DNA of 64,000 nucleotides from Candidatus Enterousia sp. (GTDB taxonomy: Bacteria; Pseudomonadota; Alphaproteobacteria; Rs-D84). Within the stretch, counting starts at the first letter, position 1; every line of letters starts with the position of its first letter. The translations under genes and the position numbers were made by a program. Of this stretch, positions 1 to 64,000 are shown in pieces. The notes under the pieces are model-generated. The model was given only the letters and a program-made list of their open reading frames with translations. It did no database searches and had not been told where the DNA came from. The DNA lies in NCBI GenBank assembly GCA_045649345.1, contig JAZRPS010000018.1, forward strand, positions 75,499-139,498. The letters are read 5' to 3'.

Positions 1-433
1 ATAATTTCCGCATCATAATTCGTACTTAACGAATTTACGCCCATTATATCCATATCCATCTGATAAAATTCACGATAGCGACCACGTTGCGCACGTTCCC
101 CACGATAACGTTTTGAAAACTGACTTGCACGAAACGGGAACGTCAAATCATTCAGATGTCCTGCAACATATCGCGACAACCCGACCGTCCCATCATATCG
201 CAGCCCCATTTTGGTATCGCCCTTTTGAAACAAGAACATCTGCGTTTCAATTTCATCCCAGTTATCTTTGTCTGTCAAAACCTCGGCCCGTTCAATTGCC
301 GGCAAATCCAACTGATTAAACCCAGACATTTTCAACACATTCAACATACGCGCCGCACAAAAGTCAAAGCAACGTTGCTCGGTCGGTAATAATTCTATAA
401 AACCCGATAGCGGTTTTGTTGGTTTTAAATCCA
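1..433 (-). CDS. hisS: Histidyl-tRNA synthetase family protein, N-terminal part (HisS or its paralog HisZ); gene continues beyond the window start
   Basis: Minus-strand translation from the ATG at 433 gives MDLKPTKPLSGFIELLPTEQ...RYRGERAQRGRYREFYQMDMDIMG. These are the class II HisRS motifs (FRYERPQ-GRYRQF-Q). It is not in the ORF track because it is truncated by the window edge. Confidence 0.55.
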
Positions 434-791
434 TTTTTAATTCCCTATTGTTCTAATGGAAAAAACTTTATGCACATTATGCACACATTATATCATATAA
501 AAAGACAATATGCTAATATTCGCCCACATGGGCGTGATGCAATTCAACAAAAATAAACATTTTATTTTTCATCCCATTAATAATAGGATAAAAATATTTT
601 TTTTCAAGCAAAAACAATAAAGAAACAGGAATGCGAAATCAATTTGCAAACGCAGAAAGAAAAGCATTCTTATTAACGCATTCCACAAAAAGTCACATTC
701 CTGTCGAATGTAATCAGCGTTATTTTCATCTGACTACATAACACAATATACCAAACAGCACCTATAATTGCCACAGGTACCTATTCTTAAA

Positions 792-1499
792 TTAAAACCA
801 CCGATGCAGTTCACCACCATGTTGCGACAACCAGCGTTTTGCACGTTCTACCCCAAAACCATACAAATCACGAACCTGCGCCCAAAATTCTGGCGAATGA
901 TCCATATGTTTTTTATGCGCTAATTCATGCATCACAACATAACGCATAACATCCAACGGCGCAAACGCCAACCGCCACGAAAAAGACATGGTTCCAGATG
1001 TCGAACAACTGCCCCAGCGACTGGTGGTGTCACGAATTGCGATACGTGCCGGCCAAAATTCACGCGGCGTATTACGTATCATCTGTTTAACCTGACACAA
1101 AAATTCTGCCTTAATAAAGTCGCGCACACGCCGTTCAAACATAGAAATATCACCGCCAATTATCAATGCTTCGCCATTTTCAGAATACTTGTTTGACCGA
1201 ACAGACGCATCGTGACGCAATACTATCTGCCGACCTAAAAATTCAATAACATCACCCGGTTTTAACTTTATTTTAGCCGGACATTTTTGAAATGTACATT
1301 CAAGCCATTTTTGTTTTGATTCCAAGAACTTTAACGCATACGCCGTTGAAACCAACCATGGTTTTGATATATGAATTTCGCGCACCGGGCGCAATTTTGG
1401 TCGCAATGTAATATTTCGCAAACCACGTCGCGTTGTAATTATAACCGGAATTTCTTCACCCGACGACAAAGTAAAAACATAATCAGTCGCCATCTTCAA
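792..1499 (-). CDS. YgjP/DUF45-type (M48/WLM-like) zinc metallohydrolase
   Basis: 235-aa ORF with a C-terminal HELAH (HExxH) motif: VVMHELAHKKHMDHSPEFW. Confidence 0.5.
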   Translation of the reverse strand: MKMATDYVFTLSSGEEIPVIITTRRGLRNITLRPKLRPVREIHISKPWLVSTAYALKFLESKQKWLECTFQKCPAKIKLKPGDVIEFLGRQIVLRHDASVRSNKYSENGEALIIGGDISMFERRVRDFIKAEFLCQVKQMIRNTPREFWPARIAIRDTTSRWGSCSTSGTMSFSWRLAFAPLDVMRYVVMHELAHKKHMDHSPEFWAQVRDLYGFGVERAKRWLSQHGGELHRWF

Positions 1500-2139
1500 C
1501 CTTTTCTATTTCCTCTTTTAACAACTTACCAACTTCTCCAAACAAAACATTATCAAATTCATTTGCCTGTTCTATCGCATAATCCAACAACTCTATTTTT
1601 TCTGCTTTGCTTTTTTTACTTTGTGCCAGCTGCGAAAAAAGACATATATAAAAATCCTGATACTTCTTTTTTATTGCCTCTACTTCAAACAAATATCGGA
1701 AAGCCCAACGGGAATTATATTCTATACCACACTCTAAATCTATCAAACAAAGTTTAACGAATTTTCGCTTTGCCTCATAAACAGGATGTCCTGTATTTTC
1801 AGGGTTTTGCGCTGCACACAATGTACTGTACCAACCCGCCAGCCAATGATCCCACTCACTACGCGAAAAATCGACTTTACCCGTTTGTAACAACGTCTGT
1901 AAAATCTTTACCTGCTCTTCATTTCCCCAATCAGAATTTAATCTACGTTCAAAATCCTGGGTAATAATAAACGACGGAATATTGTCACCATAATACCCCA
2001 ACGCAAAATCAACCTGACGCCATGTAATTGCATTTTTTAGTTCTTCTTTTATTGTTTGTTCTTTTGATTCAACGCCACATACACAGACAGGCACAAACAC
2101 CATCAACACACAAAACAAAAAACGATTGAACCAAATCAT
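1483..2139 (-). CDS. Hypothetical secreted protein
   Basis: 218 aa with an N-terminal hydrophobic signal-like segment; no motif I recognise. Confidence 0.4.
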   Translation of the reverse strand: MIWFNRFLFCVLMVFVPVCVCGVESKEQTIKEELKNAITWRQVDFALGYYGDNIPSFIITQDFERRLNSDWGNEEQVKILQTLLQTGKVDFSRSEWDHWLAGWYSTLCAAQNPENTGHPVYEAKRKFVKLCLIDLECGIEYNSRWAFRYLFEVEAIKKKYQDFYICLFSQLAQSKKSKAEKIELLDYAIEQANEFDNVLFGEVGKLLKEEIEKVEDGD

Positions 2140-2140
2140 A

Positions 2141-3922
2141 CTATTTCATTTTATGCTTTATATCTGCAACGATTGCGTCTACATCAAAACCCATCCGCGC
2201 ATAGACCGCATCACCTGAACCAGACATACCAAATCTATCAATTCCAACAACCGCATCGGCAAATTCAAACCATGGTGCAGATGCCGCCGCCTCTATCGCA
2301 ACGACAAAACCACGCAACATCTGTTGTTTATATTGTAAATCTTGCATACGAAAATCTGCAACAGATGGCACAGACACCACCTGAACCGCATCGCCCAGTT
2401 TTTCTGCAACAGCGATTGCCAACGGAACCTCACTCCCCGTTGCTAGCAATGTCACAGACACACGCGACTTTGACGCAGACCGCACCACATATGCACCGCG
2501 CGACAAATCAGCACCCAACGGCGTTGCAACCAAACCAATCAATTGGCGCGACAGAACAATACATGATGGGCGTGTTTTTTCTGTTAACGCACGTCGCCAT
2601 GCATACATAACCTCTACCCCATTACATGGACGAAAAACATTTAAGTTCGGCATTAATCGCAACGACGGCAATTGTTCAATTGGCTGATGCGTTGGTCCAT
2701 CTTCGCCGACTGCAACACTATCATGCGTCAACACATAAACAACCGGCAATCCGGACAAGGCTGCAAGACGAATACTGGGTCGCAAATAATCACTGAACAC
2801 CAAGAATGTAGAACCAAAAACACGCAACCCAGACAACGCCATGCCATTCATAATCGCACCCATTGCATGTTCGCGAACGCCATAGTTTATATAATTACCG
2901 GCAAAATCATCTGACGTTATATCACGCGTTGCACTACTTTTTACATTCGTACTGCCACCTAAATCCGCACTGCCACCAACGACACGAAGCCCAACCTTAA
3001 AAAGTTCTTCTAAACAAAGCCCCGACAATTCACGTGTCGACATCGCCCCACCAACCACAGGCATAACAATATTTGGAATCGAAACATCTGGTTTACGCCC
3101 CACTGTTTCAACACGTTCTGTCGCCAAATTTCCCCACAACGCATCACCCGTTGGCGACAAATAACGCTGAACCAAATCCATCAATTCTGCATCCGACAAC
3201 GAAAAACCATGTGCCTTGTGCGAACCGGCACGACTGGAACCACGACCAATTTCCGTTTTACATTGAATAAAGACAGGACGATCTGATTTTTGCGCTGCAT
3301 TCAACGCACGATTAATCTGCACAAAATTGCCACCATTTACCGTAATTACACGCCACCCTGCCGCCACCATACGCGCAGGCACATCAACATCCGTCAATGC
3401 CACACCATCAATACTGACCCCATTATCATCCCACAATAAAATCAGATTATTTAACTTATACCGACCTGCAAACGCGATTGACTCTTGGGCGACACCTTCC
3501 ATTAAATCGCCATCAGAACACAAACAATACACACGCGAATCGGTCTTGTTTATTTTTTCCGCCATTGCCATACCAACAGCATTTCCAACACCCTGCCCCA
3601 GTGGCCCTGTTGTTGCATCAACACCTGGGATTCCATATTCAGGATGCCCAGGCAAGCCATCAATTTTACGATAACCATTTAAATCGCCGATATTATACCC
3701 GACCAATTTTAACACAGAATATAACAGCGCACTGCCATGCCCGGCAGACATAACGAATCGGTCACGACCGCGACGAATAAAATTCGCAAACAGCGTTGTC
3801 ACAACATCCGTCGCCCCCAAGACAATGCCAACATGCCCACTGCGCGCAACACGCACTGCATGCAACGCCCATGCACGAACCGCATTTGCCATTTCTTTTA
3901 AATCTTTGGAATTATATGTCAT
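2141..3922 (-). CDS. tkt: Transketolase
   Basis: Strong TPP-binding and transketolase motifs (GHxGxxLG, DGDLMEG). The start was trimmed to MTYNSKDL at 3922 because the ORF-track N-terminal extension is non-homologous. Confidence 0.9.
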   Translation of the reverse strand: MTYNSKDLKEMANAVRAWALHAVRVARSGHVGIVLGATDVVTTLFANFIRRGRDRFVMSAGHGSALLYSVLKLVGYNIGDLNGYRKIDGLPGHPEYGIPGVDATTGPLGQGVGNAVGMAMAEKINKTDSRVYCLCSDGDLMEGVAQESIAFAGRYKLNNLILLWDDNGVSIDGVALTDVDVPARMVAAGWRVITVNGGNFVQINRALNAAQKSDRPVFIQCKTEIGRGSSRAGSHKAHGFSLSDAELMDLVQRYLSPTGDALWGNLATERVETVGRKPDVSIPNIVMPVVGGAMSTRELSGLCLEELFKVGLRVVGGSADLGGSTNVKSSATRDITSDDFAGNYINYGVREHAMGAIMNGMALSGLRVFGSTFLVFSDYLRPSIRLAALSGLPVVYVLTHDSVAVGEDGPTHQPIEQLPSLRLMPNLNVFRPCNGVEVMYAWRRALTEKTRPSCIVLSRQLIGLVATPLGADLSRGAYVVRSASKSRVSVTLLATGSEVPLAIAVAEKLGDAVQVVSVPSVADFRMQDLQYKQQMLRGFVVAIEAAASAPWFEFADAVVGIDRFGMSGSGDAVYARMGFDVDAIVADIKHKMK

Positions 3923-3957
3923 GTGTGGTATTATATCATAAAAAGGACGCATATAAA

Positions 3958-4386
3958 ATGTTAAAAATTTGGACAGATGGATCTTGTCTTGGCAACCCCG
4001 GACCGGGGGGCTGGGGCTTTGTTGCAACAGACGGCAAAAACATTGCTGAACGCAGCGGTGGCGAACGTGACACAACCAACAATCGCATGGAATTAATGGC
4101 GGTAATCCGTGCATTAACCGCCGCACGCAAACACGATGAACTGGAAATACACACAGACAGCCAATACGTCAAAAACGGCATGCAGTCTTGGCTGAAACAA
4201 TGGAAGAAAAATAATTGGCGTACATCAACAAAAAAACCGGTAAAGAATCAAGACCTGTGGCAACAGCTTGATAAATTGGCATCTGCAAAAAAAATACATT
4301 GGTTTTGGGTACGCGGTCACAATGGCGACGAAATGAACGAACGGGTTGACATATTGGCACGCACCGCCGCCGAAGGTTTAAAATAA
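3958..4386 (+). CDS. rnhA: Ribonuclease HI
   Basis: MLKIWTDGSCLGNPGPGGWGF...TDSQYV...WVRGHNGDEMNERVD. Start set at the internal ATG 3958, which has an RBS-like purine run upstream. Confidence 0.9.
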   Translation: MLKIWTDGSCLGNPGPGGWGFVATDGKNIAERSGGERDTTNNRMELMAVIRALTAARKHDELEIHTDSQYVKNGMQSWLKQWKKNNWRTSTKKPVKNQDLWQQLDKLASAKKIHWFWVRGHNGDEMNERVDILARTAAEGLK

Positions 4387-4415
4387 AAAAACGCCGAAAC
4401 GGCGGCTTTTTTTAT
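4385..4415. terminator. Bidirectional rho-independent terminator between rnhA and rlmE
   Basis: cgccgaaacggcg hairpin flanked by an A-run and a T-run. Confidence 0.6.
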
Positions 4416-5071
4416 CCACGAAACCCCATTGCAACGATAAACATTTCAACACTATCCTTGCGCGATGAAGGTGGCTTTATATGATGAACGGCATCAAACT
4501 TTTCTTTGATTTGTTTCAACAAATCCTGGGTCGTACCGCCGGTAAACGATTTGCAAACGAATGTTCCACCTGGCTTTAACGCACGCAATGCAAAATCGAA
4601 CGCATATTCCAACAACACCATTTGACGAATATGATCTGTCTTTTTATGTCCAACAGTATTTGGTGCCATATCAGAAACAATTACATCTGCGGTACCATTG
4701 CCCATTTCATCCGGTGCCAAACCCAACTTTTCTTCCAACCAGCGCAACGCATCATCCGATGTAAAATCACCTTGATATGTTTCAACACCAACAATTGGTG
4801 ATATTTCCAGCAAATCCATCGCAAAAATCTTTGATTTCGGGTACGTACGCGCAATATATTGTGACCAAGACCCCGGCGCCGCCCCCAAATCAACAACAAC
4901 CTGACCATTACTAAGAAACTTAAACTTTTCATTCATTTCAATCAGTTTATATGCCGCACGCGCACGATACCCATCTTTCTGGGCGCGCGCAACATACGGA
5001 TCTGCCGCCTGGCGTTGCAGCCATGCGACAGAAGATTTTTTACTGGCAATTTTTTTATTTGTTATTTTCAT
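4412..5071 (-). CDS. rlmE: 23S rRNA U2552 2'-O-methyltransferase RlmE/FtsJ
   Basis: SAM motif VVDLGAAPGSWSQY; typical length. Confidence 0.85.
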   Translation of the reverse strand: MKITNKKIASKKSSVAWLQRQAADPYVARAQKDGYRARAAYKLIEMNEKFKFLSNGQVVVDLGAAPGSWSQYIARTYPKSKIFAMDLLEISPIVGVETYQGDFTSDDALRWLEEKLGLAPDEMGNGTADVIVSDMAPNTVGHKKTDHIRQMVLLEYAFDFALRALKPGGTFVCKSFTGGTTQDLLKQIKEKFDAVHHIKPPSSRKDSVEMFIVAMGFRG

Positions 5072-5086
5072 ATCTTGTCATTTAAA

Positions 5087-5608
5087 TTATTTCGCACCTG
5101 GAAAGCCACCTTGTTGCATACGTTGCATAACAGCTTCCATTCCACCCATACGCTGAATCATTGCCATTTGCTGTTTCATTTTTGTGTATTGCTTAATAAT
5201 ATGTTCAACGTCACGCACAGTACAACCCGCCGTTTCAGCAATACGCGCCTTGGCATTTGCAAAAACCTTTTCTGGTTCTGCACGTTCTGCCGACGTCATT
5301 GCTTCTAGTATTTTAATTTGAGCATCGACACTGCCGTCTTTGATTTTTTCTTTCATTGCACCGACTGCATCTTTCATGCCCGGCACCATTTTTAACAGAC
5401 CGCTAAAATTGCTCATCTTTTTAATCTGCTTTAACTGTGCCAACATATCATTCATATCGAATTGACCAGACATCATGCGCTGGGCTGTTTCTTTCATGCC
5501 ACTGGGCATCTTATCCATACCTAAATCTTTCTCTGCTGCTTTAACATCAGCCTCTGTCACATTGTCTGCAATAACTTTTTTTTCTTTCTTTTTACCAAAA
5601 CCAAACAT
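5087..5608 (-). CDS. Standalone SRP54 (Ffh) M-domain-like protein with a Lys-rich N-terminus; no NG GTPase domain
   Basis: FDMNDMLAQLKQIKKMSNFSGLLKMVPGM...RIAETAGCTVRDVEHIIKQYTKMKQQMAMI...GGFPG aligns with the E. coli Ffh C-terminal M domain. It starts 3 nt after the uvrA stop, leaving no room for an NG domain. Confidence 0.6.
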   Translation of the reverse strand: MFGFGKKKEKKVIADNVTEADVKAAEKDLGMDKMPSGMKETAQRMMSGQFDMNDMLAQLKQIKKMSNFSGLLKMVPGMKDAVGAMKEKIKDGSVDAQIKILEAMTSAERAEPEKVFANAKARIAETAGCTVRDVEHIIKQYTKMKQQMAMIQRMGGMEAVMQRMQQGGFPGAK

Positions 5609-5610
5609 TT

Positions 5611-8484
5611 CTACTCCTTTTTACTCTTCTTTATTTTATTGTCTTTTGTTGTTTTGTCCAGATACTTTTGTAAATATTTTCCTGTTTGCGATTCTGGGAC
5701 TCGCACCACATCTTCTGGCGTCCCTGTTGCAATAACTTGCCCGCCCTTGGCGCCACCGGTTGGTCCCAAGTCTATAATCCAATCCGCTGTTTTAATGACT
5801 TCCAGGTTATGCTCAATAACTATTACGGTATTACCCTGCTCTACCAATTCATGTAAAACAGACAATAACATTTTAATATCTTCAAAGTGCAAACCTGTTG
5901 TTGGCTCATCCAAGATATAAATTGTTTCACCTGTACTGCGTGCCGATAATTCCTTGGATAATTTTATGCGCTGTGCCTCACCCCCAGATAAATCCAGCGA
6001 ACTCTGCCCCAATTTTATATAATCCAGCCCCACACGCTTTAACAATTCCAATTTACGGGCAATTTTTGGCACATTAATAAAGAATCTATATGCCTCTTCA
6101 ACAGTCATGTTCAAGACATCTGCGATTGATTTTCCCTTGTACTTTACCGCCAGCGTTTCTTCGTTATAACGCGTTCCACGACAGCAATCGCATTCGACAT
6201 ACACATCTGCCAAGAAATTCATTTCTATTTTTATCTGACCATCACCCTGACACGCTTCACACCGACCGCCCTTAACATTGAACGAGAAACGCCCCGACGT
6301 ATAACCGCGTGCCTTTGCCTCTGGCAAACCTGCAAAGAAATCACGAATATCGCCAAAAACGCCCGTATACGTTGCCGGATTACTGCGTGGCGTACGTCCA
6401 ATTGGCGACTGGTCAATATCGACAACCTTGTCCACATTTTCCATACCACGAATAATATCATGCGCCCCTGTTTCCAACTTTGAATTATACAGTGCGCGCA
6501 TCAGTGCCGGGTACAGCGTATTTAATAACAGCGTTGATTTCCCAGACCCGGAAACACCGGTTAATGCCACAAATTTACCCAACGGGAATTCTACCGTCAC
6601 ATTCTTTAAATTATTTTCACGCGCCCCCACAACAACAATTGACTTACCATTACCAGACCGACGTTTTTTCGGCACGGGGATTTGACGCACACCCGACAAA
6701 TATTGTCCCGTAATTGAATCTTTATTTTTTATAACCTGTTGCGGCGTTCCGTGCGCAATAACATTTCCACCATTGATACCCGCACCACGCCCAATATCGA
6801 CCAGGTAATCCGCCTCTCTCATTGCGTCTTCATCATGCTCAACAACGATAACGGTATTATCCTTGTCACGCAGCATTTTTAATGTTTCCAGCAGTTTATC
6901 ATTATCGCTTTGATGCAGACCAATTGACGGCTCATCTAAAACATATAAAACACCAGACAGCCCACTGCCAATCTGGGACGCCAAACGAATACGTTGCGCT
7001 TCGCCCCCAGACAATGTACCAGCCATACGCGACAACGTTAAATATCCCAAACCAACATTTTGCAAGAAATACAACCTGTCTGTAATCTCACGCAAAACAA
7101 TTCGTGCAATTTCGTTATCTTTTTGCGACAAATGATTCGGCAAATCACGAAACCATTGCAAACAGTCGTCAACAGACATATCGCAAACATCCATAATATC
7201 TGCATCGTTGATCCGCACACACAAGGCATGAATATTCAACCGCTTGCCATGACAAACCGGGCAAGGCTTTTCAGACTGATATTTTGCCAGTTCCGTACGC
7301 ATTGCCTCTGATTCAGACTCGCGCCAACGACGTTCAATATTTGGAATTACACCTTCATATGGCTTTTCATAAACAAATCCATTCCAATTTATTTTTATTG
7401 CCTCGTCACCACTGCCATATAAAATCAAATCTTTCTGTTCCTGGGTTAATGTATGCCACGGTTTTGATAACGGAATCTTAAACTTTTTATGCAGCGCATC
7501 CAACAAATGTTCAAATTGACTAAGCATGCCACCACGCGACCACGGCGCAATTGCCCCACTTAAAATCGATTTTGATGGATCCGGCACCACCAAATCTGGC
7601 GACATATTTAACTGTACCCCCAATCCATCACAGTTCTGACACGCACCCATCGGGGCATTAAATGAAAACAATCTTGGTTCAATCTTTGGCACGGTAAAGC
7701 CACTAACCGGGCATGCATAACTTTGCGAATAAAGCGTATCTTCGTTCGTATCCAAACGACGCACCAATACAGACCCCGGCACCAAACGCAACGACCCTTC
7801 AAACGAAGAATAAAGTCGCGACCTAAATTCTTCTGTATCCGAATCCAACAGTGGCATTTGCAATCTATCCACCACGACCAAAATTGTATGCTTTTTATTT
7901 TTATCCAATGGTGGCACAGCAGACAAATCAACAATTTCCCCGTCAATAATCGCACGTTGATAACCCTGCTTTACCAAGAACGCCAATTCTTTACGATATT
8001 CGCCTTTGCGTTCCCGCACCAAGGGCGCCAGTATAAAAATTTTTGTCCCAGACGGTATTTTCATTGTCCAGTCGACCATTTCTGCAACCGTTTGTGACTT
8101 AATCGGTTTTCCCGTCACAGGCGAATGCGGCACACCAATTCGCGCCCATAACAAACGTAAATAATCATAAATTTCTGTCACTGTACCAACAGTTGAACGT
8201 GGATTTTTTGATGTTGTTTTCTGTTCAATTGAAATCGCAGGCGCCAATCCTTCTATCAAATCAACATCTGGCTTTTTTTGCATATCCAAGAATTGGCGTG
8301 CATAACTGGACAACGATTCCACATATCTACGTTGTCCTTCGGCATAAATAGTATTAAACGCCAACGATGATTTCCCGGAACCAGACACGCCGGTAAAGAC
8401 CACCAATTTATTTTTTGGTATGTCTAAATCAATATTCTTAAGATTGTTTTCGCGCGCACCACGAATTTTAATTACACCAGCCAT
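5611..8484 (-). CDS. uvrA: Excinuclease ABC subunit A
   Basis: 957 aa with two ABC ATPase modules. The N-terminus [43 protein letters not shown] is canonical UvrA. Confidence 0.95.
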
Positions 8485-8562
8485 AGTACCAATAAATATA
8501 GACTAAAAATTGAAAAATTCAAGACAAAGGGCGAAGATTCCTTTCGCCCTTTTTTATACAGC

Positions 8563-9429
8563 TTATTTTTTTGTTTTCATCAAACTTTCTGGGGTCAACA
8601 ACACACCAGATTTCTTGGTATATTCCGGCCCAATTTGTGGTGCCAACTTTTTATCAACCCACACATCAATTCCACCCGCATTGCCAATCGTTGCCCTGTA
8701 TTCTCCACCGCTTGGAACATAGTATACATCGCCAGGCAACAGTACACGACTCTGTTCTGTACGACCGCGCGCGTCCTTGACTTCAATCCAAGTACCTGCT
8801 TCTCCTGTTTTTTGATTCGCTTGTAATATTATACGTGCTTTTTCACGATTCTCTGTTCCAAAACGTTCGCGCACCGCCATATTATACTCAGGTTCATCGA
8901 CAACATTTTCCACAACAACTACATTTTCCTTGACTTCCTGTGACATCTTTTCTGATGGCTTTAACATCACCAAGACACAAATTGTCAGCGCAATAACAAC
9001 AATTGTACCAACAAACCAAATCCAATGCTGATAAACAAACTGATAAACCTTAACAAAAGTGACCTTTGCCCAATTTTCTTCTTTTATACTGGGCATTGCA
9101 CATGCCGAAGTATCTTCGTCATCATCTGCTGCGCAATCACTTGTCATACCCATTTCTTTTTTAATTTTTGCAACAATTTCATCTGGATTCAGTCCCAATT
9201 CCAACGCATAATTACGCGCAAAACCTAAAATATATACAGGTTCCGGGATAACAGAATAATTCCCTGTTTCCAAGGCTTCTAAAAATTCCTCACGAATACA
9301 TAATTGTTTTGAAATTGTTGGAATTTCACGTTTACGACGCCCAGTTGTACGTGCATTACGCAACATTTCACCCGCGGTTAATTCAACAGGCGTTTCTACA
9401 ACTTCTTTATTTTCTATATTTTCTGTCAT
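8563..9429 (-). CDS. rodZ: RodZ-like cytoskeleton protein (XRE-type HTH + TM + C-terminal DUF4115-like domain)
   Basis: N-terminal HTH (LTAGEMLRNARTTGRRK...), a central TM segment and a C-terminal domain PGDVYYVPSGGEYRATIGNAGGI. Confidence 0.6.
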   Translation of the reverse strand: MTENIENKEVVETPVELTAGEMLRNARTTGRRKREIPTISKQLCIREEFLEALETGNYSVIPEPVYILGFARNYALELGLNPDEIVAKIKKEMGMTSDCAADDDEDTSACAMPSIKEENWAKVTFVKVYQFVYQHWIWFVGTIVVIALTICVLVMLKPSEKMSQEVKENVVVVENVVDEPEYNMAVRERFGTENREKARIILQANQKTGEAGTWIEVKDARGRTEQSRVLLPGDVYYVPSGGEYRATIGNAGGIDVWVDKKLAPQIGPEYTKKSGVLLTPESLMKTKK

Positions 9430-9459
9430 CTTTCACAATCCCCTAAAATTATTTTCACG

Positions 9460-10374
9460 CTAAATAATACCCCAAAATTCACGAATTGCAACCTTTAAGG
9501 CATCAGCATCATCAATTCTATTAACTTTTATACGAAAATCCGAAGAATTCGGCATCCCCGCGCTATACCATGCGGCATGCTTTCTAAACATCGGAACGGC
9601 TGTTTTTTCACCATAATATTCCAAGGCATAATCTAAATGTCTTAAAACAACCTGTCCAATATTTTCTGGCACACCACCACCAGATAATTCCGACAACAGC
9701 CACGGACGCCCCAGAATTCCACGCCCAATCATCGCACCGCTGTACCCCAATTTTTTTACACGTAAAATATCCTCCAGCGTTCGAATATCACCATTTGCAA
9801 TAATTGGCATTGGTGCATCTGAAACATCTGGCAGAACCGCTGCCCCCAGATACAATTGCGCACGCGTACGCCCATGCAGTGCCGCAAAAGACACGCCGCA
9901 ATCAGCCGCAATATTTATCAAATCACGCCAATCCATATGTTCCGCATCCCAGCCCAAACGTGTTTTTATTGAAACAGGTATCTGTACCGCGCCAACAACC
10001 GAACGCATAATTTTTTCTGCCAGCCTATGATCACGCATCAAATGCGCCCCTGCCCCTGCACGCGTTGCAACCTTTGGCACAGGACATCCCATATTTATAT
10101 CAATCCATTTTGCACCTTGATCTTGCAGTATACGTGCAGCATCTGCCATTAAATTAACATCCGCACCAAAAATCTGGGCGCCCACTGCCCCCTCAGTCAA
10201 ATAATTATCGAAATTACGTAAACAATTTTTATGCGACCCAACCAGCGAATGACACGAAATCATTTCCGTCACCAATGGCGCGTTTGGTGAAAAATCACGA
10301 ACAACACGTCGAAATGGACGATCTGTTATCCCGGCAAGTGGTGCAACAAAAATTTGGTTCTGATTATCAAACAT
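9460..10374 (-). CDS. dus: tRNA-dihydrouridine synthase (Dus family, DusB-like)
   Basis: MFDNQNQIFVAPLAGITDRPFRR...DINMGCPVPKV aligns with E. coli DusB. Start trimmed to 10374 because the ORF-track extension to 10596 is non-homologous and overlaps ftsB. Confidence 0.85.
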   Translation of the reverse strand: MFDNQNQIFVAPLAGITDRPFRRVVRDFSPNAPLVTEMISCHSLVGSHKNCLRNFDNYLTEGAVGAQIFGADVNLMADAARILQDQGAKWIDINMGCPVPKVATRAGAGAHLMRDHRLAEKIMRSVVGAVQIPVSIKTRLGWDAEHMDWRDLINIAADCGVSFAALHGRTRAQLYLGAAVLPDVSDAPMPIIANGDIRTLEDILRVKKLGYSGAMIGRGILGRPWLLSELSGGGVPENIGQVVLRHLDYALEYYGEKTAVPMFRKHAAWYSAGMPNSSDFRIKVNRIDDADALKVAIREFWGII

Positions 10375-10384
10375 TTGTGATATA

Positions 10385-10720
10385 ATGCCATCTATGAAGG
10401 AAAAAATCAAAAATTTATTTGGATTCTTGTCACGCGCCTGGTCTGGTGGCTGGCGTGGCAAGTTGGGTATATTGCTTACATTTTTTGCATTCCTTATGTT
10501 TATACGTATGTTTTTGGGCGACGTAAACATACAGAAATTTGCATACAATATATGGCAATTAAACCAAGAACAAAAACAACTGGTCCTGGAACACAAAAAA
10601 CTGGATAATACGAATCGTCATATTGAATTGATTCAGAATTATAGCCCAGATTATGTCGAAGAACTGGGGTTAAAATATTTAAACATTGGCGATCCTGGCG
10701 TAAAAATATTAAAAATTTAA
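10385..10720 (+). CDS. ftsB: Septum formation initiator FtsB/DivIC family
   Basis: Single TM followed by a coiled coil and C-terminal SPDYVEELGLKYLNIGDPG. Divergent from dus with a ~10-bp gap. Confidence 0.6.
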   Translation: MPSMKEKIKNLFGFLSRAWSGGWRGKLGILLTFFAFLMFIRMFLGDVNIQKFAYNIWQLNQEQKQLVLEHKKLDNTNRHIELIQNYSPDYVEELGLKYLNIGDPGVKILKI

Positions 10721-10745
10721 TCCCCCAAATTGGGGGATTTTTCTT
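10712..10745. terminator. Bidirectional terminator between ftsB and tspO
   Basis: atcccccaaattgggggat hairpin followed by a T-run. Confidence 0.65.
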
Positions 10746-11220
10746 AATTCAATAACAATATTGTTCCATTTAAATATAACGCGAACAACAACCATGCAAT
10801 ATACGGCCACACTAAATATGACGCAGCGCGACTAATTGGCTTAAACGCGACCAGCATCCAAATTGAAATCGCAATCAACGCAACCAAACACAACAATGCA
10901 GCACCAACAAAATGCAAACCAAAGAACAGGTACGTCCACAACGCATTAAGCCCCATTTGCGCCACAAATAATATATACGCCTTGGATTTACTGTGTCTGG
11001 TTTTTGTATTATTCATTATCAAGAATAAAGAAATTCCCAACAAAGTATACAAAATCAGCCATACCACCATAAACACCCATCCATTTGGCGTCCATACAGA
11101 CTGCGCCAATCCATTATACCATTCATTTGCCCCCGGTGACATTGGCGAAAAGAAACCACCAATAATCCCTGGAATAAATGAAATTACAATCGCTAAAACA
11201 AAAGTTAAAAATTTTTTCAT
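10744..11220 (-). CDS. tspO: TspO/MBR tryptophan-rich sensory protein
   Basis: 158 aa with five TM helices and the Trp-rich motifs WYNGLAQSVWTPNGWVFMVVWLILY. Confidence 0.8.
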   Translation of the reverse strand: MKKFLTFVLAIVISFIPGIIGGFFSPMSPGANEWYNGLAQSVWTPNGWVFMVVWLILYTLLGISLFLIMNNTKTRHSKSKAYILFVAQMGLNALWTYLFFGLHFVGAALLCLVALIAISIWMLVAFKPISRAASYLVWPYIAWLLFALYLNGTILLLN

Positions 11221-11315
11221 TTTTTTCTCCTTTTGTTCGCAATTATATCATGCAATTTATTAAAATATCATAGGAACGATTGACTAAAAAAAGTCCCTTT
11301 TGGGACTTTTAAAAA

Positions 11316-11657
11316 TTATATACATGCCTCATACGTATAATATTCCCCTGTATCTTTTATCAAGAATCTGTGCGATGGCACATCTGGCGCACAACCATTT
11401 GGGACAACATTTACATAAATAACACCCTGTTCTTGAATCAAATCTGCAATATTAACCTGTGACACAACAGACGCAAAAACAGTATTTGCATCTTGAATTT
11501 TAAATATCTCTAAATCTTTTGTCAGTGGACATTTTAACAAATAATCACCATCTGCGCCCGTAATAATTTTTTCACAAACTGTACCCATCACAGATTCTGC
11601 ATTTGCATTAAAAACACCCGATAAAACACAAAACAAAGCAACTAAAAACTTTTTCAT
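11316..11657 (-). CDS. Hypothetical secreted protein
   Basis: Start at the internal Met MKKFLVALFCVLSGVFNANAES (Sec signal) preceded by a GGAGGAGG RBS; the rest is unrecognised. Confidence 0.5.
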   Translation of the reverse strand: MKKFLVALFCVLSGVFNANAESVMGTVCEKIITGADGDYLLKCPLTKDLEIFKIQDANTVFASVVSQVNIADLIQEQGVIYVNVVPNGCAPDVPSHRFLIKDTGEYYTYEACI

Positions 11658-11668
11658 GCATTCCTCCT

Positions 11669-11807
11669 CCAAAAACTTGGCACGCCCTACAGGATTGTAA
11701 ATTCCCATCTTCGCTTTCGCTCAATGGGCCCCTTTCGCCTACGGCTCGAACCTGTGACGGCTCTCATCCTTTGTCCGCGCCAAAAACTTGGCACGCCCTA
11801 CAGGATT
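11669..11807. repeat. Tandem partial duplicate of the tRNA-Arg 3' region: two 28-bp direct repeats (11669-11696 and 11780-11807) flank an 83-bp insert whose first 50 bp (11697-11746) is a conserved core also found at tRNA-Ser
   Basis: ccaaaaacttggcacgccctacaggatt occurs twice. On the tRNA strand the insert reads ...gtcACAGGTTCGA[50-bp core]AATCCTGTAGGGCGTGCCA. This is a tRNA-Arg T-arm/acceptor copy split inside the T-loop. Confidence 0.85.
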
Positions 11808-11865
11808 CGAACCTGTGACCTGCAGATTAGAAATCTGATGCTCTATCCAGCTGAGCTAAGGGCGC
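11789..11865 (-). tRNA. tRNA-Arg (anticodon TCT)
   Basis: GCGCCCTTAGCTCAGCTGGATAGAGCATCAGATTTCTAATCTGCAGGTCACAGGTTCGAATCCTGTAGGGCGTGCCA folds as a clean cloverleaf with anticodon loop TTTCTAA. Confidence 0.9.
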
Positions 11866-11882
11866 ACACTATGTATTCTACA

Positions 11883-13154
11883 CTATTTTTTTTGAATTTC
11901 AAGTCCCAGGTTTTCTGGGGTCAAGACACCAATCGCAGACAATATTGCAAAATATGCAGAAATCCGGGCATGTTTGGCACGCGTATGCGCAACCCGGGAA
12001 TTCAATAGTTCTTGTTCCGCGTTTAACACATCCAAAACCGTACGACGACCGCGTATTTGTTCATCACGGATACCATTCAAGGCCAGCTTATTTGCATCAA
12101 TACTGGCCCGTGTCGCAGATATTGCATATTCCTGCGCCTGATATACATTCCATGCCGACCGTAAATTTTCAATTATCACACGACGTGCATTTATTGTTTG
12201 TTCTTGAATACCCGCAACAGTTGCACGAACCTTGTCCGCATTGGCAAATGCATTACCTTTGTCATACAATGGAACCTTTAAATAAACACCAACACGACTG
12301 TCACGAATATCATCTAAATATGGTACATCGTCTATCTGTTGTATCGAACCACGCACATCAACTGACGGCAATATTGATTTATATGCAACCGTTATATTTG
12401 CACGTGCGGTTTCTTCTTGTGCAGTCAATGCACGCAATATTGGATGATTTCGCAGCGCACCTTGTTCCGCACTATCAATATCATCAGGAAACAAACCTGA
12501 TACAGGCGCCAAATTGACATCTGTCCATTTGCAATCAATATCACCATAAATTCGCCGAAATGTTTCCAGCGCATTCTCATACTGGGCCCGCGCATCCACA
12601 ACATGATAGTTCGCCATTTCCAGACGCGCAGATGCCTGGGAAACATCTGTTCGTGTCAACATACCAACCGATTGCCTGTCACGAACAAAATTATAATATT
12701 CTGTTAAAACACGCTGATTATTTTCATTCAAATATAACACCTGTTTCGCATTTAAAACCTCTATATACGCATTTATCGCGGACATAAACACGTCCTGCTG
12801 TGTTGCGTATAAACTTGCCTGTTGTGCAACTAAATTATTCTTTGCACCTTTATATCGGGCAAAATTCGCCCCACCCTGGAACAAAGTCTGTTGAAATTCC
12901 AGTCCATATTGCAGTGGCGAATAATCAAACGTTTCGCCTAAAACCTTGGTTCGTGCAACGCCTGCATTACCAGACAGCCCCAAATACGGCTGAAATTCTG
13001 TTGTTGACGCGCGCACATCTGCCTGGGCCACCTCAACTGCACTGCGTTCCTGGTTAATAACAGGGTTCAAATCATATACATATTGCAATGCCGAATACAT
13101 GTCTGCATTTGCCACACATGGACACAAAAATATAAATAAAAACATCCTCTTCAT
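11883..13154 (-). CDS. TolC-family outer-membrane efflux protein
   Basis: 423 aa with a signal peptide and the TolC/OEP two-repeat architecture; last gene of the exporter operon. Confidence 0.75.
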   Translation of the reverse strand: MKRMFLFIFLCPCVANADMYSALQYVYDLNPVINQERSAVEVAQADVRASTTEFQPYLGLSGNAGVARTKVLGETFDYSPLQYGLEFQQTLFQGGANFARYKGAKNNLVAQQASLYATQQDVFMSAINAYIEVLNAKQVLYLNENNQRVLTEYYNFVRDRQSVGMLTRTDVSQASARLEMANYHVVDARAQYENALETFRRIYGDIDCKWTDVNLAPVSGLFPDDIDSAEQGALRNHPILRALTAQEETARANITVAYKSILPSVDVRGSIQQIDDVPYLDDIRDSRVGVYLKVPLYDKGNAFANADKVRATVAGIQEQTINARRVIIENLRSAWNVYQAQEYAISATRASIDANKLALNGIRDEQIRGRRTVLDVLNAEQELLNSRVAHTRAKHARISAYFAILSAIGVLTPENLGLEIQKK

Positions 13155-13169
13155 ATTGTTCCTCCGTAT

Positions 13170-14261
13170 CTATAACGTTGTTTTCCATCTGCGCAGCGCA
13201 ATCAACCATATCACAGCCCCTGCCCCCAGCATTGCCGACGCGTGTTTTGAAAAATAAATCCAATCCGGTCCCTTTAACATAATATTCCGCACCAAATACG
13301 AATAGTGACTTAATGGATTTATATAACTTATCCAGCGTAAAACAATTGGCATATTTTCCGTTGATATAATTGCCCCTGACAGCATCAACGCCAAGAATGC
13401 CACAATAATCAATCCTAACATCGCCTGTTGCTGTGTATGCGTATACGTTGACAGCCAAACACCAATTCCACACGCCGGCACACAAAACACCAAAAAAGAC
13501 AGCAAAAACATTAACCCCGACCCTGCAAATGGCGCACCAAAAACAGCCATGCCAACAATAACAACGCTTAACATAACAACGAAAGAAACCAAGACATACG
13601 GAACAACCTTGCCCAACACAATATCATACTTTGAAATCGGCGCTGAAATCAGCGTTTCCATTGTGCCTGTTTCTTTTTCCTTGGTTATTGATATGGACAC
13701 CAGTATCAACAATGCTAAAAACACCAAGATAGACACCATTGACGGCACCATAAAAAACTTAGTATTTAACTGAGGATTAAATAATATTCGCAAATTAAAA
13801 TCTATCGGAGACTTTATTTGTGTATTTGTCATATCCGCCAATGTTTTTGTTATGATTGCACGCAGATACGCCTCTATACTATGCGCCTTTAATATATTCA
13901 TAGAATCAACAAGTATTTGAATTTCACCATCGCCACGAACCAAGGCGCGCGTTAAACCACCATCTGGCGCAATTATTGCAACATCTGCATGTCCGCCCTG
14001 AACCATATCAACAGGATCGCGTCCCATATCGTTTACAGGCACAAAAAAACCAGTACCCAATGCATCATTATAAATACGACTCATAACAGAATCATTTGGC
14101 ATATTTTGCATTACCAAACGTAAATTTGTTGCCTGAAAGGTAATTGCCCCCGACAACAATACCATCTGAACCACCGGCATTATCAAGACCGCCATCATCA
14201 ATATCGGATCACGCAGCAATGAAATCATTTCTTTCTTAAAAAATCCCAACAAAACCTTCAT
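13170..14261 (-). CDS. ABC-2 family transporter permease (YbhR/YbhS-like)
   Basis: 363 aa with an N-terminal TM, a large periplasmic loop and a C-terminal cluster of TM helices. Confidence 0.7.
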   Translation of the reverse strand: MKVLLGFFKKEMISLLRDPILMMAVLIMPVVQMVLLSGAITFQATNLRLVMQNMPNDSVMSRIYNDALGTGFFVPVNDMGRDPVDMVQGGHADVAIIAPDGGLTRALVRGDGEIQILVDSMNILKAHSIEAYLRAIITKTLADMTNTQIKSPIDFNLRILFNPQLNTKFFMVPSMVSILVFLALLILVSISITKEKETGTMETLISAPISKYDIVLGKVVPYVLVSFVVMLSVVIVGMAVFGAPFAGSGLMFLLSFLVFCVPACGIGVWLSTYTHTQQQAMLGLIIVAFLALMLSGAIISTENMPIVLRWISYINPLSHYSYLVRNIMLKGPDWIYFSKHASAMLGAGAVIWLIALRRWKTTL

Positions 14262-15382
14262 TCCAGCGACCTCTTAAACCGAAAGACACAAAACACCAAT
14301 ATAATTAATGCCTGAAATGCTAATACCGCATACAACCACCATATATCTATAAAAAAACTGCCTTTTAAAAATTGATCACGTGTTAAATCCATATAAAATC
14401 GTGCAGGAAACAACGACGAAACAACTTGATAGCCACGGCTCATATATTCAATTGGGAAAACAAATCCAGATAATATAACCGTCGGCAACAAACCTATTAT
14501 TGCGGCATATTGAATTGCAACCTCTTGCTTTTTAGTTGAAACAGAAATCAACAACCCAATCGCCAGATAACCCAATATAAACAACCATGTTCCTAAAATT
14601 AATTGCCAATACGAACCGACAAACGGCACACCAAATACAATACGCGCGATAAAAAACACCAAAACAAAGCCTATAAAACTAAGTATTGCATATGGCGCAA
14701 CCTTGCCCACAATAATATCCAAGCGCGTTGCTGGCGTAGACAACAACATTTCCATCGAACCTCGTTCCCACTCACGACATATTGTCAATGTGGTCAACAT
14801 TATTGCCACCAGTGCGATAATCACTGCACTTAACCCAGGCACCGCAAACCAGCGTGAATTTAATTCTGGATTAAACAAATATCTAATTTTATACGATGGA
14901 TTTTGAACAACCGCCCCCACAGGAATATCCAAAACTTTAAAATATGCATTATTATTTATTGTTGCCAGATAATTCGAAACAGATGAAATTGATGAACTCT
15001 CTGTTCCATCAACCAAAATTTGAACTGCGCCATCGCCACGCCCCAAAACATCTTTTTCGAAATCTGGCGGAATAATCAGCCCAACACGCGCCACACCCGA
15101 CACAATATCATCAAATATGCTTTCTGGATTATCAACATCATACGGTTTGAAATAATTAGAACTGCCAAATGTTTCAATTAATTTTCGCGATGCAAATGAT
15201 TTATCTGCATCAGAATACGCCAGTCGAATCGACTTTATATTAAATTCAATTGAACTGCCCAAAATCAAAACAATCAACAATGGCAACATCAGTGCCATCA
15301 TCAACGTAAACGGATCGCGAAATATGTGCTTAAATTCTTTGGACAAAATTGCACGCGTACGTCGCCACGAAAAGACCGTCAT
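14258..15382 (-). CDS. ABC-2 family transporter permease (YbhS/YbhR-like)
   Basis: 374 aa, paralogous to the downstream permease; overlaps the neighbouring genes by 4 nt at each end. Confidence 0.7.
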   Translation of the reverse strand: MTVFSWRRTRAILSKEFKHIFRDPFTLMMALMLPLLIVLILGSSIEFNIKSIRLAYSDADKSFASRKLIETFGSSNYFKPYDVDNPESIFDDIVSGVARVGLIIPPDFEKDVLGRGDGAVQILVDGTESSSISSVSNYLATINNNAYFKVLDIPVGAVVQNPSYKIRYLFNPELNSRWFAVPGLSAVIIALVAIMLTTLTICREWERGSMEMLLSTPATRLDIIVGKVAPYAILSFIGFVLVFFIARIVFGVPFVGSYWQLILGTWLFILGYLAIGLLISVSTKKQEVAIQYAAIIGLLPTVILSGFVFPIEYMSRGYQVVSSLFPARFYMDLTRDQFLKGSFFIDIWWLYAVLAFQALIILVFCVFRFKRSLE

Positions 15383-16290
15383 CTGTTTTGCCCCTCAACC
15401 AATTGAACAAAAACATCCTCTAATGACGGTTGAATTTGCTCTATTTCCCAATCTGCCCTCAACAGATTTAACTGATACGAAACAGGGACATCTTCTTTAA
15501 AGCGCAAATGAAAATCGCGTCCATACGGTTGCCAAATATCGACCAATGCCATATCAGGTGCTTTTGCTTTACCATGCCTGGGACGCAATCTATATAAACC
15601 ATTTACAAATGTTGTACGTTTTAATTCCGACGGCGTATCAATTGCAATCAATTCACCAGCACGCATCAATGCGATACGATTACAATTTTCTGCTTCGTCC
15701 ATATAATGCGTGGTCACAAATATAGTCTTTTTATCTTCTGCCAATTTTTTTATCAAGAACCAAAATCGTTGACGCGCAACAGGTGCAACACCTGCAGTCG
15801 GCTCATCAAGGAATACAATTTGCGGATCATGCAACAACGCAACGCACAAGGCAACTTCCTGCTTTATACCCCCCGGCAAATTTTTAACCAAAACATTTAA
15901 TTTTCTATCAAAACCGATAAAATCCAATAACCTTTCACGTCGTTTTACATACATATCGCTATCAAGTCTGCGCAACGCAGCTGCAAAATCAAAATTTTCT
16001 TTGACCGACAGCCCATCATACAGCGTAAATCGCTGGGACATATATCCAACTTTCTGTTTTATTATATTTTCACGTCCTGCGATAAAATTTTCACCATCTA
16101 TTTCTACATCACCTGCGCTGGCTAGCAACAGTCCGCACAAAACACGTATTGTCGTCGTTTTACCTGCACCATTTGCCCCCAAAAAGCCAAAAATTTCACC
16201 ACGCGCGACATCAAAAGACACATTCCGCACTGCATAAAAATCGCCAAAACGCACAGACATGTTCTTAACACGAACAATTGCATTTTTCAT
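15379..16290 (-). CDS. ABC transporter ATP-binding protein
   Basis: Walker A GANGAGKTT, signature LPGGIKQ, Walker B FLDEPT. Confidence 0.8.
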   Translation of the reverse strand: MKNAIVRVKNMSVRFGDFYAVRNVSFDVARGEIFGFLGANGAGKTTTIRVLCGLLLASAGDVEIDGENFIAGRENIIKQKVGYMSQRFTLYDGLSVKENFDFAAALRRLDSDMYVKRRERLLDFIGFDRKLNVLVKNLPGGIKQEVALCVALLHDPQIVFLDEPTAGVAPVARQRFWFLIKKLAEDKKTIFVTTHYMDEAENCNRIALMRAGELIAIDTPSELKRTTFVNGLYRLRPRHGKAKAPDMALVDIWQPYGRDFHLRFKEDVPVSYQLNLLRADWEIEQIQPSLEDVFVQLVEGQNR

Positions 16291-17021
16291 TCTCGTATTC
16301 CCCCACGTGACGAAAATAATTCATCAAAATTTCGACTATTGTATTTCTGTAATAAATTTCCAGGCGCCCCATGTGCCAAAACGTGTCCATATTCCATTAA
16401 AACAACCGCTGTACAACGTTCTGCCTCGTCCATATATGCAGTAGACATCAACACCAAAATCCCATCAGAGACTGCATTATGTAATAAATCCCAAAATTCA
16501 CGTCTACTAATCGGGTCAACACCATTTGTTGGCTCGTCTAATAACATAATTTGTGGCGACCGTAATAATGCACAAATCAACCCCAACTTTTTATACATTC
16601 CACCAGACAATTCGCCGGCAGGCCTATCGATAAATTTATCCAAACGTGCCAAATGAAGCAATTCTGCCTTTTTATGCCGAAAATCATTGTCATTGATTCC
16701 ATAAAGTTTTCTAAAAAAATCCAAATGTTCTGCCACAGACAAATCAGAATATAAACTTTGGCTTTGTGGCATGTATGCAATATGTTCCTGAATTTTATCA
16801 AACAAAATAGGCATACCATTTTCATGATATTGTACAGCCCCCGAATTTGCACGCATTAAATCCAGCATTATACGAAACAACGTTGTCTTACCAGCCCCGG
16901 CAGGTCCAATAACACCATACAAATTACCACTTTTAAAACGCATAGACACATCATCCAACGCCAAAATATCTTTAAAGCGTTTTGAAACATTTGTGACGTG
17001 AATTTCGATATTATTTTTCAT
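16287..17021 (-). CDS. ABC transporter ATP-binding protein
   Basis: Walker A GPAGAGKTT, signature LSGGMYKK, Walker B LLDEPTNGVD. Confidence 0.8.
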   Translation of the reverse strand: MKNNIEIHVTNVSKRFKDILALDDVSMRFKSGNLYGVIGPAGAGKTTLFRIMLDLMRANSGAVQYHENGMPILFDKIQEHIAYMPQSQSLYSDLSVAEHLDFFRKLYGINDNDFRHKKAELLHLARLDKFIDRPAGELSGGMYKKLGLICALLRSPQIMLLDEPTNGVDPISRREFWDLLHNAVSDGILVLMSTAYMDEAERCTAVVLMEYGHVLAHGAPGNLLQKYNSRNFDELFSSRGGIRE

Positions 17022-17826
17022 TTGGCATCAATGTACTTTCAATTGTCATACCAGATTTCAAAATCAAATCAGGATTTTCAAATTGCACCTTTATACCATA
17101 TACCAATCGCGTACGTTCTTCACGTGTCTGAACATTTTTTGGTGTAAATTCTGCCTGCTCGCTAATTTTAATAATACGTCCCAAAAATTGCATATTTTCT
17201 GCTTCTGGCAAAAAACCAATAACTTCCTGTCCAACATTCAATTTATGCAGCATAGAATATGGGACATAAAAATAAGCCCATATATCATAGGGATTTGCCA
17301 ATGAAACTAGCACTGTTCCAGGCGCAACAATTTCGCCAACCTGACGAAATTTTGTGACAACAATGCCATTTATTGGCGACAATATATTACACCAACTTAG
17401 CTTTAAGTCATTATCTTGTTTATTACGTGTTAATACGTCATATTCTGCCTGTGACAAATGCCCACGTTCTAATAACTTGGTTGCCCTGTCATAATCACTA
17501 TCGATTTGTCGCGCTAAAATTTTATATGCATCACACGACATTTTCATTAACGGTTGTTTAACAGATACATTATCCCCCTCTATAACAAACACATCTGAAA
17601 TATCCGATGCGACACGCGACGTCAAAGTCACCTTGGTTGTTTCCAACGTTCCTGCAAAAACAAATGGTCTTTTCTTAACAAAATAATGTATAACCAGACC
17701 AATAATTATGGCAATTGTTATAACAACAAAAGTCCACACAAAAATTCGTTTCCATTTTGTATTCATATACAAAGTATGCCAAAAAAATCCCGACATTTCG
17801 CCGGGTATAAATTCATAAATAGACAT
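17011..17826 (-). CDS. HlyD-family periplasmic adaptor / membrane fusion protein
   Basis: N-terminal TM followed by a coiled coil and a beta-barrel (YbhG-like); first gene of the exporter operon. Confidence 0.65.
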   Translation of the reverse strand: MSIYEFIPGEMSGFFWHTLYMNTKWKRIFVWTFVVITIAIIIGLVIHYFVKKRPFVFAGTLETTKVTLTSRVASDISDVFVIEGDNVSVKQPLMKMSCDAYKILARQIDSDYDRATKLLERGHLSQAEYDVLTRNKQDNDLKLSWCNILSPINGIVVTKFRQVGEIVAPGTVLVSLANPYDIWAYFYVPYSMLHKLNVGQEVIGFLPEAENMQFLGRIIKISEQAEFTPKNVQTREERTRLVYGIKVQFENPDLILKSGMTIESTLMPNEK

Positions 17827-17836
17827 CTAAACGAAT

Positions 17837-18745
17837 TTATTCAAATAATTCCACTGAGATATCATATTCCTTGCAGAAATCATAAAAGAATTCCAAAAAC
17901 GCATGAATTTTTTGACTTTTTACCTTTAACGGATTAACAATTCCTGTCAATAAGTATTCATAGTCAAAATCGATATTTGGCACCTCTATCAATTTTGCAT
18001 TTTTATTTGTACACCATTCTGGCATCAATGCAATTCCTGCACCATCACACGTTAACTGATATATTATTGACGCAGAATCTGCAGTTGTATTTAATTTCTT
18101 GGCACGTTTCAGGACAAAATTAAATTCAGGCAAATCTAAGAACAGCTGTCTAATACACAGGTCAAAATTTTCCAGCATATCATCCATATCTTTGGGCATA
18201 CCATGCTTTGCCAAATATTCTGGCGACGCATAGAATTTTGCCTTTGTTTTAAATTTAAACAATACCTTGCCAGGTACTTTTTGCAACGAACGCGCATCCA
18301 CAATAGTTATATCTGGGCTTGCCATATTCATATGCCGATTCGTTAAGATGTCCAGACGCACCTTTGGATGTTTCGCATATAATTTAGATAAACCGGTCAA
18401 TAACCCACTACCTGAAAATCCTTCTTCGGTCCAAATTGAAATATAACCCGCCAATTCTTCGGGCCCTGTTAAATTATCCAGCAATGAATTTGCAATATTT
18501 GAAATATTTTCAATTTCTGTATACAATTGACGCGCCATATTTGTCGGCACACACCCTGCAGAACTACGAATTAATAGCGTTGCATTAAATCGCTTTTCCA
18601 AATCTGAAATCAATTTGGACATATTTGAATGTTTTATTCCATTTCTTTCCGCGGCGGCATAGATTTGTCCAAAATCAATAACCTCTTTCAAAGCCAACAA
18701 TTCACGCAACAGCGCAATTTTGGTTTTTATTGTCGCCATAAACAC
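17837..18745 (-). CDS. LysR-family transcriptional regulator
   Basis: N-terminal wHTH (AAAERNGIKHSNMSKLISDLEKRF) plus a C-terminal substrate-binding domain; co-directional with and upstream of the exporter operon. Confidence 0.65.
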   Translation of the reverse strand: MFMATIKTKIALLRELLALKEVIDFGQIYAAAERNGIKHSNMSKLISDLEKRFNATLLIRSSAGCVPTNMARQLYTEIENISNIANSLLDNLTGPEELAGYISIWTEEGFSGSGLLTGLSKLYAKHPKVRLDILTNRHMNMASPDITIVDARSLQKVPGKVLFKFKTKAKFYASPEYLAKHGMPKDMDDMLENFDLCIRQLFLDLPEFNFVLKRAKKLNTTADSASIIYQLTCDGAGIALMPEWCTNKNAKLIEVPNIDFDYEYLLTGIVNPLKVKSQKIHAFLEFFYDFCKEYDISVELFE

Positions 18746-18997
18746 CCCCTTATACTGTTAAAATAATATTATTTTCCTATATAGGCAAAAAAGACCCCGT
18801 GTCCCACAAATTTTTTTCTAAGAATATATACCTTAACCAAGGAGCATCTTAGTCAAAAAATCCCGAAAAACCGAACTTTTTCCAATTCCTATCCCCTTTT
18901 TATACACTATTTTGAATAAAAAAGGTATAAAATAAAACAATAAAGCCTATTTTATAATAAACGCATACCAATTTCACAAAATACTAAGGAGAAAAAA

Positions 18998-19261
18998 ATG
19001 AAACATAATGAAGTCTGGTATGCAATAGACTGCTTTGCCCAAGAACATAAAATGTCATGTTCTGGTCTGGCAAAATACAGCGGGCTTGATCCAACAACGT
19101 TTAACAAAAGCAAACGCTGGTCAAAATATGGTCAGCCACGGTGGCCATCAACAAACAGCATTGCAAAAATATTAGAGGCCACAAATTCCAGAATCCAAGA
19201 TTTGATAAAGTTTATTGACGTGCCAAATGCCCAGCCTGGCGGGGAACGCGTACCTCAATAA
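18998..19261 (+). CDS. Small XRE/phage-repressor-like HTH DNA-binding protein
   Basis: 87 aa: EVWYAIDCFAQEHKMSCSGLAKYSGLDPTTFNKSKR...RWPSTNSIAKILEAT. A strong terminator hairpin follows at 19271-19295. Confidence 0.6.
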   Translation: MKHNEVWYAIDCFAQEHKMSCSGLAKYSGLDPTTFNKSKRWSKYGQPRWPSTNSIAKILEATNSRIQDLIKFIDVPNAQPGGERVPQ

Positions 19262-19299
19262 TCACAAAAAAAAGTACCGCACAATTATGCGGTATTTTT

Positions 19300-20730
19300 T
19301 TACCCAATTTGTACAACCGTATCTATGTTTATATTCCGCGCAAACATTTCATCGTGACTGACCAACAATATTGCACCCCGATAGTGATTCAGCGCATCTT
19401 CTAAAATCTGAATACTTTTTATTTCAAGATTATTTGTCGGCTCATCCAAAATCAATAAATCTGGCTGTTCGGCACCACCCAAGACCGCTGCCAAGGTTGC
19501 TTTTAACAGTTCCCCACCAGACAAAACACCAACAACCTTTTTTGATAAATCCCCACGAAATCCAAAGTTTGCTGCAAATGCATGTGCATCGTGTCTAAGG
19601 ACACCGGCAACATCCATAATATTTTCAACAATTGTCTTATTTTTATCCAAAACAGACAAATCTTGATTCAAATACGAAATTTTACCAAACGTTTTAATCG
19701 TTCCCGACTGTGGTATTAATTGCCCACAAATCAACTTTAACAACGTTGATTTTCCTGCCCCATTTTTTCCAGTCAAACGCACACGTGTCGCCCCATACAT
19801 AACAAAATCAAAATCTTTCAAAACGCTCTTTTTATCGTATGCAAAGCACACATCAGAAACACGCACCAATTCCTTGCTATAAAAAGACTTATTTGGCACT
19901 GGAATTTTTATTTTTTCATCACGCATTTGCATTGATAAATCTTGTTGCAACGCCAACTGTGCGTCCAACTTTTTTTGAATTATTGCATGCTTTTTTGCCT
20001 CGGTTTCTTGACTTTTTCCTTTTAATGCATTGACCACCATCCTGGACCCTGCCGCGCTATTTGCTTTATCTTTTTTCTGTTTCAAGACATGATGTTGACG
20101 TGTATTTTGTGCCCGATTTAATGTTCCTTGCAGACGCGCAATTTCCTTGTTTGAATCAACATATTGCGCATAAATATTTTCCTGTTCCGCACGTTTCTGG
20201 GCAATCCAGAAATCATAATTTCCCCCATAAACACGTATTTTACCATTTGATATCTCAATTATTTTATCAACATATTGTAACAATTCCCGATCATGCGAAA
20301 CAATAACCACACCAAACGGATACGCAAACAATTCACCCAAAAAATAGCTCTTGGCATCCACATCCAGATTATTTGTTGGTTCATCCAACAACAATATTTC
20401 AGCATTACTATCAAATGCACGCGCCAATTCAAACAACTGACGTTCACCACCACTTTTTGAACCATCTTGTTTTATTTGATTTAGAAAATAGACAGATGCC
20501 TTTCTATCAACCGTCCCAGATTCAGGCACCAATTGCCCTGCCAACAATCGCAACAACGTCGATTTCCCTGCGCCATTATCACCAACAATCGCGATCTTAT
20601 CACTATCATTAAATACATATGAAACACCATCCAACAAAACATTGTCAGATTCATAACCAAAACAAATATTCAATACTGAAATAAAACCCATAACAAAAAC
20701 CCCATAATATTGTGTTAACCAACGGCACAT
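19300..20730 (-). CDS. Compact ABC-F family ATPase (two NBDs, ~100-aa charged linker, no NBD1 arm)
   Basis: Two Walker A sites (GDNGAGKST, GKNGAGKST) and two signature/Walker B sets with no TM domain. NBD1 has almost no insert between the Q-loop and the signature. An alternative start at MGFISV would end the gene at 20691. Confidence 0.7.
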   Translation of the reverse strand: MCRWLTQYYGVFVMGFISVLNICFGYESDNVLLDGVSYVFNDSDKIAIVGDNGAGKSTLLRLLAGQLVPESGTVDRKASVYFLNQIKQDGSKSGGERQLFELARAFDSNAEILLLDEPTNNLDVDAKSYFLGELFAYPFGVVIVSHDRELLQYVDKIIEISNGKIRVYGGNYDFWIAQKRAEQENIYAQYVDSNKEIARLQGTLNRAQNTRQHHVLKQKKDKANSAAGSRMVVNALKGKSQETEAKKHAIIQKKLDAQLALQQDLSMQMRDEKIKIPVPNKSFYSKELVRVSDVCFAYDKKSVLKDFDFVMYGATRVRLTGKNGAGKSTLLKLICGQLIPQSGTIKTFGKISYLNQDLSVLDKNKTIVENIMDVAGVLRHDAHAFAANFGFRGDLSKKVVGVLSGGELLKATLAAVLGGAEQPDLLILDEPTNNLEIKSIQILEDALNHYRGAILLVSHDEMFARNINIDTVVQIG

Positions 20731-20841
20731 ATTCGCGCCATTACATAAATAAAATTCACAATATTATTTACACATCGGTTTTTGTCCTTTGATTAATTTA
20801 CACACCGAGATTGTATCAGACTATTAAGAAAAATCAACAAA

Positions 20842-22062
20842 TTATTTTCTTGTCACCAAAAATTCGGAAACCTTTTTCAATGCCCAAACCAATAAAACCG
20901 TCATGCACAAGAAAACAACCAAGGTCGCCGTTATACCAAACCCATCTAACAAAACCTTTGCCAACATTAATGTCATTGCCCCACAAACTGTCGACACCAT
21001 TGCACGCGTAGACAACACAGTTCCACGCTCTTGCGATTTTATACTATGATGAATCAATGTATTATATTGCAAATTATTCAGCACACGTACCGCCGGCAGC
21101 ATCGCCAGCACAGCACACACAACATAAACCAATGCCATGCTCGGCGCATAAATCGCAACCAATCCCATAAATATACTTAAAACAATAGCACCAATTGTTA
21201 TAATCGAAACCTTAATTTCGCCATATCTTTCACAAATTTTATACGCATATTTCGACAAAACAATTTCAGAAAATTGTTTCATACCTAAATACAATCCAAA
21301 CAGTTGAACCGGGACCATTGCTGTTTCCATTATCGGCTGCGAAATCCATAACAACACAATTGTAAACGCACCAAACATTGCCGGAAATAAAATCAAATTT
21401 CGCAATCTGGGATTTTGCAACGTATGCCATGTAATCCCCAATGCATCTGCAATCGCTGTTTTGTTTTTCACAACACGTTTTACCTCTAATAATTCTGGTA
21501 AAAAACAAAACGCAAATACCGACATTAATGCAAACAATATCTGAACCCAAAGCAAGCAATCACCACCAAAACGTGCAAACAAACCGCCACCGAAAATCGC
21601 AGCAACGAATGATGCTGCACTGCCAAACGTCATAATATTTCCAAACTCTTTCAAGAACTGTTTTTGCGTTTTATTGCGCTTTAACAAATCGTACGTATAC
21701 GCTTCTAATGTACCTGTAAACAGTGCGGACGTAACACCTAACAAAGCCTCTCCTAAAACAATAGCCCAAAAACCGTACGCCATCGCAATTACAGAAAATC
21801 CCGCCACACAAAACGCGCCACCCATAATCATCACACGACGACGACTAAATCTATCCGACAAATACCCTGATGGAATTTCAAACAAAAAAGCAACCAATCT
21901 AAAAATTCCCTGAATCAGAAAAAAATCACCAACACTGATACCACGTTGCGTATAAACCAAAACAATCACCGGCAACACCAACATAAAATTGTGAAAGAAC
22001 CACCCTGCCCGCAACAAATACAGCCCACGTTTAACGGATTTAATTGATTGATTTTTTGCCAT
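20842..22062 (-). CDS. MFS transporter
   Basis: 406 aa with ~12 predicted TM helices. Confidence 0.7.
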   Translation of the reverse strand: MAKNQSIKSVKRGLYLLRAGWFFHNFMLVLPVIVLVYTQRGISVGDFFLIQGIFRLVAFLFEIPSGYLSDRFSRRRVMIMGGAFCVAGFSVIAMAYGFWAIVLGEALLGVTSALFTGTLEAYTYDLLKRNKTQKQFLKEFGNIMTFGSAASFVAAIFGGGLFARFGGDCLLWVQILFALMSVFAFCFLPELLEVKRVVKNKTAIADALGITWHTLQNPRLRNLILFPAMFGAFTIVLLWISQPIMETAMVPVQLFGLYLGMKQFSEIVLSKYAYKICERYGEIKVSIITIGAIVLSIFMGLVAIYAPSMALVYVVCAVLAMLPAVRVLNNLQYNTLIHHSIKSQERGTVLSTRAMVSTVCGAMTLMLAKVLLDGFGITATLVVFLCMTVLLVWALKKVSEFLVTRK

Positions 22063-22122
22063 ATTAGCATGATAACATATTCAGGAATTAAATTCTAATC
22101 AAAATTAGCTATTTCGCCCCTT

Positions 22123-22360
22123 TTATCCAACCACCGCAACATAAAAATAAAATGCCCAAAACGGGCATTTAATTTTTATAGCGGATGGTGAGGGATTGTA
22201 AATTCCCATCTTCGCTTTCGCTCTATGGGCCCCTTTCGCCTACGGCTTCGAACCCCACGCAACTTCGTTGCTCATCCGGGTGTTCTTATCCAACCACCGC
22301 AACATAAAAATAAAATGCCCAAAACGGGCATTTAATTTTTATGGCGGATGGTGAGGGATT
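22123..22360. repeat. Tandem partial duplicate of the tRNA-Ser 3' region: two 75-bp direct repeats (22123-22197 and 22286-22360, 1 mismatch) flank an 88-bp insert that starts with the same 50-bp core (22198-22247) seen at tRNA-Arg
   Basis: Each repeat contains the tRNA 3' 19 nt plus 56 bp of flank, including the gcccaaaacgggc terminator hairpin. On the tRNA strand the insert reads ...gcgtGGGGTTCGAA[core]AATCCCTCACCATCCGCTA. Confidence 0.85.
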
Positions 22361-22431
22361 CGAACCCCCGGTGGAGTTGCCCCCACAACGGTTTTCAAGA
22401 GCGTCGCATTCGACCGCTCTGCCAACCATCC
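22342..22431 (-). tRNA. Class II tRNA with long variable arm, most likely tRNA-Ser (anticodon TGA)
   Basis: GGATGGT...CTCTTGAAAACCG...GGGGGTTCGAATCCCTCACCATCCGCCA has a 7-bp acceptor stem, a T-loop and a long variable stem. The cloverleaf could not be fully folded by eye. Confidence 0.7.
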
Positions 22432-22568
22432 GAAACTATACACGCCGGCGGTTCTTTCAAACCGACGGTTTTGGTGTTTCACATGACATTGTCATGCTCA
22501 CACTCCACTTCGCTGGCGCTTCGTAGTCAAGACCGCTCATCTCAACACGCTCTGCCAACCATCCGAAA
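22415..22568. repeat. 21-bp direct repeat of the tRNA-Ser 5' end (22415-22435 within the gene; 22548-22568 as an upstream fragment) separated by 112 bp
   Basis: cgctctgccaaccatccgaaa appears twice, covering tRNA positions 1-17 plus 4 nt of flank. The spacer contains a catgacaatgtcatg palindrome and a GATGAGCGGTC motif resembling the tails of the 3' inserts. Confidence 0.8.
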
Positions 22569-22577
22569 GTATATTCA

Positions 22578-22877
22578 CTAATTTGTCAGACAGCACCAAC
22601 GGCGCACATTATACATTATTTTTTTTAAAATTGCAAACATAAAATCATATATCCAATAACAAATCCCTAAATCAACAATGACACAACCAGGACGTTGCAT
22701 GGTATCATATAGTTGAAAACCAAAGTCATTTTTCTGATAGTAATTATCAATCGCCAGCATTCTTACCAAGATATCTGCACGATTTATATTTTGTTTCATA
22801 GAGTGAGAAAAGAGCCATTCGGTATCAAGTATCGTTTCGTCAATCAGCTTGTATTTTGGATATGGTATAAGATTCAT
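22578..22877 (-). CDS. Hypothetical ORF in an AT-rich spacer (possibly a gene fragment)
   Basis: 99 aa with no recognised motif in unusually AT-rich DNA; its C-terminal part looks low-complexity. Confidence 0.2.
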   Translation of the reverse strand: MNLIPYPKYKLIDETILDTEWLFSHSMKQNINRADILVRMLAIDNYYQKNDFGFQLYDTMQRPGCVIVDLGICYWIYDFMFAILKKIMYNVRRWCCLTN

Positions 22878-22997
22878 ATTACAGAGAGGTTTCTTTTTAG
22901 CCTATCGTATTATATCGTCTTGTCAAATAATATATTGTAATTAGATTGACTTTTAACATGCTTGGTATAAAATAATGAAAGATCAAAGGGTTCTTTT

Positions 22998-24281
22998 ATG
23001 ACTAAATATGTTGCTGGGATTGATTTTGGGACAACTAATTCTGCTGCTGCGATTTCTGATGGGGCTACACCACGTATGGTGGATGTAGAAGGCGGCAAAG
23101 ACACAATTCCAACCGCATTATTTTTTGCAGATAAAACCAATAGTGTGCATTATGGTCGTGACGCACAGAATAAATATACAAATGGCGATGGTTCTGGGCG
23201 TTTTATGCGCAGCATGAAGCGTATTTTGGGATCACAAACAATGCGTGGTGGGACGGTCGTAAATGGAAAAATGACCCGCTTTGATACAATTATTGAATAT
23301 TTTGTAAAACACCTGAAACAGAAAATTGATAAGGCAGCAGGCACCAAGGTTGAATATGTTGTTATGGGGCGACCAGTACATTTTCGTGATAACGATCCTG
23401 CTGGTGATGCCCAAGCCCAGGCGGAATTGGAAAAAATCGCACTTGCAGCCGGTTTTAAACATGTCGCATTTCAGTATGAGCCAATTGCAGCAGCCTTTGC
23501 ACACGAACAGAATTTAACATCGGAAAAGCTTGCTTTTGTTGTTGATATTGGCGGTGGGACATCTGACTTTACAGTTATCAGATTATCGCCAGAACGCAAG
23601 TTCAAGTTGGATAGAACCGAAGATGTATTGGCTAATACGGGTGTTCGTATTGGCGGAAATGATTTTGACAAGGCGCTATCAATGAAATCATTTATGCCAT
23701 GTTTTGGATTGGGGACAGAGTATAAATCGTATGATAAAAACATCACAATCCCAACCAGTCCGTATATCAGTCTTTCCACATGGTCATCTGTGAACGAAGT
23801 GTATAACTATAAAACACTGAATATGGTGCGTGGCTATACTGTTTGGGGGCTGGAACCAGAAAAAACAAAACGTCTATATGAAATAATAGAAAATCGTCTG
23901 GGGCATAAAAACTTAGATTATGTTGAAAATGCTAAAATGGCACTATCTTCACAGCAGGACTATGAAATAGTTTTAGACTTTTTAGCAGATGCTCCATTGG
24001 TCAAAACTAATCGTTCTATTTTTGAAGACTCTATCAAGTCTGATATAGCCAAAATTGAAAAGTCTGTTCAAGAGTGCATCGCCCAGGCAGGCATAAAAAA
24101 TACAGATATAGAATTAGTCATTTTAACGGGTGGTTCGACCGAAATTCCATATGTCAGTCGTGTTATGCAATCTTATTTCCCAAATGCAGAATTGTCATCA
24201 GCAAATAAAATGGCAAGTGTGGGCCTTGGCTTGGCATACGATGCAATGCGTCGATTTGCCGAACCACAACATACGAAATAA
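22998..24281 (+). CDS. Hsp70-family protein, YegD-like (actin-like ATPase, NBD only)
   Basis: MTKYVAGIDFGTTNSAAA...ELEKIALAAGFKHVAFQYEPIAAAFAHEQ...VVDIGGGTSDFTVIRLS...RIGGNDFDKALSMK aligns along the whole length with E. coli YegD. Confidence 0.8.
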   Translation: MTKYVAGIDFGTTNSAAAISDGATPRMVDVEGGKDTIPTALFFADKTNSVHYGRDAQNKYTNGDGSGRFMRSMKRILGSQTMRGGTVVNGKMTRFDTIIEYFVKHLKQKIDKAAGTKVEYVVMGRPVHFRDNDPAGDAQAQAELEKIALAAGFKHVAFQYEPIAAAFAHEQNLTSEKLAFVVDIGGGTSDFTVIRLSPERKFKLDRTEDVLANTGVRIGGNDFDKALSMKSFMPCFGLGTEYKSYDKNITIPTSPYISLSTWSSVNEVYNYKTLNMVRGYTVWGLEPEKTKRLYEIIENRLGHKNLDYVENAKMALSSQQDYEIVLDFLADAPLVKTNRSIFEDSIKSDIAKIEKSVQECIAQAGIKNTDIELVILTGGSTEIPYVSRVMQSYFPNAELSSANKMASVGLGLAYDAMRRFAEPQHTK

Positions 24282-24507
24282 AAATTCCCTGTAAAACTGG
24301 ATTTTATATGTGAAGTATCATGTTACGTTCATACCCTGCCAACAAAGTGGCAGTGCGAAAAAGCCTATTGGATGTAAATGGCGCTTTTTTTATGCATTTT
24401 TGCATCCGCAAAAACACATCCGTTTACACACATCAAAAAACATCACCCGCACCCCCGCAGAACTCTGGGATATAAAAAATAGACGTGTGCCGAACACACG
24501 TCTATTA

Positions 24508-24723
24508 TTATCTCTGGTCGGGGCGACAATGAGTAAATTTGCCAAGTATCAAACGCAGGCAAATTGTCACGAATGCCACGCAGATTTATCACATTTTGTG
24601 ATAAAGCGAGTGAAACGTTCGAACCCGACAAAAGGATTTTGTCGTTTGAATCCACAGTTCCACCAAAATAAACAAAAATACCGCATTAACTGCGGTATTT
24701 TTGTTTATCTCTGGTCGGGGCGA
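24508..24723. repeat. 19-bp direct repeat of the tRNA-Pro 3' end plus flank (24508-24526 and 24705-24723) flanking a 178-bp insert
   Basis: ttatctctggtcggggcga occurs twice. On the tRNA strand the insert carries a T-arm-like GTCGGGTTCGAAC, then ~95 nt ending ...caaatttactcattg, then TCGCCCCGACCA. It also contains the bidirectional hairpin taccgcattaactgcggta. Confidence 0.8.
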
Positions 24724-24788
24724 AAGGATTCGAACCTTCGACATCTTGGTCCCAAACCAAGCACTCTACCAGACTGAGCTACACCCCG
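24712..24788 (-). tRNA. tRNA-Pro (anticodon TGG)
   Basis: CGGGGTGTAGCTCAGTCTGGTAGAGTGCTTGGTTTGGGACCAAGATGTCGAAGGTTCGAATCCTTTCGCCCCGACCA folds as a clean cloverleaf. Confidence 0.9.
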
Positions 24789-24885
24789 AAACGAGAGGTA
24801 TTATAACAGCATTTTTTTCAAATGCAAATTTTTATTTACATTTTATGCTTGTTTGATTTCATTAAGTTTTATATCATACAAATGA

Positions 24886-25881
24886 ATGAGAAGGATATTT
24901 CAATATTTTATAATATTTTCTGTTGTCGCCACTGGTGCATATGCCATGACACGCGATGCGCAACTGACCAACACAACTGGTTATAATTACAACTATATGT
25001 ATCCATATATGAACAATCAGATGCGTACCGACCTAAATCCCGGTGTCACGACATCACAATCATTAAGCCCGATAAACACCGTCGTGAAAACAACAAAATT
25101 ATCCGCAGACAGACGCGTTGTGCCACGCAAGACAAGCACCGCACGCAGTGCATCCAACACAAACATGGCACCACGAATTAATACCAGCACGCAATCCGAT
25201 ACGCGTCGCGTCGTTGCACGTAGTGCGTCCAGTACAAATGCACGTCGTATGACCAATCCTGCGAATCGCCGTGTCGTTGCACGTGCCGGCATTAATCAAC
25301 CGGGCAACATGCGTACTGGGACACGTGCAGAAACCACAAATACATACCGTAATGCAACCAACACGAACAATACATACACAACAACCCAGCGCACGTCATC
25401 AACCCGTTGTTTGGCAGACTATATGGAATGCATGGACAGGTATTGTGAACGCGAAAACACTGCATACAATCGATGTTATTGCAGTTCAAAACTGTCGCAA
25501 ATCGATTCGACATACCAATCTGAAATCGACAGTCTTATTAAACAGATTATTGCGCTACAAGGCATAAACAAATGGACCGACACAGAAATGAACGAATACT
25601 GGATGGACACAATCGGTAAATATTCGGGCGATAATTCTTGGACGAATATTGATGACGCATTGAACATCGATTGGGCAGGCATGGAAAGCCGTGTTCGCGG
25701 TCAAAACGCATTTACAACTGGTCATGAATATTGTGTTCAGCATTTGCGTGGCTGTTATTACATGGCATCAAACCTGCGTGACGCATATCGATCTGAAATC
25801 GCACGTGACTGCAACACTTACGAACAAGCCCTGCAAAAATTGAAAAATGCCGCCGAAAGTATCATAGGTGCATACAAATGA
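24886..25881 (+). CDS. Secreted protein with an Arg/Thr/Asn-rich repetitive N-half (RRVV(A/P)R repeats) and a Cys-containing C-terminal domain
   Basis: Sec signal MRRIFQYFIIFSVVATGAYA, repeats RRVVPR/RRVVAR x4, then C-terminal CLADYMECMDRYCERENTAYNRCYC. Confidence 0.55.
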   Translation: MRRIFQYFIIFSVVATGAYAMTRDAQLTNTTGYNYNYMYPYMNNQMRTDLNPGVTTSQSLSPINTVVKTTKLSADRRVVPRKTSTARSASNTNMAPRINTSTQSDTRRVVARSASSTNARRMTNPANRRVVARAGINQPGNMRTGTRAETTNTYRNATNTNNTYTTTQRTSSTRCLADYMECMDRYCERENTAYNRCYCSSKLSQIDSTYQSEIDSLIKQIIALQGINKWTDTEMNEYWMDTIGKYSGDNSWTNIDDALNIDWAGMESRVRGQNAFTTGHEYCVQHLRGCYYMASNLRDAYRSEIARDCNTYEQALQKLKNAAESIIGAYK

Positions 25882-26708
25882 CACACTTTTTAGGAATCGA
25901 ATACGGACGCGGTTGCTTAAAAAACGCAATTGATGGGGGGCCTGCACTGGGACCACGTGCGATAGAAAAAATGTTTCCAGCGCACAAATGGTCAATAATT
26001 ACCGCCGAACCATTTAATCCAATCGAATGCGCGAACGACCGTTTTGGCGAAAATTTTAAAATACAACAAAAAATATGCCAAAATACGCCAAACACACCAC
26101 ATATTATGGTTGGTGGCGACCATTCTGTAAATTATGGTCATTTTGTCGCACTGGCAAATGCCTTGCCAGAACAAAACTTGTGCCTGATATACATTGATGC
26201 ACACCTGGACATACACACCCCCGAAACCGCCATTGCCCAGGCATCTGGCGCACCACACGGCACAAATGTTCGCGCATTATTGGGGAATGGTGATGCACGC
26301 TGGTTAACATTACAAGACAAACGCCCTGCCCTGCATCCAGAAAATTTATTTTACATCGGTACACGATCTTTTGAACCGGCGGAAATAGAATTCGCAACAC
26401 GACAAAATATCTATATCAAATACGCCAATGAATTAAACACATTATCTGATTGGGAACAAACCGTTTCAGAAATTCGCGAACGAATCGACGACAGACCATT
26501 CGTTGTATCATTTGATTTTGACGCAATCGACCCAAAATACTTTCGTGACGTGCTGGTTCCTGCAAAAAATGGTCTTTGCGTTGATGCTGCTAAATACTTT
26601 ATTAACGCCTTTAAAGATGCACACTGTTTCGAATTTGTAGAGTACGCCCCCAATGGCGACAAACAAAGCGCACAAATCACACACGATTTAATTGAGATAC
26701 TGGTATAA
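25878..26708 (+). CDS. Arginase/agmatinase/formiminoglutamase-family (ureohydrolase) enzyme
   Basis: Binuclear-Mn motifs GGDHSVNYG, DAHLDIHTP and SFDFDAIDP. The ATGA overlap with the upstream gene indicates co-transcription. Confidence 0.75.
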   Translation: MTHFLGIEYGRGCLKNAIDGGPALGPRAIEKMFPAHKWSIITAEPFNPIECANDRFGENFKIQQKICQNTPNTPHIMVGGDHSVNYGHFVALANALPEQNLCLIYIDAHLDIHTPETAIAQASGAPHGTNVRALLGNGDARWLTLQDKRPALHPENLFYIGTRSFEPAEIEFATRQNIYIKYANELNTLSDWEQTVSEIRERIDDRPFVVSFDFDAIDPKYFRDVLVPAKNGLCVDAAKYFINAFKDAHCFEFVEYAPNGDKQSAQITHDLIEILV

Positions 26709-27677
26709 TTAACGAATTCTTATATTTGCAATAAAATTTTCCAGACGTTTATCATCAACCCAGGAAGCATACGTCGAAATTAAATCAATCGCCTGTTCCA
26801 TCTCTTTTAAACTACGTGTATTACAGCGCGCGCTTGCAATGGATTTTTCAACTGCCGCCATATCATAACTCATAATTTGACGATACAATTTACGCGACAA
26901 ATAAGACAACGACCCATAACTTGTCTTATACGTTTCACCCCAGTCTATTCTGCGCCCACAACGACGATTTCTGGAATCATCTTCATTTTCACTTGTTGCA
27001 AAAATTTCATTTTTGTTTTCACGACTTGGAATATTATCGATAACATCACCAGCCCACGCAGATAACATATATTTTTCGTGTTTTAACGACGCCATATAAA
27101 TTTTATTATTATCACACGGTTCCGCATACGATGCTGCCAAGGCAGTTGCAACTTCAAACCAAATACCATGATCGCAATTATCCCCCCATAAATGTATATC
27201 GTCATACAGTTTCAACGCATAATGTGCGTTTATTTCCGGAAAAGACAATTTACAAACAAAGCCAACGCCGCCCTGCCAAATATTTATTCCATGTTCATTG
27301 ACGCCACGCACCAACATTTTACATGGCGTATCAAACAAATCGGAAATCTGCTTCAAATCATAGACGCGACTGCCATCCTTATTTCTAATGTCATATATAT
27401 TTTGAATTAAAAAGTTTTCTAAGCCATTACGAAATTCATATGTCACGCGCGAAACATCTTCTTTTGGCAAACGATTACGCAATTCTGGTGGCAAGGCGCC
27501 TAAATATGGCGACACATCCGTACAATGTACTATTTTCTGCAAAATACGAGTATCACGATTCCATTTTCGACGCAAAAAACCAGTCAGCGCAACATGCTTT
27601 ACACGCCGTTTACCTTCTTTATACGATAAAAATTTAATACCTTGTCCCATCACAATACAAATATAGGACAAATACAC
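26709..27677 (-). CDS. Hypothetical protein of unknown function
   Basis: 322-aa ORF convergent on the arginase-family gene. It has weak kinase-like patterns (GQGIKF, HLWGDNCDHG, IDWGE) but no confident family match. Confidence 0.4.
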   Translation of the reverse strand: MYLSYICIVMGQGIKFLSYKEGKRRVKHVALTGFLRRKWNRDTRILQKIVHCTDVSPYLGALPPELRNRLPKEDVSRVTYEFRNGLENFLIQNIYDIRNKDGSRVYDLKQISDLFDTPCKMLVRGVNEHGINIWQGGVGFVCKLSFPEINAHYALKLYDDIHLWGDNCDHGIWFEVATALAASYAEPCDNNKIYMASLKHEKYMLSAWAGDVIDNIPSRENKNEIFATSENEDDSRNRRCGRRIDWGETYKTSYGSLSYLSRKLYRQIMSYDMAAVEKSIASARCNTRSLKEMEQAIDLISTYASWVDDKRLENFIANIRIR

Positions 27678-27690
27678 GCATTGTCAACAA

Positions 27691-27897
27691 CTATTTATTT
27701 AACTCCTCGCATATTTTATTATGTCGATATATATTTCGCGCTAAATCATCACTGATAACCTCCCAATCTGTCATTCGCCCATATATTGGTATACAGGACA
27801 CATCCAGGCATACATTATTCTGCAATTGTGTATCTTTCGCGCAAGATACGACGAATATCGACAAGACCACGACTAAAAGTTTCTGCATTAACATCAC
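27691..27897 (-). CDS. Small putative lipoprotein
   Basis: MMLMQKLLVVVLSIFVVSCAKD is a signal peptide with a lipobox-like VVSC. It overlaps the next ORF by 83 nt in another frame. Confidence 0.3.
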   Translation of the reverse strand: MMLMQKLLVVVLSIFVVSCAKDTQLQNNVCLDVSCIPIYGRMTDWEVISDDLARNIYRHNKICEELNK

Positions 27898-28057
27898 CTA
27901 CCTTTTTTAATATTTCTGATTGCATATTCGATTGTGCAACCAGTGTTTCTGTCTGACAATTGGTATGCCCAACATATTTTCCCACAAAAAAAGCAAAAAA
28001 AATGACACCAAACAGTGTCAAAAAAATACAAATTCGCATTTTAAACCCCAAAAACAT
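27815..28057 (-). CDS. Small membrane/secreted hypothetical protein
   Basis: 80 aa with an N-terminal TM (MRICIFLTLFGVIFFAFFV). It overlaps the 27691-27897 ORF, which may indicate a frameshifted single gene. Confidence 0.3.
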   Translation of the reverse strand: MFLGFKMRICIFLTLFGVIFFAFFVGKYVGHTNCQTETLVAQSNMQSEILKKVGDVNAETFSRGLVDIRRILRERYTIAE

Positions 28058-28089
28058 TTAAAAACCCACCAATTGGTGGGTTGATTTCA

Positions 28090-28296
28090 TTAGAAGCCGA
28101 AAACCATACGCTGTTTTGATTGACGTTTCTTTTCGTTGCGAACAGCTTCTTCCTTCAAACGCTTGCGTCGTGTTGTTGGTTTTTCATAACGCTGACGTTC
28201 TTTCATTTCGCGGTACAGGCCTTCTTTCTGTGATTTACGTTTTGCAACACGCAATGCCTGTTCGACGTTATTGTCGCGAACCAGAACTTTTACCAT
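28090..28296 (-). CDS. rpsU: 30S ribosomal protein S21
   Basis: [46 protein letters not shown]. Confidence 0.9.
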
Positions 28297-28372
28297 CGGT
28301 CATTCACCCCCTTTACACGTTTTCGCTTATTCTACATAAGAAGGGGATTTTCATCCCCTTCCCCTTTTGTTT

Positions 28373-28448
28373 TGGTGGAGCTGATCAGGCTCGAACTGAC
28401 GACCCCCTGCTTGCAAAGCAGGTGCTCTACCAACTGAGCTACAACCCC
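28373..28448 (-). tRNA. tRNA-Ala (anticodon TGC)
   Basis: GGGGTTGTAGCTCAGTTGGTAGAGCACCTGCTTTGCAAGCAGGGGGTCGTCAGTTCGAGCCTGATCAGCTCCACCA carries the G3:U70 Ala identity pair. Confidence 0.9.
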
Positions 28449-28589
28449 AAAACTTTGCACTTTCATCATGAAAGCGAACGCATTTTATACAATTTAAAAG
28501 ACTTTGTCAATCCAAAAATTATTTTTATAAAAAATAAAATCGCTTTTAAACTAGACTTTTATCAAATACACCGTATAATAATACTCATT

Positions 28590-30410
28590 ATGGTAAAAAA
28601 GATATCAAACTCTATAAAGTCCTTTATCAAAGGCGATGAATCAAACGGCCGTATTAAATGGTCGTTGTATGGGCGTGTCTGGCGCGAAATCGGCAGACCA
28701 TATGTTAAATGGTTGGTGGCCGGTATTTTATTCACTATACTTGCCGCTGCCGCCGAGGGTTATACAATCACCCTGGTTCAACAGGTTGTTGACAAGGCGT
28801 TCATAGAAAAAAGCATGAACGCAATATACTGGCTGGGCGTTCAGGTTATTATTGCCTTTGGTGCCAAAGGTACCTTTACATATGCAAAATCCTTGATTAT
28901 GTCCAAAGGTGGCTTGTTAGCCAGCGCAAATCTGCAAAAAAAGATTTATCGCCACATGATGCATATGAATCTGTCACGCTTTTATGGTGATGGGATTGGC
29001 AAAAACTTGAACTATTTCGGGGTTCAGGCAGGCGCGGTATTAAACCTGGTGACAGGAACCGTTATCCGTGTCGTTCAAAACGTTGCGACATTGGCCATGA
29101 CATTAGGATTGATGTTCTACTACGCCCACCAAATGTGTATTGTATTAATGTTCTTGGCACCTGCAATCATGATTCCAATGGTTATTATCATGCGCAAACG
29201 TCGCAAACTGTCACGTCAATCATTTGGCATTGCAAACAATGTTTCACAACAATTAAACCAGACATTGCACGGAATTAAAACGATTCAGGCATTTGCCGCC
29301 GAAGAACGCGAAGAAAAGAATTTTGCACACGTATTAAATAACGCAATGGTAAATGCATACAAAAGCACACAAGCAAACGCCCTGCGTTCACCATTAATGG
29401 AATTCATGATTTCCATTGGTTTATGCATCGCAATGATTATGGGCGGTCATTTTATTGCCAGTGGCGCAATCTCAACAGGTGACTTTACGGCATTCTTGTT
29501 GGCTTTGACTGCTGCATATAAACCTGCAAAAAGCATCACATCAACTGGCGACACATTACAACACGGGTTATTGGCGGCAGAAATTTTGTTCGAATTCCTG
29601 GACAGCAAACCAGAAATAACTGACGCACCAGACGCCCGCGAATTAACAGCAAAAAATCTATCCGTTGGATTTCACGATGTTTCATTTGCATATAATCCAG
29701 AAGAACCTGTTATCAAAAAACTTAGTCTACATGTTCCTGCAGGCAAGGTGTGCGCACTTGTTGGTCCATCTGGTGGCGGTAAAACAACATTATTCAATTT
29801 ATTGGAACGTTTTTACGAACCACAAACCGGTAAAATTACAATAAACAAAACTGACATACGTAAATACACATTAAAATCCCTGCGCGAAAACATTGCAGAG
29901 GTTTCACAAAGCGTATTCTTGTTCAAAGGCTCAATCGCCGACAACATCAGATACGGTCGCCCAAACGCCACAGATGAAGAAGTCATCGCGGCAGCACGCG
30001 CCGCAAACGCACACGATTTTATCATGGAATTCCCAAATGGTTATGATACAAACGTTGGTGAATCAGGTGGCATGCTATCAGGCGGACAAAAGCAACGCGT
30101 CGCAATCGCGCGCGCAATATTAAAAGATGCCCCCATCTTGCTATTGGACGAGGCAACATCTGCCCTGGATACACAAAGCGAAAAATTAATTCAGGCTGCC
30201 TTAACTGACCTGATGCGTGGACGCACCACATTTGTTATTGCGCACCGCCTGTCTACAATCTTGGACGCGGATATTATATGCGTAATCAAAAACGGTCAAA
30301 TTATTGAACAAGGAACAGATGCTGAATTATGCGCCCTGGGTGGGGAATACAAAAAATTGCGCGACATTCAGTTTAGAACAGAAACTAAAAAGAACAAAAA
30401 GAACAACTAA
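28590..30410 (+). CDS. ABC exporter, fused TMD-NBD (MsbA/multidrug-like)
   Basis: Six TM helices followed by an NBD (GPSGGGKTT, LSGGQKQRVAIARA, LLLDEATSALD). Start trimmed to 28590 because the ORF-track extension runs antisense through rpsU and tRNA-Ala. Confidence 0.8.
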   Translation: MVKKISNSIKSFIKGDESNGRIKWSLYGRVWREIGRPYVKWLVAGILFTILAAAAEGYTITLVQQVVDKAFIEKSMNAIYWLGVQVIIAFGAKGTFTYAKSLIMSKGGLLASANLQKKIYRHMMHMNLSRFYGDGIGKNLNYFGVQAGAVLNLVTGTVIRVVQNVATLAMTLGLMFYYAHQMCIVLMFLAPAIMIPMVIIMRKRRKLSRQSFGIANNVSQQLNQTLHGIKTIQAFAAEEREEKNFAHVLNNAMVNAYKSTQANALRSPLMEFMISIGLCIAMIMGGHFIASGAISTGDFTAFLLALTAAYKPAKSITSTGDTLQHGLLAAEILFEFLDSKPEITDAPDARELTAKNLSVGFHDVSFAYNPEEPVIKKLSLHVPAGKVCALVGPSGGGKTTLFNLLERFYEPQTGKITINKTDIRKYTLKSLRENIAEVSQSVFLFKGSIADNIRYGRPNATDEEVIAAARAANAHDFIMEFPNGYDTNVGESGGMLSGGQKQRVAIARAILKDAPILLLDEATSALDTQSEKLIQAALTDLMRGRTTFVIAHRLSTILDADIICVIKNGQIIEQGTDAELCALGGEYKKLRDIQFRTETKKNKKNN

Positions 30411-30440
30411 AAAAAAAACGCCCAAATGGGCGTTTTTTAC
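30410..30440. terminator. Bidirectional terminator between the ABC exporter and rho
   Basis: aacgcccaaatgggcgtt hairpin flanked by an A-run and a T-run. Confidence 0.65.
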
Positions 30441-31705
30441 TGGTTCATCGAACTAAAAAAGTCCGAATTTGTCTTGGTCATACGTAATTTATCTAACAAG
30501 AATTCCATCGCCTCTAACGTACCCATCGGATTAATTATTCGACGCAAAACATACATCTTAGACAATATTTCTTTGCCAACCAACAGGTCTTCTTTACGCG
30601 TACCAGACTTTGTTATATCAATTGCCGGATATACACGCTTATCAGACAACTTTCTATCCAAGATAATTTCACTATTACCCGTACCCTTAAACTCTTCAAA
30701 GATAACTTCATCCATCTTGGATCCTGTATCTACTAATGCAGTTGCAATAATAGTCAATGAACCGCCACCTTCGATATTACGTGCAGCACCAAAGAAACGT
30801 TTTGGACGCTGTAATGCGTATGCATCAACACCACCAGTCAAAACTTTGCCACTGGACGGAACACATGTATTATATGCACGCCCCAAACGTGTGATTGAAT
30901 CCAACAAGATAACTACATCCTGACCTGATTCTACCAAACGTTTCGCCTTTTCAATAACCATTTCTGCAACCTGAATATGACGCACAGCCGGCTCATCAAA
31001 TGTCGAAGAAATAACCTCTCCCTTAACACTGCGTTGCATATCCGTCACTTCTTCGGGACGTTCATCAATCAATAACACAATTAATTTTACATCTGGATAG
31101 TTCGTAGCAATACTGTGTGCAATATTTTGCAACATAACTGTTTTACCAGTACGTGGTGGCGCAACAATCAGCGAACGTTGCCCCTTACCCGTTGGGGAAA
31201 TCAAATCAATTACGCGCGCAGACAAATTGCGCCCCTTGTCTTTATCGTCTGGAACCTCCATCTTTAACTGTTCATCAGGATACAATGGCGTCATATCATC
31301 AAACGACACACGATGTTTCAGTTTTTCTGGATCGTCACCATTTACACGTTCAATTGTTTCCAGCGCAAAATAACGTTCTGTTTCTGCCGCAGGTGCCTGA
31401 ATCTGTCCTTCGACATAATCACCGGTTTTTAATCCATACTTTTTAATCAAATTTGGCGACACATATAAATCGTCCGGTCCTGCCAAATAGTTTGATTCTG
31501 GCGCACGCAAGAATCCAAAACCATCTTGCATACGTTCCAATACCCCATCACCAATCAACGTCACTTTTTTATCAGCCGCGAACACACGCATAACCGCGAA
31601 ACGCAACTGTTGCACGTTCAACTGTGACGGATTTTCAATCCCCATATCTTCCGCCATTTTCAGCAACTGCTGAGGCGACTTTGCCTTTAATTCATTAATA
31701 TGCAT
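30437..31705 (-). CDS. rho: Transcription termination factor Rho
   Basis: N-terminal RNA-binding domain plus a RecA-like ATPase ([19 protein letters not shown]); typical 422 aa. Confidence 0.95.
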
Positions 31706-31754
31706 AAAATATCCTTTTGTGGAAATGTTAGACGCAGAACTACGTCCCTTTTGT

Positions 31755-31795
31755 AAGTTATATCTTACACTAAATTGACAAAAAAGTCAAGTTTT
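31755..31795 (-). promoter_or_regulatory. Candidate sigma70 promoter for rho with a ~55-nt leader
   Basis: On the minus strand: -35 TTGACT, 18-nt spacer, -10 TAAGAT. Confidence 0.35.
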
Positions 31796-31842
31796 TTTAA
31801 TTTTCTCAAAAAAAATCCCCACAACACGTAGGGGATTTTATT

Positions 31843-34800
31843 TTAGAATCTATACGAACCAGAAATCTTGATATTATGCAACTGAATTTCTGAATTATAT
31901 TGATAACGATAATCAACACCAACCTGAACACCATTCGCAGATAGCAGCTCTATACCGCCACCAATATTAGCCCATAACGGATTAATATCAATATCATATT
32001 TCGTGCTGTGATCCGCCTGAACAAAACGATATTTTGCAAAATCGGGCGTCCCCAACACATCATATTCCACACCAATCGACGCATATGGACGAATCTGGAA
32101 CCATGCAGATGGATATATACGCTTTTGCGCAATCAAAGAATACCCTGGCGTCAGAACAAAGTAGCCATCTGATTCCAAACGCATATAATCATCGCCATTT
32201 ATCTTTTCTTTGACATCAAAGCCAAAATTATAACCTGCACGCGCATACAAATTACCAACAACATATTGATTCAAAATATCATGCATCAGCCCCCATTCTG
32301 TCAACAAACTCAACGCATAACCATCTCCATCAATATGACCTGTATAATTTTGAGAACGACTGATATCAAAGAAATGCATATCCAAGAACGCATTTCCATA
32401 CAAGCGCGCCTTTTCACCCAAAATCTTCATCATATATGCACCAAATCCAACATTTGTATCTTCTACATCAACCTTAACACGACCATTTTCAACAATATTC
32501 GCATAACTTAAATCCATTCTGTCCGCCCCAGCAGAAGATGTATGCGATACACGACCAGTCAATCCCAAAATCAAAGTATTAGATTCCTGCCAATCAAAGC
32601 CACCCGACACACTGAAACGATTACCATCTGTATGCTTGCCATCTGCAACATTTTGATAGAACATGCCATAATCCACATCCAACCATGCTTTTTTCAAATT
32701 ACGATTACGATTCCAGATAAATTCATCAAACATTCGGTCTTCGAATGAACGGAATGCAGTATGTTCATTTAACGCAACGACACCCATAATTTGTTCAACT
32801 TCACGTGCCTGAACTAAACGACTGAAACGTGCCAACGGTTCGCCATTCGACGTTTCGACGTAGTATTCCATACGGTTATACAGTTCATTCATCAATTCTT
32901 CTATATTCGTACCATCAAATATCAGTGGTATTACCTCTATCGGGGTGCGATTATAAAAACCTTTATCCTCTAATTGACCTGCGATCAGGTTGTCCAACGC
33001 ACCAGCTGATACATATTCGCCTGTTGTATAGTCAGGCTGACGCGCAACAATTGGTTGAATCTTTGTATTTTCAATTAACACAGGTCCACCGAAACGCGGA
33101 TCAAATACGATATACAAACTTTCCTTTGTACCATCTGCATTCATATCACGAACAGAAACATATGCCGGCAAGTCATCTTCATCGTTTGAGCCTGTCTTGG
33201 TCAAAGAATCAAAATAGTTATAGCAAACACTGCCATCTGCATTACAGAAACTGACATTCAAATTACGAATTTTCGTTGCTAGTTCGCTAATACCATCATT
33301 TGCCTGCAAGAATAAAATCGCCGTCCCCTGATCAATCGCATCTGTGATATTAATACCAATCTGTGGTTTACCCAACGTGCCATCCGATGTCAAAGAACCA
33401 ATTGTATTTATGTTCGCGTCAAACTTGCCACCAACAGTTATCAGTGCAGTTGCATCTTGCGGATTTGTTATTTGCCCTAAACTATTATCTGAATTCAAGC
33501 TTACTGTTGCCCAATAATTACGGTCTGTCGAACCAGCACCTGTTGCATACGGTAATATAATTGCGTTAATACTGCTGTTATCACCAAATATGTAATCACC
33601 GGCAACAGACATCTTTTCCAAACCAATAAAAGACACATTCTCACCCAGATTGCCACCAACACTAACAATCTGATTATCTGTTGTACCATCAGATAATTTT
33701 TGTGCAACAAACCGCAAATCAGTTGCGACGATATTGCCACCAACATCAATATCACTGCTGTTTATTACCAAAGAACCACTCTGATTAATACCAGACACGA
33801 CTAAATTCGACGTTGTTATTTCATACTTATTTGCAGAAATATTTATATCCTTGCTCGACAAAGCCCCCGCATACCCCTGATACAGCATCGCATTAGTTGC
33901 AATTGCACCATCAACATAAATGCCTGCGCCATCTAAAATCAAATTACCTGAATTTATTGTCAAATCAGACACATCTATAAACGCACTGCCCGAATCCAGT
34001 GTCAACACACCAGAATTATTAACAACGTCATCAAAATCAATACCATTAGCCGCACTTAACAGCAATGTACCAGAATTTGTCAATCCAGCCCCAGTTATCG
34101 AATTTCCTGCATAAACATCTGCTATACCCCCTGCCCCAGAAATAATATCACCAGAAACAACAACATTCGTTCCAACATCATATGTCGTATCACCAGCATT
34201 GATAACAAAATTTTCGCCAACAACTAGATTTCCAGCCTGCAATCTAGAAGTATTCAAATTCAACATGCCATCTGCTGCACCTGCTTGAACCAGATCAGCA
34301 GCGACACGAACATTTCCGGCAATATTAACAACATCTGCATTAATATTAGTCTGTGTTCCCGTCGTTCCACTGACAACCAAGCTATCCGCCACCAATTCAG
34401 ACGCGTCAACATCCAATACACCGCCCGTCTGGGAAATCGCACGCGCAACCACAGTATCATTTGCGGACAAAACCAAGGAATCACTTGTCATCACACTGCC
34501 CGTCACAATATCACCATTTGTTGCAACAAATTCTGCATCACCAGTATTATTAATATCGCCCGTTTCAATATCACCACCCGTGACATTCAAGACACCTGAA
34601 TTTGTCACCATGCCCATGACATCAACCACGCCATCCGCCACGATATTAACACTAGATTTATTTGACAATGCGCCACCAACTAATACAGCATCCGCAGATT
34701 CAATTTCAAATGTACGCCCTGTTCCTATGGACACAGCACCCAAAGACACATCTGAACCTGCCACAGTCGTACCCAGCTTAAAACTGTCAGTGTCTTCGAT

Positions 34801-37002
34801 AATTAATCCTGTATTTGCCGTCGTCCCATCAAATAAAACATTGCCACCGATATCAATATTGCCCGCCTCAGCAACAATATAAGCACCATGCGCAACAACC
34901 TTACCATCACCCGACATACTACCAACATTGGTACCATACGAATAAATTTCTACACCACCGTTATTATTCGCCATTAATGCACCATCAATATCAAGTTTTG
35001 ACGTCGCCAAACCAACTGTGCCAGAATCACCAAACACAACACTACCTAAATTTGCAACGTCTACATCACCCCCAATACCAATATCATTGGAAACAATTTG
35101 AATTCCCCTGGTCAACGCACTGTCCGTTGCAATAATATCACCTGAAATTTCAACATTTCCATTATTTGCCGTCAAAACAACCGGCGCACCATATGCGTTA
35201 ACATTCAGATTCCCTGCCCCCGTTGTATCTGCACCCAAAACAACATTGCCACCAACATATACATTGCCACCAACAGTCGTGTCATACAAACTGGCGCCAA
35301 AATTCATGGTACCTGTTGCCGCAATGTTTAATGAATTATCAACTGTCACACTGCCAGCCAAAGCGTTCAAATTAAACGTTCCCCCCACAACATTAATACC
35401 GCCAATTTGTACCGCACCACCAGACGTGTCAGAACCATAAAGGGTGGTTGTACCACTATTGTTTGTCATTGTTCCACTAACGAACACATCCTTGGCATGA
35501 ATTGTTGTTTCACCATCTGAATTTGTGACATCACCCGAAATCCCAATGTCGCCGGTTGTATCTGTCAAGGATTCAATCGCCAACACCGACCCAATCCCAG
35601 AATTCGATACAGATTGCAAATCAACGGTGGAACCATTCAACAACATATCCCCAGAATTTGAAATGTTTCCAGCAACAGACAAAACATACGCAGAAATCAA
35701 ATCTGTATTTGTCCCTGCCGTTGCGACAACAGGTCCAGAAATATACATATCACTGTCTGAACTTAATGTCATATTATTACCACGATTATTCACCGATGTC
35801 GCATAAATATCCATTGCCTTTATATTCATATTCGCATCAGCATTTACATCACCGTCCGAATTGACACCATTTAATATCGTGGTCGTATCTATTGCACCAT
35901 TATTCAAAATCAGATTAAAACTATCTAAATAATTTGCAAATGCCCCAAATTTCATATCACTTGAAACATTTGTTCCAAACGTCAGACTGCCCGTTTCCAA
36001 ACTAAATACATTTGCTGCCTTCATCCCGGACAAATTTATACCATTTTCAAAGTGTGTCTGACCAGATACATTGGCATAAAAATCACCGCTATTCACAAAG
36101 GAATATTCTGTACCAGAACCACCCGTGACCATCAGACTGGCAACATTCATGCGCATTGTTCCATTTTGCGAATCGTTTTTCATTGTCCCAGAAATCGTCA
36201 CAACACCCGCAGTATTTGCGTTTCCCGTGGTTGAATCTGTACCAATACCCGTCACCTGCATCAACGTCCCAGAATTTTCAAAATTCCCTGTCACAACCAT
36301 TGCACCAGATGTCGACAAAACCATTGAGCCCACACCGTTTTGAATCGTGCCACTGGACGATACGCCACCGTTCGCAGTAATATTTGTACTTGTCGCGCCT
36401 GTTTCAGAAACCAAACCACCCATAGTGACAGCATTATCTGATTCGATATTTAACACCCCAGACGTATTAATCGAACCAGTCGCAACAGTCGTCGCATTTA
36501 AATCAAATACCCCATTATTATCAATATTACTGGATTCAAAATTTTCAATATCTTCAAACGTCAATGTCCCATTATTGGTTATCGCATCAGCAACCGTCAT
36601 GTTAAATTTCGTAGTTGTCGCATCGTTTGATTTAAAACCCAAATTCCAACCGTCCAAAACCTGTAATAATGCACCAATCGAAACATTACCATTCGATTCG
36701 ACGGTAAAAGACTTTTTTCCACCGTTAACGGCATTTAGTATGTACAAATTCCCAGTTTGACTGCCCTGATCAGATGTCGCACCAACATACATATTATTTG
36801 TAATAGAAAATCCACCTGGGGATTGAATACTATTAACCCCGGCATCAGAAATTGTAATTGTCTGATTCGTTGGACGCGTTGCCTGCCACGCAGAACCATC
36901 TGTCGAAACAAACGAATCTCCAATATTTGCAGGTCCTACAACAACTGCGTTTGCACCAAATGGCACCAAACAGCAAACAAAAGAAATTAATTTTTTTATC
37001 AT
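31843..37002 (-). CDS. Large autotransporter (type Va) with ~1400-aa beta-helical Gly/Thr/Asn/Ser-rich passenger
   Basis: Sec signal MIKKLISFVCCLVPFGANA, a long repetitive passenger and a C-terminal beta-barrel ending ...ISGSYRF. A terminator hairpin follows at 31812-31838. Confidence 0.75.
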   Translation of the reverse strand: MIKKLISFVCCLVPFGANAVVVGPANIGDSFVSTDGSAWQATRPTNQTITISDAGVNSIQSPGGFSITNNMYVGATSDQGSQTGNLYILNAVNGGKKSFTVESNGNVSIGALLQVLDGWNLGFKSNDATTTKFNMTVADAITNNGTLTFEDIENFESSNIDNNGVFDLNATTVATGSINTSGVLNIESDNAVTMGGLVSETGATSTNITANGGVSSSGTIQNGVGSMVLSTSGAMVVTGNFENSGTLMQVTGIGTDSTTGNANTAGVVTISGTMKNDSQNGTMRMNVASLMVTGGSGTEYSFVNSGDFYANVSGQTHFENGINLSGMKAANVFSLETGSLTFGTNVSSDMKFGAFANYLDSFNLILNNGAIDTTTILNGVNSDGDVNADANMNIKAMDIYATSVNNRGNNMTLSSDSDMYISGPVVATAGTNTDLISAYVLSVAGNISNSGDMLLNGSTVDLQSVSNSGIGSVLAIESLTDTTGDIGISGDVTNSDGETTIHAKDVFVSGTMTNNSGTTTLYGSDTSGGAVQIGGINVVGGTFNLNALAGSVTVDNSLNIAATGTMNFGASLYDTTVGGNVYVGGNVVLGADTTGAGNLNVNAYGAPVVLTANNGNVEISGDIIATDSALTRGIQIVSNDIGIGGDVDVANLGSVVFGDSGTVGLATSKLDIDGALMANNNGGVEIYSYGTNVGSMSGDGKVVAHGAYIVAEAGNIDIGGNVLFDGTTANTGLIIEDTDSFKLGTTVAGSDVSLGAVSIGTGRTFEIESADAVLVGGALSNKSSVNIVADGVVDVMGMVTNSGVLNVTGGDIETGDINNTGDAEFVATNGDIVTGSVMTSDSLVLSANDTVVARAISQTGGVLDVDASELVADSLVVSGTTGTQTNINADVVNIAGNVRVAADLVQAGAADGMLNLNTSRLQAGNLVVGENFVINAGDTTYDVGTNVVVSGDIISGAGGIADVYAGNSITGAGLTNSGTLLLSAANGIDFDDVVNNSGVLTLDSGSAFIDVSDLTINSGNLILDGAGIYVDGAIATNAMLYQGYAGALSSKDINISANKYEITTSNLVVSGINQSGSLVINSSDIDVGGNIVATDLRFVAQKLSDGTTDNQIVSVGGNLGENVSFIGLEKMSVAGDYIFGDNSSINAIILPYATGAGSTDRNYWATVSLNSDNSLGQITNPQDATALITVGGKFDANINTIGSLTSDGTLGKPQIGINITDAIDQGTAILFLQANDGISELATKIRNLNVSFCNADGSVCYNYFDSLTKTGSNDEDDLPAYVSVRDMNADGTKESLYIVFDPRFGGPVLIENTKIQPIVARQPDYTTGEYVSAGALDNLIAGQLEDKGFYNRTPIEVIPLIFDGTNIEELMNELYNRMEYYVETSNGEPLARFSRLVQAREVEQIMGVVALNEHTAFRSFEDRMFDEFIWNRNRNLKKAWLDVDYGMFYQNVADGKHTDGNRFSVSGGFDWQESNTLILGLTGRVSHTSSAGADRMDLSYANIVENGRVKVDVEDTNVGFGAYMMKILGEKARLYGNAFLDMHFFDISRSQNYTGHIDGDGYALSLLTEWGLMHDILNQYVVGNLYARAGYNFGFDVKEKINGDDYMRLESDGYFVLTPGYSLIAQKRIYPSAWFQIRPYASIGVEYDVLGTPDFAKYRFVQADHSTKYDIDINPLWANIGGGIELLSANGVQVGVDYRYQYNSEIQLHNIKISGSYRF

Positions 37003-37030
37003 TTTTTTATTTTTTCCATTCCATTCTTAG

Positions 37031-38356
<1,326 letters not shown>

Positions 38357-38433
38357 TCCGATCAGAGATGAACAAACTAAACACAGGGGGGCGCATAAAA
38401 AGTGCCCCTTTGTCATATAATATATGAACGGCA

Positions 38434-38643
38434 ATGTCGGTTGATTGGGATATGTTTTTGCTGGTCGGCAAATACGCAATATGCGTGTTGTTATTGTTGG
38501 GCGTAATTTTGGCACCATCATGGATTGCACGCCAAAATGGCAAGGGAAAACCACAAATGCACGCCGTACGCCTGGGCAGCTGGGTATTCGGTTGGTCAAT
38601 TATCGGATGGCTGTGGGCGTTATATTGGGCAGTACGTAAATAA
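38434..38643 (+). CDS. Superinfection-immunity-like small membrane protein (Imm_superinfect-like)
   Basis: LAPSWIARQNGKGKPQMHAVRLGSWVFGWSIIGWLWALYWAV fits the two-TM PSIIA...LGWT.IGW..AL.WA pattern. A terminator follows at 38642-38670. Confidence 0.5.
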   Translation: MSVDWDMFLLVGKYAICVLLLLGVILAPSWIARQNGKGKPQMHAVRLGSWVFGWSIIGWLWALYWAVRK

Positions 38644-38667
38644 AAAAAACGCCAAACGGCGTTTTTT

Positions 38668-38781
38668 TTAATAAACTGGATAATCACGTGGGAACGAAGA
38701 ATCAGGACGAACTAATTCAGACTTCACACCACATCCCACCAACAATAATGCCATAAATAACAATACACTAAATTTCTTCAT
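38668..38781 (-). CDS. Very small putative lipoprotein (37 aa), absent from the ORF track
   Basis: MKKFSVLLFMALLLVGCGVKSELVRPDSSFPRDYPVY has a lipobox LLVGC. It has no clear RBS. Confidence 0.3.
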   Translation of the reverse strand: MKKFSVLLFMALLLVGCGVKSELVRPDSSFPRDYPVY

Positions 38782-38807
38782 GTACATATAATACCCAATA
38801 TTAAATA

Positions 38808-39908
38808 TTATGCAACCTGTTTCATATCAGATTTAATCTGACGAATATATTTACGCAATTCATCAATCGCCACCAACGAACCGTCACGCTTTTGTGCAGA
38901 CCAATAATCCCACCCATTAAAACTGACACTGCGTTGCAACTTTGCCGCCATAACATGAATTGATGCCTTGCCTAATAATGGATGTGCCAACATCGCATCA
39001 CGCGTTATCATGACACGTTCACCACGCGGACTGACCAACGTCTGACCAACATACAACAATCCAGCAGCTATCAGTTCTTTAAAGGCAACACGAACCTCCT
39101 CTCGTTTTGGTTTTGCGACCTCTATATCCGACAAATCAATTGGCGTCACTGCGGCAACACGTTCACGTGCCGCACTTACATATTCTGCCTCTCGTTCAAA
39201 GCCAATAAATTGGCGTCCCAATTCACGCGCAGCAACCGCCGTTGTACCCGACCCCATAAAAGGATCCAATATAATATCACCCGGCTTGGTTGATGCCAAA
39301 ATAACCCTATGTAATAAATCCAGTGGTTTTTGTGTATTATGCAAACTCTTGCCATCTGCACCCTTTACACGTTCTTCACCCAGGCAAATATTCAATCCCC
39401 AGTCAGAACGCATCTGTTTCCCACCGTTTAATTTTTTCATTGTTTCATAATTAAACGTATATTTACCTGTTTTTGTTGGCGTTGCCCAAATTAACGTTTC
39501 ATGCGCATTTGTAAAGCGCGTCCCACGAAAATTCGGCATTGGATTTGTCTTTACCCAAACGACATCATTCAAAATCCAAAAACCCATATCCTGTAAAGCA
39601 GCACCAACACGAAAAATATTATGATAACTGCCAATCGTCCACATGGCACCATTTGGTTTTAATACGCGTTTACATTCCGCCAGCCATTGACGCGTAAATT
39701 CATCATACGCATCCGAAGATTCAAACGAATCCCATGAATCACGCACTGCACGTGCCGCGGTCTGATCTTCGGGTCTATATAATGTCTTGGCGCCCAATTG
39801 TAAATTATATGGCGGATCGGCAAATACCGCATCAACAGACGCATCTGGCAAACCACGCATCAATTCGATGCAATCGCCCAGCAAAATTTGATTCAGGTAT
39901 TTGTTCAT
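38808..39908 (-). CDS. ccrM: CcrM-type N6-adenine DNA methyltransferase (GANTC)
   Basis: DPPYN motif, a beta-class MTase with a ~80-aa C-terminal extension typical of alphaproteobacterial CcrM. Start trimmed to MNKYLNQILLGD. Confidence 0.85.
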   Translation of the reverse strand: MNKYLNQILLGDCIELMRGLPDASVDAVFADPPYNLQLGAKTLYRPEDQTAARAVRDSWDSFESSDAYDEFTRQWLAECKRVLKPNGAMWTIGSYHNIFRVGAALQDMGFWILNDVVWVKTNPMPNFRGTRFTNAHETLIWATPTKTGKYTFNYETMKKLNGGKQMRSDWGLNICLGEERVKGADGKSLHNTQKPLDLLHRVILASTKPGDIILDPFMGSGTTAVAARELGRQFIGFEREAEYVSAARERVAAVTPIDLSDIEVAKPKREEVRVAFKELIAAGLLYVGQTLVSPRGERVMITRDAMLAHPLLGKASIHVMAAKLQRSVSFNGWDYWSAQKRDGSLVAIDELRKYIRQIKSDMKQVA

Positions 39909-40075
39909 CTCTCTCATTCTCCCTATGCAAGACATTTTATCATATTTTTAACTATAAAAATTTGTATCCCACCCCACATTTTTGAAATAAAACACTTGAT
40001 TTTTTGTTAAAGTGCATTTTTTTGAAAAATAAAATCACTTGCCAAGTTCGGATTTGATTGCTACCGTATATAACC

Positions 40076-40576
40076 ATGAGATGCCCATATTGCAATTCTA
40101 CGGATAGCCGTGTGACGGATTCACGCCCAGATATCGAAGACGCGATTATTCGCCGTCGTCGTGTCTGCGAACAGTGTGGCGCAAAATTTACAACCGTTGA
40201 ACGCGTACAAATGCGCGACCTGATGGTTCGCAAAAATAGTGGCAAGTTAGAGGCATTCGATCGCGAGAAACTGCGTCGCAGCATAAAGTTAGCCTGTCGC
40301 AATCGTGATGTTGGCGACGAACAAATAGAAAAACTGGTCACATCAATCCATCGCCGTCTGGAAACAGAAACCCCAGATGATACGGTCACCAGTGTTATGG
40401 TTGGTCAAATGGTATCCGATTCATTATTAAATCTGGACCCAATCGCGTTCGTACGTTTTGCATCTGTTTATCGCAAGTTTTCACGCGTGTCAGACTTCAA
40501 AAAAATCATTGACCAAATACCAGAGGATAAAGATGACGCAGTGGTATGCAAACTGCCCAAGACGTCATTATTCTGA
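40076..40576 (+). CDS. nrdR: Transcriptional repressor NrdR
   Basis: MRCPYCNSTDSRVTDSRP...RRRRVCEQCGAKFTT is the NrdR zinc ribbon, followed by an ATP-cone domain. Confidence 0.9.
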   Translation: MRCPYCNSTDSRVTDSRPDIEDAIIRRRRVCEQCGAKFTTVERVQMRDLMVRKNSGKLEAFDREKLRRSIKLACRNRDVGDEQIEKLVTSIHRRLETETPDDTVTSVMVGQMVSDSLLNLDPIAFVRFASVYRKFSRVSDFKKIIDQIPEDKDDAVVCKLPKTSLF

Positions 40577-40588
40577 TGATATAATAAA

Positions 40589-42313
40589 ATGAAAAAAATA
40601 ATTTCCCTTTTTATCGGTTTATTTTTACCGCTGACTGTGATGGCGGTGGACACACCACAAATTTTAACAAACGTCGACGCCAGTCTTTATGAACAAATAT
40701 TCATGTTGCAAGACAAAGAAAAAATTGACACAGCAATAAAGGTCGAAAATCAAATCGCAGACAGACTATTGATGAACGAAGTTTTATATCAGCGTTATAT
40801 TTCTGATACATACCACACACGCGGTCGCGAAATTGTTGCATGGATGGAACGCTACTATGATATGCCGGGCGCACAGCGCATGGAAAAACTGGCAAAGATA
40901 AAAAAAGCCACAGTTCGTCGCGCACGCGTTCCAAACATTATGACAGGACCCGAATCGATTGAAACCGCCCAATCTGAAACATGGACTGCAAAAAAATATA
41001 CAGGCACAACAAATAAAAAAATCAACGAATTCAAGCGCGCAATTCGTACCGGCTCAACAAAAATCGCCCGACAAATTCTGGAAGACAAATCATTCAAAAA
41101 GAAATTAACCGAATCGGACTATGGTCGTCTTTCTGGTCGCTTGGCATACATATATTATACAAATGGCGAAATGGAATTGGCAAAAAAATGGGGATTTATC
41201 GCATCTGATGCACGTTCCGAATACGGTCTGTGGGCAATGGGATTACTATACTTCAAAGAAGAAAATTATACAGAAGCACAAAAATATTTCAGTCGCATCC
41301 TGGACTTAAAACAAATCAACAACGCCAGAAAGACAGAGGCCGCATTCTGGGCTGGGCGCTCGGCTGATTTTAACGGGGACCGCGAAACAGCACAGCAGTA
41401 CTGGCGCGTGGCGGCAACATATCCGATGGCGTTTTATGGCGCATTATCCGCAACGATGTTGGGTCAACAACCACAATATGAATTCTTTGAAAACGACGTC
41501 ACAGACGAAGACTACATCGAATTAAGCAACACAAAATATGGAAAAATCGCACTGGCATTATTACAGGTTGGACGCAAAGACCGTGCCGAAGAATATTTAA
41601 AATATTTAATCACATCCAAGGCATCCGACAGGACTCTACATGCCGTAAATTCTATTGCAACCGCGTACAGTATGCCGCGCGTTTCAATCCAATCAGCCAG
41701 CGTTATCAAAGACCGTGGAATCTTGGAAATTGACGACGACATTATTTATTCTGCGCAATACCCCCTGCCCGATTGGGAACCAATGGGTGGCTGGTCAATC
41801 GACCGTGCATTACTGTTGGCAATCACAAAACAAGAAAGTAATTTCCGCGTATCTGCAAAATCCACCGCTGGCGCCAACGGCGTTATGCAATTAATGCCCA
41901 GCACAGCCAAACGCGTCGCGCGTAAAAACAAGGTGGACATTTCGCAAATCGACATGTCAAACCCAGAACATAATATGTTCTTGGGTCAACAATATATCGT
42001 AGACTTGTTGGCACACCCCAGCGTTGAAAACAATATCATAAAGATGTTGGCGGCATATAATGCCGGCATGGGAACAATGGTCAAATTTGAAAAGTCGTTC
42101 TATACATATGACCCACTGTTATATATCGAAAGCTTTCCTGCATACGAAACCCGCAGTTATATAAAACGCGTAATGTCTAATTTATGGCTGTATCGCGCAC
42201 GATTGAATCAACCATTAACATCAATGGAAGAACTAGCCAACGGTAATTGGCCATTATACAACAGCGAAGACGCCTATGTTCAACAACAAATTGCCGAACG
42301 TATGACAATATAA
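40589..42313 (+). CDS. Soluble lytic murein transglycosylase (Slt-family)
   Basis: Signal peptide, a superhelical N-terminal domain and the SLT catalytic motif AITKQESNFRVSAKSTAGANGVMQLMP. A terminator follows at 42312-42340. Confidence 0.8.
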   Translation: MKKIISLFIGLFLPLTVMAVDTPQILTNVDASLYEQIFMLQDKEKIDTAIKVENQIADRLLMNEVLYQRYISDTYHTRGREIVAWMERYYDMPGAQRMEKLAKIKKATVRRARVPNIMTGPESIETAQSETWTAKKYTGTTNKKINEFKRAIRTGSTKIARQILEDKSFKKKLTESDYGRLSGRLAYIYYTNGEMELAKKWGFIASDARSEYGLWAMGLLYFKEENYTEAQKYFSRILDLKQINNARKTEAAFWAGRSADFNGDRETAQQYWRVAATYPMAFYGALSATMLGQQPQYEFFENDVTDEDYIELSNTKYGKIALALLQVGRKDRAEEYLKYLITSKASDRTLHAVNSIATAYSMPRVSIQSASVIKDRGILEIDDDIIYSAQYPLPDWEPMGGWSIDRALLLAITKQESNFRVSAKSTAGANGVMQLMPSTAKRVARKNKVDISQIDMSNPEHNMFLGQQYIVDLLAHPSVENNIIKMLAAYNAGMGTMVKFEKSFYTYDPLLYIESFPAYETRSYIKRVMSNLWLYRARLNQPLTSMEELANGNWPLYNSEDAYVQQQIAERMTI

Positions 42314-42338
42314 AAAACGCCCAAACCGGGCGTTTTCT

Positions 42339-42578
42339 TTATCGTGTTTTTTGATTATTGTTATTTTTGTTCTTATGAAACAACTGATACCAACGGACAC
42401 CAGAATAAACGCTTAGCAACGCCCACAGACCCAGAATTGCCATTTTTTCTTGGCTATACCCGTTATTAACCATATCCCTGGTTGCATTAAGCGTACTTCC
42501 AACCGCAAAGCCGTTCATCATCAGATAAACTAATTCAAAAACACGTGGAATATCGTTCTTCTTTTTACCATCGTCCAT
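42339..42578 (-). CDS. Small hypothetical membrane protein
   Basis: 79 aa with a central hydrophobic stretch and no recognised motif. Confidence 0.35.
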   Translation of the reverse strand: MDDGKKKNDIPRVFELVYLMMNGFAVGSTLNATRDMVNNGYSQEKMAILGLWALLSVYSGVRWYQLFHKNKNNNNQKTR

Positions 42579-42593
42579 AAGAGACTCCCTTAA

Positions 42594-42899
42594 CTATCGT
42601 GTTTTTTGACTTGCCAGCAACTTTTGCATTCTTTGATTCATATTATCACGCTTATAATTCAAATTTTCATTTGCTTCATCTGCTGCCCATTTCGACATTT
42701 TTGCCAATAAGAACATCATCCCAGGAACCATAAACGCCCTAAAATTACCCGTTTCATAGAAACCCATAATATATGGCGCACTGCCCATAACCGCCGCAAC
42801 ATATGCAGCCTTACCCGCCGCGTCATTCATTTTTGCACGCACAAAATACCAATTCATTTTTTTGCGCAATTCTTTTGCTACTCTTTCTTTTTCCGTCAT
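42594..42899 (-). CDS. Small hypothetical protein
   Basis: 101 aa with an amphipathic/hydrophobic centre, adjacent to the 79-aa ORF. Confidence 0.4.
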   Translation of the reverse strand: MTEKERVAKELRKKMNWYFVRAKMNDAAGKAAYVAAVMGSAPYIMGFYETGNFRAFMVPGMMFLLAKMSKWAADEANENLNYKRDNMNQRMQKLLASQKTR

Positions 42900-43012
42900 T
42901 TTTTATCCTTTTATTTGTTTTTAGTTGACAGAATCTTATCACAAAAACACATATTTGTCAACAATAAAATAAAGTTTGGTATTCTTTTCATTTTATTGCT
43001 ATATTTTATACA

Positions 43013-43639
43013 ATGATTATAACAGAACCCGATTTTAGCATAGAAATTGCAAGTGGTCACAAACTGGTTGCCGGCGTAGACGAGGCTGGACGCGGCCCAC
43101 TATGTGGCCCTGTCGTTGCAGGCGCGGTTATTTTTCCAAATCGCGACATCGAAATACCTGTAATCATTCGCGATTCTAAAAAGATGACCGCACGTCAACG
43201 TGCATTGGCATATGAATGGATAACACAAAACACAATCTGGGCAGTTGCAGAATGCAGTCCATCCGAAATTGATGAACTTAACATTTTATGGGCATCAATG
43301 CAGGCAATGACACGCGCCGTAAATAAATTAAGTTTAAAACCAGAATACATACTGGCAGACGGGAACAGATTGCCACACAATTTGACAGGTCAAGCCATTA
43401 CAAAAGGCGACGCAAAATCACTATCAATCGCCGCCGCTTCTATTATCGCCAAGGAAACCCGCGACAAAATAATGTCCAATCTATCCACGCAATATCCACA
43501 ATACGGATGGGACAAAAACGCAGGCTATCCAACAAAATCTCATTTACAGGCAATCGATTTATATGGTATAAATCAGCATTATCGAAAAAGTTTTGGTCCA
43601 ATTAAGGAAAGGATAAAAAATGAAACTAAGAACAATTGA
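43013..43639 (+). CDS. rnhB: Ribonuclease HII
   Basis: VAGVDEAGRGPLCGPVVAGAV...ADG motifs. Confidence 0.9.
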   Translation: MIITEPDFSIEIASGHKLVAGVDEAGRGPLCGPVVAGAVIFPNRDIEIPVIIRDSKKMTARQRALAYEWITQNTIWAVAECSPSEIDELNILWASMQAMTRAVNKLSLKPEYILADGNRLPHNLTGQAITKGDAKSLSIAAASIIAKETRDKIMSNLSTQYPQYGWDKNAGYPTKSHLQAIDLYGINQHYRKSFGPIKERIKNETKNN

Positions 43640-44789
43640 AAATATCAACGTTCGTGGTAAATATGTTTTATTGCGCGATGACTTTAACGTCCAAATTGTT
43701 GACGGCAAAATTACAGACGCATTCAGGATCGAACAAAGCATGCCAACAATCAACGCCCTGCGTGACGCCGGCGCACGTATCGTTATTGTTGCACACCGTG
43801 GTCGCCCAAAGGGAACGCGCAACATGGAATACACCATGGCCCCAATCGCCGAATACATGGGCATTAAATTAATTCCAGATTGCCTGGACCGCGAATTCAT
43901 GTCACAGATGTCTGACGGCGATATCGTTATGTTGGAAAATGTACGTTTTTACCCAGGCGAAGAACAAAACGACCCAACATTTGCAGCGGACCTGGCACGC
44001 GGATTCGACATTTTTGTGAATGACGCATTTGCCGTGTCACATCGCGCACACGCCAGCACAGTCGGCGTGGCAGAAATATTGCCATCATACGCGGGCAAAT
44101 TATTGGCATCTGAAATCGAACACCTGACTGCGGTTATGGAAAATCCAAAACGCCCATTGCTGTCCATCGTCGCCGGCAGCAAAGTTTCAACAAAAATTGG
44201 CGTTTTAAAGGCATTGGCAAAATTGTCAGACACACTGATTATCGGTGGCGCATTGGGTACAACATTCAACTTTGCCCAGGGCGGACGCGTTGGAAATTCA
44301 TTATATGAAGCCGACCAGAAAGACACCGCCCTGGAAATATTAAATTATGCACGCGAACACAATTGCAATGTCCTGTTGCCACTGGACAAGGGTGTCGCCA
44401 AGGTATTTGACCGTGATGCAGAACGCACAAACAAAGACTTTACCGAAATCGAAGACGACGATGTTATCATTGACGCAGGCGAACGCACAACCGAACGCGA
44501 CATTGATGCAATTCGCAACGCCAAAACAGTAATTTGGAATGGAACCGTCGGCATGGCTGAATGGCAACCAACATGGTCATATGGCTCGTTTGCGATTGCA
44601 AATGCAATCGCAGAACAGACACGCGCCGGCAAACTGGAAAGCATTGTTGGCGGCGGCGACACCGTCGCAGCACTGGAAGCATGCGGCGTCAAAGATGATA
44701 TAACATACGTTTCAACCGGTGGTGGTGCATTCCTAGAATTTATTGAGGGTCGCACCCTGCCCGGCATCGCAATACTAGAAAACGAATAA
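43620..44789 (+). CDS. pgk: Phosphoglycerate kinase
   Basis: GKYVLLRDDFNV N-terminus; full-length PGK; a terminator follows at 44788-44820. Confidence 0.95.
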   Translation: MKLRTIENINVRGKYVLLRDDFNVQIVDGKITDAFRIEQSMPTINALRDAGARIVIVAHRGRPKGTRNMEYTMAPIAEYMGIKLIPDCLDREFMSQMSDGDIVMLENVRFYPGEEQNDPTFAADLARGFDIFVNDAFAVSHRAHASTVGVAEILPSYAGKLLASEIEHLTAVMENPKRPLLSIVAGSKVSTKIGVLKALAKLSDTLIIGGALGTTFNFAQGGRVGNSLYEADQKDTALEILNYAREHNCNVLLPLDKGVAKVFDRDAERTNKDFTEIEDDDVIIDAGERTTERDIDAIRNAKTVIWNGTVGMAEWQPTWSYGSFAIANAIAEQTRAGKLESIVGGGDTVAALEACGVKDDITYVSTGGGAFLEFIEGRTLPGIAILENE

Positions 44790-44816
44790 AAAACACCGCC
44801 CATTTGGGCGGTTTAT

Positions 44817-46076
44817 TTATGCAACTTTTTTAGCTTCTTTAAATATCTCAATCGGTTGTTTTTTTCCCAAAACCACTTCTGCATCAATTACAATTTCTGC
44901 CAGTTCTTCTTTATCTGGGGCATCAAACATCGGCTGCATCAACACACGTTCCAAGATACTGCGCAAACCACGCGCCCCCGTCTTGCGCGCAACCGCCATT
45001 TTTGCAATTTCACGCAACGCATCATCTGTAATATTCAATTTTACATTATCCATTTCCAACATCGCAGCAAACTGCTTTACAACCGCATTCTTCGGTTCTG
45101 TCAAGATTTTAACCAATGCATCTTCATCCAATTCTTGCAATGTTGTAATAACAGGCAATCGACCAATCAATTCGGGAATGATACCAAACTTTACCAAATC
45201 TTCTGGTTCAACATCTTTCAAGAAATTCTTGGCATTACGTTCTTCCTTGGATTCAACATGCGCACCAAAACCAATACCACGACGTTCGCACGTACGATTT
45301 CCAATAATCTTGTTCAAACCATCAAAGGCACCACCACAGATAAACAAAATCTTGCTGGTATCCAGTTGTACTGTTGTCTCGCCCGGATGTTTACGCCCTG
45401 CCCCACCGGCTGGGACATTCGCAATGGTACCTTCGATTAATTTCAGCAACGCCTGTTGCACACCTTCGCCAGACACATCACGTGTCAGCGATGGATTTTC
45501 AGACTTTCGCGAAATTTTATCAATTTCATCGATATAAATAATACCACGCCCAGCACGCTCTACATCAAAATTCGCATTTTGCAACAAGCGTGTTAAAACA
45601 CTTTCCACATCATCACCGACATAACCCGCCTCAGTCAAAGTGGTGGCATCCGCAATTGCAAACGGCACATCCAATATACGCGCCAATGTCTGGGCAAACA
45701 AAGTTTTTCCAGTACCGGTTGAACCAATCAACAAAACATTCGACTTTTGAATTTCGACATTTGACGTTGTTGCAACCGAATGACGCTTATAATGGTTGTA
45801 TACCGCCACTGCCAGGGTACGCTTTGCCGTATCTTGTCCAATAATATACTCATTCAAAAAGTTATAAATCTGTGACGGCGTCGGCAATTTTTTTGCATCT
45901 TTGCTAACTTCACGCCGTGTATCATCTGCCATGATATCATTACACAGATTAATACATTCATCACAAATGCAAACATTTCGCCCACTGACCAGTTTTTTTA
46001 CTTCATATACAGCCTTGCCACAAAAACTGCAAAACTGCTGATTATTTTCTGTTTTTGGCGTTTTTTCATCACTCAT
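44817..46076 (-). CDS. clpX: ATP-dependent Clp protease ATP-binding subunit ClpX
   Basis: Zinc finger CSFCGK...CICDEC plus an AAA+ domain with GSTGTGKT. Confidence 0.95.
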
Positions 46077-46099
46077 ATCGCATTTCCTACACTTACGAA

Positions 46100-46690
46100 T
46101 TATTTGCGTTCCAAGATTCCATCTATCAAACCGAATTTTTTCGCTTCATCTGGGCACATCCAGTTATCACGTTCCATTGCATCAAACAGTTCTTTTTCTT
46201 TTTTACCTGTAAATTCAGACATCTGTTTAATCAACATTTTTTTATTTTTCTGATACTGCGCCATTTGGATTTCCATATCTGTAATCTGCCCCTGGGCGCC
46301 AGCCAACGGTTGATGAATCATAATCTGGGTGTTCGGCAAAACGAAGCGTTTACCCTTTTCCCCCGCAGCCAACAACACAGATCCCATCGACGCAACCAAC
46401 CCCATACCAATTGTTGAAACCGGCGCCTTGATATATTGCATTGTGTCCATAATTGCCCAACCTGCGGACACATCACCACCCGGCGAATTAATATACATTG
46501 AAATATCAGCATTTGGATTTTCAGATTCCAAGAACAACAGCTGTGCAACAATGCTGTTTGCCATTGTTGGTTCAATCTGACCGTTAACCATAATAATTCT
46601 GTCGCGCAATAAACGCGAATAAATATCAAACGAACGTTCACCACGTGGCGATTCTTCGATAACCATTGGAATTAAAGCCATTTCCATCAA
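46100..46690 (-). CDS. clpP: ATP-dependent Clp protease proteolytic subunit ClpP
   Basis: [16 protein letters not shown]...[13 protein letters not shown] catalytic Ser region. Confidence 0.95.
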
Positions 46691-46799
46691 CCTCTTTATT
46701 TATCTATCTATGAAATTATACCATATAAAAACCCGATTCGCGAATTTATCATATATATAGGCAAAAATTATAAAAAAACAAGCCAATAAAAACACAACA

Positions 46800-46832
46800 A
46801 AAAAGACCGCCCAACCGGGCGGTCTTTTATAC
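46800..46832. terminator. Bidirectional terminator between clpP upstream region and dsbA-like gene
   Basis: agaccgcccaaccgggcggtct hairpin followed by a T-run. Confidence 0.6.
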
Positions 46833-46843
46833 AATCAACCAGA

Positions 46844-47668
46844 TTATTTATCCAATGCTGCATTGATTTGTGATGCAGGAATTGCACCTGGGAATGCTTC
46901 TTCGCCAATAATCAAGAACGGTGTACCAGAAATTTCAAACTGCTGTGCCAATTCACGAACGTTTGCCATTTCACGTGCAACAACTTCACCTTTCATGTCT
47001 TTTTCCAGCTTTTCTGTATCCAAGCCTGCTTCTGCTGCGAATTTCATAACATTCTTGTGAACTTTTTCACCCAATTTTGACTGATCTTTCATGTCATCCT
47101 GTGTGTAATATTCACGTGTCATCAGCATATCAACCAATTTTGCAGCCTTTGCATTGTCCTGCAATTTTGCAGCAATTGTTGCCTTGGCTGGTGCATCAGA
47201 CAATGGACCATGGATAGAGAAGTTCTTGATAACAACACGAACGTCGTCACGATCTGCCAATACGCGATCTAATTCACCATGTACACGACGGCAGTATGGG
47301 CAAGAATAGTCTGTCCAAACATAGATTGTTTTCTTTGCATCCTGTGCGCCCAAGAATGGTGCATCTGCAGACATTGTATCAGCCTTTGAACGAACATATT
47401 TACGGATTGCTTTGTTCTTTTCCGCATTCTGTTGCGCCTGCATACCTTCGACCATCTCTTGAATAATCGCAGGATTAACGCTTGTCAAATAATATGGAAC
47501 ATACAGACGGCAAACACTGCCTGCAACCATAATAATTGCAATAACTGCAATTGCTTTCTTGGTCAAGATAACACCCATAGATGGTTTCTTGGCATCACGT
47601 TTCAACATCATGCCACCAAACATGTACAGTGCAATACCCAAGACCAGTACCAAAATTGTCCAAGTCAT
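46844..47668 (-). CDS. DsbA-family thiol:disulfide oxidoreductase with N-terminal TM anchor
   Basis: CPYC active site (WTDYSCPYCRRVH) in a thioredoxin fold. Confidence 0.75.
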   Translation of the reverse strand: MTWTILVLVLGIALYMFGGMMLKRDAKKPSMGVILTKKAIAVIAIIMVAGSVCRLYVPYYLTSVNPAIIQEMVEGMQAQQNAEKNKAIRKYVRSKADTMSADAPFLGAQDAKKTIYVWTDYSCPYCRRVHGELDRVLADRDDVRVVIKNFSIHGPLSDAPAKATIAAKLQDNAKAAKLVDMLMTREYYTQDDMKDQSKLGEKVHKNVMKFAAEAGLDTEKLEKDMKGEVVAREMANVRELAQQFEISGTPFLIIGEEAFPGAIPASQINAALDK

Positions 47669-47744
47669 GATTTTCTCCTTCTTTTGTTGAACAGGTTTAC
47701 CATAGCAAATTTTATAAAAAGCGCAAGGAATAAATATATAAAAA

Positions 47745-48446
47745 TTAAACCATTTTTAACACGCGACGCATATACGGAACATCTGTACCCTGTTGTGTAC
47801 AAATACCTTCTAAAAAGCGCAATGTCACATTTAAATTTACCGGCAACGTATATAATTTATTTCTGTACGGCGCGCCACAATCTGCACACACCGCCCGTCC
47901 AGTCCGCGGCGACAAATAACACAAATTATCAAGCCCACCGCATCCCGAACAGCGCGATAAATCCAACGCATAGCCCAATTCGCGCAACAAACCAATTTCC
48001 CATTCTAAATAAGTGTCCATATTTCCACACGCTAATTTTTGACATAAACGACATGTATCATCATATAAGTTTTGATACGATTCGCGTTCTGGCAATAAAG
48101 TCCCCAAAATATCAAACGCCGCATTCATACACATCAGTCGCACCGAATCCAACATTAATGGCACGGATAGATTTTTTTCAGCGTCCCAATGAAATACCCC
48201 CAATTGTGTATCCAAGCGAGCATTCCATGTTGCGACACCAACCTGTCCCACCAAAGGGCGATTTTTTTTTGCCACAACCGCCCCCCGCATCATACCGACC
48301 AGAACACCATATTCACGGGTAAATATACGCGCAACACAGTCACGTTCATTAAACGGTCGTAAATTTATTAGCAAACCAACTGATTCCAATTTCATATCCA
48401 CCACATTATATATAAAGCAAACAAAAATTACCAGCCCCACAAACAC
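47745..48446 (-). CDS. recO: DNA repair protein RecO
   Basis: N-terminal OB fold and a C-terminal Cys4 zinc motif (CSGCG...CADCG). The start is probably at MKLESVG (48395). Confidence 0.8.
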   Translation of the reverse strand: MFVGLVIFVCFIYNVVDMKLESVGLLINLRPFNERDCVARIFTREYGVLVGMMRGAVVAKKNRPLVGQVGVATWNARLDTQLGVFHWDAEKNLSVPLMLDSVRLMCMNAAFDILGTLLPERESYQNLYDDTCRLCQKLACGNMDTYLEWEIGLLRELGYALDLSRCSGCGGLDNLCYLSPRTGRAVCADCGAPYRNKLYTLPVNLNVTLRFLEGICTQQGTDVPYMRRVLKMV

Positions 48447-48502
48447 GTTGACAAAACATCACATTGTGCTAGCATACACAAAAACAACACAAAGGCAAAT
48501 TC

Positions 48503-49132
48503 ATGAAAAAACAGAACACATTATTCGACATCAGATTAACCAAGGAAGAACGCGACTTTTTAATTTCTGTGGGCGGCAATCGCGCACGCAAAATTTTATC
48601 ACATGCAACCGAAATTAATCCAGCACTGCCTGAAAACCAAGAAATTTTAACCGACAAAAAAATGAACGAATTGTTTAGCGGAAAACCATACATCCTGTAT
48701 TATAACTTTGACGCAAGCAACTGGAATTCAGCCAGATTTATGGGACACGTACGTCCAAATATTACAAAGGACACGTACGACGTTATAGAAATGAAAAAAA
48801 CATTAGAAAAACAACTAAACTTTATCGACAAAGAAATCGTTGCCGTTGTTATCATAACCGCTATACGCTACCCTGGTTGGGGCGATTTGACCCATTATCA
48901 CGCAATATGTCCTGATGCAAAAAATACTGCCGTTGGGACGTTGGTTTGCCGAAACAAAAAAACAGGTAAAATCATGCAACAACCGAAACAATATATTGGC
49001 ATCGGACGTTATCTACATGAATCCGCCGTTCCAGAATATGCGGTCCAGGCATTTGCACGCGATGCCATGTCAGATACACGCAATTCAAAGTTTGCAAAAA
49101 CATTAAACGAATTATGCAAGCGTCAGCGTTAA
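48503..49132 (+). CDS. Hypothetical protein
   Basis: 209 aa with no recognised motif; a strong terminator follows at 49130-49162. Confidence 0.45.
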   Translation: MKKQNTLFDIRLTKEERDFLISVGGNRARKILSHATEINPALPENQEILTDKKMNELFSGKPYILYYNFDASNWNSARFMGHVRPNITKDTYDVIEMKKTLEKQLNFIDKEIVAVVIITAIRYPGWGDLTHYHAICPDAKNTAVGTLVCRNKKTGKIMQQPKQYIGIGRYLHESAVPEYAVQAFARDAMSDTRNSKFAKTLNELCKRQR

Positions 49133-49159
49133 AAAAATCCCCCAAATGGGGGACTTTTT

Positions 49160-49549
49160 TTAAATCTTTTCAACATAATTAACTTCGATTTCTGTTTTAA
49201 AGATACCACGATCAACATCGCCGTACAGTTTTACTGTATCTGTTGGCGTAATTGTTTGACCACGCCATTCATCATCGTCAATTTCAACAGTGATTGAACC
49301 TGTTGCATCTTCGAACAGATAATTATCATCACCCATACGCTGAACAATATTACCCTTTACAATAACTGGCACATCATCGCGCATTTCATTTACCTGCTTT
49401 ACCGTGACGATTGTTTCTGCGCCACCAACAAACCCACCTTTGGCACCGGCGGATGGTTTTGCAGTTTCCGCCGTCGCACCTGCAAATTCAGCAGACGCAC
49501 CACCAATTGACAAAACACCCATTAACACAGCAATTGAAATTTTTTTCAT
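49160..49549 (-). CDS. BOF (YgiW/YdeI) family periplasmic OB-fold protein
   Basis: Signal peptide plus VTVKQVNEMRDDVPVIVKGNIVQRMGDDNYLFEDATGSITVEIDDD. Confidence 0.7.
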   Translation of the reverse strand: MKKISIAVLMGVLSIGGASAEFAGATAETAKPSAGAKGGFVGGAETIVTVKQVNEMRDDVPVIVKGNIVQRMGDDNYLFEDATGSITVEIDDDEWRGQTITPTDTVKLYGDVDRGIFKTEIEVNYVEKI

Positions 49550-49644
49550 ATTTTGCCCCTTTGTTTATATTGTTTCACATTGCAAAAAAATTATATCATA
49601 TATAAAGATATATTTGTCTAGGATTATTTTTTCATAAATTTAAA

Positions 49645-49676
49645 TTTTATAAAACCGCCAAACGGCGGTTTTATAA
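49645..49676. terminator. Terminator downstream of the 868-aa secreted protein gene
   Basis: aaccgccaaacggcggtt hairpin immediately after the stop codon. Confidence 0.6.
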
Positions 49677-52283
49677 TCATTCACTTGGTGGACGGATAAA
49701 GCAACTGGTATAATTACTGTTTCCAAAACTGCCTGATTGCACACAATTCACCCCTGCTTTTACACACATATATTTGCACCGTGTAGAACCAGATGAATTA
49801 TCCGGCGTTCCAAAATCACACGTCGCATCAAAAAATGTATTATATGTGCCAGACGTATTTTTCCCCACAGTATAAACCCTAATATCTTCTTTCCATGTAC
49901 CTTTATTTTCTGTACAAGCTTCAATAGCTTTATATATATAGTCACCACGTGACGTTGATTGGTATATATCATGATAAAGAATAGTTGTTGATGCCCCAGC
50001 CAAAGGCAACCATTCAGTATTCCCTGCCCCCGGCGAAACAACTTCACTATCAGCTATACATTTCAATTTTAATTTCACATACGGACACGGTGTTGGCGTA
50101 TCTTTTTGACAACCACCACCACGTATCATATACACTGACGCATCAACCTGAACGCTTGTACTTTTAATCTTTGACGCGATATATTTTTCAACCGCCTTTT
50201 GTTCCGCACGACGTCTTTTAAACGTATCTTTCTCAGAAAATGGTTCTTGCAAGACAACCTCAAACAAACATGCCCGCCCCGCCATTTTGCCAAAGTATCC
50301 ATCAATAACAGACTGCCCTTTGGCGGTTAAATCCTGATTTGCAATCATTTCTGGCATTGAAATAATTTCCCAATCTTCATTTTTCTTTGCCGTCTTTACA
50401 GAATTCAGCACCGAACCAATCATTTGACTTTTCTCATCACCTTCGGTACCACCTGTCACGGACGAAAGCAAGCTTGTAATACCGGCATTATCTTCTTCAC
50501 TAAGCACAATCGGTGTTTCAGGCGACACGCGCATAACGACAGAATCGCTAACAATTTCCTGACGTTTCTTGTCATACTCTGCCTCTATTTCATCTGACTT
50601 TTCTTTTTTATCGTCCCCGGAATTTATCGCGATATTGGCAACCGCACTGCCAATCGCACCAACCGCTGCCAATGTCGTACCTGTCTTTTTATCTTTCGCA
50701 GTTTCTTCTTTCTGTGCAGCCCACTTTTTCGCATCTTCGCCATTCGGGTCACTTAACGCACGTGCCAGCGATGTATACGCACCACTCGTCTTGCCCAATG
50801 CAACATCGTCATATAATCCAGACGTCGCACCGTCTAATATCGCCTCGCTCTCTATCCCAGGACGAAGACCCAACGCTTCTTTCCGAACCTTTAAGTCATT
50901 CGCCAACGCAACATATTCTGTATATAACGGCAACAAACTATTCGCCCCAGGCAATTCAACTTCTTTTTCGCCACCCTTTACATTCTTGCCAGGCGCATAA
51001 TTGCAATGCATCGTCGCAAGATACGCCGCCATGTCCAGTTCCGCCGCTTCGTCCGCCTTTTGTTCCGCACCCGCAGACATAGATTGCATCAATCCCATTC
51101 CAGTCATACCCATACCAGCCGCACCCAACAGTTTGTTTTCCATCGACTGTTCTTTCTCTTTCATCTTTCTTGCGTTTTCTTCCAGTTCCGCAACACGCGC
51201 CTTTTGGTCTTCCTCGCTCAGAACCATACCGGCAACACACTTGTTATTGTCTTTATCAACACTGTAATTTTTCTTACACGCCGTAATCACACAAACCAAT
51301 TTACCACCACGGTTTTTATATTCACCTGCGGTCGCATTCTTATCACCTGGCGTACACGGCTGTTTATTTTTACTTTCGCACTTATTGTCTTTTAATTCGT
51401 AATCTTCACTGACGCATTTATCTATCTTACATACCGCCTTGTCATTATCACAGATCATCTTTGCACTGGCTGCATCATCCGGCAAACGGGGTTTTGTATC
51501 TGCTGTACATTCTTTATTCTCTGCCCATGCAACACATTTTTCATTTTCCAAACTAAAACCACACTTACATTCCTGGGCAACACAGATTTCCGTACCCTTT
51601 TTTATTCCTGTTTTTGTCGCATTTGGGTGTTCTTTTGCCTGGGCATCTGTACATTTGTTCAGCATTTCACGACAATATTCCCCACTGCCATCAGCGCTAA
51701 ATTCCTTTTTATAGCCATTTTTACATTTTTCCAGTTTACAGACCCAAGCGTCACCATTCTCTACCCATTCCCCGGTTCCATTGTCAAACTTACACTTTTG
51801 TTCTTTGCACTTGGCACTTTTACCACTGCCCTTTAATTTCCAACGGGGTTCGATACATGCCGACGGCGCACAATTATTGTTTATATCACGCGCCTTTATC
51901 CCTTGTTCCTTTGCACCTTCTAAAGAACATTCTTTTTTTGTGACTTCACCCAACACCTTTGAATTAACTTCCATCTTAATCGTGCCAAAATCTTTTTTTC
52001 CATCTGTTGAACTTACATCTAAAATCTGGGTTTTCTGCCCAACATAAGACAGCTGAATCGAACTGCCAACACCAACATCCAACTTAAACTTTCCATCCGC
52101 ATCGGCCGCTGTGCCATTGTTAACCACTTGTTTTAGCACATTTGAATATTCCTGCACAGCTGCACCAATACAAGGATCACCATCGCACACAACAGTCCCC
52201 GTCACAGTCACGTTCGCCCCAAACACAGGCGTGACGGCACACAATGGAATTAACAATGATAAAAATGCAAAGAATTTAAACAA
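49677..52283 (-). CDS. Large secreted Cys-rich protein with a carboxypeptidase-regulatory-like N-terminus, Cys/Lys-rich repeats and a central glycine-zipper plus coiled-coil module; function unknown
   Basis: Signal MFKFFAFLSLLIPLCAVTPVFGA, then VTVTGTVVCDGDPCIGAAV, many CxxC-type repeats, GAAGMGMTGMGLMQSMSAGA and a Cys-rich C-terminus. Confidence 0.6.
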   Translation of the reverse strand: MFKFFAFLSLLIPLCAVTPVFGANVTVTGTVVCDGDPCIGAAVQEYSNVLKQVVNNGTAADADGKFKLDVGVGSSIQLSYVGQKTQILDVSSTDGKKDFGTIKMEVNSKVLGEVTKKECSLEGAKEQGIKARDINNNCAPSACIEPRWKLKGSGKSAKCKEQKCKFDNGTGEWVENGDAWVCKLEKCKNGYKKEFSADGSGEYCREMLNKCTDAQAKEHPNATKTGIKKGTEICVAQECKCGFSLENEKCVAWAENKECTADTKPRLPDDAASAKMICDNDKAVCKIDKCVSEDYELKDNKCESKNKQPCTPGDKNATAGEYKNRGGKLVCVITACKKNYSVDKDNNKCVAGMVLSEEDQKARVAELEENARKMKEKEQSMENKLLGAAGMGMTGMGLMQSMSAGAEQKADEAAELDMAAYLATMHCNYAPGKNVKGGEKEVELPGANSLLPLYTEYVALANDLKVRKEALGLRPGIESEAILDGATSGLYDDVALGKTSGAYTSLARALSDPNGEDAKKWAAQKEETAKDKKTGTTLAAVGAIGSAVANIAINSGDDKKEKSDEIEAEYDKKRQEIVSDSVVMRVSPETPIVLSEEDNAGITSLLSSVTGGTEGDEKSQMIGSVLNSVKTAKKNEDWEIISMPEMIANQDLTAKGQSVIDGYFGKMAGRACLFEVVLQEPFSEKDTFKRRRAEQKAVEKYIASKIKSTSVQVDASVYMIRGGGCQKDTPTPCPYVKLKLKCIADSEVVSPGAGNTEWLPLAGASTTILYHDIYQSTSRGDYIYKAIEACTENKGTWKEDIRVYTVGKNTSGTYNTFFDATCDFGTPDNSSGSTRCKYMCVKAGVNCVQSGSFGNSNYTSCFIRPPSE

Positions 52284-52436
52284 AATCTCTCTCCTGCTCA
52301 GCCAAAAAAACCGGTGTTTTTTTTAGGCATAATTCCAACTTCCATTTTTCCTTATTTTATCATATTTTTTTGATGTAATGCCAGTAAAAAATTGCTGAAA
52401 AAAACACTTTTTTTAGGCATATTTTCCATAATCCCA

Positions 52437-52463
52437 CAAAAAAACCGCCTTTATTGGCGGGTT
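52437..52463 (-). terminator. Terminator downstream of the VanX-like gene
   Basis: accgcctttattggcgggt hairpin followed by a T-run on the minus strand. Confidence 0.55.
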
Positions 52464-52560
52464 TGTCTATCTTGGTTGTGCAACATGTGCAATTTGCGAG
52501 CCGAGTTGGCAGAGATTGGGCGAAAGATTGATGAGGTAAAAGAGAAATTAGGATTATAAA

Positions 52561-53277
52561 TTATTTTGGCATACCATATAAAGCGATACTTTTTTTTGAA
52601 TATGCGGCCCACATTCTGTCCCCATAACAGAAATGCCACCATTCGCCAGGATAATTTTTGAAGCCTATATTTTCCAAAGCTGTTTTTAAAATTTTTCTGT
52701 TATATTTTTGTTTTGGGGTTAAATGTTTTGATTTTGTACAAGTTTTATTATTTGTTTCCTGATAGTTTGTTCCCATATCGTAATCTTTCCCATTTTTATC
52801 GCACAAAGAAATATCTATGGCACCACCCGTTTGATGACCACCAAAACCAAATCGTGGGTCAGCACAAACAGCCTTGGTTTTAATTATAATTTCTTGTTCT
52901 GATAAATCAGGGTTTGCATTTTTAATTTTTTGATAATTTTTATTCCATAATAGAACCTGTTCATCATGGGAGCGGAATGCAGAATATATTTTAAAAAAAT
53001 GATTATCAGGTAATATCTTTTGAGCTTGTTTAATTTTATCATATACTGTTTTTCGCAGATAGACATTTTTGCGTTGTTTTAATTCTGATGAAAAACGTAT
53101 CGTTTTATCACCAGTTATATCAACCAATTTTTCGCCATTTTCTTTGATTGGTATATTGTTAATTATGGATGCAGGGATGGTCATACGCAGACCCAATCGC
53201 CATAATATATATTTAGTTTTATCTTTTATTTTCTTAATCATGTGAAACATTATAACATAGAGGGTTCGAAAGTTCAA
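52561..53277 (-). CDS. D-Ala-D-Ala dipeptidase (VanX/DdpX, M15D family)
   Basis: SAFRSHDEQ, GGHQTGGAIDISL and EWWHF zinc/catalytic motifs. The gene is markedly AT-richer than its neighbours. Confidence 0.75.
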   Translation of the reverse strand: MNFRTLYVIMFHMIKKIKDKTKYILWRLGLRMTIPASIINNIPIKENGEKLVDITGDKTIRFSSELKQRKNVYLRKTVYDKIKQAQKILPDNHFFKIYSAFRSHDEQVLLWNKNYQKIKNANPDLSEQEIIIKTKAVCADPRFGFGGHQTGGAIDISLCDKNGKDYDMGTNYQETNNKTCTKSKHLTPKQKYNRKILKTALENIGFKNYPGEWWHFCYGDRMWAAYSKKSIALYGMPK

Positions 53278-53369
53278 AAAATAATGATTTTTGATTTGTC
53301 AACATTCGAACTCGGTGGAAATATTAGAAAACAAAAGAAAACTTGCCTCGATAGGCAAGTTTTGAAACT

Positions 53370-53443
53370 TTGGTTGGGGCAGCTGGATTCGAACCAACAC
53401 TGACGGAGTCAGAGTCCGGAGTTCTACCATTAAACTATGCCCC
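53370..53443 (-). tRNA. tRNA-Gln (anticodon CTG)
   Basis: TGGGGCATAGTTTAATGGTAGAACTCCGGACTCTGACTCCGTCAGTGTTGGTTCGAATCCAGCTGCCCCAACCA has the Gln-characteristic U1:A72 pair. Confidence 0.85.
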
Positions 53444-53444
53444 A
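53407..53444. repeat. 38-bp direct repeat, copy 1 (tRNA-Gln positions 1-38 plus 1 nt flank); its partner lies at 56175-56212
   Basis: gtcagagtccggagttctaccattaaactatgccccaa is identical at both sites. Confidence 0.9.
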
Positions 53445-53500
53445 AGCACCGCGGATTATAAGCCTTTTTTATTTTTAATGCAAGTAGAAAGTTTTTTCTA

Positions 53501-53518
53501 TGTAAAAAATATGTAAAA
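53501..53518. repeat. 18-bp motif TGTAAAAAATATGTAAAA, copy 1 (copy 2 at 56023-56040)
   Basis: Exact repeat at both borders of the tRNA-Gln islet in the same orientation, each upstream of a plus-strand gene. Confidence 0.8.
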
Positions 53519-53613
53519 TTTTTTGCAAAATGTGATATAATACCCATGACACAGGCGACTGTGTTGGGGCGTAAGAACCTCGCTATTTTCGGTGTCCGTG
53601 GGGACAATAAATA

Positions 53614-53720
53614 CCTCCAACTTTATTTTGGTTGGAGGGTCGCGAATATATTGAATAAGCGCGCTATTTTCCGAAAATAATAGTTCTTAACCTCCAACCG
53701 TCCGCTTTGTGACGGTTATT
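53614..53720 (+). promoter_or_regulatory. Structured 5' leader with alternative pairings (candidate attenuator) upstream of the 53743 gene
   Basis: cctccaac (53614-21) can pair with gttggagg (53631-38). A second cctccaacc (53691-99) overlaps the terminator-like stem aaccgtc/gacggtt + ATTTTAT (53696-53720), so the two pairings are mutually exclusive. Confidence 0.3.
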
Positions 53721-53742
53721 TTATAACAAAGGGAATACAAAT

Positions 53743-54669
53743 ATGCGATTAACATTTGGGATTTTATTGTCGTTGATGGTGGGGGTTGCACACGCAAACA
53801 CAGACCTGGCCGCGGCGATTGAAAATGTTCGCGCCACATGCGGAAACATCAGTGCGGAATTATCAGACATGAAAAAAATGGCGGGTATAACAACGGCGGT
53901 GACGGGTGTTGGAACGGTCGCCGGTGGTGTGGCACTGGGGACCGGTATTGCCAAGGCAAATGTTGATAAAGAAATAGAAGAATTAGAATCCCAAATCGCA
54001 CGCTTAAACGCGGAACGCGGTGATGTGCCGATTGAACATTTGCAAATAGAAGACGAGGCCTTATTCAAACGCCAGGTGAATGAGTTTATTGCGTATTATC
54101 AGGCGAAAGAGCAAGAAATATCAGTAGCTGAACAAAAATCAAAAAATCTTGGCAATTGGCGTACCGGCACATTGGCGGCCGCCACAGCAACAAACATTGC
54201 AGGTGCGGTTATGTCGGGCACAAATCGGGTCAAGGGAGATTTGAAACAACAAATTGATGAATGCTTGGTATCTGTAAAAACATTGTCCAACATTCGTATG
54301 CAGGCACGCATAGACGGCAGTGCCACAGACACAGATTTAGCACGTGCCGAAAATATTATTCGTGCATGCGATGCATGGACCACGGTTGACATCACATCAA
54401 TCAACAATCGTTCCAAGGGCGCAACAGTATCATCTGGCATTGGTGCGGGATTGGGACTTGCCGGCACAATAACATCCGCATCGGCAAATTCAAAGGACGT
54501 TCGCGATGGCGACAGCGACAAAGAAAAGAACTTGAACACAGCGGCAAATGTGTTGGCCGGTGGTACAACCGTTGCATCGGCGACCGCAACAATATTTAAC
54601 GCGACACAAATAAATGCAATAAAACGTGCGGCAACCGTTGCCGATGAATGCGAGGGGGCGCTGAGATAA
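53743..54669 (+). CDS. Secreted glycine-zipper / coiled-coil protein (possible membrane-active or pore-forming protein); unknown family
   Basis: Signal MRLTFGILLSLMVGVAHA, then three Gly/Ala/Thr-rich hydrophobic segments (AGITTAVTGVGTVAGGVALGTGIA, GTLAAATATNIAGAVMSG, SSGIGAGLGLAGTITSA) alternating with charged helices. Confidence 0.55.
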   Translation: MRLTFGILLSLMVGVAHANTDLAAAIENVRATCGNISAELSDMKKMAGITTAVTGVGTVAGGVALGTGIAKANVDKEIEELESQIARLNAERGDVPIEHLQIEDEALFKRQVNEFIAYYQAKEQEISVAEQKSKNLGNWRTGTLAAATATNIAGAVMSGTNRVKGDLKQQIDECLVSVKTLSNIRMQARIDGSATDTDLARAENIIRACDAWTTVDITSINNRSKGATVSSGIGAGLGLAGTITSASANSKDVRDGDSDKEKNLNTAANVLAGGTTVASATATIFNATQINAIKRAATVADECEGALR

Positions 54670-54670
54670 A

Positions 54671-55411
54671 ATGAAAAAGATACTACTTATTGCAGGTATG
54701 ATTGCCACACCATTAAGCGTGGCATTGGCAAAAGGTATTAACTTTGATACGGCAATACGATGGAACACACAAGTTATTTCACAGGCACTGAAAGATACTG
54801 GATTTAAACCAAGTTCCAGTGTGGGACCCGTGTATAATAGAATACTTAAAGCGTTGTTAGCTCTGGATACATTTTCGGCACGCCAAGCTGTTGAAGTCTG
54901 TATGGAAGAATGCAACAAGTCAAAGATGTTAAAAGAAGGACAAGGTAATAGTGGCAAGAAATGTCCACAGTTGTGTCAAGAATTTGCAAGTTCGTTAGTA
55001 ATAGCAAATAATAAAGCAAATAACGCTTTGTTGACTGGGAATACTGAACACAAAACCGTTAGTTATCGAGTTTATTTTAGTAAAGAAAGTGCTGCATATA
55101 TTACCGGTACTAGCCCTATTACTCATGATGTAATTATTACTTTTAAGGACGAAGAACACTCTTCTAAGACTTTTTGTAAGAAATTGACAGCAGATGCATT
55201 TGAGCGCGGTCTAAAATACCCTATGACATGTGGCGGTGAGTGTAAACTGTTCGGAAACGATATAATCGAGGTTTCAGCTAGTGGGACTGGTCGATACTAT
55301 GACACTTTATACTATGAAGTTGATGATTTTTGTGATAGTTGGTATGGCCGTGAAGGTAAGTTTTTCTGGCGCGTTAATTTTGATGGTACTATGGAAGAAC
55401 TAAAGAACTAG
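54671..55411 (+). CDS. Secreted Cys-rich hypothetical protein
   Basis: Signal MKKILLIAGMIATPLSVALA, several Cys pairs, and a 1-nt gap from the upstream gene. Confidence 0.55.
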   Translation: MKKILLIAGMIATPLSVALAKGINFDTAIRWNTQVISQALKDTGFKPSSSVGPVYNRILKALLALDTFSARQAVEVCMEECNKSKMLKEGQGNSGKKCPQLCQEFASSLVIANNKANNALLTGNTEHKTVSYRVYFSKESAAYITGTSPITHDVIITFKDEEHSSKTFCKKLTADAFERGLKYPMTCGGECKLFGNDIIEVSASGTGRYYDTLYYEVDDFCDSWYGREGKFFWRVNFDGTMEELKN

Positions 55412-55459
55412 ACAGATGACACAATAGAATTTGATATAAATAACAAAAAGGAAAATACT

Positions 55460-55978
55460 ATGTTAAACACAATGAATATTACTGAAATAATGCGATTGAC
55501 AGATGCTGTTTATGAATGCGATAAACTTGGCCACGGTCAAAACATTGATTCATTCAAAGAAATCAGCAACCCAAATCGTATTAAACGATTTGTACGATTT
55601 GAAAATCGCACACCGCACAGTAAATATCAATCTGCCCTGACAGATAACTTGAAAAATGCTGGCAATGGCGAAGCCGTTATTACAATGAAAATTACCGAGC
55701 AAAATGGAAACTTTATTTTGTCAGATCGTGGTTTTACGAGTGCAACCTTTATTGACTTGTCCAAAGTATCCGATGAAGAAAAAGCGTTTTTGAGTGAATT
55801 GATTCGCAACACACAAACAAAAATGCAGTTGGCCAAAGCGCAATCCAAAGCAGATAAATTGAACGCTGGTATTACACAAATCCAAGATGCCGCAAACAAA
55901 ACAAAATCTGGTTTGGGCAGTCGCAACGTCAATGCACTAAAACAAATTATTGCCGAAACCGCAGAATACACAAAATAA
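55460..55978 (+). CDS. Hypothetical protein (no signal peptide)
   Basis: 172 aa, last gene of the islet, followed by the terminator ccaccgccccatatgggcggtg + T-run. Confidence 0.5.
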   Translation: MLNTMNITEIMRLTDAVYECDKLGHGQNIDSFKEISNPNRIKRFVRFENRTPHSKYQSALTDNLKNAGNGEAVITMKITEQNGNFILSDRGFTSATFIDLSKVSDEEKAFLSELIRNTQTKMQLAKAQSKADKLNAGITQIQDAANKTKSGLGSRNVNALKQIIAETAEYTK

Positions 55979-56022
55979 CTCCACCGCCCCATATGGGCGG
56001 TGTTTTTATGCCAAAATTCCTG

Positions 56023-56040
56023 TGTAAAAAATATGTAAAA
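56023..56040. repeat. 18-bp motif TGTAAAAAATATGTAAAA, copy 2
   Basis: Identical to 53501-53518. Confidence 0.8.
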
Positions 56041-56174
56041 CTGAAACTATATACGGACCAGCTTAAACCAGCCTGTATGCAGTGATATGCACAAATGTTA
56101 AACGGCCATTTTTGCCCGAAATTCAGGCTGTATTGCGCGGAAATCTGGGAATTTTTTTGTGTAGCATATAGGTT

Positions 56175-56212
56175 GTCAGAGTCCGGAGTTCTACCATTAA
56201 ACTATGCCCCAA
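56175..56212. repeat. 38-bp direct repeat, copy 2: a 5'-half fragment of tRNA-Gln (pseudo-tRNA fragment)
   Basis: Identical to 53407-53444; 2.73 kb separates the two copies. Confidence 0.9.
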
Positions 56213-56346
56213 TGCCCGCCTATTATATGCATCACGAATACATTTTGCAAGCAGAAAATTTAACACTTTTTACCCCCCCACACACAAAAACAATATTGAC
56301 AAATTTTATTATTGTGCTATACTCTGCCCATAAAAAGGCGCACAAT

Positions 56347-57087
56347 ATGCAAAAACCAACAATTGAATACAAAACTATTATTATTAATGAAAAAAACATT
56401 CAAGCATTTCGCATGCTGCCGGGGGTTCGTGGTCGATATATATCGAACAATCACAAAATTATTATATACCGATACACAATCGCATCAAATTTAATACTGC
56501 CCCAAAACGACAATGCTCATAAAAAGATTGCAGAAATAAAGCGCGAAGAACCAATGGTTTTAGCACACGAAATGCAACACGCACAAAACAGAATGAAATC
56601 CGAACCAATAACAACGATTTCAAACAATATTTATGAATATATCGCTCTGCATTGCATGGACGAGGCATCAGCATTCACCGCTGGAATTTTATCAGGTCAA
56701 CGAATAAAAACAAACAAAGCTGTTTTACAAGCTGCAATTGACGGCACCAATGAATTTCTGGCAAAAAAAGAATTTTATTTAACACGATTTGCAAGTGTCA
56801 TTATGAACGACGTCGTGTCCTTTAATAACGAAAAACCAACGTCTAGCATGATTAAACGCAATGGCGCAAAATTCTTTGAACAAAACTTTTCTACGAACTT
56901 TCGTGCCACATTATCTACATATTTTACATTCAATGGGTATTGTTTATTAAATGATTCTGCATTGCACACAACCAAAGAATGGCAGATATTTCGCAACAAT
57001 GTCAAAGAAATTAAGACCGCGTGCATCAATCGTGCATCTGCAATTGCGAACATGATCAAGCAACATAATTACTTTTATGGTTGCTAA
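56347..57087 (+). CDS. Hypothetical protein with HExxH zinc-metallopeptidase-like motif
   Basis: PMVLAHEMQHAQNRM. Start trimmed to MQKPTIEYK because the ORF-track extension runs through the tRNA-Gln fragment. Confidence 0.5.
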   Translation: MQKPTIEYKTIIINEKNIQAFRMLPGVRGRYISNNHKIIIYRYTIASNLILPQNDNAHKKIAEIKREEPMVLAHEMQHAQNRMKSEPITTISNNIYEYIALHCMDEASAFTAGILSGQRIKTNKAVLQAAIDGTNEFLAKKEFYLTRFASVIMNDVVSFNNEKPTSSMIKRNGAKFFEQNFSTNFRATLSTYFTFNGYCLLNDSALHTTKEWQIFRNNVKEIKTACINRASAIANMIKQHNYFYGC

Positions 57088-57133
57088 ATAACCAAAGACT
57101 TCTGTCACAAAATAGTGTATAATAACATACACT

Positions 57134-57667
57134 ATGAACGTATCTGCAAAGACAATCTTTGAATTTCATAAAACACGAACCGCATGCCATATTAAATGCA
57201 TGAACTATTTTGCACAATTATTGGGCTATCATTTCCCAGAACATGATAACGACAAAAATAATGACCCGGTTCGTATTGGATATGCCTATATGAACTATGT
57301 ACGATATCATCGTGGGTGCAAGATGTTGCCTGTATACGTTGATATATTTCACCATGCACATGGTGAACATCATCGTTCACAACCACACCATATTGAACAT
57401 TATGAATCTGTTTCTAATATTCCAAAAATACGCCTAATCGAAATGGTCTGCGACTGGTTCAGCGCGAATTTTGAACAATCATATATTTTGCATGAAAAAA
57501 ATGTTGGCACAGTCTATGATTTTTATAAAAAATTTTGCCAATCATCAAAATGGACACGCCAACAACGCAAGATTATAGAAAATGCGATTGCGTATATCAG
57601 CACACACACAGACCATCAACAAGCACTAAAAATATGGCAATCTGTACTTGAATTATCTGACCTATAA
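57134..57667 (+). CDS. Hypothetical His-rich protein
   Basis: 177 aa with the His cluster FHHAHGEHHRSQPHHIEHYE; a terminator follows at 57676-57708. Confidence 0.45.
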   Translation: MNVSAKTIFEFHKTRTACHIKCMNYFAQLLGYHFPEHDNDKNNDPVRIGYAYMNYVRYHRGCKMLPVYVDIFHHAHGEHHRSQPHHIEHYESVSNIPKIRLIEMVCDWFSANFEQSYILHEKNVGTVYDFYKKFCQSSKWTRQQRKIIENAIAYISTHTDHQQALKIWQSVLELSDL

Positions 57668-57720
57668 AAGATTTACAAAAAAAATCCCCCAAACGGGGGA
57701 TTTTTTAACTAAATGTATTT

Positions 57721-58590
57721 TTAGCCCAACATCTTGGCAACTTCGTCGGCCAAATTGTCTTCGCGTTTTTCAATACCTTCACCCAAGACATAGTATGCAA
57801 AGCCTGCCAATTTACCGTTGGCTTCTTCGATAACCTGTTTTACTGTCTTTGATGGATCCATAACGAATGGTTGTTCTTCCAGAACAGATTCGCCATAGTA
57901 TTTCTTGATACGCCCTTCGACCATCTTTTCAACGATATTTTCTGGTTTACCTGCTGTTGCGCCGGATTCGATAAACACTTTCTTTTCACGTTCAACAGCA
58001 ACCGGATCAACGTCTGCGATTGTCATAAATTCAGGCTTATTTGCGGCAATGTGCATTGCGATTTTCGAACCAATTTCGTCAATTTTTGCATCTGTTCCAT
58101 TGATTGCAACCGCAACACCAATCTGCCCCATACCTGGGACCAATGCATTGTGAATATATGTAAAGATTTTATCACCTTCGACCATTGCGATACGACGCAG
58201 GTTCATATTTTCACCAATGGTTGAAATTGTTGCCGCGATATCGTCCTTTACAGCTGCCATTGTTGCATCGAAATCACCCTTTAATTCCATCGCTTTGGCT
58301 GCGACATCCGCGACCAATTTTTGGAACTTTTCATTTTTTGCAACAAAGTCTGTTTCTGCATTCAATTCAACGACACAACCCATATTGTCACATTTAACAA
58401 CCGTCACCAAACCAGATGCTGCAACACGACCTGCCTTGGATGCAGCCTTTACAATACCCTTTTGACGCAACCAATCAGCAGCAGCTTCGATGTCACCGTT
58501 ATTTTCAATCAACGCTTTTTTACAGTCCATCATACCGGCGGATGTTTTTTCACGCAATTGCTGAATTAATTTTGCTGTAATTTCTGCCAT
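57721..58590 (-). CDS. tsf: Elongation factor Ts
   Basis: MAEITAKLIQQLREKTSAGMMDCKKAL UBA-like N-terminus; full-length EF-Ts. Confidence 0.95.
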   Translation of the reverse strand: MAEITAKLIQQLREKTSAGMMDCKKALIENNGDIEAAADWLRQKGIVKAASKAGRVAASGLVTVVKCDNMGCVVELNAETDFVAKNEKFQKLVADVAAKAMELKGDFDATMAAVKDDIAATISTIGENMNLRRIAMVEGDKIFTYIHNALVPGMGQIGVAVAINGTDAKIDEIGSKIAMHIAANKPEFMTIADVDPVAVEREKKVFIESGATAGKPENIVEKMVEGRIKKYYGESVLEEQPFVMDPSKTVKQVIEEANGKLAGFAYYVLGEGIEKREDNLADEVAKMLG

Positions 58591-58659
58591 TGTAATCTCC
58601 CATAATTATTTAAGTATGTGTGGGGCAACATACCCCACACTTATAATATCAACAGATAA

Positions 58660-59511
58660 TTATTTATCTGCTTTTTCTGCCAATTTGCCACGACGTTCTG
58701 CGCGCGCTTCGGACGTTTTGGATTTGATTTTTGCTTCTTTTTCTTTGATTTCATCTTCCAATTCGTCTGCAACATCAGCCTTTATATCAGCTTCTGCTTT
58801 TTTGCCAGCCGCACCGCCCAAACGTTTTTCAATACCAGACAAAATCGCATCTACGAACAAGTCGCAATACAACTGTGTTGCACGTGACGCATCATCATTA
58901 CCTGGTACTGGATAGTCAACCATTTCTGGATTTGCGTTTGTATCACAAATTGCAATTGTTGGGATATCCAGGTTTTTCGCTTCGCGAACAGCATTCATTT
59001 CACGTGGCACATCAATAACAACCATCGCCTGTGGTGTACCGTGCATTTCCATAATACCACCGAAAATACCGCGCAGTTTTTCAACTTCCTTGGTCATAAC
59101 ACCAACTTCTTTCTTGGTTAAGCCCAACTTTTCTGCATTTGCGATATCTGCTTCCATCTTTTTCAAGCGACGGATAGACTGTGAAACTGTTGTCCAGTTT
59201 GTCAACATACCGCCCAACCAGCGATTGTTAACATAATACTGACCACAACGTTCTGCGGCATCTTTAACGATGTCTTTTGCCTGATGCTTGGTTGCAACAA
59301 ACAAAACCTTACCACCTGCGGCAGCAATCGCTTCCAGTGCAACCAAAGAACGATGCAACAATGGTGCAGTCTTGTTCAAGTTAATGATGTGAATTTTATC
59401 TTTGACGCCATAAACATATGGTGTCATCAACGGATTCCAGCGACGTGTGTGGTGACCAAAATGAACACCTGCTTCCATCAACTGTTTCATTGTAAATGTT
59501 GGCAATGCCAT
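58660..59511 (-). CDS. rpsB: 30S ribosomal protein S2
   Basis: MALPTFTMKQLMEAGVHFGHHTRRWNP followed by an acidic/Lys-rich C-terminal tail. Start trimmed to 59511. Confidence 0.9.
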   Translation of the reverse strand: MALPTFTMKQLMEAGVHFGHHTRRWNPLMTPYVYGVKDKIHIINLNKTAPLLHRSLVALEAIAAAGGKVLFVATKHQAKDIVKDAAERCGQYYVNNRWLGGMLTNWTTVSQSIRRLKKMEADIANAEKLGLTKKEVGVMTKEVEKLRGIFGGIMEMHGTPQAMVVIDVPREMNAVREAKNLDIPTIAICDTNANPEMVDYPVPGNDDASRATQLYCDLFVDAILSGIEKRLGGAAGKKAEADIKADVADELEDEIKEKEAKIKSKTSEARAERRGKLAEKADK

Positions 59512-59713
59512 GATTTCATCCTTTTTTGTGTTATTATCCTCACCGTGTGCGGAACCCAAATCACCAGATTTGGACACAAATCTTGCACAACGGCTGTGTT
59601 CTTCGCACAACGTGCGTGCCACGATAATAGCCAAATCTTATAAAAAAATCAAGTAAAATGTTAATTTTGTCCAACTTTTCCCAACATCTTATTAATCTTG
59701 ACAAACGATTTGT

Positions 59714-61576
59714 TTGTATTATATTTATTGTGTGTGGGCAAGATATAGAATTTTTATCACATCACTTATATGTGCAACAGCAATTTGCGCACCTGTTCAC
59801 GCACAAAACTGCAACAGCGAAGTATACCGACTTTATCACCCAGACAAATGTGACAAATTCGTAAATTCAACCATAAAAAAAAGCGCGATTATTACTGGTT
59901 CTGCCATTGGATTGGTCGGTGGCGCAATCGTATTGTTCGGCAATACGTCATCGGATTCATCTTCTGACAACGGCACACCACAAGCATTACAACCAACCGC
60001 ATCAACATATGACCATGTCGGCGCCGATGTCGATATCGCCAGTATCAATCGGATAATCCAAGACCACGAATATTCTAAAAACATAAACCAATATAACGAA
60101 ATTCGTTTGGCATATTCTTTAGCACGTGGCTATACAGGATTAGGCAGTACAATTGCGGTTCTCGATTCTGGCAAAAACACATGGCACGGCGGAAATGTTG
60201 CATATTTCGCGTCTGGTCAAATCGCACCAAACGCGACTGTAAATTCATACATGGTATCTGATCGCGACGGAAACTTTATGCCATTTAACGAAATTGCAAA
60301 TGTTATTGAATCTGCAAACGGATCAAATATTTACAATTTCAGTTGGGCAATGGACAAACCCGCCACACAAATAAAGTCACGAACACAACTGGAACGCTTG
60401 ACCAGTGTAAACTTTATAAATTCATTAACAAATGCTGCCACACAAAACGATGCAATCTTTGTTTGGGCAGCAGGCAACGAATATCGCACACAACCAAACG
60501 CGTTGGCAGCAATGCCAAATGTTATCCCAGAATTACAAGGTCATGTTGTGAACGTCGTCGCATGGGACAGCGTAACAGGCGCATTGGCCGACTTCAGCAA
60601 TTCATGTGGCGTCACAATGAATTATTGCATAACCGCCCCAGGCACAAACTTAACAACGCCACAATCATCAGAAACACTGAACGGCACCAGTTTTGCTGCC
60701 CCAATCGTATCATCTGCTATCGCAGTAATACGCGAAGCATTCCCATACATGAAATCCACAGAAATAACACACTTACTATTCACAACTGCACGCGACCTGG
60801 GCATCGCCGGCATTGACGAAACATACGGTCACGGAATGCTGGACCTGGAACGTGCAACCCGCCCCGTTGGCACGCCACTGGTGCCATTATCAGATGGCAC
60901 GACCGTCAACCTGACCCAGGCACGCGTTGGTTCTTCTATTGGCAACCAAATAAAATCCAAAGATATAAAATTTGCCTTTGTTGATTCGTATGGCCGCGCA
61001 TTTGAAACGTCACTGAACAACAACATAAAAATACAGAACCGCAGCATTGGATTCGAACGCCTGCGCGAACACAACACCCCCCAGGCAAAAATCGGAAAAA
61101 TCACATTTGGCATAAAACAAAGCGACCTGCTGATGGCAGACGGTTTTTTACAATCCAACACACGCAACACCATGACATTCATCAGATATGATGATAAAAT
61201 CCAACTTGGCAACACGGAATTATTCCAACAGACGACATTTGGTTCAATGAACCCACGCCCAACACCCGAATCAATGATTTCTGGGTTTTTTAACGTATAC
61301 ACAGCATCTATTTTCATTGGCGCACGTTATAATGACCTAAGTTTCAGCATCGGCATACCAGACACAATTGTTGGCGGCAACGCGCACCTGAATATACCAA
61401 CAGGACGCACCACATCCGGCGAATATACATTCCGCGGCGCAACCATTGATTTAACAAATCATGACCCCACACTGGAATACAACGCAACATATAAATTTGT
61501 GACAGCCGGCTTTGTTGACAATCCATACGGCACAGACGAATTTTACATTTTGGGGCGCGGTCGCCTAAAATTTTAA
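59714..61576 (+). CDS. Subtilisin-like (S8) serine peptidase with probable C-terminal autotransporter beta-domain; atypical Asp/His spacing
   Basis: Signal peptide, then VLDSG, AAGNEY and GTSFAAP motifs. The only nearby His (TWHGG) lies 7 residues after the Asp. The C-terminal ~250 aa has alternating beta-strand character and ends ...RGRLKF. Confidence 0.55.
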   Translation: MYYIYCVWARYRIFITSLICATAICAPVHAQNCNSEVYRLYHPDKCDKFVNSTIKKSAIITGSAIGLVGGAIVLFGNTSSDSSSDNGTPQALQPTASTYDHVGADVDIASINRIIQDHEYSKNINQYNEIRLAYSLARGYTGLGSTIAVLDSGKNTWHGGNVAYFASGQIAPNATVNSYMVSDRDGNFMPFNEIANVIESANGSNIYNFSWAMDKPATQIKSRTQLERLTSVNFINSLTNAATQNDAIFVWAAGNEYRTQPNALAAMPNVIPELQGHVVNVVAWDSVTGALADFSNSCGVTMNYCITAPGTNLTTPQSSETLNGTSFAAPIVSSAIAVIREAFPYMKSTEITHLLFTTARDLGIAGIDETYGHGMLDLERATRPVGTPLVPLSDGTTVNLTQARVGSSIGNQIKSKDIKFAFVDSYGRAFETSLNNNIKIQNRSIGFERLREHNTPQAKIGKITFGIKQSDLLMADGFLQSNTRNTMTFIRYDDKIQLGNTELFQQTTFGSMNPRPTPESMISGFFNVYTASIFIGARYNDLSFSIGIPDTIVGGNAHLNIPTGRTTSGEYTFRGATIDLTNHDPTLEYNATYKFVTAGFVDNPYGTDEFYILGRGRLKF

Positions 61577-62181
61577 TCCCATTCTGGCATTATCTCATTT
61601 TTTTCTATAAAACGTGTCAGCGTATCACGATGCACGTGCAATCTTCGTGCAATTTCATATTTACTGCGCCCTGCCCCCAATTTTTGTGCGATATATTTTT
61701 CACGTCCACACAGCTTAGAATTACTTAAACAACCACGAGGTCGCCCGATAACCTTGCCTTCTGCCTTTACACGCGCCAGGGCCTCTTTGGTACGTTGGGA
61801 AATTAAGTTTCTTTCAATTTCCGCGGACAAACCAAATGCGAACGCCAAAACCTTGCTGGTTATATCACTGCCCAGGCGATAATTATCTTTTATTGTCCAA
61901 ATTCTTGCCCCTACATCCATACAATGGTGCAATATACTCATAACCTGCAACAAATTTCGCCCCAATCGTGATAATTCTGATGCAATAATCATATCATCTT
62001 TTTTTAACTTTTTGATTAATCGCCCTAGCTTTCGTTTTTCTAAATCCGTTGTTGACGATATTTTTTCAACAATCCAGCTATCTATAATCAAATCTTGTTT
62101 TTCACAAAACTTTTCAATTTCAAACCGTTGATTTTCTGTATTTTGATGTTCTGTTGACACACGAATATAACCATAAATCAT
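61573..62181 (-). CDS. Serine recombinase (resolvase/invertase family)
   Basis: MIYGYIRVSTEHQNTENQ catalytic Ser motif plus a C-terminal HTH. Its stop overlaps the stop of the S8 gene by 4 nt (convergent). Confidence 0.8.
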   Translation of the reverse strand: MIYGYIRVSTEHQNTENQRFEIEKFCEKQDLIIDSWIVEKISSTTDLEKRKLGRLIKKLKKDDMIIASELSRLGRNLLQVMSILHHCMDVGARIWTIKDNYRLGSDITSKVLAFAFGLSAEIERNLISQRTKEALARVKAEGKVIGRPRGCLSNSKLCGREKYIAQKLGAGRSKYEIARRLHVHRDTLTRFIEKNEIMPEWD

Positions 62182-62287
62182 TTCTTGCCCCTATAAATCT
62201 GTTGGTTAAAATAAAAAATCCTTGCAATTTCGTATGATTCTTGCTCAAATTCAAGACAAGGAAAAAAAACGAACAAAGGAAGTGAAT

Positions 62288-62746
62288 ATGGCAGGCAGCA
62301 TTAACAAAGTTATTCTGGTTGGCAACATTGGTCAAGAACCCCAGGTTCGCACAATGGGCAGCGGACAAAAAGTGGTCAGTTTTTCATTGGCAACATCTGA
62401 TCGTTGGCGCGACCGTGCAACAGGTGAACAAAAAGAACAAACCGAATGGCACCGCGTTGTAATCTTTAACCCAAATTTAGTAGAGGTTGCAGAACGCATG
62501 TTGCAAAAAGGAACAAAATTATATATAGAAGGTTCACTGCGTACGCGCAAATGGCAAAATCAACAGGGCGCAGATGTTTATACAACAGAAGTGGTATTAA
62601 ATCCATTCGGTGGTCAAATGGTAATTCTGTCTGGCGCCAAAACAATGGATTCAATGGGTGGCGATTATGGCACACCATCTGCACCAGCAACGACCCCACG
62701 CGAAGAAATATCTGTTGCAGACATTGGCGACGATATTCCATTCTAA
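62288..62746 (+). CDS. ssb: Single-stranded DNA-binding protein
   Basis: [23 protein letters not shown]...WHRVVIF with a C-terminal DDIPF acidic tip. RBS AAGGAAG; a terminator follows at 62766-62795. Confidence 0.9.
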
Positions 62747-62867
62747 AAAAATATACATCTTTATACAATCCGCCAAACCCGGCGGATTTTTTTATGTGCA
62801 ATGCTTCCTATGGAACCCATACCACGAAATATAAATAATTTATATATCAACCAAAGGGGCATACACA

Positions 62868-63953
62868 ATGCAAAAAAATCATTCAAAATTCATCGCAACA
62901 TTTGTTATATGTCTGGGGCTGGTTCAGACCGCCAATGCATGTACAGGTATAACTTTACGCTCAAAAGACGACGCAACAATTGTTGCACGCACAATTGATT
63001 GGTCTGGGACAGAAATGAACAATATTTATACCGTTGTTCCACGTGGTCATCAACAGCAATCACTGTTGCCCGACGAAACAATGGGCGGTTTGGAATTCAT
63101 TTCCCTTTATGGCTATGTAGGCATGGCGGTAGAACAACCAGAATTTGTTGTCGACGGCACAAACGAAGCAGGTCTATCTGCAGCCCTATTCTATTTCCCA
63201 AATTATGGCGAATATCAACCATATAACGAAGCAGACAAAGACATTTCTCTGGCTGACTTTCAGGTTGTATCATGGATATTATCACGCTTTTCTACCATTG
63301 ACCAGGTCAAGAACGCTATTAACAACGTACGCATAATAAACATCGACCCCAGCGCATCAACCGTACATTGGCGCATAACAGAACCCAACGGTCGTCAGGT
63401 TGTAATGGAAATCGTTGACGGCGTGCCACACTTTTATGAAAACGAAATTGGCGTACTGACAAATTCACCTGGATTTGAATGGCAAATGACCAACCTAAAC
63501 AACTACGTAAATCTACATCCTGGTGGCGCAGGTCCAACTGCATTTGGTCCGATAACCCTGCGCGCATTTGGATCTGGTTCCGGATTTCGTGGGATTCCAG
63601 GCGACTTCACACCACCATCACGCTTTGTTCGCGCTGCTTTCTTTAAAACATATTCGCTGCAACAAGAAACAGCATACGACACCATGCAACAGGCATTTCA
63701 TATCTTAAACAACTTTGATGTGCCGCTGGGCATACAATTCAAAGTCGGTCAGGCGCCAAACAATATGCCATCTGCAACCCAATGGACGGTCGCGACAGAT
63801 TTAAAAAATATGGTGATATATTACCACACTATGTACAACCGGGCGATTCGCAGTATCAATATGAAAGAAATAGATTTTGCCACCGTTCCATTTCAGTATC
63901 ATCTATTGGACACAGTCAAACGCCAAACTATTATACCGGTACAGATTGATTAA
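62868..63953 (+). CDS. Choloylglycine hydrolase / penicillin V acylase-family Ntn hydrolase (linear amide C-N hydrolase), secreted
   Basis: The signal peptide ends ...TANA|CTGITL with an N-terminal nucleophile Cys. The Ntn-hydrolase fold spans ~335 aa. Confidence 0.7.
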   Translation: MQKNHSKFIATFVICLGLVQTANACTGITLRSKDDATIVARTIDWSGTEMNNIYTVVPRGHQQQSLLPDETMGGLEFISLYGYVGMAVEQPEFVVDGTNEAGLSAALFYFPNYGEYQPYNEADKDISLADFQVVSWILSRFSTIDQVKNAINNVRIINIDPSASTVHWRITEPNGRQVVMEIVDGVPHFYENEIGVLTNSPGFEWQMTNLNNYVNLHPGGAGPTAFGPITLRAFGSGSGFRGIPGDFTPPSRFVRAAFFKTYSLQQETAYDTMQQAFHILNNFDVPLGIQFKVGQAPNNMPSATQWTVATDLKNMVIYYHTMYNRAIRSINMKEIDFATVPFQYHLLDTVKRQTIIPVQID

Positions 63954-64000
63954 AGAACGGGGCAGTTGCCCCGTTTAATTTTTACTGTTTACAATTGGAT

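Follow-up and report, generated by a model that had tools for sequence, protein, structure and literature searches.

An old half-tRNA-Gln copy, a cassette slot of changing content and a candidate two-state leader RNA in Candidatus Enterousia

When part of a tRNA gene is repeated at the border of a variable region, the repeat is usually taken as proof of integrase-mediated insertion. A locus in a 64,000-nt stretch of Candidatus Enterousia DNA (hereafter the window) raises the question of whether such a copy can have another meaning. The stretch contains an intact tRNA-Gln(CTG) gene with its CCA encoded (53371..53444, minus strand; ARAGORN; Rfam tRNA model, 64.5 bits), which ends in an intrinsic terminator (53338..53363, minus strand; terminator scan). 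The 5' half of this gene recurs to its right, and three open reading frames fill the interval. In this report, we lean by a modest measure toward the view that the locus is an old partial gene duplicate next to a cassette slot, the contents of which turn over by homologous recombination.

The repeat, GTCAGAGTCCGGAGTTCTACCATTAAACTATGCCCCAA, is 38 nt long and occurs exactly twice (53408..53445 and 56175..56212, both on the minus strand and exact matches), whereas shuffled sequences predict zero occurrences. It spans tRNA positions -1 to 37, that is, from the 5' end through the entire anticodon loop, and the order in tRNA orientation is 5' fragment, islet, intact tRNA. A sequence-only reading of this DNA had described a repeated 5' half with reversed polarity, and the exact copy and the order of the parts bear it out. 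Imperfect similarity runs 18 nt further upstream of the tRNA (56 nt at 89% identity), with a TATAAT box in both copies. Indeed, each copy has a promoter of the form TTGCA(T/A)-17-TATAAT: that of the intact gene, promA, is TTGCAT-17-TATAAT (53455..53483, minus strand; read from the sequence), and that of the fragment, promB, is TTGCAA-17-TATAAT (56222..56250, minus strand; promoter scan, 10/12). The locus thus has the direct repeats of part of a target tRNA gene at both ends that mark a genomic island, and the promoter plus 5' tRNA part at both ends that marks an integrative element of reversed polarity. The end of the repeat near the anticodon loop is as expected for a site-specific crossover, and this observation counts against reading the locus as a duplicate and a slot.

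One alternative, which we consider unlikely but which deserves a hearing, is that the interval is a decayed integrative element of reversed polarity, or one mobilizable in cis by an integrase encoded elsewhere, with a conserved block beside the fragment and two border motifs (both detailed below) acting as att arms. A direct repeat that ends at the anticodon stem-loop and promoters at both of its copies are in keeping with this idea, as is the targeting of tRNA-Gln by other elements in the genus. Streptococcal cis-mobilizable elements are att-flanked islands without integration genes of their own, and the locus resembles them in having tRNA-derived direct repeats around a small cargo without a recombinase. 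Further, integrative elements that use the 5'-distal part of their target tRNA gene for recombination are rare but documented (Zhao and Williams 2002, cited in PMC6563490). These elements share with our locus the duplication of the 5' tRNA part with its promoter and the placement of the intact gene and the fragment at opposite ends. The locus differs from them in three respects: in none of the genomes examined was there an integrase within or next to the interval, the bracket formed by tRNA and fragment is old and found in multiple species, and both the promoter and the 165-nt extension of the displaced fragment are retained and conserved.

The search for an enzyme tells against this alternative. 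No tyrosine or serine recombinase was found within the bracket in the window or in two relatives, L012 and L016, and Enterousia serine recombinases had no tBLASTn match in the window. Large serine recombinases do stand at tRNA-Gln in L044, L075 and L019, where they adjoin the 3' end of the gene. The L044 element, whose junction was the sole one examined, has an ordinary 16-nt repeat of the tRNA 3' end, and such enzymes were accordingly rejected as the cause of the 5' repeat. A survey of 1.3 Mb of related loci yielded no candidate for an integrase-bearing element that uses the same att site. The locus is therefore unlike the cis-mobilizable elements in lacking a cognate integrase-bearing partner in that survey and in that the L044 serine-recombinase element joins the other end of tRNA-Gln. 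Neither a genomic island's resident recombinase nor the cognate one of a reversed-polarity element was found.

How old is the arrangement? The comparison genomes are all metagenome assemblies, mostly in short contigs, and among them at least six other Candidatus Enterousia assemblies have the bracket (L012, L016, L065, L009, L091 and L092). The tRNA and the fragment lie at 9407-9480 and 13778-13818 in L012 and at 9627-9700 and 12235-12275 in L016; the fragment and the block are present in the other four. In these bracket-bearing relatives, the flanking DUF5662 gene has 65-67% DNA identity, and a hydrolase-like gene has 74-78% identity in DNA and 77-84% in protein; the housekeeping genes of L016 are 76-80% identical. 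Flanking genes that share only 65-78% of their DNA sequence place the duplication before the divergence of several species. This age speaks against an integrative element, and a bracket common to genomes with such divergent hydrolase-like proteins is not the recent acquisition expected of a genomic island. L022 retains a mere stump of the block and nests among the bracket-bearing genomes; its loss of the bracket is secondary. The apparent origin of the sequence in a metagenome assembly of an uncultured bacterium could suggest that the duplication is an artefact of assembly, but the junction of fragment and block recurs in seven independent assemblies, which differ in study and host, and we find this explanation scarcely credible.

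A relative without the insert does exist, as an integrative origin would lead one to expect. In L044, tRNA-Gln and its promoter are followed by a 331-aa gene, the DUF5662 gene and the hydrolase-like gene, with neither cassette nor fragment. L044 is not a perfect empty site: it belongs to another species, and the 331-aa gene bears no relation to the HExxH gene that occupies that place in the window. A search for an empty site by way of the HExxH gene led to only five homologues, all on short contigs; the fragment is present in one of these genomes (L009), and a different gene lies upstream in two (L010 and L011).

The slot between the fragment with its block and the intact tRNA-Gln holds different secreted-protein operons in different genomes. 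In the window, it contains three genes (g1, g2 and g3), to which L012 adds a broken S8 peptidase gene; in L016, g1 is accompanied by ORFs of 252 and 97 aa, and in L091 a 689-aa protein adjoins the block. The third gene is found in L001, L007 and L012, with a 97-aa ORF in its place in L004 and L016. Pairwise comparisons are mosaic. Between the window and L007, g1 is 94% and g3 93% identical, with an unrelated g2 between them; between the window and L016, the stretch from the tRNA through g1 is 85% identical, the middle is unrelated, and the terminator and block at the right are 93% identical. Further, the unit at 53500-55979 is also found next to tRNA-Asn in L001 and, in L004, at a site free of tRNA genes. 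The sequence-only reading had called the interval a mobile islet. The varying cargo and the lack of both cassette and fragment in L044 bear out part of this reading; a recent insertion by an integrase at the anticodon loop is not supported, given the bracket in at least six other assemblies with flanks of 65-78% DNA identity.

These mosaic patterns suggest that the contents of the slot would be exchanged by homologous recombination between conserved segments: on the left the tRNA, promoter, leader and g1, and on the right the terminator and block. No resident integrase would take part in this turnover. In addition, the direct repeat of about 95 nt formed by half-tRNA and promoter could allow the whole cargo to be deleted or recaptured by a single crossover. 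The duplicate itself could have arisen by tandem gene duplication or by an old integration of reversed polarity.

The cargo proteins throw some light on what is exchanged. The first gene, g1 (53743..54669, plus strand), encodes a 308-aa secreted all-alpha protein with four invariant cysteines and Gly/Ala-rich helices; g2 (54671..55411, plus strand) encodes a 246-aa Cys-rich secreted protein, the variable partner of g1; and g3 (55460..55978, plus strand; ORF list) encodes a 172-aa protein without a signal peptide. None of the three scores above a curated cut-off in Pfam, NCBIfam or PADLOC, and none is a recombinase. The ORF list and the empty family searches agree with the earlier description of three genes for signal-peptide or uncharacterized proteins with no integrase among them. 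With at least 1917 homologues in 376 clusters at 50% identity, g1 represents a large group of secreted helical proteins that share its four invariant cysteines. It shares with the alpha-pore-forming toxins (ClyA/Hbl/AhlB/XaxA) secretion, a long all-alpha build and hydrophobic Gly/Ala-rich helices, but no structural similarity to a member of that family was detected (the pLDDT of the g1 model is 71), and we do not retain the suggestion of a ClyA/Hbl/XaxA-type toxin. A proposed kinship between g1 and a neighboring 868-aa secreted protein fares no better: the best BLASTP E value is 0.22, and hhalign gives a probability of 1.9% over a single Gly/Ala-rich stretch of 36 residues. No second g1-like gene was found in the window by tBLASTn.

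At the right end of the slot, a conserved non-coding block of 165 nt (56011..56174, minus strand) is fused to the tRNA fragment; to its left lies a bidirectional intrinsic terminator (55982..56002, both strands; terminator scan). In six genomes, the pairwise identity of the block averages 93% with a minimum of 90%. Its left edge is sharp, the sequence beyond being unrelated between genomes, and such an inner edge would also fit the end of an att arm. We rejected a small protein gene, for the lengths of the indels are not multiples of three. A structured RNA was rejected as well: the fold is not significant (z-scores of -1.6 and -0.3), covariation is absent, and some of the predicted pairs are broken in L091, so that neither the single sequence nor the alignment supports a fold. 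An RNA made from the block would thus lack conspicuous structure; alternatively, the block may serve as a DNA site. It has no match in Rfam and none among phage and viral contigs. A trans-acting RNA that pairs with the leader, the gene starts or tRNA-Gln was also considered and discarded, given duplex energies no better than those of shuffled sequences.

Conservation extends across the fragment and its promoter. All 38 nt of the fragment are identical in L012, L016, L065, L091 and L092. The promoter of the intact gene is 90-93% conserved in L016, L017, L022, L025 and L044, and promB is 97-98% identical to the promoter that precedes the intact tRNA-Gln in L075. The hexamers of promB are kept in seven genomes even as the spacer has diverged: the promoter region is 56% identical, and only TTGCA and TATAAT are retained, at a spacing of 16-19 nt. 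The right repeat goes back to an old partial duplication of the tRNA-Gln gene: it is the 5' half, which has kept its own sigma-70-type promoter, and the module of promoter, half-tRNA and block is conserved across several Candidatus Enterousia species. To judge from the sequence, the half-tRNA is probably an old, conserved and transcribed partial gene copy; the conservation of its promoter points to leftward transcription from promB, which would yield an RNA of about 200 nt that begins with the half-tRNA. A simple scar is not supported, given the working-looking promoter and the conserved 165-nt extension. The remnant of a decayed integrative element, being dead, would not need hexamers that are maintained while their spacer diverges.

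Another possibility is that the block has been conserved not through function but through recent spread across species along with the cassettes, the half-tRNA being a neutral leftover. Cassette DNA is 83-94% identical where flanking genes are 65-80% identical, which does suggest interspecies exchange. Yet the sequence to the left of the block is unrelated and the promoter region to the right is 56% identical, and transfer would have had to be limited to these 200 nt every time; the promoter hexamers and their spacing, moreover, have been kept. We judge this explanation to be quite improbable.

The 18-nt motif TGTAAAAAATATGTAAAA, a direct repeat of the form TGTAAAA-N4-TGTAAAA, occurs at both borders (53501..53518 and 56023..56040, plus strand), as the earlier reading had noted; both copies are exact and are the sole two within 64 kb. 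When three mismatches were allowed, 14 of 100 shuffles gave at least two matches, so the significance of the motif rests on comparative data rather than on its count. In the window and in L016, L017, L022 and L025, the leader starts 26-27 nt downstream of the left copy, and the right copy is found in the block of every block-bearing genome. The left copy is an element of the -35 region of the operon promoter, the extended -10 box of which is TGATATAAT (53533..53541, plus strand; read from the sequence and conserved in related loci), and the operon would be transcribed rightwards from there. A plus-strand promoter at the right copy was rejected, since no -10 box stands at the spacing of the g1 promoter. 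The two copies flank the junction at distances of about 95 and about 135 nt, which could suit the att arms of an integrative element. A site specific to att is nonetheless not supported, for the left copy is a promoter element and accompanies the cassette to loci that have no tRNA-Gln. The direct repeat is probably a regulator-binding site.

Between this promoter and g1 lies the structured leader (53544..53741, plus strand), which comprises a 5' hairpin, a four-way junction, an alternative three-way junction and a terminator. The sequence-only reading had pointed to a structured leader before the first gene, and a fold z-score of -4.96 and compensatory changes at 22 of 50 pairs among 14 homologues substantiate it. 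In relatives, nhmmer and covariance-model matches identify 26 distinct copies; there is no Rfam match at E values up to 10. The core of the three-way junction (53630..53700, plus strand), an alternative fold closed by GGUUGGAGG/CCUCCAACC, has 96% of its alignment cells paired, compared with 28-56% in slid controls. Seven of its pairs have changed on both sides, none of 500 shuffles was as good, and its covariance-model match reaches 95 bits. The terminator hairpin and its T tract (53696..53724, plus strand; terminator scan and alignment) run into this fold: the 3' strand of its closing helix overlaps with the 5' arm of the terminator, the hairpin at 53696-53717 sharing AACC with CCUCCAACC. In the alignment, the 5' arm, the 3' arm and the downstream copy change in concert in L001b and L039.

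The leader thus shows two of the properties by which a riboswitch or attenuator is recognized, a structure supported by covariation and a terminator in competition with an alternative helix. It is, on its predicted and covariation-supported folds, a two-state terminator/antiterminator RNA. The operon transcript would run through a leader of about 175 nt with two mutually exclusive folds: an off state with the four-way junction and the intrinsic terminator, and an on state with the three-way junction, the closing helix of which would capture the 5' arm of the terminator. Like riboswitches and attenuators, the leader is a conserved multi-helix RNA before a start codon with an intrinsic terminator and an exclusive alternative helix. 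Unlike them, it matches no Rfam family, and the genes downstream of its copies vary widely, from secreted proteins to a restriction-modification operon and small helix-turn-helix-like proteins, a spread that points to no candidate ligand or binding protein.

The leader also invites comparison with sRNA-Xcc1 (RF02221), which occurs in integron cassettes, phages and islands, often upstream of a gene. Both have a three-way junction and a G-rich/C-rich closing helix, and in both the 3' strand of this helix leads into a terminator. A sub-threshold RF02221 match lies just past the tRNA fragment in L012 (44 bits against a gathering threshold of 53; E of about 1e-6) and shares the junction sequence UUCUUAAC. 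The leader itself does not match RF02221 even at an E value of 10, and the covariance model of the leader core does not match the L012 element. Because there is no match in either direction, the likeness is architectural only, and we rejected a link between the two.

A more far-reaching reading of these data is that the locus holds two new RNA elements, the leader as a new class of two-state regulatory RNA and the half-tRNA with its 165-nt block as a functional non-coding RNA gene rather than a scar. We advance it tentatively and with some doubt; were it correct, the leader might be a riboswitch or a factor-dependent antiterminator.

For the interpretation of tRNA-flanked regions, the locus suggests that the cargo of such a slot can change with no resident recombinase. 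Further, a copy long retained with a promoter and a conserved extension means that a "scar" can become a gene, or can be mistaken for one. The leader, which heads operons for secreted proteins without known relatives, stands as a well-supported candidate: a new regulatory RNA from a gut lineage that is uncultured and has reduced genomes. If it functions in the manner proposed, it would control many horizontally exchanged operons for secreted proteins and defense in the reduced genomes of Candidatus Enterousia, and it could provide a handle on a signal that these bacteria sense in the gut.

The tRNA-Gln(CTG) gene of the window lies at 53371-53444 on the minus strand, and a 38-nt copy of its 5' half at 56175-56212 (the fragment) matches tRNA-Gln positions -1 to 37 exactly, a stretch running from the 5' end up to and including the entire anticodon loop; a shuffled sequence gives no comparable match. 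The likeness continues for another 18 bases upstream of the tRNA gene (56 nt, 89%), and a sigma-70-type promoter, read on the minus strand, stands ahead of both copies: TTGCAT-17-TATAAT for the intact gene, as read from the sequence, and TTGCAA-17-TATAAT for the fragment (10/12 in a promoter scan). The interval between them holds, in order, a copy of the motif TGTAAAAAATATGTAAAA at 53501, an extended -10 box (53533-53541), a leader of about 190 nt with a terminator at its end (53696-53717), the ORFs g1, g2 and g3 (308, 246 and 172 aa), a bidirectional terminator (55982-56002) and a second motif copy (56023), which 135 bases separate from the fragment. The half-tRNA repeat, the two motif copies, the leader and the three ORFs noted in the sequence-only reading are thus all borne out in the window sequence. 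Elsewhere in the window, tRNA-Arg and tRNA-Ser are each followed, just past the 3' end, by a conserved ~60-nt element, GAGGGATTGTAAATTCCCATCTTCGCTTTCGCTCTATGGGCCCCTTTCGCCTACGGCT (11692-11743 and 22190-22244), which opens with a hairpin resembling an anticodon arm and is found again in another genome (L004:15235-15289).

The proteins of the operon are orphans. None of the three ORFs has a Pfam, NCBIfam or PADLOC match over the curated cut-off, and g3 lacks a signal peptide as well as a family match. More than 1900 relatives of g1 exist in databases, the named ones all from uncultured gut Alphaproteobacteria, and a genome scan yielded 79 loci, many from Candidatus Enterousia, a lineage of the order Rs-D84 with genomes below about 1 Mb and a farm-animal gut habitat (PMC12306168). 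A proposed kinship of g1 with the neighbouring 868-aa protein was not upheld, as sequence and profile comparison detected no relatedness. To the right of the fragment, the HExxH protein (56347-57087, plus strand) has no family match and is very rare: 5.8 billion proteins yield just five clusters, each from contigs shorter than 3 kb. Further on, a 620-aa subtilisin-like (S8) protein (59714-61576, plus strand) has matches to autotransporter serine peptidases that fall short of the family cut-offs. In two related loci (L001 and L007) the g1 cassette is directly followed by an S8 gene, as it is by a broken one in L012.

An intact tRNA-Gln with a 38-40-nt 5' fragment is also present in L012 and L016, loci from other Candidatus Enterousia assemblies, and the fragment with its left-hand neighbour sequence in L065, L009, L091 and L092. 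In all of these the fragment is joined to a right-end block of about 165 nt (window 56011-56174). In a comparison of six genomes the identity of the block averages 93% with a minimum of 90%, and the fragment is 38/38 identical. The indels of the block are of 1 or 2 nt, and it is therefore non-coding. Immediately to its left the genomes show no relationship, and identity is down to 56% in the 60 nt on the other side of the fragment, to its right, where a TTGCA-type -35 box and TATAAT are retained at a spacing of 16-19 nt. The surrounding genes have diverged far more than the block: DNA identity between genomes is 65-67% for the DUF5662 gene beside the bracket and 74-78% for the hydrolase-like gene (77-84% in protein), and housekeeping genes of L016 are 76-80% identical. 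In a rough tree of the hydrolase-like protein, bracket-bearing genomes are spread over the whole clade. L022 branches within this set and keeps only ~30 nt from the start of the block; the remainder was therefore lost secondarily. Because of this span across the clade and the far greater divergence of the surrounding genes, the partial duplication of tRNA-Gln is judged to be old, where the sequence-only reading had proposed a mobile islet. The half-tRNA promoter and the block appear to have been kept by selection or something equivalent. The block itself has neither a significant fold nor covariation, no pairing to nearby targets and no match in Rfam. Within it, TATATA (56048-56053) in most genomes is CATATG in L016 (12110-12115); both outer bases have changed together, so that the dyad is preserved, a single case hinting that a dimeric protein may bind this DNA.

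The motif, TGTAAAA-N4-TGTAAAA, comprises two direct repeats one helical turn apart in place of a -35 box, and for these reasons the left copy is likely an activator-binding site. In the window, L016, L017, L022 and L025 this copy precedes the start of the leader by 26-27 nt, and a variant is retained in L001, a locus without tRNA-Gln; the left motif therefore belongs to the operon promoter. The right copy is part of the conserved right-end block, and no -10 box follows it at the g1-promoter spacing.

The contents of the slot vary. The window carries g1, g2 and g3; L012 carries the same three ORFs with a broken S8 peptidase gene and an additional motif copy; L016 has g1 with ORFs of 252 and 97 aa; and in L091 a 689-aa protein adjoins the block. 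Similarity between loci is a mosaic: against L007, the window is 94% identical in g1, unrelated in g2 and 93% identical in g3, and against L016 it is 85% identical from the tRNA through g1, unrelated in the middle and 93% identical in terminator and block. The tRNA-Gln, promoter, leader and g1 are present in L007, L017, L022 and L025, and the fragment was not found within the available sequence of these loci. The unit from motif to g3 stop (53500-55979) also occurs beside tRNA-Asn (L001) and at a tRNA-less site (L004). At the latter, direct repeats of 116-225 nt, 91-97% identical (7658-7773, 10411-10526 and 15464-15579; also 10366-10590 and 15419-15643), enclose both the g1 cassette and another group of genes and look like a further cassette-boundary sequence. 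In L001 the g1-g2-g3 cassette is on the 5' side of tRNA-Asn (6926-7001), with two small Cys-rich ORFs between, and L044 and L075 have g1-like cassettes 3' of tRNA-Gln; proximity to a tRNA gene is thus a recurring feature of g1 cassettes. The nearest approach to an empty site is L044, where a 331-aa gene, DUF5662 and the hydrolase-like gene come immediately after tRNA-Gln and its promoter, and both cassette and fragment are absent; it is from another species, and the 331-aa gene is unrelated to the HExxH gene of the window.

Next to the 3' end of tRNA-Gln in L044, L075 (2468-4027) and L019 (1-84) lie genes for large serine recombinases with Resolvase, Recombinase and Zn-ribbon domains, which show tRNA-Gln to be a busy site in the genus. 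The ~4.7-kb L044 element (11773-16456) is bounded by a 16-nt repeat, TTGTCAATCTTGGTTG, that takes in the last 7 nt of the tRNA, and is by this junction an ordinary 3'-end insertion; it also has a weak, below-cut-off match to the rolling-circle Rep family PF23343, which points to integration of a small plasmid or phage. As the L044 junction is the tRNA 3' end, these enzymes leave the 5' duplication unexplained, and tBLASTn found no relatives of them in the window. A decayed integrative element of reversed polarity, or a cis-mobilisable element, would account for the position of the junction, and the reversed-polarity type is known in principle (PMC6563490). This reading is opposed by the age of the bracket, the maintained fragment promoter, the promoter role of the left motif and the finding of no recombinase within the window interval or the L012 and L016 brackets.

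Among the new items at the locus, the leader has the best support. Its fold is far better than that of shuffles (z -4.96), and RNAalifold of 14 homologues gives 50 pairs, 22 with compensatory changes. It comprises a variable hairpin at the 5' end; a long closing helix, in which GGGG...AAGAAC pairs with GUUCUU...CCUC; a helix with new sequence in nearly every genome (for example CUAUUUUCGG/CCGAAAAUA, CAUAUAG/CUAUAUG and UUGUGG/CCACAA); two hairpins, one small and one formed by CCUCCAAC/GGUUGGAGG; a short stem under the conserved loop GAAUAUAUUGAAUAAG; and the terminator. Alternatively, the 3' arm GGUUGGAGG can pair with a downstream copy, CCUCCAACC, which overlaps the 5' arm of the terminator, closing a three-way junction. 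Across 18 distinct sequences 96% of the cells of this junction are paired and seven pairs have changed on both sides, while none of 500 shuffles does as well and slid controls reach 28-56%. In L001b and L039 both hairpin arms and the downstream copy change jointly, a signature that points to a leader switching between two conserved folds. Searches with nhmmer and a covariance model returned 26 distinct copies in related loci and one in the window, 0-40 nt (in one case ~90 nt) upstream of diverse genes: g1, a DNA methylase/restriction operon, and genes for a PAP2-like protein, for small secreted proteins rich in Cys and for small helix-turn-helix-like proteins. A diverged copy (L001:6377-6567, minus strand) stands directly ahead of an operon of DNA methylase and HaeIII-type restriction enzyme, so a defence system is among the operons that the RNA switch precedes.

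A 321-nt slice containing the leader had no Rfam match even at E 10. Just right of the fragment in L012 (14033-14125, plus strand), an element in leader position ahead of an autotransporter-like gene scores 44 bits with the sRNA-Xcc1 model (RF02221), short of its gathering score of 53 (E ~1e-6), and has a closing helix that runs into a terminator; similar sequence occurs at L044 8459-8740 and L031 5522-5664. Integron cassettes and phages are known to carry sRNA-Xcc1, which often precedes a gene (bioRxiv 10.1101/2025.06.18.660453; 10.1101/2020.03.17.996009). The layout of this element is similar to that of our leader, but the leader model does not match it, so sRNA-Xcc1 is a lead and not a family assignment.

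The observations agree with an old, partial tRNA-Gln duplicate that turned into, or was kept as, a transcription unit of its own, with a slot between duplicate and parent gene whose cargo would turn over by homologous recombination. Half-tRNA brackets and 5'-distal recombination are already known kinds. What appears to be new here is the conserved promoter with its extension, and the probable turnover of cargo without an integrase.
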